A program made the translations under genes and the position numbers. Shown here piece after piece: positions 1-64,000 of a DNA stretch of 64,000 bases (position 1 is the stretch's first letter; each line of letters opens with the position of its first letter). The notes under the pieces are model-generated. The model was given only the letters and a program-made list of their open reading frames with translations, was not told the origin of the DNA and searched no databases. This stretch comes from Dicyema japonicum (Eukaryota > Animalia > Dicyemida), in NCBI GenBank assembly GCA_011109175.1, contig RDEW01000019.1:681482-745481 (forward strand), written 5' to 3'.

Positions 1-599
1 TCCATTTTTAGATAAACTCATTCTGTGATTAATTGACATTTATTAATGATAATTCTTTAATCTTATCTCTTTGATGATAATTATATTATCTATTTTGAGC
101 CTTTTGACTTTTTATGAAAAAAATTTTCAATAATATTTTCCCGAAACCGCCGAAACAACTGAAGTGAAGTCCTTAACTTGGTTCATTCTTAAGCGAATTT
201 CCCAGTAGATAGTTCGAAGAAGGTTTCTTTCGGCACCTTTTGAAGCAACTGAAATAAAGCCCTTACTTTGTTCACTCTTAAGGTCATCCGCTTCACTAAT
301 CTGGCCGACTGTACTTCTTCCGTGATGACCAAATTTACAACTGTTGATAGGGCGGGTGGCGACAGGTTGTTCTGAAAATATGGCGCTTCGTTTTTAGCAA
401 ATCGAGCGTGACGGGGCCGGGGATAGCGGTAGTGTTGACAGAAATGAAGAGACGAAGAGCGCCCTTTTTATCACATTCAAGAAGTTTAAGGCCTAACGCT
501 TCCAAAAACTCATATCATCATTGTCACTAAAATGGAAAGTTGAACGGTGACTTCACAAGGAGAAAACAACCTTGATGACGAAGGGGTGAGTTTAATTCG

Positions 600-1420
600 A
601 CCGATCTGCCTGGAATAGTCAGAGAACAAAGGGAGAGGAGCATAAGCGTCATCCACGATTCAATCGCTGACACAAATCAATGAACAGGGCAAGGATCAAA
701 GAACAATAGAATTGAACTTGTTTTAGGACTTGGACTAGAATTATTCTCTTCCTCCTGATTTTGGAAGCAAAAGGCAAGCTGTTCCTCTCAGCATGTATCG
801 TGGGAAATGTTTCCTCTCCTAAATGGCAAACAAAATGGGGGATGTTGCATTTCAGCATTAAATAAGACACCAATTCTGGCAGTTATTATTATCTAACCCC
901 GAAAAAGGGAACATCAAGAAAGAAAGAGTTAAACCATCTAATAAAGTGATCCTGGTAGACTTCAACAGGATTGAGAGCTTTTTGCTGTGCTCACGAAAGC
1001 GCAATGGCAGCTTTGGATAAATAACCCAATTGAAATGAAAATAGCCAGATTAAAGTAGCAGTTACTTTTTAATTCTGAAAGGTGGTCTTTTGCACATGTA
1101 ATCTGATCATGTAGAGATGTGTGATAGAGTTGATATATGTTATGTTATCCAGTTAAGTCGTGTTCGATCCTAGGAGATCCATGAACAAGTTTCCTCCACT
1201 CTCCCTGATCCAACGTGTTGTTGTGGTGTATACATTCTCTGAAACTTATTCCAATATAAGAGCTGTTTATGGGGAAAGACCTGGCAACCTACCCTGTATT
1301 TAAATGCCAAGAAAATCTTATGAGCAAACTCTCCTACGATAGAGTTGTTAGTCAGCCTAACAAATAAAAGGTTCATGTGGGTCATCCATCTTATTTCTCT
1401 CTTATAATTATGTATCATAG
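600..1420 (-). mobile_element. Degenerate non-LTR retrotransposon C-terminal fragments (L1/Tx1-like, tentative)
   Basis: Broken frames resembling a zf-RVT-type C-terminus (FAHKIFLAFKYR..VFP; CHLGEETFPTIH). A 3' tail motif shared with other copies lies at about 886-960. Confidence 0.3.
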
Positions 1421-2259
1421 TCCGTCATTTTGTTTATAAGATCAATCATGTAGCATGAAACGATGACACGTCAGAAAATAGAAAATCATCTCAAACTTCC
1501 AGTCAATTAGGTATTTAACAAAATTATTCTAAAAGTACAAAATGTTAGAACCAGTTAAATCAGGCGTACCAAACTGCGGTCTATAACACACTGTCTATTT
1601 TCTTAGAAAATCAATGTTTTTAAAAACTCCTGAACAGGCTATTGTTGTTGAAATAAAAAATCGCTTTTCTCAAGAGAATCGGATGTCTGGTTACACTTAG
1701 AAGTAATATCCGTAAAATCCAGTGCCCCCAGTTGATCTCCAATGCTATTGTGCGAAACAACACTGTGGCATTTTATTTAAGAACGTCAAAATCACCAAGA
1801 AAAAGTGGTACAACCATCTAATTAAGTGATCCTAGGTTCTAAGAATTTCACAATCTCCTTGAGTGGTACCCCAGCGATTTAACCGTCTCCTCGAAATTCT
1901 GCAGAGGAACTCGACATGTGTTATTTTTTTCAAAAATTGACCGTGATTCGTCATAAGTAACCTCTCCTACTCAGTCATTTTTTCAGTCGATTTATTTAAG
2001 AGGAGATTAGCAACCGATGCTCTCACGCGACGGGAGAAAAGGCATGATGAGTTCAATTTCGTGGAGAAATACTTTGTGTAAAACTCACTAAAATTTCATA
2101 TTTCTGGAAATTAAAAAAAAAATTATCTTCAATTCTAAAAAAACAAAACAAATGACAAAAACTAAGTAAAATAAAGGCTAATTAACGATAGGAAGTGTAA
2201 GGCTCCTTTCTCTTATTAGTGTAACAAACACTTATGGTCCCAATAAGCTAAAATTAGAA

Positions 2260-2930
2260 GACAATGAACCATCATCGAGACAATCGTGGCAGTCACACCA
2301 ATCAATATTTGGAAATTCTTCGAAAGAAAGGCCGACATAACTGCGGGACATCCCTACAAACAAACCAAACCCATACCTCACTAAAACAAAACAAAGCGGT
2401 GCAATTCTGTCTCTGGTCAGATGGACAACAAGATCTGGGTAAATGACTCAGATAGGCATAATTATCCTTGCCATTATCACCCCCGCAGCATTTAAGCTAA
2501 AATTAACTATTGACTCGAACTATTTGCTGCATAGAGTCGAGAACGACTACAAACTCATTGTAGAAATCGACCATTTTGTTAATTCCAGTAGAGATGCTAA
2601 GAATGATACTTTCCTTTTTCGCCGCCAAAAATATCAAAAATACGAGAGAACCGGAAAACGTGATGACCAAAAAGAAAAGGAACTAAAATTAGAAATTGTA
2701 TTACAAAATATTTATGATATTTGGAATTACTACACAGAATCGAAAGTCCTGAAATGGCAGATAGCGCATAAATAATCCCAAGTAGAAAGACAATAGAGAT
2801 ACCAATGTAAAAATGCGTAGGGTCACTTAGACCGTTGATAACCTGTCTGAAATTTACTAAAACAATGGAGCCGAAGTAAAAAGCGAAGCCTGAAACGGCC
2901 TAGAAATAAAAAACTAAAGTCACCAGGAAA
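2260..2930 (+). mobile_element. Degenerate RTE-like LINE fragment
   Basis: KWQIAHK..RY..K...W...KR..KRPRN resembles the RTE C-terminal RLxWxGHV...RxxGRP region. Multiple stops. Confidence 0.3.
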
Positions 2931-3975
2931 ATCAATGCATTTAAGGAAACAAGGCAACCAACAACAACTGACATTATGATATGAAAAATTCGATATTTTA
3001 TAGTGCTTCAGTGGTTACCCAGTTTAAAAATAATTTTTTATTAAATATTTTATTTTGAACAAAATCATATTTTTGTTTAATTACTTAATTATTATTTGAC
3101 AAAATATATTTTAACAATAATTTAACATTGAATGACTAACTTGATAACATAACGTTAATGACATCGGATTTGAAGGTCGAGGGTTCGTATCCGAAAAAGG
3201 AGTTTTCAGCGAAGGTCAATTTAAGTAGATCCCACCAATGAGGCAACGGTAGTTGAAAGGGATCTTCCTATCTTCTCTACCCAAATCCTCAAGTGAAGAT
3301 TACCATTATGAAAACTCTCGCGCTGAAGAATGAAGTGATGTCCGCGACGGTAGGACTTGTGATAAAAATGGAATAGGGCGAACATACTTATCACCTCTCT
3401 TCTGATGCGGAATCCTGCAATGTGCTATTGGACGATGGATTTGGTCGGAACAAGCAGATGTTCTCCCTTGGGTTCCTTGGATTAATTATTTATGACTGTT
3501 TGTGCTGACTTTCTAGAGACTGTAAGGTTGGGGTTAATAAATAAATAATTGGACTGGCACTCATGTAATTTTAAATTATTTATTTGTTACGTTAGTGTAA
3601 ACAATATCATAAAATCATTGCAGATATCATTGCACAATTTCATTTAAACATGAATCACTTATACTTATTGAGACGATTGATTTTTAAATTTAGACAGCTT
3701 AAAAGCATTAATTTAACATTTGAATGGACCTCATCGGCCATTATAAAATGAACAATCACATTAAACAATAAGTACTTTGCATATTAAGAATTGATTGGTT
3801 CAATCAACTGTCTATCTGTCATGACTATTCTTCACAGTTGTAATTAAACCAGGTCAAATTTGACAGATGTTGACAGTTAGGAAAAATACCGATTGATAAT
3901 TATCATTATAAGCAACATTCGTAAAATCATAATAGTTATAATTTACACGTGCAGCATTCAAAACAATCCTCCGAA

Positions 3976-4300
3976 CCAACTTCTTCCAACCTCCTCGATC
4001 AAAGAGAGTTTCCTCAACTCGTCCAGGTCGTCCACACTTCTAAGACGTTCGTTCACGAGCTCTAGATCATCGTCAAGTGTTTCAGGTAGTGTAATACGCC
4101 GGCGTCCACGAAAGCACGGTCCCTGTCTCATAAGTAGTCCTCCATTGCTATGTTCGCTGGAGTGCCAAAGTCCGATTGATAATGGATTTCAGTAATAGTA
4201 CCAAGCAATTTAATTTTCATGCACCTTAAAGTTAAAAGGTTGAAAGTTGCTTGAAATCTTGCTTTATAGAAAATAAGCGTCATAGTAACAAAAAAATCGT
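3976..4300 (-). mobile_element. RTE-like LINE 3' fragment
   Basis: Translates to TPANIAMEDY..FRGRRRITLPETLDDDL..RLRSVDDLDELRKL, matching the other RTE copies in the window. Confidence 0.7.
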
Positions 4301-4412
4301 TAGGTAACAAAAAAGTCTTGCCCACGTGAAAATCTTAGGACAATATTAATTGCCCGCGCTATACAATGTGGTGCCATGTGGCTACCTGATTTAAGATTTC
4401 TCTTCCTTCACT

Positions 4413-4660
4413 TTGATAACACTATTGGATCAGCATCACACGAGAAGCTCAATGCCTGGCCAGCATTTAAAAGGATCCATCTATTCAATCCATCGCGAGA
4501 ATAGTTCGGACCCTGACGAAGAGTTCTGGAATCGACCTCAGCTCCCTGGAGAACACATTCCCGATCACTGTGCTTGGGCGAACGTTCTGTTGGAACGCGT
4601 CAGGATAGAGGAATTAGTTAGCTTGGTTTTATCCTTGGTCTTTGAAATAATTTAAAACAA
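4413..4660 (+). mobile_element. LINE 3'-end family A, copy 1
   Basis: Clear nucleotide similarity to 9925-10140, 11180-11440(-), 52750-52990(-) and 57936-58155. Shared end TGGAACGC..GGAT..TAGTTAG..TTTTA(C/T)C..TGGTCTTTG..ATAA; coding end approximately WNASGSR*. Confidence 0.55.
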
Positions 4661-4789
4661 CAAGTCAGAAATATATGGAAATCGATATTTCAAACAGAAT
4701 TTTCATTGATATCATTTTAGCATTATTTAATTGCGTAGATTAAAGACTCATGTTCGACACTAAAATGAATAAATCAATTTTCGAACTTT

Positions 4790-5300
4790 ATAAAAGAGAT
4801 CTAGAATATTTAACCTTAGGACGAGAAAATAACGATCTTTTAGAAAATTTTCTTATGGAACCATAATGATTGACTACAAAGAACGCTCCTACATGTTCAA
4901 AGACTTCGGGACACATGCATCGACTGTCCTTGACACTCAACTGTTTCAAATACGATGCAATTTGTCTGAAGACAGTATCCACGTGGCGATAATATTCTTG
5001 CAATTTAAACAGCCAGTCGGAGCCGTCAGTAAAGTTCCACGAAGCACTCATTGAATGAAACTCAAGTCCCTCAAAAGACCAACGGACTCCCATGCTCTGG
5101 ACAACCAGCTACCCTAATTGTCTCTGAAAAAGGAAGGAGGGATAAAAAATTGATATTAAAAGCAGCTTTAACTACATTCGTTGTGGTATTATTTTGGAAG
5201 ACTGATTCGCACTCTCCACCACAATATACAACAATATACATACAGCTCCTACGGAAAAACGTCAAACCTGATCCATGACCAATATTTTATTTTTTCGTCC
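4790..5300 (-). mobile_element. Degenerate LINE C-terminal zinc-finger fragment
   Basis: ORF 4788-5093 contains RCMCPEVFEHV, similar to the CCHC motif of non-LTR elements. Confidence 0.3.
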
Positions 5301-6699
5301 ATGGGAGTCTAACAGAGGATTTATCCAGTCCAACTTTGTTTAGTCTTAGCTACTCCCCAGATTTAGTACATCTTTCCATGGTGAATCCTAATGACTTAGG
5401 CAGGGGAGACGAAAAACTGCCAACTAGAATTGCAATCTTTTTGCTTGAATTGGAGAAACTACTAGTATAGAACCTGTATCGACTCCCTATCTACTACCAG
5501 CATTATCATGAGCGCTGTAAAAGCATTATTCCCAGCAGAGAAAAACGGAGATGAAAAAGGAAAATATCAAAGGCTCCTCGATCGATTTTTGTTCCGTGCG
5601 ACTGCTGTCGAGTGAACTGAAATGATAAACAGAAAGAATTCGTCTCCTCAATAGGCTGAAAACATCTGACCAGACTCAGAATCTATCCACGCAGTTCTTT
5701 CTTTAGGAAAATTAACAGAGACGTAGATGTATTCAGTACATACGGGACTAACCAGTTTCTATGACTTACCAATGGAAACGATCAAACTCTTAGTTGAAAA
5801 GGCGAAGAAAGCAAGCTCCGTTTTTTTGAGCGCATTTGAAAGAAGAGGTCTCAAGGTGCCCAGTTATGCGAATCGAGTTTTGTTCCATTAGTAGTGGATG
5901 TGTTAAAGGCCCTGGATATGCAAGTGTACTCGACAGTAAGTTTTAAGAACTGGTTATGGAGTATAACATAATATTCCTGAGACGGACGAAACAGGTCATT
6001 ATGTTTACGCGGATAAATAATTTAAAAAAAACACATCCCTTCCAGTAAGGATAGGTAATGTTTCCATTAATTATACCCACCTTAGACAGAACACACAAGA
6101 ACAAAACATTAATGTTACTTAATCCAAGGCATGCCCAAGACTTTGAAATTGTTCTTTACTTCTCATTCTTTTTATTTGTTTGTGTGTGAGTCCTAAAGAC
6201 AACACAGTTCCGCAGTGATGAGACTCTGCTGATAACGTCACTCGTCAACTCCAAAGCATTGTAGATGCGTTGAACCTTCAGCCGAATGGACAACAGTGGG
6301 ATTTGAACCGTGAGCTCATCATTTTTGGCCAGGATCTTATTAAGCTGAGCCACCCGGATAAATAATTTGGATTTAATAAATGTTTTTATTGTTATAGAAT
6401 TACGGCTTAATAAAAAATTAAAAAATTATAATTAAACCAGTTTTGTTCTTGTGGACTAATTTTTGTTTCAGGAACTAAATTTCCAAAGCGGTAATTAAAC
6501 GTAGTGGTGAAAACTGAATAAAAAATTTCGGAAAGGATTATCGCAACTTTTTTGAAAACTATGTGATAGACTTTTGTAATACATACGATTTATTGTGTAA
6601 ATACTATTTTTCAGAATTCTTCAGACAAAAAATCGCATTGGTTAGCTACAGAAAGATAAAAGGAGAGGAAAAATTTGCAACCAATCGACTAAAATAACA

Positions 6700-7010
6700 G
6701 ATAACCAACGACGAAGTATATAGAATTACTCAAACAATAAAGATTGGGAATAAAGCTATTTCTGCGAAGTGTCAGCTCTTTGGACATATCCTAAGAGCCT
6801 CGGAAATGACACCGACCAATCAGGCCATGGAAGCATACTTTTCTTTATTAAACAAAACAACGTATCGAGGTCGACGAAGAACTCACTTTGATAGGAAGAA
6901 AACTGAAAACAGGAAAGGATCTAGATGATCTGAGGGCGGGTGCGAGAAACAGGGGAGGATGGAAACGACTCACAGCGCGTATCCAGAGATGCATGGCAAA
7001 AGTGGAATCT
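6700..7010 (+). mobile_element. RTE-like LINE fragment
   Basis: QLFGHILRASEMTPTNQAMEAYF...YRGRRRT motif. Confidence 0.7.
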
Positions 7011-7209
7011 CAAATTAGTTAACTTTTTTGTTCCGCGGACATTGCTAATAATAATAACATCAATTGAACGGAAACTCACGCGTTTAGATGAAAAATGGAG
7101 ATTCACAAAAATCTCGTCTCTCTTCTTGAAATGGTAAAAAATGCAGATGCAATGAGGAAGATGTGGAGCATTTGAACGCGTAGAAAACACGTGTCTTGGA
7201 TTTTTTATG

Positions 7210-7510
7210 CAATGCTTTCACACAACCAATCCTACTCTATAACCCAGGAACGAGGAGAACGTCGAAAACAGATCTTAAGAGTTTCTACGGATATCATAGG
7301 AATCAGCTGAGGAAAGTCGTAGGCATCTAATAGCCAAAAAACTAAGAAACGACTACTTACAAGCAATGCAAAGAAATAAACTACATGGATGAGGTGACAA
7401 CATGAAACACTATTATGTATGACTTTTTTTAAACTAAGATGGATTTGGGAACTTTCGTGGACAGCTGAAAATTATACTTAGGAGACAACTGAAAACGGCG
7501 GATGACCTTG
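7210..7510 (+). mobile_element. RTE-like LINE fragment
   Basis: LLYNPGT...YHRNQLRKVVGI motif, as in the 18.9 kb copy (LLYNAGTW..FHRGQLR). Confidence 0.6.
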
Positions 7511-7549
7511 ATGTATTACGGAAACGTGTAAGGACGAATGTTGCATTAT

Positions 7550-7900
7550 TATTAACCCCGGATACATCGAGAAAGAAGTTAACAACTAATTAAGTGTCTC
7601 CAATTCCCACTGCAAGAAATAGAGTTTTTCCAATATCACACAAGTCCATCCAGCATCGCATAAAAGGTAGAAGACGTCCATTCCTTCAGTTTTGAGAATA
7701 CATTCAATGGAGTGGGGGAAAGCAAATGATCTATTTTCGTGCCAGTATGGCGTTTGGCGCTACCTGATTTGATCGATCCCATGACACCACTCTATTGGAA
7801 AAGGGGAGAGTGGAACAGAAGAAGCAAACAGAACTCTTCAATCCAGTAGCCACATGGCACCACGTAACCCAAAGTTGGATGAAAGAAACTGATAGAAATG
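7550..7900 (-). mobile_element. LINE 3'-end family B copy
   Basis: Homologous to 52195-52500(-) and 29270-29540(-) (WCxxAxxLKxSVCFxCS..). Ends in TTTCTCG..ATCCGGGGTTAATAA. Confidence 0.5.
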
Positions 7901-8359
7901 ATAATACTGAGCACGTCAAAAATCAAGTTTTTTTCAAATCATCTTGAGATCCTTGTTGAGGGCCACAGATAGTGACTCTTGACCTTCTTCTAAAGAGGGT
8001 CTGTTCTCATTGTTGAAGTATTGTTTCATTACTATATTTGCAGGGGCATAATGTCCATACAAAGTACAAGCCCAAAGAGTCTCCATCTCGATTCAATGGG
8101 TGATTTGGTTGAAGGAAACTTAAACAGAAATGACAAAGACCAAATTTTTTATTTTATCGCCCCTGGATCACTGGGTTAAAAAACCCTTAGCTAACCAAGC
8201 ATCTCATTGGATGGACTGAGAGGATTTTGTAGAGAGGGCAGTTTGGAAGGTTGATCTTCTTTAGGAGCTCTCACTCGAGAACCTAATCTGACTAGACTAT
8301 AGTCGATCATAAGACACACCCACAAGTCACACCCAATAGAATAGACACGAAATATATAA

Positions 8360-9497
8360 TTAATTATTATCGAATTCAAACACGCACATTAACGGGAAAT
8401 GATCTGAAGGATGATTCGAGGATGGGATTCCTCCATTAACTTCCACGTGGTTTCTTTTGGGTAATTGTAAATAGCAAGAAAGATTTAATCTCCATTTATC
8501 ACATTTTTCCGTATACCAAATATAATCTACCATTTTCCCACTCACGTGTGTGTAACATGAAATCCGTGATTCACTTGGATTATAGGCTGAGTTTAGAGAA
8601 AAGCTGTGGTGAACTTCTCCAGTTTGTTCGCATGACACGTTGTATAGAGGATCACTTAGTTCTTGACTTCCCTGCAAGTTTAGACTGGCATGTCCATCAC
8701 GAATAAATTTATAAAGCGGAGAGTGTGGATATAAATTCATGTCTCCACAGAGAATCACTGGAATTGAAGAATTATTGGTAACATGGTCAATTTTATCCAG
8801 CAAATGCATAATTTGAGCCAATTTGATGTCTCCACGTTTCATGTTGAAGTGAATGTGAGTGTTTGCGAAACATAAACGCTTAGAAGCATTTGCAGCTGTT
8901 AAAGAAAATACACCAATTTGACCGACATTCTGTCCAAAATACTGAAATCGGTCAATTTTGGAATATTCTACATCCAGGTAATCCTCAAGTTTCAATTTCT
9001 TCTTTTTCCAGGCCAAAAGACAACCAAATTCCGCGTTTCCCGTATTCTTCTTATAGCGTAGTTCATAACCTATGAATAATGATGATGCAATAAATTGAAG
9101 CATAAAATGTAATACAAACCAAGTTTACTAAGATTTGGTGTAAAATAGTCCTGGAGATACAAATCGTCGACTTCTTGCAGAGCCATGATCTACTTGGTAA
9201 TAAGCAATCTTACATCAGGATATGCGGATTTTATTTCAGCAAAAAGTAACTTGCATCTTTTATTCCACTCAAAATACTTCCGGTCGGTATATGAATAAAT
9301 GTGGGGCATTTTTTCACACAAGCGTCAGACAGGATGTTGTAACTCATCGCAGTAAGGCTGTTCTCTTTCAGTTCTGGACTATCACAATATTCTCCATTGG
9401 AATTCTTCCATTTTCTGCAACACATACCATCAAAGGAAATCTGATTCCTAATATTTGAGATGTGCACCTTAGGATGAGTAGTTATAATTTTTAGCAT
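8360..9497 (-). CDS. ANGEL: Angel-family protein (CCR4/nocturnin/Angel EEP superfamily 2',3'-cyclic phosphatase), 3 exons
   Basis: Motifs MSYNILSD, IMALQEVD, ANTHIHFNMKRGDIKLAQ (Angel-type), ILCGDMN, VDYIWY, PSDHFPL. Introns are 24 nt (9190-9213, gtaag..tag) and 50 nt (9070-9119). One apparent -1 frameshift in a G run at about 9303-9306. Confidence 0.92.
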
Positions 9498-9924
9498 TAA
9501 GTAATTAATATTAATATATTAATAAAATTTTTGATAAATTTAATATTATTATGCGTTAATTTCAAACATTTTATAATAATTGTTTTGTGCGTTGTCGTAT
9601 TGTTTTGTATTTTCAATTAATCGATTAACTTTTAATGTGACGTCATCTTTATAATCTTAAAACCAACCGCTTAAGCGAATATTACAAACACTGATGGCTA
9701 TTTGAGCGGATTTCTCTCGCAGTCCAGAGGGGGACACAGTTAGGACTGCGCCTTTAACTTAAAAAATTATACTCTTTCAAACGAATTGGGGATAATCTGA
9801 CAAAGCTCATACTATCTCTTAAGTGGCATCATAGACACGTGAATATTAGTGGCTATTCATATTTAAGTTTAAAAATTTTTTAAAGAATTGATGAAAAAAT
9901 GAATCACAGCGTACGGATCCACTT

Positions 9925-10140
9925 AACTCAGAAGATGCCCATCGCCTGGCAGGTATTCAAAATGATCCATTTCTTTATTCTAGCGTGAGACTACTTTGCT
10001 TGCTGAAAACGAGTTCTGGCATCGACCTTTCAGACAATCCCCTCTGGATCAATGTGCCTGGAGGAGGGTTCTACTGGAACACGGCAGGATTTCGAGGTTA
10101 GTTAGTTTAGCTTTACCCTTGGTCTTTGGAATAATTTCAT
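9925..10140 (+). mobile_element. LINE 3'-end family A, copy 2
   Basis: Nucleotide similarity to 4413-4660 and 11180-11440. Confidence 0.55.
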
Positions 10141-11179
10141 TCCAATGCTATTAATTAAGAATGCTTGAGATTCAGGATAAATTCAGAATCTCGCCATGTC
10201 CATTTCAGATAAAGGTATACATCTAATGCCTCCTGGTTTGATGAGTGTCTTAGTCATCAGTGATACCTCATTTCAGAACTGGATTGTCTACTGAAATTTG
10301 CGCGAAACCAAAAGAAAATAATAAGTTAACAATTCTCGATGCTTTGACCTCATTCCTACGCTTAATTGGCATAACTGTTCTTTTCCTCTTGAAATTAAGT
10401 GCGCTACCTTCCCAAGTGGAAGTTAAGTAGCATCATTATTAGCTTATTAAATAGATAAGTATTGACTTAACTTTATAGTGGCCTCAGCGGGTGGCGCAGT
10501 GTAACGAGTACTGGGAAAGACGTCTGATGGCCCTTACGAATCTCGCTGCTGTACATTCCGGTTGACAGTCATGGGCACTGTCCGCGACAATGACCACTGT
10601 CTCCTAGCAGATGATCTATCAAGTTTGTTCAATTTCGGACAAACGATCTTTCGTGCATTCGACACTTCCATTGTTCAGAATTTCGAATTTCTGATGTCTC
10701 CAAGTCCACCACCGGCCACTTAGAGATTCTCGTCTCCATTTGGATTAATTAGCTCATTTGGATAACTTGTTCTCTCTCTTGTTCTTAAAAATAAAGTTAA
10801 GCCAAAATGTGTGGCTGGTCCAAGTGAGATGTCGACATGTCGTCTTCATCTCGCAAACGAACGGAAAAAAGTCCACCACCTCGTCGATGGTCACGAGAAG
10901 GAAGACATTAGCTTCTATCCGTCATAAAGCAAATTAGACATTTAGTGCAATAGAGGTATGCCACCATCTCAACCTTCCGACCAATTAACCGCATGGCTAA
11001 ATGGATCACTTAACAGAGAACTACAGATACTGCATTGGACACGTGAATATATTATTCAGAATGTCCATAAAATACAACGAATTGGGATTAATGGTTATTT
11101 TTAAGACAAATTATTTCTGAAAAATTAAATTGATTAATTTTCATGCTTTTGCGGTTGATTTTTGTAATTGACTTTTATT

Positions 11180-11440
11180 CAATGAAAAATAAATAAAATT
11201 ATTCCAAAGACCAATGGTAAAACTAAACTAACTATTCCTTGATCCTGACGCGTTCCAGCAGAACCTTCACCCAATAACAATGACCCAGAGGAGGTTGTCC
11301 TGGAGTTGACGTCGATTCCAGAACTCGTCCCAAGAAACGGAGTTGTATCACTGTGAAAAGAATAGTTGGATCCTTTTGAATGCCGGCCAGGCAATGGGCG
11401 TTTCCTGAGTAAGGTGGATCCAATGACGCCAACAGGGGGT
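11180..11440 (-). mobile_element. LINE 3'-end family A, copy 3
   Basis: HCLAGIQK..EFWNRRQL..WNASGSRNS*, with the shared 3' tail. Confidence 0.55.
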
Positions 11441-11619
11441 AAGAAGATGATTTTTAAAAATAAAATTAAAAGTCACTTTTAAGGACAAAGGCTCCATTAT
11501 GGCTTGCGAGCAGGGAGTCACCCCTCATGACCTATACTCTGGAAGCTACACGATCAACCTGATTTACATTGTTGTACTGGGGTCAACCTCGCCAAGCATA
11601 TTCGACCAACAGCCTTCAA

Positions 11620-11790
11620 GAAATAGATTTCGTAATTATGACGGTCAATTATCGTTAGTACTTTATTGACCCGAGTAATGATGTCCATGGAAAGCATATA
11701 GAAAGGTTCTAATTCTTATTAAAATTTGAGGGCAGTGCTAAATGGCAAAATAAAAGGAAACGGGACCCACACGACACCATCTAACAAAAC
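11620..11790 (+). mobile_element. Merlin/IS1595-like transposase remnant
   Basis: MTVNYR..FIDP..VH..HIERF..GSAKWQNK, homologous to 19860-20000. Confidence 0.6.
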
Positions 11791-11799
11791 ATGTCAACT

Positions 11800-12700
11800 C
11801 AAAAAGCTCCAGGAGCCGCCTAAGATAATTGATTATAAAAGCGGGCCACACTAACAAGTCTGAAAAACACTGTAATCTTATTGAAGTGTTTTTAATAATT
11901 TGTGAGCCTACTACAACGACTATATTAAGCTATCGCTCCACCTGAACGCTGCCAAATTCCTCGTTGAAAACTCTGAAGTTTGTAAACCTTTCAGAAAGTT
12001 ATGAATAAAAGCCAGAAAAGGCGCCGAGAACTGATTATCCATGTCTTCTAGCAGCTGACTGAATTTCCGATGGTTGAGAGCATTGCCTTTGATAAAGTTC
12101 ATTGTTTTTGTAACCAAAGTAAGCAAGTGATTCAATTTTAAAGCCTTTGAACACAAATTCTGCTGATGAATAATGCAATCAAAATGTGCAAATGATTAAT
12201 CTGGATAAGAGTTCCCAATTTTTGCTGGCAATTTACCAATTGTGTCTACCAACCATATTCGCCGCATCAGTAGATAAAAACTGCAAGTTTAGTCAAATCA
12301 AAATCATAGTCATGCAGAATCTGTTCGACTTTTTCACAGATGTCTTCGCTCGTTGTAGTGACACTGGAATCAGTTCTTCATAAATGTTAAATTCTCTGTA
12401 ACAGGCAGATAAAAACTGCAAGCTGTGCTATTCTAGTGATGTCAATGATATCATCAATTGCAATAGAAAAGTGCTCAAATTTATGATCAGCTTTCAACTG
12501 CGAGATACACCAAGTCAATGGGAAACTATTTGAATTTTCATGATTTCAAATAGCATCGATGAAGGCTCAAATATCAATAATGGCTGCGTAAAAATATCAG
12601 GTGCAACTTTTGACAAATGATCCTATAAGTTCATTCAATTTATTAAACCGAATCCTACGTGCACGCGACTTTTGTTTAAAACTTTGGCTTTACAATGTCT
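11800..12700 (-). mobile_element. hAT (GTF2IRD2/SPIN-like) transposase fragment
   Basis: HCIIHQQNLCSK..VTKTMNFIKGNALNHRKFSQLLEDMD, plus FSIAIDDIIDITRIAQL; similar to the 37-39 kb element. Confidence 0.8.
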
Positions 12701-12949
12701 CCTGAGTCTGTCACCTTGTCCCTACACATGGGAAAAATTCTGACGTACATTTATGTGAGCTTCATAGAATTCTAAGATGACTAGGAATTCATAAGACCGA
12801 AACGGTTTCTGAAGATGATCGAAAATATAGAATAATCTCAAATTTCAATATTAGCTAATAATCAGCTATAATGATAAACATTAAAGAAGCATATGTCAGT
12901 TTATATTAAAATCTTTAAACAATAAATTCGAAGACCATTTGGCACTGCC

Positions 12950-13460
12950 CTGACTGCGTGGATACTCCCTCTCAGGATTGCGAACTGTATTCGCTGCCAG
13001 CAGCAGCGCTCGCGAAATCCGATTTCCTAGTTGATCCAGGAAAGCAAATGTATTTCAGCAAATAATATAAGCAAGTATATTTTAAAGAAAAAAGACTTTG
13101 GCCTTTTCTGGGAATGTAATTATGTGGTTTTTGAAATTTCATATTTAATTACACTAATTGCGACTTTCTGGATTATTTAAGCGTAGAACGCGTCAGCTAA
13201 CAAATGCAACTTCTACTTCTCGTGCTGATTATGTTTTCACCAATAAGTTAATATTTATTTTTTCAAATATTAGTCAAAAATGAAGAAAATTGCGTTGACA
13301 TGGAATCACTTGATGACCCTTACTGCTACCTTACGGACGTTTATGTTGAAGAATGCGGGAGGAACGTAAAGAAATTAGCCTGCGAATAACATCAATTTCT
13401 TCTCTCTCACTAATACTTTCGATTATTAAAATCTTTAATTTATTTATTTTTTTTAAAAAT
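12950..13460. repeat. About 500-bp dispersed duplication, copy 1 (copy 2 at about 60095-60620)
   Basis: Near-identical sequence from gccctgactgcgtggat to ctctctcactaat at both loci. Confidence 0.92.
13204..13389 (+). CDS. Predicted 52-aa cysteine-rich peptide with hydrophobic N-terminus, one 27-nt intron
   Basis: ATG preceded by an in-frame TAA; intron 13247-13273 (gttaat..tag). Product MQLLLLVLIMFSPIIKNEENCVDMESLDDPYCYLTDVYVEECGRNVKKLACE. Four substitutions against the 60 kb copy (ctc/ctt, gtg/gtt, ggg/gga, gta/gtt) are synonymous in this frame. Confidence 0.55.
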
Positions 13461-14269
13461 CGCAATCAAAAAAGAAACTACTCATACAATTAGATAAGTC
13501 TCAGGAATTATCATTGACCTGTCCGCCATACTGTCTGTTAATGAATTTTTAATTTTCTAAGATTTCATACAAAAACATAATTATGCGACTTTATCTTACT
13601 TAATTACATTTGATATTCGATTGATGGTAACCCTAACCCAGACCCTGTTAACATGTAGGATGCTGACGACAATTAAGAAAGTATCGCTTATTCAGGTTTC
13701 CACATAATGATTTTTTGACTTTTTTGCTAAAATGAATTTTTTTAAACAAAATAAAATAAAGAAACAGTAATACAGCGACCCCTGACTGACTATTAAAAAT
13801 GACTGACAAACTGATTTAATAGATAATCTATTTCTTTTAAAAGCGCTTAGTTATTTGAAAGTAATTTTCCTGATTTATCTTCATTTCTTTCACACTGACA
13901 GGCAATTTAACTATTTTCTGTTAGAATTTCGATTTTTTCATACAATTTTAGATTACTTTTCTTCGAGAATTTATTAGTCGCTGATATCGACGGGGGTTAT
14001 GTAGTTGGAAATTCATACTTGTAATAACAAATGATGTATTAATGTCGATTTAGCTAGAGACAATTAGAAAAAGTTTTGACTGTGCAAATACCGAGTAACT
14101 AATTTACCAATCAATTAATTTATTAAGAATGAAATCAGAATTAAGTCAATAATACACCAATCATAAAAAATAACGTATATCCCTTTTAGATTGGAGGAAA
14201 TTTTGGTTATTTTTAGTTCAATCGTAGAATTCCATGGTAAAGTAATTTTAAACTTTTTCTGCTTTATCG

Positions 14270-14460
14270 TCTTTAAAAATATCTCTTTTGAGGCGTCTGA
14301 CTTGCTTGGGCCCAGCACAGCAAAGTGTATCAGACTGATCGGGCGGCTTCCAGGACTGAGGAAGGGAAAGACTAGAATGGCTCTTCTAGAACATTGGGCT
14401 CGCGATCATAAAGGAAACTCCCACTGCGTGCTCAATTCCTGCAGGTCATGATGGAGTCCT
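14270..14460 (+). mobile_element. CRE-clade non-LTR retrotransposon 3' fragment (RLE endonuclease end)
   Basis: FEASDLLGPSTAKCIRLIGR...IGLAII-KGNSHCVLNS. Confidence 0.6.
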
Positions 14461-15999
14461 GATTAGATATTTAAATAGAAAAAAATTAATTCCAACTACA
14501 AAAAATATCGTTAAAAGTTTGATTAGGCACACAAGTTGAATTACCAATTATCTAATTTATCAGAAAAATGAATGGGTTATCCATCTGGGAAGCTGAAGAC
14601 TTCAATCAGTCTCACTGACGAGAACTCCTGAAATAAATTTTTATAAAATCACGAACTTTGCAACTTTTTGGAAAACAAAAGCCTTTGATTTTCTTTGCTC
14701 CTGAGAATGGCTATTTTCTGCAATTACAAATGTCCCCGACAGCAGGAGCTTGATAATTTTCCATTTTCTAATTGAAAAATAATGATATAAATTTTCGCCT
14801 CCATATTCTTTTTTATTTTAAGACATTTATTGCTTCGGTCATTTTCAGCTAATTCCAATGAAGAAAGCTTAATGTTTTTTAATTCATAAGAATTGTTTTT
14901 TAAGCGTCAATCTGGTATTTTGTTATACAGAGAGACGCACAACTTTTCTGTCAGACAGACACACAAAAACTTAGTATTTGATTATATTGACAGAAACCAA
15001 CATTTGAAACTTAATTCAATTAACAAATTTTGACTTAATGACAAAAATCGACTACTAAATATTATCTGTCTTTTCACAAGAGACATAATACTTATAACTC
15101 CACATAGGCAGGGCGCACACTTTATTGGCGTAAAACAGTTATGCTAACTAATGATCGAAGGGGAACCTTGGAATGCACATGATACCGTCGCGGACATCGC
15201 TTCATTCTTAGATGTAAAGATTTAATAATGGTAATCTTGAAATTGGTCAGGCGGAAGTTAGGATGATCACTTTCAGTAGCTGTGTCGTGACAGAAGGACT
15301 CATCGCCTTTCTGGTGGGATCCGGTTGACGAGAATTAACCTTCGCAGAAAAGTCCATCGTTCGAATTATTTATTTTTTTAAAACAAGAATCACCGTCAAA
15401 TTAAAAGGAACACGTGGCTGTCAAGTTATCCCTGCCTCTAAGCAGCCGTCTCATCTTTGCTCGGTGCTTGTTCCGAGAACCTAGGCACTGTTTGTATTCA
15501 CGAGCCATTTTTGAAGAATTTCGAAGGTGCCAATAAGGATTAGACGACAGTCAATCCGATGTAATCAGACGTTGGATTCACTCAATAATGACATTAAAAA
15601 CATTATATTGCTCAATGCACTCGGCGTTACCTATAAGAATATGAATACTTATGATTCCGCTTGTACGTGATCTTCACTATCCGTCCTATCATTTCTCAAT
15701 GTAACTTTCTGCCTCCCACGTCTCCGCAGTTCATCGAAAACTGTATCGTTCCAAATCCATGCATAAGGACTCCTGTTTAGCGAGTCCTCTGACGTTGAAA
15801 GGTGTACTTGTAAGCTGGGTAGAATGTATAGACTGGGAGTACGATAAAGACATAGACATTAAAACCATCAAGCACTCAAGCACTCAATCAACACAATCAA
15901 CACATACCCATAGAACTGAATCAGGAAATGCTTATTTATTTTTTATGCAAAAATTCAAATAAAAACTTAATTAATTAGATAATTAATTTTTAATTAATT

Positions 16000-16430
16000 T
16001 TTTTATATCAACGAACACGTGCTTGCTTTCTTTGTTGGTACTTCGTTATTATTAGATTTTTCAGATCCTTGAAATCATTAGCAAATCCCGAACCTCGATT
16101 GAATCTTGACTTAAATGACTAGCAATGTCTTTAGGCATTTCTTTGATTTGAGGAATGAATTGTTGAGTTTTTATTGGAATGTTTATCTCCAAAAACATTT
16201 TCGCCTTTGATAGGGCACTTTAAATATTCATATGATTTAATGGATCTTAAGGAATCTTCAGAACCTTCGATCGAATTATTCAAAATATTCGACTTGAAAC
16301 TACTTTTTGTTTTCTACATTCAAAATTTTATAGTCACTTTTTGCTGTTGTCCCAAATATTTGCTGGCATTTTGACAACTATCGGTAGTTTCTATACTCCT
16401 CTACTCGTTTTTCAGTTTTCATGAGTACCA
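16000..16430 (-). pseudogene. Broken reading frame carrying one diverged copy of the 37-aa repeat motif
   Basis: SEDSLRSIKSYEYLKCPIKGENVF versus repeat unit SSDSVQSYEYLKGPMSTGNVF. Several frameshifts. Confidence 0.45.
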
Positions 16431-16639
16431 ACGACTTAAATACTTAATATTATCTTATATCGATATTTGATAACATCACTGATGATAAATACTCACTATG
16501 TAATATTTTTTACTTTGGACACTAATTTTAGAGATATTTTAGAGTTAAATGACATTACCCTATTGGTAGGTGTGTTTAGTGTTAAGGCTGTTTGCTCGAA
16601 ACCACGCATCGAACTTTTATGGCCTTTATAGATTAACGA

Positions 16640-16800
16640 GACCCATAATACTTGTAGTCCTGTACGTGCAACAAAAGACACAATTTTAGATGTCAATCTT
16701 TTCCACGCTCCCTGATTATTAGGTAGAGATCTTGATACTTCTAGGTCATCTGAGGATTTAATTTCCTTTTCAGTTTTTTAAGGTCATTTTCCTAGGAAGA
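16640..16800 (-). mobile_element. RTE-like LINE 3' end (diverged)
   Basis: KSSDDLEVSRSLPNNQGAWKRLTSKIVSFVAR followed by a diverged 3' UTR. Confidence 0.65.
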
Positions 16801-17044
16801 CTTACAGAGTTTTAGATTGCAGATTTCCTTTTGGTTTATAATATTTTTATGGATTTTTTAGGTTTTTTGATTATAATTTTGTGTGGCAACAAAATTTTAA
16901 TGAGTAATTAATAAGGCGATTTTTTATTAACCGTAAAAGTTCCAGTTTTGATCCAAAAATAAACATTAATTTAAGATTTTAAAATTTCTACAGTTTTAGG
17001 CTCAAGCCAAATTTATCTGTCAAATACAAAAAAATATTAAAATC

Positions 17045-17465
17045 TACGGGCCCTCAGAGCCGGGGGGTTTCCAACTCAACTGGAACCCTTAGGCTGGAGA
17101 TAGTCGGTGGGAAGAGGCAAGATGGGATGTCGTTCTTTCCATATTTTCACTATAAATCACTCGTTTGAAACATCACATGTGTGGAAACTTTTTCTGGGGC
17201 CAGATGGCGACACACTCACTTGGAGACGAAGACAAGGTGGAGTTTTAAAAAATCGAAATTACTAATCATTCAGTGAAAGCTACTATTTTATTCCTATTGC
17301 CATTGAGACTTCCGATCATGGTGGAGATGAAGGGCGCCTTTCTTTCCAGTATTGGACAAAGACTTGCTTCGAAGAAATTCGAACCCAGTCAAGGACTTTG
17401 GTTGAGACAGAAGCTCAAAATGGCGGTGATAAGAGGGAACGCCTTCGCAATCTTAGCCTCCTAAT
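17045..17465 (+). mobile_element. CRE-clade retrotransposon 3' fragment
   Basis: RALRAGGFPTQLEP..GKRQDGMSFFP..TCVETF ... WLRQKLKMAVIRGNAFAILAS*. Confidence 0.75.
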
Positions 17466-18212
17466 TAAAAGACTTTCAAGTTTATTGAAAAAAGTTAAAA
17501 TAATTCGAACTATTACTCCACACAACAAATTGATGCTGCGTTACCTCCTACGATACCAACACAGATGAATCGGGTTTCACGAATATAGCTTTGAGTGTAG
17601 CCAAACGCATGTCTCTTGAGAAAAAAAGTGACTTCTTGTTTATACTTTCAATTGTCTCAAAAAACGTGAATTGTTATAAGATTCCTTCGTACTTTTTCCT
17701 TTTAGAATTCAGCCTTTTTCTGCGTCGTATAATATGTTTACCGCACTTTTGACGATGTGTGTAAGAGAACGTGAGTCAATGCAGGATGTTAATTAAAATA
17801 GAAAATGATAAAAGTTCGCTGCTGTTCAATCGATTGAAGGTTCCACTCATCTACGATGCTTCGAAACTAAGAAAAACAAGGTTAGATAAAATGGTGGATA
17901 TAGTGAATATATAAAAATGAATGAAATGAAAAAAATGCCAAAGACACAGTGAAACCAAACTAACTAATCACGTGATTCCAGCTACTTTAAAATAATTTGA
18001 CCCAATGCTCCTCCTTCAAGTCTACAAAAGGATACTATATATCTGGATACTTGTAGTCGCAACGGCACATTCATTGATTCTTATGTATTGAAGATTCTTG
18101 AGACGCTGAAGACTGGAACTTTCCAGTAAGAGTAGAAATCAAGAATAAAAAGAAAAATCAAGAAGAATTTGTTATATTAAGGATATATTAAAAAGTGATT
18201 AAAAAAGTAGAA

Positions 18213-18310
18213 TTATTATTATTAGCACTTTCACGAGAGCCATAATATTTATAGTCCTCATGTGCAGCAAAAAATATAAGAGAAAGAGTTAGCTTGCTCC
18301 AAGCTCTTCT
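18213..18310 (-). mobile_element. Very short RTE 3' tail copy
   Basis: GCTGCACATG..CTATAA..TTATGGCTCTCGTGAAAGTGC(TAA)n, shared with 19357-19405, 33606, 40682 and 56421. Confidence 0.8.
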
Positions 18311-18479
18311 GTAGAAAGGGTACTTATTAGAAAGGGCACCGCCACTTTCCTGCAGTAAAATCAATATATGGTATTTTTTAGTTAAAAAATAAATATTTAA
18401 TTAATAATTTCTTACGATTAATTTTTATTTTTTATTTATTACTTTTTGAATTTTTTATCTACAAATATTCCATTTGAAA

Positions 18480-19405
18480 CAAATACGGGCACTCCACAAG
18501 GAGACTCTCTTTCTCCTCTACTATTCACAATTTATTTGGAAGCCGCTATGAGGAACTTAGACCGTCATACCAAGGAAAGACGGAAGAAGTAATCTACGCG
18601 GACGATGTAGACCTAATTTCTGAAGACAAAGAGGTCCTGGAAAACCTATTAGAAAAAGCACCAGATGTACTAGGGAAATGGTTTCTTACTGTGAACAGAG
18701 AAAAAACAGAACTCACAGAGATAAGAAGGATGAGTAACGTCCTAGAAGAGAAGTGGCGACAAGTAAAGAAACTCGGTTCACTTATGGGAGATAGCGAAGA
18801 TATTTTACGTAGGAAAACTCTAGCCAATGCTGCGTTATATAAACTGAAGAATTTATGGCTCAATCAAAAAGGCATCGACACAAAATGAGAATCCTACTAT
18901 ACGACTCATTCATAAAACCCGTACTTTTATATAACGCTGGAACTTGGGCGACCTCATCAGCGGATATGAAAAAACTAGACTCGTTCCACAGAGGTCAACT
19001 GAGAAAAATAACAAACTACTTGGCCTACGAGAATATCTAGGAATGCTTATATATAAGAGTGCAGCACTAGACCTATCAGCTTAGAAGTACTGGAATCCCG
19101 ATGGAGGCTCTTCGGACACGTGCTGAGGATGGAATTAACTTCCCCACCGAACATATCTATGGAAACATACTATGTTAGTGAAGAAGGCCGCTATCGGGGA
19201 AGACCAAGAACAACACTGCCAATAGTCTTACAAAAAGACCTGGTCAGTATAAAAAAAAAAACCTAACAAATGCCGACGACCTGGACAGCATGAGAGCCTT
19301 GGCTAGGAACAGGGGAGCATGGAAAAGGATGACATCTAACCTTGTTTCTTTTGCTGCACATGCGGGGCTATAATTAGTATGGCTCTTGTGAAGTGCTTAA
19401 ATAAA
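18480..19405 (+). mobile_element. 5'-truncated RTE-like LINE (RT C-terminal half to 3' tail)
   Basis: QGDSLSPLLFTIYLE, IYADDVDL, KKLGSL, LLYNAGTW, DSFHRGQLR, RLFGHVLR, RGRPRTTLP, then the 3' tail. Several frameshifts. Confidence 0.88.
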
Positions 19406-19411
19406 AAAATA

Positions 19412-19474
19412 ATTCCACGTTGTGTTTTATCTACAAATATTCCACGTTGTGTTTTATCTACAAACATTCCACGC
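19412..19474. repeat. 27-bp minisatellite, about 2.3 units
   Basis: attccacgttgtgttttatctacaaa(t/c) repeated directly after the RTE tail. Confidence 0.85.
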
Positions 19475-19599
19475 TTTTCATGTAGAAACAACTTAATCTT
19501 TTTAATCTACCTCAAAATAATGAAGAATCTAATAATTTTTGCAAGAAATGGGATTTCTCTCGATAAAAGATGCTGTAAAGCGGTATTATCTGTTTAATT

Positions 19600-20090
19600 A
19601 ACGATAGGCGGTGAAGGAATGATCGTAGAAATAGACGAAAGTATATTTTCTGAACAAAAAAATAATTGTCGACGATTATTCACCCAGAAATGGACTTTTG
19701 ATGGAATTTGCAGGGAAACTAAAGAATGTTTCCTCATTGAAATTCAAAATCGCACTATGAAAACACTTCAAAGGAGATAATGGACAGTTGGATCGACACT
19801 TATATCAGACTATTGGCGATGATATTCGACCACCAATGTGACAGCTGTCTCAACACAGGTTTTGTACATATGACGGTCACTCATCGTTCTAGCTTTATCG
19901 ACGAGAATACTGGTAACCATATACAGCATATAGAAAGGTTCTAATCTCAGTGAATTATTGCAGAATATGGGGTAGTGCTAATTGGCGGAACGAAAGTGGG
20001 AACAGCATGACTTCATATAAACGGCTATTTCGACCATAACATTACCAATCTTAATCCCTAGCCACGAATTTGACGCAATATTAGTTGGAA
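19600..20090 (+). mobile_element. Merlin/IS1595 (ISXO2-like) DDE transposase remnant
   Basis: GGEGMIVEIDESIF..QKWTFDGICRETKECFL..NRTMKTL..VGSTLISDYWR..HMTVTHR..FIDENTG..IQHIERF. Confidence 0.85.
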
Positions 20091-20259
20091 TACGGACCCC
20101 TCCTACAAGAAACGAAACTAAAAAAATACCGTGATCTTTGATATTATTATTTCCGTATATTGATTATGCTGCAAGAAAGTGGTGGTCGTCATCTAGACAG
20201 GATTTGTAGAATAAATAAACATTAGAATGATAGGATGGATGGTGACGTGACGTGCCTCT

Positions 20260-21120
20260 CTTGCTATGTCTCAAACATGTTTTATTCGATCGCCTTTTAC
20301 TGTCGCTTCATTTAATGTTAGAGGACTACAAGCAATCTCGAAACGGAACACCCTGTGCGAGTACCTAGATGTATTCTGTCCGTTACGGTGTGTTGATGTA
20401 TTCCGTCTTCAAAAGACAAAAGTTGCAGGAGTAACGATGAAGTTTATGGAAAATACTACTACCATCTGAATACTGACACTATGGACTGGGATTTGCCGTC
20501 TGAGTTTCGTTGAGAAAATGAGGGTTCAAAGTGAGGAGCGTTAGTCTTCTACATCCTTTTCGCTGTCGTGTTCTTTTCCTGATTTCGTCCAGATCGTTCA
20601 CATCTATCAGTCGGCCCCTGATCACTGCGATCGTATTGTGATTCTTCAAATAAATGTCTGACTAATATTTTTATTTACAGAGGTCTCCACCAGTCCTCAT
20701 GTACAACGCAAGTACTTGGGAAACATCAAAGAAAGACATGGCACAAATCGACTCGTTTCACAGAGGCCAACTAAGAAATCTCCTTGGATACTTGGCCAAA
20801 GAAAATCTCATACAATAAATTATACAGACTGATCGTGGACCAATAAACCTGAACGTATTTTAAGCCTGCTGGCGCCTTTTCGACATATTCTACGGATGGG
20901 GTGAACATACACCATGCAATGCCGTCATGGGAGAATTTTTCGGCCATACTGTATCTCCTGCATTCAGAGGACGTTTAAGAAGTTGTCTTCCAAAGACACT
21001 TGTGGAGGATTACGCAGTGATCAGGGGCCGACTAATCGACTAATGGAAACGAGCACGACAGCGAAAAGGATGGAGAAGTCTAACGGAAAGGATAATCGAA
21101 AAACATGCCACAAGCGAATC
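20260..21120 (+). mobile_element. Internally deleted RTE-like LINE (endonuclease start plus C-terminus)
   Basis: FTVASFNVRGL (AP endonuclease N-terminus), then LMYNASTW..DSFHRGQLR..RLFRHILR. Confidence 0.65.
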
Positions 21121-21419
21121 CATAAACAGTGTTTACTGGTAACACGAATGTGCTTTGACTAACTAACTGATAGGATAGAAATGGCTAGATTAAAGGATAA
21201 ATAGAAGTAGAAAATTATTATTATCGACAAGCATAGAATCAGATATTTTAAGTCATATAAATGATTCTAAGGACTATCCTGTTCACTAATTGCTTCCTCT
21301 TTTTCTTCCCCCTTTTCCGTTTAAGGCCAGTTTTTTCAAATTACCAAGGTTTTAGCTACACATGCTCCATATCAAAGGACTAGCTGAACTAGTGTGGTTT
21401 ACATCCCCAGATGAGGATA

Positions 21420-21960
21420 GTTAGGTTCTAGGTCGTAAGACTAAAAAGCTGTTTTTGGTGAGATTTATCCATGCTACCAGTACCAAGTATTCGGCCAAAA
21501 TCAGGACTGTTAAGTTCGTCAAGCCATAGAGTAAGAGACAGCGGAGATCTACGAGAAAGTCCTCTATACAAAATGCGGTGGTCTCTTCACTTTGTACTGG
21601 AAAGACTTTAAATGCATGGATCCACTCAGATTTAATGAACATTTTGAGAGATTATCTGTTCAAGAAATCATTGCGATACCACTTGGAACAACAAATGGAA
21701 ACTTTCTTAATGAACATCTATGTACCCCCACCTGACTTGTCTATTTTGCTTACCTCAAATGTCGTGATCATTGGCCGATATATACATGCTAAACATCATC
21801 TATGGCTATAAGCAAACCCTCCAACAAAGGAGGAAAGTTATTGTTATCACAAACCGGAACCCTAGTTGTTTCCAATGCCCGTCGAATAACTCCATACATA
21901 GAATCTGAATAGCCAATCTCGCCGAACATTACACTTGTTTGCTTCTCTTCTCTCTATCTG
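21420..21960 (-). mobile_element. Degenerate reverse transcriptase fragment
   Basis: GVIRRALETTRVP..GVH..L..FPFVV resembles RT motifs 3-4. Heavily decayed. Confidence 0.3.
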
Positions 21961-22369
21961 CAATAATTGACAGAATATGCTTAATAATAAATTCTACAAA
22001 GGCAAGTACAACTCTCAGCAATCGAATGAGGATTAATAATGTAAATTAAAATAAAGAAAAACAGTATTGGCGATAATTTCCGTTGTTATGTCTTAGACCT
22101 ATAAAATTCAATATCTTTTCCTTGTGAATGAGGTTTCGTTTTGCGCATTCTAATAACCGAGATGGCTGCATCGCTTAGTAAGAAAAATCCATCCCACATT
22201 GCAAACATAAAAGTTTAAGTGGATCTTTTGGATTTTAAATAAAACCATAAGAAAAATAGTTCTCTTTATATTCTCGTTATTAACAGGGCCCATCACAAAG
22301 TTACACGTTTTGTTATTTAAATTATTATACACATTCGCAATAAAAAGTTGTACCACCCCATATGATCCT

Positions 22370-22730
22370 GTCTGTTAGGCTTCTCCACAATATTCTTGAA
22401 GTTGCGATTTTCGGAGGCTGTCTAGATCGTCTGCGTCTTCTATTGCCATTTTAGCATGTTTTAGATCGATATTCACCATTGACGGCAGAGTTGTTCGTGA
22501 CGTCTTTCTAAAAGCCCCTGAGCAGAGGAAGTATGATTCCATAATATCTTAAGCAGGATTCACCCATAATATGTGCCAAATAATCCCCATGAGGTCTTGG
22601 TAATAATTTGTATCCACGTGCTTCGATTTACAAAATGTGTATAGGTCTAAGTTTTGATAGGTACGATTTATCCAAGATGTGTTTTAGACATAAGTAAAAT
22701 TGAGGGAATCACCACTTCAGCCAATATTCT
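22370..22730 (-). mobile_element. RTE-like LINE 3' fragment
   Basis: GLFGTYYG..NPA..FRKRRHEQLCRQ..EDADDLDSLRKSQ pattern. Confidence 0.55.
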
Positions 22731-23720
22731 TTGTTATTTAAATTATTTAAAATAAATTTATTTGTAAATATATCATAATTAAAAAATCCTTATGAAAAAA
22801 AATCTGCTGACTAATAAAACCTCCATTTGAGAAAAACTGGCCCATATCAACCGCACTATCTTGGAGGCAAAATTGATTTTCGTATAGAAACAATACTCTA
22901 ACTTAGCAAGTAGTCAGAAATATATATCAAAATAAAGCTAAAAAAACTTAAAGCCTAGAAAATAAATTGGATTTGCTAATCTCTCCTCGAACAAGAATCG
23001 AACAATACGGAAATTGGAAGACTATTCGCAATGTCTCAAAAAACCGGACCTTGTTGTCGCCCAAAGTTTTTTTCAGAAAACATTTCATTGGAAGAAATTA
23101 TTAATAATAAAAAATAAAACTTATTATATAGTTTTTTTGAAAATATCAATTATAAAAAATATGTTCTAGTGGAATTGACACCAGAAGCAATTGAAAAATT
23201 AAGATTTTCAGTGAGTCGGGACAGCTCGACGAATTCATTGACTGGAGAGAAAGGGCAAGAATCAAACGATGTGCTAAAGTTTCATTTTCAAGGAATCGGC
23301 GCCCTACATTACTAAAAATGATCGAGAGTTGTGATTCTTTTGTATTGAAGAAGCTGAATTATAAATAAATACATTGAAGTTGTATATTTGTTAATTTAAA
23401 TTAGGCTCAACATAATCTAAATCACTTTGCACGTGATAAATTATATAGTTTATTGTCACTTACCATTCATGGTGCAAGACCTAGGAAGTGGTTACTGTGG
23501 TATCTAAATGTGTTTATTGTCAGGTAAATTATTAATTCTAACAATTTTAGTCTAAACGAATGCTTGCGACTAAACCAGTAATTACGCCTAGACCGATTTA
23601 TTTATTAACCTCGGGATCACCGAGAAAGAAAGACAAAGAAAGGCAACTAGTTAGGTGATCTTAGTTCGCGCAACCAAACGTGCCATCCTAAGCCTGTGCG
23701 TCTCCATTGTTCACCTAGAG

Positions 23721-24006
23721 CAGTGGTTCTCAACCTTTTTTGGTCGCGGATCCCTTGTGAGTGAATTAAAAACTTCGCGGACCCCCAACATAGTTTTGTA
23801 AGTTTTTTGTCAAAAAATTATTACTTTTCTGAAAATACAATTTGTTATTAAAAAAATAAAATTAATGAGAAAGTTGATGTTGTTTTTTGAGGCAATTTTT
23901 TCAATTTGAGGCTCGGTTGTCGACAAACATGCTCTGATAAATAAAGGTTCAGAAGTATCTCGTGGACCCCCTGGAATCTTACGCGGACCCAGGTTGAGAA
24001 CCACTG
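23721..24006. mobile_element. 286-bp hAT (Charlie-type) MITE
   Basis: TIRs CAGTGGTTCTCAACC / GGTTGAGAACCACTG; perfect 8-bp TSD ACCTAGAG (23713-23720 and 24007-24014). Confidence 0.95.
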
Positions 24007-24504
24007 ACCTAGAGATATGGCTAACGTGGTGTCTTGTGGCTCACCCGAGAAGGTGTCACACATTCCGGAAAGGAACGAAAGAGCCAACAACTTCTCCCCA
24101 CTTCTTGGGGGTTCCCGTAAGCCTAGACCGATACATTGTAGATATTGTCGATTTAAGACGATATCCCACACAAAATGAAAATTATTTTTGGGTAATTATT
24201 TTGCAGTATAATTAACAGATTCTTAGTTTAATTGATCCTTTTTTGAAATTTGGTGTGGTAGAAAGTGCCGTTACCAAATCTGCAAATGGGATTTCCCGAA
24301 TCCTGAGTGGAATTTTTTGAATAATTGGAACCGTAGAAGATGGAAATACGATGAAATTGAAGACGGTGTGAAATTTTAATATTCCGCGACGGGGACGCAA
24401 AAGTAGCTCATAGAAAATACCCTTTATACGACCAAATTTCAACGAAAAAATATACAGTATAAGCCAATTACTAAATTAAAAAAATTTTTTTATAAAATAA
24501 TTTT

Positions 24505-24600
24505 TTTAAACAATTAAACAAATGTCAGTTGAGGAAGCCTGCTGCGTGGATTGCGAACGAGTTCCTTCGGAGTATGGCTATTCCAATCTTTCGTCTTAGC
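24505..24600 (-). mobile_element. CRE-clade retrotransposon extreme 3' end
   Basis: LRRKIGIAILRRNSFAIHAAGFLN* plus A-rich tail; same subfamily as 50016-50122. Confidence 0.7.
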
Positions 24601-25149
24601 ATTTTAATAAATTTAGTTTGGTCAACAATTTTCCGTGAATTTTTAAATAAAATGAAAAAACGCTACATTCAATCAATGATTTTGATGGGATGTTGGTTCG
24701 GAGGAAACCACGATCTCCAAAATAATAAAGAAAAAATTAATAATTTCAGATATTAAATGAAGAGATCAAGAAAAAAATTTCATAAATGTAATTTTTATTA
24801 ACAATTATTAATTTTTTAAACCTCGCAGCTCTGGCGTCTCTCAGATCTGGACTGTGACATTTTTTTAAACAAATTTAACAAAATTTCTGTTCTCTAGATA
24901 CTAAATTATTACAACAGCTTTCGCAAACGTGGCTATGTATGATTAATTTGTTCCGGATGCTCCAGGTTTTCGTGGTCGACCGAAAACGATTCGACCGAAC
25001 GGACTTGATGAACATCTTAAGGAAATCAGGAGACGCCTCGAGGACGGGGAAGACTTCGACAGGATGCAGGATATTTCAGAGTCGTCAGTGATAAAAGAAG
25101 TTAACTAGTAGTTTGATTTCACGTCCTGATATAATGTAAGTTTGTATTA

Positions 25150-25794
25150 TAATAAATTCTAGTTTGTGGGAGATCGGATGGGAGTGAGGATCAGTAGTAT
25201 TTGGAGTATAGAGACCCACCTCAACGATGATATAGTCTGCATGGGAATTTCCATTCTACAAGAATTGAAATTTACTACGCACATTATTGATGATGCGGTG
25301 AAACTGTCGATACTTGTGGACTCCCTGTTCTTATCTGCGATGAAACAGAAAGTTTCCCGATACATAATTTAATAAACGATGTCGTAAAACGTAGATTGTA
25401 GTCTGCCGGATACCAACCCACGCCGGATCCCGCTGATTTGGGCCTTGGAGAGAAAAACAGTCCGATTGAATTACAATCTCTTCCTTCGAGGAGGTGAAGC
25501 ATGTGCCAATCCTTACTAAAAAATGAAATAAAATGGGTTCTCGACCGGTTAACTTCCACCCCATTAATATTAAAACAACTGGAGCGATAAGTAGAAAGTC
25601 TATCTTTCTCAAGAAATTAGGGGGTTTCAGCATACTCAGGAGCCATGACGTGGTTCCTCCAGTTGACATCGTTAGGTATCTGAGAAGAAACAACAAATTT
25701 GGTTTAAAACATTTATTAGTAACAGTTAAGCAAGTTTGGAGGCTTTTTCTTTAATTTGTTCTAATTTAGATAATGTAGTTGATTTTAATTGCAT
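25150..25794 (-). CDS. Unidentified gene or pseudogene with candidate micro-introns
   Basis: Candidate 29-nt and 23-nt GT..AG introns join open frames (..GWYPADYNLRFTTSFIKLYKNRES..MCNGNSHADYIIVEVGLYTP). The 5' part cannot be assembled without a correction. Confidence 0.3.
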
Positions 25795-25993
25795 TATTTT
25801 AGGTTTACAAAAAATATATTTTGAATGTAAATGATGGACTGCCTAATATATTACCACACCTAACCTCCCCATTTTTAGGTAAAATAAAGTTACAAGCAGA
25901 TTCTTCCATCAATGCTATAGAAATAATTATTTTAATTAAAAAATAAATGAAAAAAATTATTAATGTTTAATAGATTGAATATTAAAATATTGA

Positions 25994-28429
25994 CTAATTT
26001 CGACACGAAACGCTCTAAATATGATTAAATAACAAACTGCAAAAATACAATGGAAACATCATAATCGATAATTTCCTTGTTGACGGACTCAAACAAACGA
26101 ATAAAATAATCCTAAATATGACATAATATAAACCGATAATATACTAGTACTGATAAACGGAGAGAGAATTGAGTGAGACTTTCTCAAATGTACTGATATA
26201 TTGCGTATAATATAGTTCATAGTATGCCCCTCCTTTTTGTCCCACTAACAAATATTATTTGTATTTACCTTTCTAATGTATTGAATAATAGGATCAGTAA
26301 TAAAATTATATATAATATCATCAATTTGTAATTGTTGATTATATATTTCCCAATATTATTATAAAAAATACTTTTTTTGTGTTACCAAAAAGTGATATTA
26401 TTTGCTGTGAATCATTAACTGATAAAGTGACAAACATGCCTTGTATTGGAGTGATAATCCTTCCAATAAATTGAATGGTAGAATAACAAATCCCAATATT
26501 ACTAATGGATGATTTACAACACTGTAGGACATATTTCTATAATAAACAAAACTTAAACTTTCAACAGATCATTACAGTGAGTAACCATAATATTTGAGAG
26601 AGAAGGTATTTGTCTCACCATATTTATATACAATATTATATTATCAATGACAGACAATGATGAACTATAATAATAATAAATAATACAAAGTAATATTCTC
26701 GTCATTAATAATACAATTATACAATTCTGTATAACATTGTAGGTGGTTAAGTGGCTGATGAGAGTCAATACACGTCCAATTGATGCTATGGTTTAATAGG
26801 TAAACAACCTCATATTTGATATTACTTGTTGATGAACCAAATTAGCACATTTTGTAATCTATGTTAATATGAATATTACAAAGTCTAATGCTTTGAAACC
26901 AAGACTTATTTTAATGAATGATTGGTTGATATCACAATCATTGATAACATTGTAAATAGTAGTAATATCGTTAATATTTACAATCTAAGAATAATAATAT
27001 AACAACCTCAATATCACAATTCAAAAAATCATTAACCAGTTTTAATGAATAATTACAATATTCATGATTTATTATAATCAGTTCATCCATAGCCTTATCT
27101 TTCAAACCATTATCAATTAAAGTGATGATATGATCAGTAAAGGACTACCAAATATAATATAATATTTAAATAAATATAATATTTAAAAATTATAATTTTT
27201 AAATAAATAAATATAAATAATACTTTAAATTTATTAGATATATTCACCAAATTTCGTAGTAGTGACTGTAGTGACGCTATCCAGTTTGGAGTATCACTAG
27301 TATTAAATAACAATCACCTCAGTGGTGGATTATTGATGTAATCAAAAGACCCCTTTACTTGATCAATTATTATTCTCATAAATAAAAGTCTTCGTTTGTA
27401 CAAATAAGCACGAATATAACTATCAACATTTCCAATAGCAAATCCCTTAAAGTAAGCATTGCACACATTCGAGAATTTATCATCCAAAAGCCTCTCGACA
27501 TTCCACGACAGTGATGCTATTTCTTTACTATAATTTCTATATTTAATATTAATAATTACTCTAATGCTCTTATTCCGGTCAAATCATTTGTTAATAATTC
27601 TTTCATATTGTCAATTTGAACGAACACTCCTTCAAAGTCATATTTTACTAGTAATTTATTAATCATAGAATGAGCAGACTCAACGTTCAACATTTTAGTC
27701 AACTGCAATAATTATCACAAATACAATCTTTAGTAGCTTTTTGCTGTTTGTTTTAATATGACACAACTTTGATAGCCTTAACGGAAGCGTCTCCTCTGAT
27801 AATCTCACTTCATGTCTCCTTTATTGACAAATGTTACCTAATTTTGCTAATAAATGACTTAATCTCCAATATAGAGTCCTCCAATTCATCATGTGTTAGT
27901 ACTGCCTTAAAGAAATTATTTGACGACTTTCCCACACTGTCTAATATGCGTTCTTCTATAATATCAGCATGACGTGATAACTAATATTTACCATATATTA
28001 CTTTATCGTGCAATTCCATTGATTTATTTAATATATTCGGGAATATTTCATTAAATGTCATTTCATTCTTTAAATCAAAATCATTACTAAGGAAAATCTA
28101 TTTAGTAACAATATTATTACATCTGGGACATCACTCAGGTAATCTAAAAATAATATTACCACAAACTTATATCTTTACTCTTTCTATTATCAATAAACAT
28201 GTGTTTCTATTTATTAGCATATTATATACTTCATTCAGCTCTGCAATAGTACTGTTGGCTGAACTAACACTAAATGATGCAGAAAAACGACTATCAACAA
28301 ATTGATGTCCCCAATCATTATATAAATATAAATTATTAGGAGATAGTGACAATAACGTGGACAAACATGACTAATATTATATAATAACAATACATTTGAC
28401 ATTCTATCACTTAACTTACTACGCATCAT
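25994..28429 (-). CDS. VPS54: VPS54 (GARP complex subunit), at least 19 exons
   Basis: Removing 18 introns (17 of 19-24 nt, one of 79 nt) gives a continuous frame. It contains DWGHQFVD, VPDIFLSNDFDLKNEMTF, LHDKLSRHADIIEERI..SNNFFKA and LTGIRAL, matching the remembered Vps54 motifs WGxDFVD, VPxIF..DFxL..TF and LQEKLSHYLDIVE..FF.A. The last exon is uncertain. Confidence 0.9.
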
Positions 28430-29091
28430 TATTATTCAAATAATTAAATTAATTATTTAATATTTTATTCGACAATTCATGAAAGGTTATTTTATAATAA
28501 TTAATAATAAATATTATCTTTGTCAGCTTGTCCATCTCATCCTTCTGTCCGGGTCCACCTACTAGTTCTTTACTGAACCGAATATACCTGTCGGATCTCT
28601 AGGAGCGTCCGCTCTTGGTTGTAACGCTTTTTGTTAGCCACCAGTTTCTTTCACTGAAGGACCGGGGTAAATAAATAAAATAAATTCTGTCAATTTACTA
28701 CAAAATAATATAAAAAACATTCACAGCTATTTAAAATATGAATGACTGGGATATGTGCATACCTTTATCCTAAAATCCACTTAATGTTTTAATTTAGCTT
28801 CTGTAATTGGCGGAATAATAATTCATAAATTAGAGCCAACTCACATATTCTAACAAAATAGACGGATAAACCTAATCTGGCAGATGTTCAATATCAATAA
28901 AAATATTTTGTCGAGATTCGTTTTTTGAAGTAGCATTTTTCAAGGCTCCGATTAGTTAGTGATCGAAATTTCAGTAAACAATTTTAAATTAAATGCGAAC
29001 AAGTAACTCGGAATAACTTTTTCTAGAACATTACTAAAGTTATTCCGGCATAAAATAAACTAATAAAATCGATGCCAGATGTCGTATATGC

Positions 29092-30140
29092 CAGGGGTCG
29101 GCAACCGTGGCTCTGAGTTTTTTTACGTGGCTCTTTCAATTATCGCAAATGATTACTTACATCTCCAATAAAAATATTTTCAAACTCGTGTTTTTCTTAA
29201 AAACATAATTTTTTTTAGACTTTTAAATTCATTGAACCAGAAAATACCGTCATAGCCAGAATAAAAAAAATTCAGGTGATCTCGGCCTCCCTCAGCAGTC
29301 TTCGCATCCTCGGACTTGAAGGAAGTTCCGTCCAGGAGAACTCCTCTGGATGGTTGTTGACTAATGGTTCCTTTTAGATATAATTTAGGATTATTTCTGG
29401 CGCCACCAGAGATTGTGAACCACATTACGCACGCTAACAATTGAAGTTCCCTGGAGCCAAAAGGTAAGAGGAGGAACAGAAAAATCAAACAAATAATCTT
29501 CAATTCATTTATCCGCATAGCACCACACATCTTTTGCTTCACCTGGCATAAATGCCAAAATTGCGATTTTATATTAAATTTTTATTTTTGTTTAAATTAT
29601 TACACATTTTTGCATATTTTAATTTTAAATCATACTCGCTTAGGAATAATTCTGTTTGTGTCTCATCAATTATGTTTACATATACGTAAATAAGTAAAAA
29701 AAGATAGAAAACGTTTTTTAACCTCAATGGACTGAGACTTTTGCCATCATATCAAGCTCAGATCACTTTCCAAAATGTCTCCTTTTCACGAAAAAATTCA
29801 ACCGGAACAAAAAGTCAAATCTGTAGAAACACTTTATTTTAAAGCATGGTAATTTTTTAAGAAAATATCCAATTGGCGATGCAAGAAAACTAGCTGTGGA
29901 AAACTCAAAAAATATTAAAATGAAATTATTGGAAGAAGTCTGCCAGGACTACTAATATGGGAGCTTCATCGTCAGTCATGAGATTTCAAAAATGGAAAAC
30001 CATTCACAGATGGTGAATACAAATCCTGTTTTCTAAAATTGTCACAATAACTATTTCAAAGTTTTACAAATAAAACAGAGATTTTAAATCAAATTAAAAA
30101 TACACCGTTATCCGCAATTGTGAATAGAACAAAGATGTCT
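29092..30140 (+). mobile_element. 5' part of a decayed hAT element, with a LINE family-B fragment inside (about 29200-29550)
   Basis: TIR-like CAGGGGTCGGCAAC; transposase remnant GKPFTDGEY-KSCFL..ILNQIKNTPLSA. Confidence 0.65.
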
Positions 30141-30189
30141 TTAGTTAAACTTAATTTCTAACGAACAAGTAATCTAATAAATAATTATT

Positions 30190-32075
30190 GTCAATTATGA
30201 ATTTCGATGTATTAATCTAGAAATTGCTCCACTAAAATTAAAAATAAAAATTACCATATAAAATTTACAATTCGATGTGGTACAATAAAAGAAGAAATCA
30301 AAGATGCAAAACTAAACGGTATGTCGTTTTTTCGCTGTGTTGTTCATTATCAATAACTTCTTATTTTCTTCGTCAATAGTGGAAGGTAAATTTGAACATT
30401 CATTTTGTGAAGGATTGTCCGTTTGATTTTCTTCATTGTGTGATGAAGTTTTTATTGAATTTTCAAAATATACTTCGACATTCTCCATATAAGCGGACGT
30501 TTTAAAATCATTTTTATCTTTTGTAATCCCAGATGTTTCTTCAATTTGATTTCATTCATATCATATCAGAAATAACTTTATCTCCAGACTTATTTGTATC
30601 ATTTGAATCACTGATATGGTATTCATAAAATTCATACCTTATTTTTATAGCATTTTCGCTTGTTGTGCTGTATTGCAGATTAATTTCATCATTAGATTTT
30701 TCAATTACCGAACGTAAGTTTGGACAATTATTTTTTGAAGCAATGTCAATGTCTGAAGTATTTTCTTTATGTGTAAATGAATTGATTATTGTATTTTCTA
30801 CTTTTTCTTGGATATTCTCATTGTATATATTGGTTATAATTTCTTTTTCATTTTCAGTTTGTCGTGATGTTTCTTCATTTTTATTATCAATCGACATATT
30901 TTTCATTACATATTTATCTGATTTGACGGAATCTGAGAAATTTTCTGGATAAGAACTTTCTTTTAAAAAATGACTCTGAATTTTCAAATAAAGTTACTTT
31001 ACTTATTGGACCTTTCAAATATTCATATGATTGTACGGAATCTGAGGAATTTCCTGGAAATGAAAATTCGTTTGAGAAATGACTCTTTGAATTTTCAAAT
31101 ACATTCCCTGTACTCATAGGACCTTTCATATTTTCAAATGATTGGACTGAATCTGAGGAATTTCCTGAGGTAAACTTACGCTTGATAAATGACTCTTTGA
31201 ATTTTCAAATACATTCTCTGTACTCATAGGACCTTTCATATTTTCAAATGATTGGACGGAATCAGAGGAATTTCTGGAGGTAAACTTACGATTGATAAAT
31301 GACTCTTTGAATTTTCAAATAAATTCCCTGTACTCATAGGACCTTTCATATTTTCAAATGATTGTACGAATCTGAGGAATTTCCTGGATAAAACTTACGT
31401 TGATAAATGACTCTTTGAATTTTTTAATACATTCCCTGTACTCATTGGACCTTTCAAATATTCATATGATTGGACGGAATCTGAGGAATTTCCTGGAGGC
31501 AAGCTTACGCTTGATAAATGACTCTTTGAATTTTCAAATACATTCCCTGTACTCATAGGACCTTTCAAATATTCAATTGATTGGACGGAATCTGAGGAAT
31601 TTCTTGGATGCAAACTTACGCTTGATAAATGACTCTGAATTTTCAAATACATTCCCTGTACTTCATTGAACCTTTCAAATATTCATTTGATTGGACGGAA
31701 TCTGAGGAATTTCCTGGATAAAACTTTCGTTTAAAATGACTCTTTGAATTTTCAAATAATTTCTGTTACTAGGACCTTTCAAATTTTCAAATGATTGGAC
31801 GGAATCTGAGGAATTTCCTGGAGGCAAACTTACGTTTGATAAATGACTCTTTGAATTTTCAAATACATTCCCTGTACTCATTGGACCTTTCAAATTTTCA
31901 TATGATTGGACGGAATCTAAGGAATTTCCTGGATGCGAGCTTTCGTTTGATAAATGACTCTTGAATTTTCAAATGCATTCCTGTACTCATTCGACCTTTC
32001 AAATTTTCATATGATTGGACGGAATCTAAGGAATTTCCTGGAGGCGAGCTTTCGTTTGATAAATGACTCATTGAA
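30190..32075 (-). CDS. Repeat-protein gene A (Ser/Asn/Glu-rich; about 10 x 37-aa repeats plus two diverged ~100-aa modules)
   Basis: Open frames broken only by single-base homopolymer indels; paralogous to 42085-49885. A 27-nt GT..AG segment lies at 30611-30637. Start and end are approximate. Confidence 0.55.
30960..32075. repeat. 111-bp tandem array (about 10 units)
   Basis: Minus-strand unit encodes GPMSTGNVFENSKSHLSSVSLPPGNSSDSVQSYEYLK. Confidence 0.95.
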
Positions 32076-32469
32076 TTTTGCTTCAGTTATTTAAGCGATA
32101 TTTTAAATTTTCTACAATTTATATTTGTAAAATTATTTGTAATATTATCTTTCAGTAAAATACTTAACGGGCTCTTGGTCTGAAAATAATAAAGTTGTAT
32201 CTATTCGACCAGTCATCGAGGTGACCTAGTCCATACTTTGGTATTCGTTGAGAAATATGTTATTCATGACTTGATGTTTCTACATTTTCTTTAATAGATT
32301 AAATTTTAATTATTTGATTGTTTTACCTCATATATTTCTTACTTATTGACATTTGATAACCAGCTTCATAATGTTTTCCTGACAATTAACGTCACTTCAC
32401 GACCAATAAGGTCACTATATTTTTAAAGGTAAAAAAACATAAATTATTAACAACAAAAAATTAAGAAAC

Positions 32470-32860
32470 TATTCCGTGATAAAATTGAGAAGCATTTTCC
32501 TATAGTTTTTCCATGTGCTGAATGCATTCTTAATCGGAATGGAAAATGTTGGGTAAAGCAGTACACTTGGAACATGGTGGTTTGCTTTTTCAATTAAATC
32601 GTTAATACTTGTATAATACGGGCATTATCAAAAATAAATATCCGAATTTCCTCTTTATAACAATTTTTATGGATTCCAGAAAAATTAGTCATTGATGCAA
32701 TGACTGATGATTTCTAAAGGAATATAGGTAGAAGATACTTTTCCACGTCTTGTTCTTGAGCATACCGAAAATCCGACAATGTTCTCTTCTCAATAAATAT
32801 ATTTACCTTATCCCAATGTTAATGATTAGAAAGCGACGCTATTGTCCGGGTAAGTGCTCT
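32470..32860 (-). mobile_element. IS630/Tc1-like transposase remnant (duplicated at 50415-50815)
   Basis: IFDNARI..NDLIEKANHH..PIKNAFSTWKN motif (DDE_3 type). Confidence 0.7.
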
Positions 32861-33605
32861 CTCAAGACAAACTCTAGAAATGATCCCTAGAAGTATAGTT
32901 TTAAAATTTTTTCATTTACGCAATTTATTAAATTTTAACAATTTCTAACATGGAAGAAATAATATTACATGCTTTAAACATAGTTTACATATATCTGTTG
33001 ATATTATAATTATTTAATTAACATTATATTTTCATTAAATATTTTTAAATAAAATTTATTTATTATTCTTTTTATAAAAATGAATTCCTTGATACTAAGC
33101 TTCATAATTTCTTATTTTGTCTTATATCCTACACTGTCATTTTTAGGAATATACGTAATATATCAGTATCCTCCATAAAATCATTAGATGACATAACTGT
33201 CATGCACGCATGAATCTACAATCAAAGGAATTTGAGATAGATTTTGAGATCCCCTAAAAGATTACAAGATACATTCAAAGTGGAAATTCGCTTGGATTTG
33301 GGATGTTATCTTTACTATAGTTTAAAGTGAAGCGGAGTGGTTGATCTACAACTCAGATAAACTTGTTATTGCAAACTCGGTTTTATAAAAAGAAGCAACC
33401 AAATATGATGAAAAAGTGAACAATGCTCTGAAGTTTTTATTCTCATGTTGTTTATTGAATTTTCTTGCCAATGCATTTAATCTTTATAGTTAAGAAGACA
33501 ATTAATTTTAACCCCGAAGCAAGTCGTTATAGTTGCAGCTACTTATTTAGAAAAATACTGTTTTTCTCATGAAAAATTATATTTAGCTTACTTGCAATGA
33601 AAATC

Positions 33606-33960
33606 CTTATTATTATTAGCACTTTCACGAGAGCCATAATATTTATAGCCAGCAAAAATATAAGAGATTAGTTAGGTTGCTCCAAGCTCTTCTGTTCTTT
33701 GCTAGGTCCTCAGTGAGTCCAGATCGTTACCAGATGCCAATGTTTTCTTCACGGCTTTCAGATCGTTTTGTAGAACGACCGGAGGGTAGTTCTCGGTCTT
33801 CCACGAAAGCGTTTTACATTGGAGTAGTAATCTTCCATTGCGATATTCGGAGGGGATATCGGGTCCAACCTCACGAAAATCCTTATTCTTATTTAAAATT
33901 TAGGTCTTCTCGTTCACGTTTAAACAATGTTTTTGTAATTTGTTTCATTCAGTGAATTAA
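33606..33960 (-). mobile_element. RTE-like LINE 3' fragment with tail
   Basis: PNIAMEDYYSNVKRFRGRPRTTL.VVLQNDLKAVKK plus the conserved 3' tail. Confidence 0.85.
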
Positions 33961-34403
33961 GAACTTTTGTATAACTTCTTCCAAAAAAATTGGTCTCATC
34001 AAAACTTTTGCGCATTTTTAATTTCTCATTTCATAGCCTTCGTTCCGTTTTTCCAAACAAGAGTGAGGTAGACAAAGAAGATAGATAAATTTTAGGCCTT
34101 CATCTCGCCTTAAAAATCAAAGGGACGTCTTCCGAAAACAGAGTTCAGCTCAACGCCATTTCTAATAAAGTTTTATGTACTTTTCTTAATCGTGAATGTG
34201 TCAGGATTGGGGTCTCATTACGAATTGGATTAAAAGTCTGAGTGCCAGGTCCATGTTAATGCGGAGATCAGATTTACTATTTTGACCTTCACCTTCTTTC
34301 CTCCAGGAAGATTGCAGACAGATCTTCCTGACAAATAGCCTTAAACTAAGTCGTTAGGCGAGCTTTGAACGCTGCTGGACACCACTCTATGCTCAATCTA
34401 GTC

Positions 34404-36223
34404 AAGTGGTTCTTAACTTTTTTTAAGTTAGCGCCCCATTTGATACAATTTTGAAGCTTCAAAATTTCAGCGCCCCGTGAAATGCCAACTGACCAAATTT
34501 TAATATTATCAAATATTACTAATTATTTTTTAAAATTAAAAAATTATTCACAGACAAAACTTTTTTTGTTATATACAGGGTTTTCCTATTTATTTTATGA
34601 CTTGTCATAAAATTTGATAACTGTCAGAAAATTTAATAACTTTGTCAAAATGTTTAATAACTTTGTCAAATATTTATTGATCATTATTTATATTTATTGG
34701 ATCATTAAGTCCCTATAAAAACAAATTTTAGCAAAAAATGAATTAAATGAATAGTTACAAAAACTACTGTATCGAGGATAACCGAAAACTTATTATAAAT
34801 AAATATGAAGCAGGGTTGGCTTATTCAAAAATAAGCGAAGACATCTGTATTAACTACCAGACAGTTGTTTCTATCGTCAAAAAATACAAATATAAAGGAA
34901 GTTTTGCTTTTATAATAAATAATTGTGGACGAAAAAAAACTTAATTCATCGGACATCTAATTTTTGACTAAAAGACTTGAAGAAGATGCTTCATTTATGC
35001 TAAAGAATTTACAAAATTCTTTATTTGATGTGCAAAGAAAAAATGTCTCGACAATGAATAGACTCTATAGACATTTGGATATAGTTTAAGAAGATTCAAT
35101 TTGTACCTATGGCGAGAAATTCTACAATAAATATGGAAGAAAGATATAGATATGCCAGAAACATAATTGAAATTAATAATCAACGGCTTATTTTTATAAA
35201 CGAAATGGGAGTCAATTGTTCGATGAGATCAAATTTGGAAGATCTATAAAAGGAGTTACTCCGAAAAAATGTATTAGAAATATAAAAGAAAAAAATTTCT
35301 CTATTTGTGCTGCTATTTCAGTGGACAGCCTTTTACATTACGAAATCAATTCCTCCCCTTATCGCGCAGAGACGTTCGTTGATTTTGTAATATAGCTTGA
35401 TTATAAGCTTGAACGTGCAGGGAAAAAAGTATGGTTATATGTTATATTTAAGAAATGGTATTGATATGTGACAATGCATCAATTCACATGGGCGATCAAT
35501 TAAAAAATATTGTATTCGGAACTGGTATCCAATTAATTTTTAACGTGTATGAATTGTATTTTTTGCCTCTTATACTCCTCAACTTAATCCAATTGAAGAG
35601 TTTTTTTTCTGTTTGGAAAAATAACATTAAAAAGAAAAATTGTAGGAACTCTGAGGAATTAATAAACGCAATCCGAAACATCGGAGAAATTCCATCAGAT
35701 GTGTGCAATAATTTGTATAACCACATGCGGAGCTATTTAGTTAAAGCATTGGCTAATTTGAAGAATTTTAATTTACAGTTGTTTTTTTCGTGACCTTGAC
35801 AAAGTTATTAAACATTTTGACAAAGTTATTAAAATTGGCTTTTTTTAATTTGACCCTTGACATAGTTATTAAATTTTATGACAAAGTTATTAAATAAATA
35901 GGAAAACCCTGTAAAAACATTTTAGTGACTGCCTTGTGCTTGATAAGAATTTGTCCCTTTATGTCAGCTTCCACAGTTGACAGACTTCGTCTCAAATCTC
36001 CTCTATTCACAATTTGTAATTTATTTCTTTTTTTGTCAAAATACACCCAAAAAATAGAATTAATTAGAAAAGCCCGTGTTAAAAGTACACACAAAAAAAG
36101 TAGAATTAATTTGAAAAGCACGTGATAAATGATTTATAGAACCCAATAAAAATATTTATAATAATTAAAAAATAAAATTTCAGTGCCCCCTAATATGTTC
36201 CAACCCCCCGTTAAGAACCAGTG
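34404..36223. mobile_element. hAT MITE (about 480 bp without the nested element)
   Basis: Ends AAGTGGTTCTTAAC / GTTAAGAACCAGTG; near-perfect 8-bp TSD ATCTAGTC / AACTAGTC (7 of 8). Confidence 0.7.
34576..35911 (+). mobile_element. IS630/Tc1-like DNA transposon, 1336 bp, frameshifted transposase
   Basis: TIRs CAGGGTTTTCCTATTTATTT at both ends, TA TSD, internal aataactttgtca sub-repeats. Contains an HTH region, ICDNASIH and LNPIEEFFSVWK. Confidence 0.93.
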
Positions 36224-37193
36224 AACTAGTCTGTCTTTGCAGATGTGGCGGGAAACTACCCGATTGCGCGACCATCTTTCGTTTTTAAGCCGGAAAACCT
36301 CGTGTCTGGGGTGTCCTTAGCCCCAACACATTCGCTCTTACAGCCAACACCAGAGTGCCTTTGGAGTCTGTTCTGGCGCTGAGAAGGCCGAGAGGTCAAA
36401 ACGGGCAAAGTAAGCTGTCTTATCAGTAGATTTTTGTTTGCTCCGCTCGCAGTTGAAACCTCTGGCTTTTTTGCGCCTGAAACTGGAATTCTTGAGTGGC
36501 CTGAGGAATCGATTTTTGCACGAACAGAAGATACCTGTAAGCGCTGCTGACTATTTGTGCTAATCTCGCTTGCCATCCTGAGATGGAATAGCCACGGGTT
36601 AAGGTGGCCGCTGTATACCTTTTTGTTCATGTTCATTTTGGGAAACGGGATTCGAGTCTGGATAATTTCTGGACTCTACATTTCCTTTTTTGTCCAGAAC
36701 TTTGATGAAGTATCTTAAGCTTATCATTTCATCCAGGCATACAAAAAAGAAGACAAGTGTTTTTATACATCATGAAATGAAGTGACATTTTGCGATAAAA
36801 TCACCAACTCAACCTTCAGACCAACTAATCATTAGGTTAATACTATCCTTCATGGTATATACTATCCTTTTTACTTGTTTTACCATCAAAGTGTCCTTCT
36901 TGTTCGCTTTCATAATTGACAAAGATCATCCACCGTTTTTATTTTTACTCCCAATTTTGGCATAATCTTGATCCTGAGAAAGGAAATCTAATTTACGTCT
37001 AGAATAGATAACAATTTACCGAAAAACTAGTTATTATTTAGAAAATGACTAAAACTCTGAAAGTAATTATTATCAACGGAAGCTAAATGCAGCATGAGAA
37101 ACTATCCGGATGCTTTTTCTTTTCTATTTCACCCTTTCGTTGCCAATTCCTCTCTGAGACGCCCCCAAATCTTTTAAAAATTACCGTCCAAAC

Positions 37194-39323
37194 CAGGGAT
37201 TCTCAACGGCGGCCCCCAGGATTTTGATTTTGGTGCGGCCCGCTTAAAATTATAAAAAATTACATATTTTACATAATGCAGCCGGATTTAACAGTGCTTT
37301 TTCTCTTTTGTTTCTTACATTAAACTTTTTTATGGTTAAAAAATTTTTTACATATTTTTAACTATTGTTTTTAAATTAAATATTTTTTGTATTAAATTTT
37401 AATTAATATCGCTTGTGATGTCTGGAAAACGTGTTAAAAGTAATAGAAAAATTATTCAAGAAAATCGTGCACTTAACCCTGAATGGAAGGAACAATTTTT
37501 CGTTTTTGAAGAAAATGGCAAAGAACATTGCCTGATTTGTCATTTTGTTATACGATGTCTTAAGTTATATAATGTCGAGAGGCATTATATGAAACATTCT
37601 TTAGAATATAATTCATTTCAAGTGAATCAAGAAAAATCAAATTTCTATCTATGAAATCAAATCGCAAACTACACACCACTTTGTTTAAACAGCCCATGTC
37701 ATCAAGATCGCTACAATAGCTTTTTTCAAAATATGTCATCTACTTGCAAAAAATATGAATCCGTATTCAGATGGAGAATTTATTAAGCAAGCTATCCTTA
37801 TATTTACTGAAAAATGTTGTCCTTCAGAAATTAAAAAAAATGTTATAAACTTACAGCTAAGCAATGATACAGTTACTAGGAGAATTGAGAGAATATCTGA
37901 CGATATTCAATGCCAATGCCAGCTACTCACTGAATCCAACTTTTTCGTACACTATTCTATTGCTCTTGACATCACTAAAGATATTAGTGATACAGAACAA
38001 ATGGCTGTGTTTATTCGAGGTGTCATGCCTGATTTCAAAATTTATGAAAAATTTCCCACACTACGTAACTTTTATGGTTCTACTAAAGGAGCTGATATAT
38101 TCTGTGAATTTCGTGATTGCCTTGAAAAGGCACATTTGGATCTTTCAAAAATGTTTTCAATTGTCACAGATGGATTTCTTTCTATGGTTGATAGAAAACT
38201 GGGTTTCAAGGTCTCTTAGCTGGATGGCGAGTAGATGATGAGTTGAGTCCTGTGATTTGGCATCACTGCATACTACATCAAGAAAATTTAGCTGAAAATT
38301 CTATGAAAATGGACCATGTAACAGAAACGGTCATTTCAATCGTAAATTTTATTCGCTCTCGTGCTTTAAATCACCGCAATTTTAAGAAATTTCTCGAGGA
38401 TGTTGATGCTGAGTATGGAGATTTGCTCATGCATAAACCGTACGATGGTTGAGTCGGGCAGTATGTCTAAAGAGGTTGTATAAATTTTAAATAAATAGCG
38501 TTTAGATTTTATGATCTTCTCCCGGAGATTATAAATTTTATTGACAATAAGATATTCTATCTTCAGCTTACTGATAAGGAGTGGATTACGGATTTAGCAT
38601 TTACGGTTGATATTTCTACACATTTGTCGATTTTGAATACTTCTCTGCAGGGTAAGAACAAACTATGTCATAAATTATACGGACTGGTTTCTGCATTTAT
38701 CGAAAAATTACACCTTTTCAAAATACAAATTGCAAGTAGAGTTACCATTCATTTTCCAATACTTTCAAACCACAGGGAAGATGGATCATATGAAAAATAT
38801 ACCTCTGTTGTTAGTGACTTAATCGATGAATTCGAAACGTTTTAATGATTTTAAAGAAGCCCTACCTAACAGCTCCATATGTATATCAGCTAAAGCTAAT
38901 TGAAATGCAGGCAGATTTACAACTTAGCGCGCTATTTAAGTCAAGTGAACTATTGTATTTTTAGAGTCGAATTCCAAAATGGAAATATCCGAACTTGGTC
39001 GATAATGCTAAAAAATGCATTAGTCTTCGGATCAAACGTATGCATGTGAAGCTCTTTTCAGTAAACTTACGCGAATAAAAAGTAAGTATCGAAATTGATT
39101 GACTGATGAACACCTAATTCAACTTTTACGTACATCGTCTTCGAACTTTACTCCTCGTTCGCTAAAATAGTAGACGCCAAGCAAAATCAAGTCCACATTG
39201 ATTCTCTTTAGTACGTAATAAAGCCTTTTTTCTCTAATCAAATAAAATATTTTTTTGTGCGGCCCGCAAAGATACTCTTAATTATCGATTTTGCCCTTGA
39301 GCTAAAAAGGTTGAGAACCCCTG
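37194..39323 (+). mobile_element. Full-length but disrupted hAT element (GTF2IRD2/SPIN-like), inserted in an RTE fragment
   Basis: TIRs CAGGGATTCTCAAC / GTTGAGAACCCCTG; perfect TSD GTCCAAAC. Motifs PYSDGEFIK, YSIALDITKDISDTEQMAVFIRGV, HCILHQENL, NFIRSRALNHR. Confidence 0.95.
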
Positions 39324-39699
39324 GTCCAAACCATTGATAAGCTGATCCTTGGTTGTCTACAGAATCGGGGAGCGTCTGAAGTGAAGAAATCTATCAGACC
39401 ACGCTTGTTTAGATTCTTGGTCCATTCGCAATACATGTCCAAAGAGCTTCCATTATATTTCGAGCAGCTCATCCCCTCGTATATTCTTCTATTTGATATT
39501 CTCAGGGTCCATGGTAGGATAATGTTTGTTTCAAATGGACGATTATGGATGTGAATGTTTAATACAACAAACTCTAACTACGAAAGTGGACATGTTAGTC
39601 AGTTAGTTAAGTTACCTCGTCTCACCAACTTGTAGGAGACTAGCAGCTATTATATATGAGTAGTCTTTGAGCTTGGAAAAGATTAATTTTTTGGGAAGA

Positions 39700-40600
39700 T
39701 TTGTTCCCTGTAAAAGGACGATATCAATATTGGAAATAAAAAAATACAAAAAGTTCAGTGGATTCGTGTAAGGTCCGTTTATGTCGAATTAAATGATGCT
39801 CAGGAATTTATCTTTTTGTTGGATCCGGCAAATGAAAACATTAAAACTAGCCACAATATCCTGAAAAGTAGCCTCAGAGTAGACAGCGGCTGTAATTTTA
39901 TGCCAAATTGATAAGTGAAATTGGCAAAAGCTTGCAGTTTTGAGGTTACCACTTCATTGACATTATCAACCTCGTTTAAGTAAGAATTACCAGTCGCTTC
40001 ATTTAGCAGCTTCACTTTTTCATAAAATTTTAACAAACCTGCTTTTTCAATTTTTGAGCGCAGTTTCCGCCGTGGCGTTTTGACGAATTTGATTTTGCGT
40101 GATTTTCCAAAGAGATGTGTCAGTTAAAGAAATCTCACAGGAGATATTAAGCTGAGAAAAGCATCGGAAATTCCAACAATGCAATAACTACATAAAACAC
40201 ATAAAATTACTGCAATTTTACGTGAAAAGAATTAGCATAGGGAAATATCCTTATTAATGCACGTGCTGTTGATTGAATATATTTTCCTGCTTTCTGAGTT
40301 TTCTAAAATGATTTATTCTTCAGTTATATCGATGTCAATTGTTGCGAGTTTGAACTTTGTGAGGACCGCGATGTAGCCTTTAGAGGGGGTCTCAGACCAC
40401 GTAAAAATAGAATTGACTAGAATAAGGCAAAAACAATTTACAGGTAACCCTATTAAGAAGAGATAACCGAGAACTAAAATCGAAGATATATAAGAGCTTC
40501 ATAAAAACGTCATAACAACTCATTGGCAGAATACAGTCCACGAGACATGTTGGAAGGTGGTTTTGCATATCGCATTCATAGGGATATTCTAAAATATCAA
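39700..40600 (-). other. Possible degraded or intron-rich membrane-protein gene
   Basis: Hydrophobic segments (LGYLFLIGLPVNCFCLILV; LLFRILWLVLMFSF) and GT..AG candidates. Could not be assembled. Confidence 0.25.
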
Positions 40601-40681
40601 AATAAAATAGTAAAGTTAATAAATTAGCAAAAAATATTATTCGCGTAAAAATTATTATTTAAGCAAAATTATTTAAAAATT

Positions 40682-40738
40682 GGCTGCACATGCGTGGGCT
40701 ATAAATATTATGGCTCTCGTGAAAGCGCTAATAATAAT
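40682..40738 (+). mobile_element. Very short RTE 3' tail copy
   Basis: GGCTGCACATGCGTGGGCTATAAATATTATGGCTCTCGTGAAAGCGC(TAA)n. Confidence 0.8.
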
Positions 40739-41089
40739 ATTTGAAAAATAACTACAAAATTACCAGTAATTTGCCAAAATAATAATAAATTTTTATAGAA
40801 AGAGGATAGATCATGGAAAGATGGGCCCAAAATAAAGCAATGCTTTCCAAAATATTACCTACCAGAAGTATCTCTGAATTCGTTCTGAGAGCTTATCAAG
40901 CCTTTTAATAAATAAGTTAGATAAAAGCACTTTCGCGTTCTCCCATAAATATGTGATTACTCAAGGTTTCGCTTGTGGTAAACTCGCTACTATCCATTCT
41001 ACTAGTTCCTCAATGTAGAATGGACAGAGTGAGAATACAACTAGAGAAGTGTCAGCCACTCAAAAGCATAGTTATTTTTCATAAAATAA

Positions 41090-41555
41090 TTAATTGGCGA
41101 TGCAAGAAAACGAGCTGTGGAAGAACTCAAAATATTAAAATGAATTTATTGGTAGCAGTCTGCCAGGACTATTAAAATCGGAAGCTTCATCGTCAGTCAT
41201 GAGATTCCAAAAATAGGAATAGCCATTCACAGATGTTGAATACAAATCCTGTTTTCTAAAATTGTCACAATAACTATTCCAAAGTTTTACAAATAAAACA
41301 GAGATTTTAAATCAAATTAAAAATACACCGTTATCCGCAATTGTGAATAAAACGGATAAGATGTCTTGCAATGTGAAGATAAAACAAGTTGAAGACCTTA
41401 AATAGCTTCTGCAATTTCACTATTGGCGGAAGAAATGCATGGTCAATTATCTCATTAATTAGATTAAATATAATTTGTTATATTTTATTATTTAAAAAAA
41501 GCTCTCCAATTTTTTAATTGCCAAAAAACCAAAAATTGGCTCTTTAGCTTAAAAG
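41090..41555 (+). mobile_element. hAT remnant, duplicate of 29870-30140 and extending further
   Basis: Nearly the same sequence as 29870-30140; continues MSCNVKIKQVEDLK and has a subterminal GGCTCTTT..AAAAGGTT motif. Confidence 0.65.
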
Positions 41556-42084
41556 GTTACAGCAGAATAATACTACAGTTTACGAAGAGCCATATTATCA
41601 ATAGCTATTGCCAGACAGGAGACACAGAATTTATTTAAGGAAAGAACAGTAATGATAACTAATCTATAAGGGAGAATAAGGAATTCACTTCACTTATGTC
41701 TTCTTTTTGTTGTGTAAGTCTTTTTGTAGAAGATTCAGTTCCAAAATAAGATGTTCACTGATAACGGCGGATTCGTCAACCGAAAAGATAGTTAACGAAA
41801 CAAAAATTGTGCAATTTTATCATTTTTAAGTGAATACAAGATAAATGCGAAAAGTAAAAGTTTAGAAAAGTAGAACAGAATTACAGTAGAAAACAGACGA
41901 TGTAATGAACGTAAATTATAATAATTAAGGAAACATAAAATTAGAGAAATATAGACAAAGAAAGACATCAATGAATGTTTTTTTAAAAAAAGATCGATAA
42001 AGAAAAATATACTGATGTATTAATTTTGAAAAATTAAGTTTAGTTAAACTTATATTCTAACGAAAAGAAACTAATTAATTATTG

Positions 42085-45000
42085 TTAATTATGAATTTCG
42101 ATGTCGATTGTATCGCTTTGCTGATCATTATCAATAGCTTCTATAGATTCTTCATCGATGGTTGAAGGTAAATTTGAACATACATTTATTGAATGAACGA
42201 CATGGTCCGATTGATTTTCTTCATCGGAGGAAAAAAGGTTTAATTGAAATTTCAAAATTTACTTCGACATTCTCATTATAAGAAGACGTATTAAAATCAT
42301 TTTCATCTATTGTAATCCCAGATGTTTGTTCAATTTGATTTTCAATTAATGTAGTCATGTTCATATCAGAAATAAATTTATCTCCAGAGTTATTATATTG
42401 ATTTGAATCACTGATATCGTCATCATAACATTTTTACCTTGTTTTTAGTGCATTATCGTTTGTTGTACTGTATTGTTGATTAAATCGCTCATTTGATTCT
42501 TGGCTGATGATGAAGGGTATAATTGATGGACAGTTAATATAAGAGTGATTTTTTTCAAATGTTGATGTTTCGATAAATTGTTCTTCACCAGTTTCTTCTA
42601 AATTTTCATAATAGCCTGATATTTTATGTGCATTAATTTCGTCAGTTTCATTATTTTGAAAATCATTTAGTGTAGTCATTTTCAGATCAGAAATAACTTT
42701 ATCTCCAGAGTTATTAAATTCATTTGAATCACTGATATCGTCATCATAACATTTTTACCTTGTTTTTAGTGCATTATCGTTTGTTGTACTGTATTGTTTA
42801 ATAAATCGCTCATTAGATTCTTGGCTGATGATGAAGGGTATAATTGATGGACAGTTAATATAAGAGTGATTTTTTTCAAATGTTGATGTTTCGATAAATT
42901 GTTCTTCACCAGTTTCTTCTAAATTTTCATAATTGCCTGATATTTTATGTGCATTAATTTCGTCAGTTTCATTATTTTGAAAATCATTTAGTGTAGTCAA
43001 TTTTCAGATCAGAAATAACTTTATCTCCAGAGTTATTATTTGATTTGAATCACTGATATCGTCATCATAACATTTTTACCTTGTTTTAGTGCATTATCGT
43101 TTGTTGTACTGTATTGTTTAATAAATCGCTCATTAGATTCTTGGCTGATGATGAAGGGTATAATTGATGGACAGTTAATATAAGAGTGATTTTTTTCAAA
43201 TGTTGATGTTTCGATAAATTGTTCTTCACCAGTTTCTTCTAAATTCTCATAATTGCCTGATATTTTATGTGCATTAATTTCGTCAGTTTCATTATTTTGA
43301 AAATCATTTAATGTAGTCATTTTCAGATCAGAAATAACTTTATCTCCAGAGTTATTAGTTTGATTTGAATCACTGATATCGTCATCATAACATTTTTACC
43401 TTGTTTTTAGTGCATTATCGTTTGTTGTACTGTATTGTTTAATAAATCGCTCATTAGATTCTTGGCTGATGATGAAGGGTATAATTGATGGACAGTTAAT
43501 ATAAGAGTGATTTTTTTCAAATGTTGATGTTTCGATAAATTGTTCTTCACCAGTTTCTTCTAAATTCTCATAATTGCCTGATATTTTATGTGCATTAATT
43601 TCGTCAGTTTCATTATTTTGAAAATCATTTATGTAGTCATTTTCAGATCAGAAATAACTTTATCTCCAGAGTTATTAGTTTGATTTGAATCACTGATATC
43701 GTCATCATAACATTTTTACCTTGTTTTTAGTGCATTATCGTTTGTTGTACTGTATTGTTTAATAAATCGCTCATTAGATTCTTGGCTGATGATGAAGGGT
43801 ATAATTGATGGACAGTTAATATAAGAGTGATTTTTTTCAAATGTTGATGTTTCGATAAATTGTTCTTCACCAGTTTCTTCTAAATTCTCATAATTGCCTG
43901 ATATTTTATGTGCATTAATTTCGTCAGTTTCATTATTTTGAAAATCATTTAATGTAGTCATTTTCAGATCAGAAATAACTTTATCTCCAGAGTTATTAGT
44001 TTGATTTGAATCACTGATATCGTCATCATAACATTTTTACCTTGTTTTTAGTGCATTATCGTTTGTTGTACTGTATTGTTTAATAAATCGCTCATTAGAT
44101 TCTTGGCTGATGATGAAGGGTATAATTGATGGACAGTTAATATAAGAGTGATTTTTTTTCAAATGTTGATGTTTCGATAAATTGTTCTTCACCAGTTTCT
44201 TCTAAATTCTCATAATTGCCTGATATTTTATGTGCATTAATTTCGTCAGTTTCATTATTTTGAAAATCATTTATGTAGTCATTTTCAGATCAGAAATAAC
44301 TTTATCTCCAGAGTTATTAGTTTGATTTGAATCACTGATATCGTCATCATAACATTTTTACCTTGTTTTTAGTGCATTATCGTTTGTTGTACTGTATTGT
44401 TTAATAAATCGCTCATTAGATTCTTGGCTGATGATGAAGGGTATAATTGATGGACAGTTAATATAAGAGTGATTTTTTTCAAATGTTGATGTTTCGATAA
44501 ATTGTTCTTCACCAGTTTCTTCTAAATTCTCATAATTGCCTGATATTTTATGTGCATTAATTTCGTCAGTTTCATTATTTGAAAATCATTTAATGTAGTC
44601 ATTTTCAGATCAGAAATAACTTTATCTCCAGAGTTATTAGTTTGATTTGAATCACTGATATCGTCATCATAACATTTTTACCTTGTTTTTAGTGCATTAT
44701 CGTTTGTTGTACTGTATTGTTTAATAAATCGCTCATTAGATTCTTGGCTGATGATGAAGGGTATAATTGATGGACAGTTAATATAAGAGTGATTTTTTTC
44801 AAATGTTGATGTTTCGATAAATTGTTCTTCACCAGTTTCTTCTAAATTCTCATAATTGCCTGATATTTTATGTGCATTAATTTCGTCAGTTTCATTATTT
44901 GAAAATCATTTAGTGTAGTCATTTTCAGATCAGAAATAACTTTATCTCCAGAGTTATTAGTTTGATTTGAATCACTGATATCGTCATCATAACATTTTTA

Positions 45001-48000
45001 CCTTGTTTTTAGTGCATTATCGTTTGTTGTACTGTATTGTTTAATAAATCGCTCATTAGATTCTTGGCTGATGATGAAGGGTATAATTGATGGACAGTTA
45101 ATATAAGAGTGATTTTTTTCAAATGTTGATGTTTCGATAAATTGTTCTTCACCAGTTTCTTCTAAATTCTCATAATTGCCTGATATTTTATGTGCATTAA
45201 TTTCGTCAGTTTCATTATTTGAAAATCATTTAGTGTAGTCATTTTCAGATCAGAAATAACTTTATCTCCAGAGTTATTAGTTTGATTTGAATCACTGATA
45301 TCGTCATCATAACATTTTTACCTTGTTTTTAGTGCATTATCGTTTGTTGTACTGTATTGTTTAATAAATCGCTCATTAGATTCTTGGCTGATGATGAAGG
45401 GTATAATTGATGGACAGTTAATATAAGAGTGATTTTTTTCAAATGTTGATGTTTCGATAAATTGTTCTTCAACAGTTTCTTCTAAATTCTCATAATTGCC
45501 TGATATTTTATGTGCGTTATTTTCTTCAGTTTCTTTATTTTGAACTTCATTTAATGTAGTCATGTTCATATCAGAAATAACTTTATCTCCAGATTTAATA
45601 GTTTCATTTGAATCACTGATATCGTCATCATAAAATTTTTACCTTGTTTTTATTTCATTTTCGCTTGTTCTACTGTATTGTTGATTAATTTGCTCATTTG
45701 ATTCTTCGCTGATGTTAGAAGGTAGATTTGATGTAGAGCAAATATCTGAGGAATTTTTGACAAATGTTGATGTTTCGATTGATAGTTCTTCAACTGTTTC
45801 TTCTACATTCTCAAAACAGACAGATGTTATATGTGCGTTATTTTCTTCAGTTTCTTTATTTTGAACTTCATTTAATGTAGTCATGTTCATATCAGAAATA
45901 ACTTTATCTCCAGATTTATTAGTTTCATTTGAATCACTGATATCGTCATCATAAAATTTTTACCTTGTTTTTATTTCATTTTCGCTTGTTGTACTGTATT
46001 GTTGATTAATTTGCTCATTTGATTCTTCGCTGATGTTGAAGGGTAGATTTGATGTAGAGCTAATATCTGAGGAATTTTTGTCAAATGTTGATGTTTTCGA
46101 TAAATTGTTCTTCACCAGTTTCTTCTAAATTCTCATAATGCCTGATATTTTATGACTGCGTTATTTTCTTCAGTTTCTTTATTTTGAACTTCATTTAATG
46201 TAGTCATGTTCATATCAGAAATAACTTTATCTCCAGATTTATTAGTTTCATTTGAATCACTGATATCGTCATCATAAAATTTTTACCTTGTTTTTATTTC
46301 ATTTTCGCTTGTTGTACTGTATTGTTGATTAATTTGCTCATTTGATTCTTCGCTGATGTTAGAAGGTAGATTTGATGTAGAGCAAATATCTGAGGAATTT
46401 TTGTCAAATGTTGATGTTTCGATTGATAGTTCTTCAACTGTTTCTTCTACATTCTCATAATTGCCTGATATTTTATGTGCATTAATTTCGTCAGTTTCAT
46501 TATTTTGAAAATCATTTAGTGTAGTCATTTTCAGATCAGAAATAACTTTATCTCCAGAGTTATTAGTTTGATTTGAATCACTGATATCGTCATCATAAAA
46601 TTTTTACCTTGTTTTTATTTCATTTTCGCTTGTTGTACTGTATTGTTGATTAATTTGCTCATTTGATTCTTCGCTGATGATGAAGGGTATAATTGATGGA
46701 CAGTTAATATAAGAGTGATTTTTTTCAAATGTTGATGTTTCGATAAATTGTTCTTCACCAGTTTCTTCTAAATTCTCATAATTGCCTGATATTTTATGTG
46801 CATTAATTTCGTCAGTTTCATTATTTTTGAAAATCATTTAGTGTAGTCATTTTCAGATCAGAAATAACTTTATTATAGTAAGTATTAGTATTGATTTGAA
46901 TCACTGATATCGTCATCATAACATTTTTACCTTGTTTTTAGTGCATTATCGTTTGTTGTACTGTATTGTTTAATAAATCGCTCATTAGATTCTTGGCTGA
47001 TGATGAAGGGTATAATTGATGGACAGTTAATATAGAGTGATTTTTTTCAAATGTTGATGTTTCGATAAATTGTTCTTCACCAGTTTCTTTCTAAATTCTC
47101 ATAATTGCCTGATATTTTATGTGCATTAATTTCGTCAGTTTCATTATTTTTGAAAATCATTTAGTTGTAGTCATTTTCAGATCAGAAATAACTTTATCTC
47201 CAGAGTTATTAGTTTGATTTGAATCACTGATATCGTCATCATAACATTTTTACCTTGTTTTTAGTGCATTATCGTTTGTTGTACTGTATTGTTTAATAAA
47301 TCGCTCATTAGATTCTTGGCTGATGATGAAGGGTATAATTGATGGACAGTTAATATAAGAGTGATTTTTTTCAAATGTTGATGTTTCGATAAATTGTTCT
47401 TCACCAGTTTCTTCTAAATTCTCATAATTGCCTGATATTTTATGTGCATTAATTTCGTCAGTTTCATTATTTTGAAAATCATTTAGTGTAGTCATTTTCA
47501 GATCAGAAATAACTTTATCTCCAGAGTTATTAAATTCATTTGAATCACTGATATCGTCATCATAACATTTTTACCTTGTTTTTAGTGCATTATCGTTTGT
47601 TGTACTGTATTGTTTAATAAATCGCTCATTAGATTCTTGGCTGATGATGAAGGGTATAATTGATGGACAGTTAATATAAGAGTGATTTTTTTCAAATGTT
47701 GATGTTTCGATAAATTGTTCTTCACCAGTTTCTTCTAAATTCTCATAATTGCCTGATATTTTATGTGCATTAATTTCGTCAGTTTCATTATTTTGAAAAT
47801 CATTTAGTGTAGTCATTTTCAGATCAGAAAATAACTTTATCTCCAGAGTTATTAAATTCATTTGAATCACTGATATCGTCATCATAACATTTTTACCTTG
47901 TTTTTTAGTGCATTATCGTTTGTTGTACTGTATTGTTTAATAAATCGCTCATTAGATTCTTGGCTGATGATGAAGGGTATAATTGATGGACAGTTAATAT

Positions 48001-49885
48001 AAGAGTGATTTTTTTCAAATGTTGATGTTTCGATAAATTGTTCTTCACCAGTTTCTTCTAAATTTTCATAATAACCTGATATTTTATGTGCATTAATTTC
48101 GTCAGTTTCATTATTTTGAAAATCATTTAATGTAGTCATTTTCAGATCAGAAATAACTTTATCTCCAGAGTTATTAAATTCATTTGAATCACTGATATCG
48201 TCATCATAACATTTTTACTTGTTTTTAGTGCATTATCGTTGTGTTGTACTGTATTGTTTAATAAATCGCTCATTAGATTCTTGGCTGATGATGAAGGGTA
48301 TAATTGATGGACAGTTAATATAAGAGTGATTTTTTTCAAATGTTGATGTTTCGATAAATTGTTCTTCACCAGTTTTCTTCTAAATTCTCATAATTGCCTG
48401 ATATTTTTATGTGCATTAATTTCGTCAGTTTCATTATTTTGAAAATCATTTATGTAGTCATTTTCAGATCAGAAATAACTTTATCTCCAGAGTTATTAGT
48501 TTCATTTGAATCACTGATATCGTCATCATAACATTTTACCTTGTTTTTAGTGCATTATCGTTTGTTGTACTGTATTGTTTAATAAATCGCTCATTAGATT
48601 CTTGGCTGATGATGAAGGGTATAATTGATGGACAGTTAATATAAGAGTGATTTTTTTCAAATGTTGATGTTTCGATAAATTGTTCTTCACCAGTTTCTTC
48701 TAAATTCTCATAATTGCCTGATATTTTATGTGCATTAATTCGTCAGTTTCATTATTTTGAAAATCATTTAGTGTAGTCATTTTCAGATCAGAAATAACTT
48801 TATCTCCAGAGTTATTAGTTTTTATTCGAATCACTCAAATATTCATATGATTGGACGGAATCCGAGGAATTTCCTGGAGCCATACTTTCGTTTGAGAAAT
48901 AACTCTTTGAATTTTCAAATACATTTCCTGTACTTATTGTATTTTTCAAATATTCATTTGATTGTTCGAAATCTGAATAATTTTCTGGAAGCGAACTTAT
49001 GCTTGATAATTGACTCTTCGAATTTTCAAATACATTTCCTTTACTCATAGCACCTTTCAAATATTCACATGATTGGACTGAATCCGAGGAATTTCCTGAG
49101 GCAAACTTTCGTTTGAAAAAGAACTCTTTGATTTTTCAATTACATTTCCTGTACTCATTGGACCTTTCAAATATTCATTTGATTGGGAAGAATTTCCTGG
49201 AGGCGAACTTATGCTTGATAAATGACTTTTTGAATTTTCAAATAAATTTCCTGTACTCATAGGACCTTTCAAATATTCATATGATTGGACGGAATCCGAA
49301 GAATTTCCTGGAGGTAAACTTTCGTTTGAGAAATAACTCATTGAATTTTCAAATACATTTCCTGTACTCATAGGACCTTTCAAATATTCATATGATTGGA
49401 CGGAATCCGAGGAATTTCCTGGAGGCAAACTTTCGTTTGAGAAATAACTCTTTGAATTTTCAGATCATTTCCTGTATTCATTGGACCTTTCAAATATTCA
49501 TTTGATTGGGCGAAATCTGAAGAATTTTCTGGAGGCGAACTTATGCTTGATAAATGACTCTTTGAATTTCCACATACATTTCCTGTAATCATAGCACCTT
49601 TCAAATATTCACATGATTGGACGGAATCCGAGGAATTTCCTGGAGGCAAACTTTCGTTTGAGAAAGAATTCTTTGAATTTTCAAATACATTTCCTGTATT
49701 CATTGGACCTTTCAAATATTCATTTGATTGGAAGAATTTCCTGGAGGCGAACTTATGCTTGATAAATGACTTTTTGAATTTTCAAATACATTTCCTGTAC
49801 TCATTGGACCTTTCAAATATTCATATGATTGAACGGAATCTGAAGAATTTCCTGGAGGCGAGCTTACGTTTGATAAATGACTCAT
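42085..49885 (-). CDS. Giant repeat-protein gene B (about 9 x 37-aa plus 20 x 98-aa spliced units plus terminal module), predicted
   Basis: Paralogue of gene A. Each 321-bp unit is open except for one TAA inside a 27-nt GT..AG segment and scattered homopolymer indels. Terminal exon ends IEIHN* at 42085. Start codon unresolved. Confidence 0.55.
42350..48835. repeat. 321-bp tandem array, 20 units
   Basis: Marker ctgatatcgtcatcata counted 20 times from 42411 to about 48515, at a spacing of 320-324 bp. Confidence 0.97.
48835..49885. repeat. 111-bp tandem array (about 9 units, two shortened)
   Basis: Same unit family as 30960-32075. Confidence 0.95.
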
Positions 49886-50015
49886 TAAATATTGCTTCAG
49901 TTATTGAAACTATATTTTAAATTTTCTACAATTTATATTTGTAAAATTATTTTGTAATATTATCTTTCAGTAATTTACTTAACGGGCTTTTGGTCTAGAA
50001 ATAATAAAGTTATAT

Positions 50016-50122
50016 TGTCATACTCCGAGATTGGAATTTGAATATCCATACTCCGAGGGAACTCGTTCGCAATCCACGCAGCAGGCTTCCTCAACTGACA
50101 TTTTTTTAATTGTTAAAAAAAG
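50016..50122 (+). mobile_element. 107-bp 5'-truncated CRE retrotransposon insertion
   Basis: Absent from the paralogous site (about 32192-32200). TSD AGTTATAT at 50008-50015 and 50123-50130; encodes ILRGNSFAIHAAGFLN*; A-rich tail. Confidence 0.85.
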
Positions 50123-50414
50123 AGTTATATCTATTCGATTAGTCATCGAGGTGTTCTAGTCCATCCTTTGTTATCTTTGAAAAATATGTTTTTCATGACT
50201 TGATGTTTCTACATTTTCTTTAATAGATTAAATTTTAATTCTTTGTTTGTTTTACCTCATATATTATCTTACTTATTGACATTTTATAACCACCTTCATA
50301 ATTATAGCGTTTCCTGACAATTAACGTCACTTTCACGACCAATAAGGTCACTATATTTTTAATGGTAAAAAACTTAAAAACAAAAAATAATTAACAAACA
50401 AAAATTAAGAAATT

Positions 50415-50815
50415 ATTCCATGATAAAATTAAGAAGCATTTTCCTATAGTTTTTCATGTGCTGAATGCATTCTCAATCGGATTGGAAAATTGTGGGTAAA
50501 GCAGTAAATTTGGAACATGGTGGTTTTATTTCAATTAAATCGTTTATACCTGTATAATACGGGCATTATCAAAAATAAAGAGCCGGATTTCAATTTCCTC
50601 TTTATATCAATTTTTATGGATTCCAGAAAAATTAGTCATTGATGCAATGACTTATGACCTCTAAAGGAATGTGGTTTTGAGGTAGAAGATCCTTCTCCAC
50701 GTCTTGGTTTTGAGCATACTGCAAATCCAACGTAAATTATTATGTTCTTTTGTCCAATAAATTTATTTACCTTTATCTCAATGTTAATGATTAGAAAGCG
50801 ACGCTATTAGCCAGA
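50415..50815 (-). mobile_element. IS630/Tc1-like remnant, duplicate of 32470-32860
   Basis: Colinear similarity to 32470-32860. Confidence 0.7.
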
Positions 50816-51619
50816 AAAATTACGTTAAATAAATACCTATCAAATTTAAAATTTCGGGAAACCCTATAAATAATTAAAAAAATTAAAATAGTATATTTTT
50901 TCTTTCCGTTTAATGTGGCAAAGATATTTGTATAATATACCATTGCCTCACTTTTTTTTGCCAATATTATCGGGAGTTGGTTAATATATTATTTGCATCA
51001 AAAAAAACGGTGAAGTCTAAAGAAAAGAAATACGATAGGTTTACTTTACCTGTTCGAATTTTGTTATTGTATTCGAGAGAATTGGAGATACAGAGAGTAT
51101 ATCTTAATAATTTTTAAAGAGATTATATGGTCAAAGGAGAGTTCAGGAACATCAACCTGATTTCGAAAGCATTTCGGTAAGAAGATCCGATATATAGTTA
51201 AAACTGTCTCTTTTCTAGGCTCGCTTGGTTCCATGATAAAAAAGCAAGTAACTAACGTCAAGAAACTGACTGGGTGTCCCAAAGGATTTCTCTGGCAGTT
51301 GTCACTGGAAACATCCACTCAATTACTAGATTACTTTGATTGTTTTTTTACGTTTAACCTAACCCTACTTTTTTCATAATTCTAAGCTTAATACTGATCC
51401 TTAGTTTTTAGGTTGTTTTTCGGAATATAAAAATTATTCTGAATTTTCGAATTTTACAAAAAATATATGCTCTTTATTCGTTATTGAATGATTTTATGTA
51501 AAAATAGAATAAGGAAAATCAATATCTTAGCAATTTTATTTTTGCCAAACAATAATATTTCTTGGTAATTAAATAGGCAGGAAATAAATTTCTTGCCTGG
51601 TCGTGGTTCCTTTTTTTTT

Positions 51620-52150
51620 CACCCCAAGATCACCGGATTAGAAAAAGTTAAAAATTAACTACTAACTAAGTGATTCCGGTTTTCCGGGTTCTGGCTCTCG
51701 TTCGGGGTCCTCGAAGATCCAACAGAATTGGTAGAAACGGGGACGGTCTCATTCTCCATAGATTTCCCGCATTTTCTAGATAGTCAGATATAGAGAGTGA
51801 AAGCGGACAGCCGGTTTTTATTGCCCACTGAAGAAATGACTTCACTCTCCACCTTAGGTGTTCTTTAACATTCAATACGTTATCCACAGTTTTCTTATTT
51901 ATTATTTTCAAGGCAGCAAGTTGTGCGGCTTTTAATTTTTGAGACGACGATTCAGAAATCATCGAGCTCCAGGAGGGACATGCATATTCGATTACTGGCA
52001 GTATGTATTGTCTGTAAATTTTCTGTAGTAAGAAGGTGTTGTGCCCGATTGGTGATCGGACAAAATTTTCAATATGTTGGTCCTCCTCCTGACTTTGGTA
52101 ATAACGTCATTGACGTGTTTTTTGTTATCATTAGGAAGGAAATTTACCGG
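51620..52150 (-). mobile_element. I/Jockey-group LINE 3' fragment
   Basis: HVNDVITKVRRRTNILKILS..IEYACPSWSSMISESSSQKLKAAQLAALKII. Confidence 0.65.
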
Positions 52151-52749
52151 TAGGCCACCCATTGCAATGCAGGTAGTTTATCAGCATTAATTAATTAATC
52201 CCGGGTATACCGAGAAAGGAGTTAAAGTAAAAAACTAGTTAACTGGATCCAGTTTCCACTTCTATAGAAACAAAGTTCATCCAGAATCAGCATAAAGGGG
52301 AAAAGACGTCCATTACTTGCAGTTGTGAAAACCCCTCCAGTAAAGTGAAGGAAAGCAAATAATCCTTTTTTGGGCCAGTTTGACACTGGGCGCCACCTAG
52401 ACAGGTAGATCACATGACGCCACTCTAATAGGTAGGAAAAGAGGAGGAACAGACAAAACAAACAGAAAACTTCAACCATTTAGCCATGTAGCACCACAAG
52501 CCGCCACGCGGTTAATAATAATAGTTGTTTGCTTTTTTTCAAGTTGCTTCAAAATTAATTTTTCAAAAACGCATTCTCTTATGTTTATAATATAGATAAG
52601 CTATGACATAATTTAACATTTTTCTATTTAACCTCAAGTTGTTTCATTTGCAGAAATCGTCCAAGGAACAGAGTGATGAAGAGCAAATGATCCATTTTGA
52701 TACAACACTGTTACTTGGTGCCTGATGAGCCAGGTGGACGCTAAGATAA

Positions 52750-52990
52750 TTTATTTTTATTTATTTAACAACCAAGACAACGGTAAAACCAAACTAACTA
52801 TCACGTGATCCCGATGCGTTCCACCAAAATCCTCATCCTTTCCCGGTGCTCCTCTCTCGTGCCCACACAAGCTCGTACTGGGCGGCTGACTGCATTTGCA
52901 AGGCCACCTTCCGCATCCCAGCGTTAGTTTTATAAGGCCTCCAGAGTAGTCGGTCCGGTTCTGTGTCTCCCACAAGTCCACCGCTCCGTG
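52750..52990 (-). mobile_element. LINE 3'-end family A, copy 4
   Basis: VALQMQSAAQYELVWARER..WWNASGSRDS*; close to 57936-58155. Confidence 0.55.
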
Positions 52991-53158
52991 ACTCTGAACG
53001 CCTTACAAACTTAACGAACTAAGAGAACGTTAAAAATTAATTTTTCATAATAAGCCACAGAATTATTTTAATAAACTTTAATTTTTAAATTATTTTTGTC
53101 AAATTTTTAAAAATTAAAATATTTTTAATAATTGATTACAATTCAAATTTTTAATTTT

Positions 53159-53401
53159 ATGGGCTCTGTGAGTGATGAAAAATATCACGCGGCTTTACGT
53201 AGGGATTGGGTTGGGAGAGAACAGTTGAGCGTCATTGTGAGCTCAATATCGAGATTAGTTGACATCATGAATAAATTTGGTATAATTTAAACCCTTAAAA
53301 ATATAGAGGCTTCCTCAATGTGCAGAATATCAGCACTTAAAGAAAAACTCTGCCAAATCGAAGCTAAACTTAGTTACATTGAAAATATTTTTTATAATTA
53401 A
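53159..53401 (+). CDS. BRK1: BRICK1/HSPC300, SCAR/WAVE complex subunit; one 27-nt intron
   Basis: Intron 53280-53306. Product MGSVSDEKYHAALRRDWVGREQLSVIVSSISRLVDIMNKFEASSMCRISALKEKLCQIEAKLSYIENIFYN matches the remembered family pattern DWxxRE...SSIxxxxDFxNxF.xS.xxR...L.EKL..xE....YIE. Not in the ORF track. Confidence 0.92.
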
Positions 53402-53408
53402 ATGTTAG

Positions 53409-55130
53409 TTAAACAGGTTTTACTCCGTATTCTAGTAGAATAGTGTTTATAAAAGAGTAGTAAAGTAACCCAATCGCTAGTAGCCTAAAATAAAAAGTTG
53501 AATTACCACAAGAAAACTGTTTTCACGTAATTCGACTTTTTGCTTCCCTTTTTAGAAACTTTTTTCAAGTTTTGGTCAAACAAATCATTTTCGGTCAAAA
53601 TCTTTCGAGTCAAAGATTTTTTCTCGTTCAACAGATTAGTCTGTAGTTTATTTCTCCATTCAAGTTCGAAGATATTTTAGCGGTTTTAAGCTTGTATTCT
53701 GTTTTTTCTGGTATTTCATCATCCGAAATGATATCTTGGCAATAATTGTTTAAATTCCGATTTTCATTTCCCGTCCAATCGAAAATAATTTCTTGTAAAT
53801 CATCATTCTGCTTAGTATTATAAGCGGATTTGTTAGAGTAATTAGCAGGTAATCCATTTGCCATTGGATTTGTGTCAATTTTGACGTCACTTAGCATTTC
53901 TTTGCTTATAAAGTCATTTTCATTGCCCAGAATTCCATTTTTGGATTCTGAATATTTTTCTTTAGTGTTTTCCTCATCTTGAATATTAATTAAGTTGGTT
54001 TCCAAGGGAATGTCCTTTAATTGGTCATTATTTCCGGAATAATAGGAGGGGACCGAATCAATACCATAATTATCAGTGGGTTCAGAGGAACTATTGAAGG
54101 CATCTACTTTTTCTGAGTAATTTTCTTCGTCGGTGCTATATTTTTCTGACCCTTGGAAATCTTTGAATGATTCCCAAATAGGTAAACTATCCGTCGAGTC
54201 CTGAATCAAAAAATCCTTAGTGTCTGGAAGTGTTCTTTCCAAAGCTGAGTCAGGAGTTATAGAGTTTTTGTGAAATTCTTGGGCTCTCTTATCAAATATA
54301 GACAGTTCAGAAACATTCACTCCTGATTCTTGGATGGATTCGCATAAATATTCAAAATATTCAACGGAATTAGAAGAATATTTAACAGATCCACCTCTTT
54401 TAGGGTTTGGAGACGAGTTCTTGTTGCAAAATAGCGTATCGTCGTCGGAAAACAAATCCATTGACGCATATTTCATGTCTGTTTTCAACGAAGCTGAGTT
54501 AAATCCAAATTTCTTGGGTTTGTATGAGGAATATATATCGTCAGGTTCTATCTGATCCAATTCATCGAAATCTATTTTTCCTTTCATGTCTTTTATTTTC
54601 TCATTTTTCTCGGCAAACGGCTTTAAATCAGTTTTTTGATCGTTCTGAATCGATTTGTCAAAAATGTTCAAATCCAAATTAACTTTCCATGTTTTCTAGG
54701 TCATCAAGTTTCTAAATAAACCCCGAGATTGGAAAGAAATATTATATTGTTCCATGAAGTGCTCAGTCCTTCTATAAGTCGCAATATTGACTCCCAAGTG
54801 TCGCTGTCCTCTGGTAAATTAATCTTTTTGGCTTGAAAATAGAGTTGGTTAAGTTTATTAGGATAATCCGCTGTAAGCAATTTAATATCCTGAGATTAAG
54901 TATTTCTGAATACTGTGAGTGAAAGCGACTGCCTTTTCTCAGCCAGAACCTCCATTTTTGCTAGTCTTTTTCGAAGCTGTTCGTATGCAATCAGAAATTG
55001 GTTCAACGATCGTCTGCACGAGGCGTCTGATATTTCTTTGAACTATGGAATTTGAAATAAAAAAATAGCTGTTACAGAGCTTATTAGATCGCTTAGTTGA
55101 TTGTGCTTGACTTGAATGCTGCATTGGACT
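53409..55130 (-). CDS. Unidentified protein: helical N-terminus, long acidic low-complexity region, possible C-terminal membrane anchor
   Basis: The 349-aa ORF 53628-54677 extends upstream through 26-, 24- and 33-nt GT..AG introns in one frame. Extension downstream needs 1-2 single-base corrections and a 22-nt intron (53485-53506). Both ends uncertain. Confidence 0.6.
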
Positions 55131-56420
55131 TTAAATTAACTACATTTAACCTCATAATTATTTATACAAGTTTGTCCGATTTTTTAAGTATTTTATTTTT
55201 ATTTATTTAAAAATTAAAATTATAAAAATAATAATAAAATAAAGTTACTTTTTTGTTTTTGTTGCAAATAGTTCGCATTTTTTCAAATTTAGGTGAGTTT
55301 TCTTTTATAAAAGTTCGAGGACGATGATTAATGATTTAATTACGGATACTATTATATCCAATTTGGTTTCGATTTAAATTCTCGTAGGCTAATCAATACA
55401 ATATGTGGTTCTATCATTCTTCCAGAAATATAATTATATCTTATCACTTTTTAGGTTTTAAATCCGATATGTGAAGATTTTTCTTGTCAAATCACCACCA
55501 ACAATAAGTTTTGACCAGACGCAGGAGAATTAAACTTCACAGTGCGCCATAAGTTTGTCCTGCACTGTTAGCCTGCTAACTCTAATTTGTTGTCAAAATT
55601 AAGTTTATACAAATACTTCCAGTTAGCGTAGAAGTTAATAGGTCATGTCGGTGAGTCTGTGATGTAGCTTTGCTGCACCATGGGACAGATCTCGTACACA
55701 GAATGTTTTATTCTTCTCGAAATGTGTGTAACCTCGTGTTTCCCCTTCTTGGATTCAGAAGACGAGAACTTCCAAATACAAGCAAATATCGGATGCACCA
55801 AAATTCAAGTTTAGATCTTGTCTGAGACAAACTGGAGTAGTTCGGATTCGTCTTGAAAAAAAGAGGAACTATTAGTCAGTTATTGACGTACATCATCGGG
55901 TCCGGATAATCTATCGCGTCCGGGTGAATAATTAATATAGTCATCCAAAATTACTGTGAGGTAGAAAGTTTAATGAAAAAACAATATTGGAAAATTTTAA
56001 TTATGTGAAAGTCCTTGACGTTGCAAGGGACAACGATGTTAGATCTTAACATTGGTTTCCGCGTTACCCATAAGCAGATGAATACTTAGGGTTTCGCATG
56101 TGTTGTGATATTCACTATCCGTTCTACATGTTTTCTTCATACAACTCTCCTCCTCAATGGCTTCCGAAGTTCATCGAGTTGTCCACTGTTCTCAATTTCC
56201 CACCAATATGGGCATAATCTTGGCCCAGACGGATAGGAAACGTAGTTAGTTCTTTGCCGTCCACGAAAACCCAAAGTTACATTTTGATTGAAAAATATTC
56301 CATAATGAGTTACACAACACCAATACGGAGAATATGCCCAAAAAGGCGTCCGCAAGATTTTATCACTTCATCGCTTATCGGTCACATTTGCATAGTTAGT
56401 AAAGAGTCCTAGCCAGTAGA

Positions 56421-56700
56421 TTATTATTAGAACTTTCACGAGAGCCATTATATTTATAGCCCCCATGTGCAGCAAAAAATATAAAAGAAAGAGTTAGCTT
56501 GCTCCAAGCTCTTCTGTACCTCAGTGTATCCAGATCGTCACCAGATGCCAATGTTTTCCTCACGGCTTTCAGATCGTTTGTAAAACGACCAGGAGATTCG
56601 TTCTCGGTCTTTTACGAAAGCGTTTTACATTGAGGAGTAGTAATCTTCCATTCCGATATTCGGGGGGGGGGGATATCGGGTTCAACCTCAGGACGTGTCC
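56421..56700 (-). mobile_element. RTE-like LINE 3' fragment with tail
   Basis: Near-identical to 33606-33900. Confidence 0.85.
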
Positions 56701-56959
56701 AAAAAGTTTCAAACGAAAGCTAATGATCTCGAGACTTAATGGTGTACAGTCCTTTCCGCGAGATCTTGGATGGCCAGGACATTCCAGTTATGTTTCTTAG
56801 ATGATTCCTGTGAAACGAGTCTAGCCTCTCCAATTCTTCTTTTGAGGTGCCCCAGGTCCAGAGTTGTATAGGAAAATTGGTTTGATAAAGGTGTCGTATA
56901 ACATTATCCTTTGTTTTATGTTATAGATGACTACTATTATTATTATAGGCACGTACGCG

Positions 56960-57470
56960 ATGCCAAGATCATGACAAAGCATATGCAACACGAACAGTTA
57001 ACAATCTAATTAACATCGCCCATCTTTTTCGATCCGTTGCCATGTTCCGTAGCATATCTAGATCATCGTCATCTTTAAGGCACTTTACAATCCTCCTGAG
57101 ATCTTCATCTAGGATTACCGGCAGCGGAAACGCGAAGCCTCTAAGACAAAATACTTCTCCATTGCTATGTTGGCAGAGGTCCCATATCGTGGCAGAGTAT
57201 GTTTTCAAACAGCCTTCATCTTGAATCAGTAATATCACATGATATTGGCTCAGTTCTTGTTCTCTTTTATAAGATTTCGGACGGCATTTTGGGAAGAAAG
57301 GAGTGATCGGAGATGATTTCTGCGAAAAGAATTCAACTTTTCGAGTTCCTGTCCTGTACATGCCCATGTACCGGCATTATATAATAGGATTGGCATCACT
57401 AGGGCATTGTATAGTCTCATTCGAGCTTTATGCCTACTATTTTTATTAAATTTATTCATAAAGGTGAACA
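56960..57470 (-). mobile_element. RTE-like LINE 3' fragment
   Basis: RLYNALVMPILLYNAGTW..LNSFRRNHLR ... LPVILDEDLRRI..LATDRKRW. Confidence 0.85.
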
Positions 57471-57689
57471 AAATTAAGTATTTTATTTTGCAAATTTAAA
57501 AATTGTAATTTTAAAATTTAATTAAAATTTTATTTATTTACTTCAAAACCGGCTCGTGGTGAATGCAGTGGAGTCGTCTACGTCACTATTTACCTCTGAC
57601 AAAAGATTGGGACGGAGGACAGTCATCTTGAAGTTAAACAAGGTTGGCATCCTTTTCAACAGATGTCAAAGGATCTTGGGTGTGAAAAT

Positions 57690-58155
57690 TGATATGTATC
57701 TCTGTGAACACCACACGTAGAAAACATTCTATTCAAATGCGAGAAGAAACTGAACGTATTGAAAAGTTTATCGGGAATATGGAAGAGTGGTACTCACCCA
57801 ATCTTGATGAACGTGTACAAACAGTACATCGAGCCATGTTTCTCATATACATGCGCTTCTTGGAGACTGTCCATATTTTGGACAAATATGAGGAAATGCA
57901 AAAGAAAGATTACAGAGTAACGGAGCGTTGGATTTGTGAAGATCACCCGAACCGGACCTACGCATCTGGAGGTCCTTATGAGACTAAACTCAGATCACGG
58001 GCAGTGGCCCTGGGAATTCAGGCAGCCGTTCTGTACGTTCATGCGCGGGCATGAAGGAAAAACACCGGGCAAAGATGAGGTCTCTGTTAGAATGCATCGG
58101 GATCACGTGATAATTAGTTCGGTTTTACCTTTGTCTTGGGTTGTTAAATAAATAA
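57690..58155 (+). mobile_element. LINE 3' fragment, family A, copy 5
   Basis: ORF 57689-58054 followed by the family-A tail. Confidence 0.5.
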
Positions 58156-58379
58156 TGCCGTGCTTCCTTCTCTTTCAATAAATTCGCATGACGAACTAGA
58201 TATTATTCAGAACTATCTTCGATTTTAAGAATGTCCTCATGCAACAGAGCAGATAATTTCTATTATCTATCAAACTCAAAATGCTAATAAAAGTAAAATA
58301 GAAAACCAAAGGCAAAAACTAGTTTTGAGTTCGAAGCACAGCTACACGGTCAGCTGATACGAGACACCGCATGTTATCT

Positions 58380-59700
58380 CTTCGCTGATGACCATTTATT
58401 AAACCCCCTGTGGATTGTGTATCCAAAATGTGTAATATTTTCGTATTGAAACGGCAATTTCAATTTTAAATCGTTCGTTAAGCCAATTTGATATCTTTCA
58501 GATTTATCTAATAACTAAACAAGTTTTTTCCTCGTTATGATACCATCCTTGAAAACCAAGAATGGTTCGATACTCGCTACATATATATACAGAAAAGTCT
58601 TCGGACTAAATAAAAACGCAAAAGCGACTTCAACACGCAGTTGCTTTTTTCCTTACGCATTTGACGTAATCTTTGTAAGATCCCTTTGATCAGCACATAC
58701 TCCGAGGTACTTGAGACAACCCAGGGTCTTGGTTTGACCCATATTAACATAGTCATTAATTCTCTCCCTATTCTTCCCAATCCAAGAAATCGTAAATTTT
58801 TCCTGAGACAGAGGTAAACGTCTACACCGGCACTATTTTTCAATTTTTTTAATCTGTGCCGAAACCTTCTTCCAAGATAAATATTACTTTCGTTCAGTTC
58901 TAACATCGATGTACATAAATGATCATTTTCTAATTAGTGTTCCGCTTTAGCTACTTCACTCATCAAACAATTAAAAAGAAGTGGACTAGCACCGATCTCT
59001 GTGAAATCTTTCCTCTTAACAATTTTTTGAAATTTGATTTTCCAACACGATTCTCCACAGAAAGAAATTCACTTAATCATAGAAAAGCCGTACTCCAATA
59101 CTAAAATTCTCTAGTCTTCGTAATGACCAACATGCCAAGCACTATCAAAGCTTTGATATATCTCGATATGCTGCCGTATGGAATTCTTTATCGCTTGGAG
59201 CAATAGTAATAGCTATTCTTAACTCTAAAACAATCTCCAGTGCCTATATTTCGACGAAACGTCTACTTACCACACGTCGGAACATTCTAAGCGTACGTTT
59301 ATAAATTATTCGAATTTTCAATGATGATTTTTTTTTAAAAAATGGATCACTCGGAATTGTTGTCTGTTTCTTTCAATTCGACAAAATTCTATTGGTATTG
59401 TCTGAAGAACACCTTATTGGCCATCATGTAATCACAAAATGATCAAACTTGTCTCTGACAAATACGATAAATACATCTTCGATCGCAGAGACATGTGGAA
59501 TCATGTGGAACCGAAGGATAAAAAATCGGTTAGCCATAAAGATATTCGAATTAAAATTTGCAAAATGTATCGATTTTAAAGGCATAGTCATCATGAGACG
59601 GGAAATTTGCAAAATGCATCGATTTTGGAAGACACGGTTATCATGTACGGTTTTTAGTTATTTATGGTGAATCGAGTTCCGAAGAATTTGATTCAAATAA
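58380..59700 (-). mobile_element. Degenerate RTE-clade LINE, second subfamily (endonuclease and RT remnants)
   Basis: NESNIYLG..; MANRFF..DKFDH endonuclease-like remnant. Confidence 0.45.
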
Positions 59701-60094
59701 GGAGACTTAGACTTATTTCGAGAATATAAGAACAAAATGTAAGAAAACACCAATATAAACTTTGAAAGCAAATCGGGGACTTTATAACTGTCAAAAAGGA
59801 TTTTGACGACAATCCTCATTCAAAAAAGTGTCCAGTAAACAGTTTTCTTGCGAGAGGGAGTAAAGAGTAATTAACAAAACTCGCATTCGGTTGTGGTTAA
59901 AGATATTACAGGTAACAAACAAAAATATACAAAAAAAATAAATTAAAAATCAGTACATGCTAAAAATTTTCTTTTTAAGCTTCATCAGAATAGAATTGTT
60001 AAATCAGGACTTCTAAATCCTCTCAGGCTCTCCAGAGAATATTCAACGCTAACCTAAGATTACCTACAGGATTGGAAGCTATCCATCTCTTTAG

Positions 60095-60620
60095 CCCTGA
60101 CTGCGTGGATAGTCCCTCTCAGGATTGTAAACTGTATTCGCTGCCAGCAGCAGCGCTCGCTAAATCGAATTCCTAGTTGATCCAGAAAAGCATCTTATTT
60201 CAGTAAATAATGATAAGCAAGTATATTTTATAAAGAAAAAAAACTTTGGCCTTTTCTGGGAATGTAATTATGTGGTTTTTGAAATTTCATATTTAATTAC
60301 ACTAATTGCGACTTTCTTGATTATTTAAGCGTTCAACGCGTCAGCTAACAAATGCACTTCTACTTCTTGTTCTGATTATGTTTTCACCAATAAGTTAATA
60401 TTTATTTTTTTCAACTATTAGTCAAAATGAAGAAAATTGCGTTGACATGGAATCACTTGATGACCCTTACTGCTACCTTACGGACGTTTATGTTGAAGAA
60501 TGCGGAAGGAACGTTAAGAAATTAGCCTGCGCTTAACATTAATTTATTCTCTCTCACTAATAATTTCGATTAATAACAATCTTTAATTTATTTTATTTAA
60601 AATTCACAATCAAAAAAGAT
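60095..60620. repeat. About 500-bp dispersed duplication, copy 2 (peptide gene frameshifted)
   Basis: Matches 12950-13460; two single-A deletions break the 52-aa frame. Confidence 0.92.
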
Positions 60621-61699
60621 AATTAAATATGCTAGTTCTGCCTGGAGATTTCCTTTCCCTCTCTGAGGATCGAAGTTATAAACTCTCTCAGGCGTAAAAC
60701 GACGTGGCTCATGGAAACTGACAATTCATCTATCACCAGGTTCACTTTCCGAGAAGACGAAACTGAGAATTCACAGGGTTTGCCACGTTTCTGCAAGGAG
60801 CTAGGAAACCAATCCTGAGAAAGACTGACTCATGCAGAGGAATTCCGATCGGCCATAAGAGAATTCCTCTGCAGACACAAAAACACAAAGTTTCCAGAGA
60901 GAAGTTGAGTCTCTGGCGGAACATTTTAGGAGAGTTCGAGAGATATTGGAGGCTGGGATAATTTAATTAGTAGATTTGACCTTTCTTCTTGATCTTGGGG
61001 TCTAAATAAAATAAAAATCAAAAAGTGAGCACTACACATAAAATTAGATCAGTCTTCTAAAATTTCTATTATTCGAGGTGTCAAAATCGCACTAAAGTAT
61101 CTGTCACTTATTTTCAGAGATGACCCTGTATTTACGGATTTTTTGGAGAGACTGTCAGGGTAGAAGTCGGTTTACATTCTATATCGTTTTATATTACTTC
61201 CCCATCACTCAATTTACAGTGTTTTTTCTTTATAATAACTTACTTAACTTAAAATTTCTATTGACATTATTCGCCATACTGTTAGTTAATGAAAGTTTTA
61301 GAATTTAAACTTTTTGGCCGTCGCGTTGCTACGGCAAGTGAAATAAATGTTGAAGTGCAATTATACGCCACAAAAAGACAGAGAAGCCTAAAGGGAAGAA
61401 GCACGGAAGGTTCCTGGACCGGTTCACGTTTTACGCTATTGTTGCCGAGACAACTGGAGCCTTTATGGAAATCGCCAAAGCGTCTAATTATCGGATTCCC
61501 TAGTCGACCAAGAAATTCTAGTGTCTAAGGTCCAATGGCATTGGGGACTCTATAGTAAGAGGAGTATAAAATTTTAATTACAATTTAGAAAAAAATATAA
61601 TTATAAAAGTCTTAATTAAACACACACAGTCGAATTATTAATTACCTAATTTATTAGATAATTGAAATCTGAGTGCGGGTCGTTTCCCCAGGCACTCCT

Positions 61700-62140
61700 G
61701 TCTTAACATGACATTAAAGAATTCCCTTGCCTCTGCTGGACACCATTGCCTGTTAGAACCTGCTGGTCTTTCCCGAAACGATAAAAAACGCCTGATGGGA
61801 TGACGACTTTTCCATTCGCCAACTGACGAAACCTGATTTGGGACGCGACGTGTGTCGATACTTATTCCCCGTCTAATTTGGTTTGCTTCTGCTTCAGACC
61901 CAGGACATGCTTCAAAGCAGGCCGAGGAACGAAAGAAGAGGAAGTACCAGAGAATTTCGGAGGAGTATCTTTTTGTTCCATTCGCGGTGGAAACGTCAGG
62001 AATCTTTGGCCCCCAAGCAGATGAGTTGGTTCGTAAGATCGGCTCCATGATTCAAGCTGTGACCGAGACTGGTTGGTTCCGAGAACGTATCTCGTTGGCT
62101 ATTGTTAGGGGAAATAGCCTGGCCATTCAGATGCCTTAAT
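61700..62140 (+). mobile_element. CRE-clade retrotransposon 3' fragment (best-preserved RLE domain)
   Basis: LEPAGLSRNDKK.PDGMTTFP..LIWDATCVDT..AEERKKRKY..FVPFAVETSG..RERISLAIVRGNSLAI. Confidence 0.88.
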
Positions 62141-62339
62141 TTAATTTTTATTCATTTGATAATAAAATTTCTTTCACTAAAAAAAATTGAAATCTGAAAA
62201 AAAGTCTTAATGCGGCAAGTCTGTTTGTAATTACAAGAAGCAACCTACTAGACGAAAATAATTAATTGCAAAATAATTTTCCTATATAATTTACAATTTT
62301 GTCCCATTATTATCCTAAAATTTAGGGTTATTTTATGGA

Positions 62340-62700
62340 TAATATAGACCTTGCCCCGGATTGAGTTTGGACCCTGTGCTTGACACGTCTATGTAGCAGT
62401 GAACTTAGAAAGTCCGCAGATACTCATCATCTCACATGTCTAAATGCTGCGTCTGCTAAGAATTTGAGGTCCTGGTTGAATACCTTCCCAGTGCGTGCAG
62501 TTGGTACTCTGCTTGATGAGAATACAATCCGCGTTGGAGTTGCTCTTCGGGTAGACTTTGACGTCTGCTTGGAATGCTGACGATGTGGTGGGATGGTTTA
62601 CAGGAGAGAACTACATTTGTAGTCATGAAGACGGAGCGCCGGGAGATTCCCTTGTCACGCCATGCTAAACTAGACGTGCCTTCTGGAACCCGTCGATTTT
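62340..62700 (+). mobile_element. CRE-clade fragment (region upstream of the RLE)
   Basis: SWLNTFPVRAVGTLLDENTIRVGVALRV..C..CG..GRFPCHAMLN. Confidence 0.75.
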
Positions 62701-63599
62701 GACATAGGTTAAGACAAGAGGCCGAGTGGCGCAACGACCATGATTGGAGCTAAGGAAGGTGTCTTGCTTGGGGTTCAATTGTGTTTTTCTAATGCAAATT
62801 TGCTCAAGTCCTCGTTCAAGATTTGAAAAAGGAGGAACTGGGGGACAGGTTCCCTTTCCAGCCAATCTCTGTTGAGATGTATAGCGTGATGGCCTGAGCG
62901 CGTCTGAGTATATAATGTTAATCGGGCGGCATGCTGGAATGTAGAAGGGTGAACCTAGGATGCGATGGTTCCAGAACATAAGCTCAGGATCATGAGAGGT
63001 AACTCCCATTACTTTTTTAATGCCTGCAAGCCATAATGGAAACCTTTTCACAACAACTAACTTTAGTTAATTAATAATTCCGACTATGCTACTTTGTAGG
63101 AAGCCAGCTGTCTTTAGCCATCCAGTAGCCAGTGCTGAGAACACGATTTGTCTCTTAAAAGGAAGTGTCCAGAACATAATTTTGCTAACTTCCTCCAAGT
63201 CTCTCTGTCTAACATGGGACCTTCTCCTCAACTAACTTTTTTTATTTTAATAAATTATTAATAAAAAGAAATTTATGGAATTAATCAACCTGATGGTCAT
63301 AAGGTAGCCGCCCTACTGCATGGGTATTCCCACTTAGGGTGGTGAGCGAGATTCGCTCAAATAACTAGCAAAGCTCACGGATATCTCCAGTGCATGTAGA
63401 AACCCGATTCCCTTGATAACCCAGGAATTCGAGAATCGAAGTTGCAAGGGAACCTGATTATTATCCTTCAACTAAAAAATTAAATGGACACAAAAATAAT
63501 TCTAATTAATAATAGAAATTCAAATGTGACAATAAATCGATTAGTAGCATCGCACAGTTGAATTGTCAATAACTATAATTTATTATAAAAAATCAGAGA

Positions 63600-64000
63600 A
63601 TAACTAAGACCTCTCCGGGAAAAGAATTGTTTCTCTAACGTGATGGAAGTAATCTACGCCGATGATATTGATTTCGTCTGCCGGGATAGGGATACGCTGA
63701 AAACTATACTAAAAGTGATCCCTCATGGCTTGGAGGACTAATCCCTGGTAGTAAACCTAGAGAAAACGGAAAGAACTAGCATATCCCGTTGCACGACGAG
63801 AAACGAGGAAAAGTGGAAAACATGCAAGAAGGTGGATCTCTCCTCGGGCACTCAGAGGACGTTATTCACAGGAAGTTCTGGCGGTTGCTTCTTTCAAAAA
63901 ATTCTGGGCGATCTGATGCGACGAATGTACATAGGCACTCGTCTTCGAATTCGGTTGTACAACTCCTTTATCGAACCAATTCTACTTTATAACGCGGGGA
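63600..64000 (+). mobile_element. RTE-like LINE fragment running off the window
   Basis: EVIYADDIDFV..VNLEKTE..KKVGSLLG..RIRLYNSFIEPILLYNAG. Confidence 0.85.

What the first reader, a model, noticed from the sequence alone, without database searches (positions are those of the whole stretch)
42085..48835. Giant tandem-repeat gene in which every 321-bp unit carries its own stop-containing 27-nt micro-intron
Seen: on the minus strand each unit reads as about 81 codons, then an in-frame TAA. That TAA sits in ..ACAAG|GTAAAAATGTTATGATGACGATATCAG|TGATTCA.., a 27-nt GT..AG segment (first copy at 42411-42437). All 20 units keep GT and AG; one is 26 nt. Removing the segment gives a continuous 98-codon unit (..NALKTSDSNQ..). 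The size matches the introns of VPS54 and BRK1 in this window. Paralogue A has a 27-nt GT..AG segment at the same place (30611-30637, GTATGAATTTTATGAATACCATATCAG) without a stop. Inference: an exon+intron cassette was multiplied 20-fold, giving a protein of over 2000 aa that needs 20 near-identical splicing events. Retention of any one intron would truncate the protein at a module boundary or trigger NMD, a possible splicing-controlled length ladder. The stop may alternatively be a nonsense change rescued by intronisation before the expansion.
Basis: partly seen in the sequence, partly recalled or inferred. Interest (0 to 1): 0.85.

Follow-up and report, generated by a model that had tools for sequence, protein, structure and literature searches.

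The report
Tandem repeat gene with twenty micro-introns
A 321-base piece of a gene that spans an ordinary 27-base intron was copied about 20 times head to tail in an animal with ultra-short introns, but as assembled the reading frame is broken about 30 times and no RNA data could show that it is spliced or expressed.

Summary
The array is real. It has 20.2 copies of a 321-bp unit at 96% identity, and short-read depth supports that copy number. All 20 copies carry a GT..AG segment (19 of 27 nt, one of 26 nt) with an in-frame TAA.

Unit lengths run from 320 to 323 bp. Only about 8 units are frame-intact, and the whole gene has roughly 30 frame breaks.

Indirect evidence favours a true micro-intron:
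- BRK1 in this window has a homology-supported 27-nt intron that also contains a TAA.
- Paralogue A keeps GT, AG and the 27-nt length at the same site.
- Read in register, no unit has a stop, although 66 substitution variants exist (P about 0.01).
- The intron and its junctions are the least variable part of the unit.

The TAA follows automatically from a GTAA donor in phase 2, and stops in 3n mini-introns are a known pattern. Most indels found in only one unit look like long-read consensus errors. One 3' frame break, however, also appears in short-read contigs.

No RNA run held the locus, so splicing and expression remain untested, and the "length ladder" idea has no support. Other first-stage notes (unchecked) report similar exon-plus-micro-intron arrays elsewhere in this genome. 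Ordinary mechanism, modest interest.

The parts
42342..48835 (-). Array of 20.2 copies of a 321-bp unit. Each unit is a 294-nt exon plus a 27-nt GT..AG segment.
   Evidence: Tandem Repeats Finder and unit alignment. Short-read unit contig at about 13x single-copy depth, against 13.1x expected from the assembled array.
48514..48539 (-). Intron copy 1, 26 nt (A5 run read as A4)
48192..48218 (-). Intron copy 2, 27 nt. One G of the upstream AAG|GT junction is missing.
47870..47896 (-). Intron copy 3, 27 nt
47548..47574 (-). Intron copy 4
47227..47253 (-). Intron copy 5
46904..46930 (-). Intron copy 6
46581..46607 (-). Intron copy 7 (variant with T at intron position 9, as in paralogue A)
46260..46286 (-). 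Intron copy 8 (T variant)
45937..45963 (-). Intron copy 9 (T variant)
45616..45642 (-). Intron copy 10 (T variant)
45295..45321 (-). Intron copy 11
44975..45001 (-). Intron copy 12
44655..44681 (-). Intron copy 13
44335..44361 (-). Intron copy 14
44014..44040 (-). Intron copy 15
43693..43719 (-). Intron copy 16
43373..43399 (-). Intron copy 17
43053..43079 (-). Intron copy 18
42732..42758 (-). Intron copy 19
42411..42437 (-). Intron copy 20 (last), followed by the unique 3' exon
48835..49890 (-). 5' array of 111-bp (37-codon) Ser/Asn/Gly/Pro-rich repeats, 9.7 copies. The likely start ATG is at 49884-49886. The array has three frame-changing differences between units.
42088..42410 (-). Unique 3' exon. 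It is open in two pieces, with a +1 frame break relative to paralogue A at 42224-42258. There is a TGA at 42221-42223 and the ancestral-frame TAA is at 42088-42090.
   Evidence: The short-read contig 42102-42348 shows no gap between 42228 and 42348.
30340..32086 (-). Paralogue A: 110-bp repeats (10.6 copies), one exon X, the intron and a last exon. Relative to B, 11 nt are missing just after the intron.
30611..30637 (-). Paralogue A's 27-nt GT..AG segment at the homologous site, without an in-frame stop. It differs from B's at 6 of 27 positions.
53280..53306 (+). Control: homology-supported 27-nt intron of BRK1 (gene 53159-53401), with an in-frame TAA

Best explanation
The locus is paralogue B of a duplicated, lineage-specific gene. 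The gene encodes an acidic protein rich in Asn, Ser, Thr and Glu that is probably disordered.

The ancestral layout is the one paralogue A still shows: 37-codon repeats, then exon X, then a 27-nt phase-2 intron, then the last exon. In B, a 321-bp segment was duplicated in tandem. Its breakpoints lay inside exon X and about 70 nt into the last exon. This created a chimeric 294-nt exon (98 codons, phase 2 at both ends) flanked by two copies of the same intron. Unequal crossing-over then raised the number to 20.

The older unit type (units 6-9) is closer to paralogue A. About 15 near-identical units are a recent burst.

Each 27-nt segment is an ordinary U2-type micro-intron of this ultra-short-intron animal. 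Its TAA is simply letters 2-4 of a GTAA donor read in phase 2. It acts at most as the generic fail-safe seen in 3n mini-introns.

Shown: the architecture, the copy number, the homology to A, and the control intron in BRK1. Inferred: splicing, translation through the array, and that most unit-private 1-bp indels are long-read consensus errors. Open: whether today's copy is still one intact reading frame of about 2,400 codons.
For: - Array and copy number.
- Homology of the unit's two halves to A's exon X and last exon, and of both flanks.
- A aligns best and longest to units 6-8, and these share the intron's T variant and 'TSEN' with A.
- BRK1 has a 27-nt intron whose removal gives a colinear match to human BRICK1.
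- Ultra-short introns are published for the two candidate source lineages, with medians of 22-27 nt for the myxobolids (PMC13644364).
- The frame is kept open. Read in register, all 19 full units have 0 stops, although there are 66 distinct substitution variants and 4.2 nonsense changes expected (P(0) = 0.01). Only 3.3% of random placements of the 50 differences between units 8 and 14 leave the exon open. The other five frames are closed.
- The only 27-nt windows of the unit with one variant or fewer are those over the intron and its two junctions.
- Unit-private changes are 16 indels against 20 substitutions, most of which sit in two clustered patches. Shared changes are 4 indels against 46 substitutions. 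About 18 of 26 indels lie in base runs. This pattern is typical of consensus error.
- Short-read contigs differ from the window in unique flanks mainly by gaps.
Against: - There is no RNA evidence. The five runs that hold the locus show no joint at the intron, and short-read contigs run unspliced into or across it (X2 42471-42737; X5 42550-42800). These runs are probably DNA.
- As assembled, about 30 frame breaks interrupt the gene.
- Some indels are shared by neighbouring units (units 10-12; units 4-5), as real mutations spread by unit duplication would be.
- The +1 break at 42224-42258 seems present in short-read contigs too (from the distances to the contig end).
- Paralogue A also has frame lesions.
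- dN/dS between unit types is 1.1-1.3, so there is no purifying selection on the residues.
- A GT..AG bracket of a stop is not rare by chance.
- No homologue, domain or confident fold was found.
Confidence: 0.6

Rival explanations
1. The locus is a dead gene or a gene-derived satellite. Paralogue B lost function and the 321-bp unit then expanded as non-coding tandem DNA. The open frame merely reflects the youth of the copies. The frame-shifting indels are real, and nothing is translated past the first break.
For: - About 30 frame breaks as assembled.
- Indels shared between adjacent units.
- The 3' +1 break appears corroborated by short-read contigs.
- Paralogue A is also damaged.
- dN/dS is about 1.2.
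- No run classed as RNA holds the locus. X8, a 12-Mb run with the same species label, holds none of its words.
Against: - There are no in-register stops despite 66 substitution variants, some 17% diverged (P about 0.01-0.03).
- The intron and its junctions are the most conserved part of the unit.
- Private changes are indel-biased, as expected of consensus error.
- The protein and run collections largely lack this organism, so absence is uninformative.
Confidence: 0.25
2. The 27-nt segment is not an intron. It was coding sequence in the ancestor (as read through in paralogue A) and GT..AG is a coincidence. B acquired a TAT-to-TAA nonsense change before the expansion, so B's protein ends in the first unit.
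For: - The segment is 3n, and A's copy has no stop, so it can be read through.
- Six per cent of random stops can be bracketed by a 27-nt GT..AG.
Against: - The length equals the verified BRK1 intron.
- GT, AG and the length are kept between A and B, while 6 of 27 inner letters differ and all of them change the residue. That is about the synonymous rate.
- The frame stays open downstream of the TAAs.
- The segment is the least variable part of the unit, while the exon evolves freely.
Confidence: 0.1
3. One reading: the 20 identical stop-carrying introns form a regulated device. Graded intron retention sets a ladder of truncated proteins or tunes mRNA level through nonsense-mediated decay.
For: The only support is the architecture itself: 20 identical 3n introns with a stop.
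Against: - The stop follows automatically from a GTAA donor in phase 2.
- In-frame stops in 3n mini-introns are a genome-wide fail-safe pattern in other lineages (PMC5014332). BRK1's intron here has one too.
- There is no RNA or protein evidence, and the gene may not even be intact.
Confidence: 0.05

Closest known systems
Ultra-short spliceosomal introns of dicyemids (Dicyema japonicum) and myxobolid myxozoans (PMC13644364; PMC6736024)
   Same: GT..AG ends with a 'GTa' donor, a length of 27 nt, and several such introns per gene. BRK1 in this window has one that is supported by homology.
   Different: Here one intron has been copied 20 times within a single gene. Splicing of these copies has not been observed.
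Excess of in-frame stops in 3n mini-introns, read as a fail-safe against intron retention (Jaillon et al. 2008, as cited in PMC5014332; also Yarrowia, PMC2911113)
   Same: A 3n intron with an in-frame stop, so that retention would end translation.
   Different: The pattern was described in ciliates and yeast, not in this lineage. Paralogue A's 3n intron has no stop, so the rule is not absolute here. The stop in B is part of the donor consensus itself.
Coding tandem arrays whose repeat unit contains exon(s) plus intron(s), such as the human LPA kringle IV-2 array; and intron multiplication by internal tandem duplication (my own knowledge, not checked here)
   Same: Head-to-tail copies of a unit that carries a whole exon and an intron with matching phases, expanded by unequal crossing-over.
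   Different: The unit is only 321 bp and its intron only 27 nt. The exon is a chimera of two ancestral exons. The protein is an orphan, low-complexity sequence.
Other first-stage notes on this genome (s1-319448, s1-293790, s1-293791; unchecked)
   Same: They report satellite-like arrays that read as exon plus micro-intron repeat genes.
   Different: They lie at other loci and have other unit sizes (49 bp, 102 bp, 2 kb). None has been followed up.

Membership tests
U2-type GT-AG ultra-short intron | GT at the 5' end and AG at the 3' end | tested here: met
   All 20 copies and paralogue A. The chance level for a 27-nt frame-preserving bracket of a stop is 6%.
U2-type GT-AG ultra-short intron | Length within the genome's intron size class | tested here: met
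   27 nt equals the homology-supported BRK1 intron in the same window. Published medians are 22-27 nt for the myxobolids, with similarly short introns in D. japonicum (PMC13644364).
U2-type GT-AG ultra-short intron | Absent from the mature RNA | not testable with these tools
   No RNA run holds the locus. The runs laid show only the unspliced form and look like DNA. The junction 24-mer is absent from the metagenome contigs, but so is an exon 33-mer.
U2-type GT-AG ultra-short intron | Conserved position in a relative, with free inner sequence | tested here: met
   Paralogue A has the same site and the same length. Six of 27 inner letters differ, which is about dS.
Coding tandem array with an exon-plus-intron unit | Head-to-tail copies, each with a whole exon and intron of matching phase | tested here: met
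   The consensus unit is 321 bp: a 294-nt exon (98 codons, phase 2 at both ends) plus a 27-nt intron.
Coding tandem array with an exon-plus-intron unit | One continuous reading frame through all units after splicing | tested here: inconclusive
   As assembled, only about 8 of 20 units are intact. In register, none has a stop. Whether the indels are real could not be settled.
Pseudogene or gene-derived satellite | Frame-shifting lesions | tested here: inconclusive
   Many are present in the assembly. Most look like consensus errors. One at the 3' end seems real.
Pseudogene or gene-derived satellite | Nonsense substitutions at the neutral rate | tested here: not met
   None observed against 4.2 expected among 66 variants, P = 0.01.
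Regulated intron retention coupled to nonsense-mediated decay | Retained and spliced isoforms that vary with condition | not testable with these tools
   No RNA data were available.

The most novel reading that the evidence does not exclude
The array is an intact, expressed gene whose 20 identical stop-carrying 27-nt introns are spliced with graded efficiency. One locus would then yield a ladder of C-terminally truncated repeat proteins. At the least, it would be a natural 20-fold internal reporter of per-intron splicing fidelity in an animal with a minimal splice-site code.
Probability: 0.05. Interest if true: 0.7.

Novelty: new member of a known kind. Interest (0 to 1): 0.3.

Why it matters
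If the locus is expressed, it is a tidy example of how intron number can rise 20-fold in one step-wise process (tandem duplication across an existing intron) in a genome whose introns are near the physical minimum. Twenty identical introns in one transcript would also allow the splicing error rate per intron to be read from single long cDNA molecules.

In practice, the locus shows that satellite-like arrays in this genome can hide coding repeats. It also shows that the assembly's repeat regions carry many 1-bp indels, which will break gene models. Otherwise the parts are ordinary: a normal micro-intron, a stop that is part of the donor consensus, and an orphan low-complexity protein.

Tried and rejected
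- **Alternative genetic code (TAA as sense).** Open-frame statistics with reduced stop sets were uninformative in this AT-rich DNA. BRK1 ends at a TAA at the expected length and has a TAA inside its intron, so I assumed the standard code.
- **My own micro-intron gene finder.** A dynamic-programming finder and an 'open-frame-joining' intron length spectrum were both too noisy. GT..AG gave no excess over control dinucleotide pairs, so I derived no window-wide intron statistics.
- **VPS54.** Ten open-frame pieces gave no Pfam match, and I did not pursue it.
- **Homology.**
  - HMMER of the unit against 1.84 billion representatives gave three spurious low-complexity hits.
  - The word-based search found nothing.
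  - A 355-aa open frame from the same window does not even find itself, so these collections lack this genome.
  - Pfam found nothing.
  - The Atlas search gave two high-scoring unnamed clusters, but recognition was low.
  - AlphaFold gave pLDDT 51.
- **RNA evidence.** Both run searches returned the same five runs of unknown kind. When laid, they behave as DNA.
- **A correction of my own reading.** I first read the 246-letter short-read contig over the 247 window letters 42102-42348 as repairing the T6 run and the 3' frame. The distances to the contig end place the missing letter in 42102-42227 instead, so I withdrew that inference.
- **Depth test of the indels.** Expected multiplicity is 13.1x as assembled and 14.1x with the indels masked, against about 13x observed. 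The test cannot discriminate.
- **Source organism.** Undecided between Dicyema japonicum and a myxobolid myxozoan. D. japonicum fits on GC 36.7%, 49% repeats, 377 scaffolds and Nextera mate-pair libraries, and a Nextera adapter appears in an X3 contig (PMC6736024). Henneguya salminicola fits on a PacBio plus Racon assembly and a median intron of 27 nt (PMC13644364).
Full report
**What is there**

On the minus strand, Tandem Repeats Finder reports one array at 42342-48835 with period 321, 20.2 copies and 96% matches. It is directly preceded, on the gene's 5' side, by a second array of 111-bp units at 48835-49890. A related locus, paralogue A, has 10.6 copies of the 110-bp unit at 30919-32079 but only one copy of the 321-like segment.

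A search for the proposed segment finds it in every unit. Nineteen copies are 27 nt. The first copy is 26 nt because an A5 run reads as A4. Copy 2 keeps GT and AG but has lost one G at the exon side of the donor.

In frame-intact units, the exon between two segments is 294 nt, or 98 codons, and its first letter completes a split codon. The intron phase is therefore 2 on both sides, and the spliced junction reads ..ALKT|SDSN...

Short-read contigs from an independent data set carry the consensus unit at about 13 times single-copy depth. The assembled array predicts 13.1 times for the same words. The array and its copy number are therefore not assembly artefacts.

- Units are 320-323 bp long.
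- The alignment shows 26 small indels in the 19 complete units.
- Only about 8 of 20 units are uninterrupted frames of 106 codons from stop to stop.
- The first unit is out of frame with the 111-bp repeats.
- The 111-bp array has three frame-changing differences.
- The unique 3' exon has a +1 break relative to paralogue A between 42224 and 42258.

As assembled, no protein of over 2000 aa is encoded. If every break were an error, ATG 49884-49886 to TAA 42088-42090 minus the 20 introns would give about 2,420 codons.

**Is the 27-nt segment an intron?**

The GT..AG bracket alone is weak. In this window, 18% of arbitrary stop triplets can be bracketed by a frame-preserving GT..AG of 21-30 nt, and 6% by exactly 27 nt. 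Four further observations carry the case.

1. The genome does use such introns. BRK1 (53159-53401, + strand) has a 27-nt GT..AG segment at 53280-53306 containing an in-frame TAA. Exon 1 matches human BRICK1 residues 9-39 (E = 9.5e-4). Exon 2 matches residues 44-65 (weakly, E = 1.1). The match is colinear and gap-free only if exactly these 27 nt are removed. Introns of this size are published for the two candidate source lineages (PMC13644364; PMC6736024).
2. Paralogue A has GT, AG and 27 nt at the homologous site. Six of its 27 letters differ. This is about the synonymous divergence of the flanking exons (dS about 0.23, dN/dS about 0.6), and every one of the six differences would change a residue if the segment were translated.
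3. Read in register, with indel columns masked, none of the 19 complete units has a stop. Yet there are 66 distinct substitution variants, of which 4.2 would be expected to be nonsense (P of none = 0.01). For units 8 and 14, which differ at 50 of 291 sites, only 3.3% of random placements of the same changes leave the exon open. The other five frames are full of stops. Units far inside the array have therefore been kept open, which makes sense only if translation passes the upstream TAAs.
4. The intron has one substitution variant in 27 sites, against 66 in 294 for the exon. The only 27-nt windows of the unit with one variant or fewer are those over the intron and its two junctions. Meanwhile the exon evolves with dN/dS of 1.1-1.3.

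Together these make a genuine micro-intron the best reading. I put it near 75%.

**The stop is not a special device**

A phase-2 intron that begins GTAA reads xxG TAA. The stop is the donor consensus itself. Paralogue A has GTAT at the same place and therefore no stop.

Enrichment of in-frame stops in 3n mini-introns is a described general pattern, read as a fail-safe against retention (PMC5014332, citing Jaillon et al. 2008; PMC2911113). Two unchecked first-stage notes report the same pattern across this genome. Paralogue A shows that it is not absolute.

**Origin of the array**

The first 70 nt or so of the unit's exon are homologous to the start of the last exon. The last 75 nt or so before the intron are homologous to the end of A's exon X. 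Both flanks of A and B are homologous at 86-91%.

The unit is therefore a segment that spans a pre-existing intron, with breakpoints inside the two neighbouring exons. Tandem duplication created a chimeric exon between two copies of the intron, and unequal crossing-over did the rest.

Units 6-9 form a diverged type. They align to A better and for longer (165 nt at 85%, against 115 nt). They also share A's T at intron position 9 and its 'TSEN' motif. They are the older copies, and about 15 near-identical units are a recent burst.

**Real frame breaks or assembly errors?**

For error:
- Changes private to one unit are 16 indels against 20 substitutions, and most of those substitutions sit in two small patches.
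- Changes shared by several units are 4 indels against 46 substitutions.
- About 18 of 26 indels lie in runs of one base.
- Short-read contigs differ from the window in unique flanks mostly by gaps, for example 4 gaps and 0 mismatches in 138 nt, and 10 gaps and 1 mismatch in 218 nt.
- There are no nonsense substitutions.

For real lesions:
- The same A-run change is shared by units 10-12, and another by units 4-5.
- The short-read contig over 42102-42348 has its single missing letter somewhere in 42102-42227, not in the T6 run. This follows from the distances to the contig end, which I calibrated on other contigs. The +1 break of the 3' exon therefore seems real.
- Paralogue A lacks 11 nt just after its intron.

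The depth test cannot discriminate: 13.1 times against 14.1 times expected, with about 13 times observed. I conclude that most private indels are technical, but that the locus may carry at least one true lesion.

**Expression**

Both searches for sequencing runs returned the same five runs of unknown kind. When laid, they show no joint at the intron, and their contigs run into or across it unspliced. They behave as DNA. One small run with the same species label holds none of the locus's words, but its kind is unknown. The protein collections do not contain this genome at all, and neither do the metagenome contigs. Splicing and transcription therefore remain untested.

**The protein**

A unit has 17 acidic and 7 basic residues, 40% Asn+Ser+Thr+Gln, and four N-x-S/T sites. 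The likely N-terminus (MSHLSN..) shows no obvious signal peptide (read by eye). There is no Pfam family, no homologue and no confident fold (pLDDT 51). I commit only to 'long acidic disordered repeat protein, lineage-specific'.

**Verdict**

The architecture is confirmed and explained by ordinary processes. The intron reading is likely but unproven. The 'giant protein needing 20 splicing events' is possible only if the assembly's indels are errors. The 'length ladder' has no support. Similar arrays are noted (unchecked) elsewhere in this genome. This is a new member of a known kind, of modest interest.

Noticed in passing
window 37200-39330: Interspersed element at about 100 times single-copy depth in short-read contigs (word depth 27,000-61,000 against about 400). 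Its open frames resemble a hAT-type transposase by eye, but two pieces gave no Pfam match.
   Followed up: partly
window 40686-40879: Narrow spike of short-read word depth (136,590 in X1, roughly 300 times single copy). It marks a very abundant short repeat just downstream of the gene.
   Followed up: no
window 49990-50115 and 24501-24587: The 5' flank of paralogue B carries an insertion of about 115 nt that paralogue A lacks. Eighty-seven nt of it recur, inverted, at 24501-24587 with 94% identity. It is a short interspersed element that may sit in B's promoter or 5' UTR.
   Followed up: partly
window 30150-30335: The 3' end of paralogue A has an extra stretch of about 110 nt relative to B. 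It would add a hydrophobic stretch (..FSFASLISSFIV..) and contains a 23-nt GT..AG candidate intron.
   Followed up: no
window 18478-18885 (+), 8363-9124 (-), 35452-35790 (+): Fragments of mobile elements: reverse transcriptase (RVT_1, E = 2e-6), an endonuclease/exonuclease/phosphatase domain (E = 2e-8), and a weak DDE_3 transposase match. The window is rich in transposons.
   Followed up: partly
window 37000-42350 (unique stretches): Short-read contigs differ from the window by many single-letter gaps with few substitutions. This suggests residual long-read indel errors in AT-rich parts of this assembly, which matters for any gene model in this genome.
   Followed up: partly
window 53631-54695 (-): The longest open frame of the window (355 codons, next to BRK1) has no Pfam family and no relative in 5.8 billion proteins.
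   Followed up: partly
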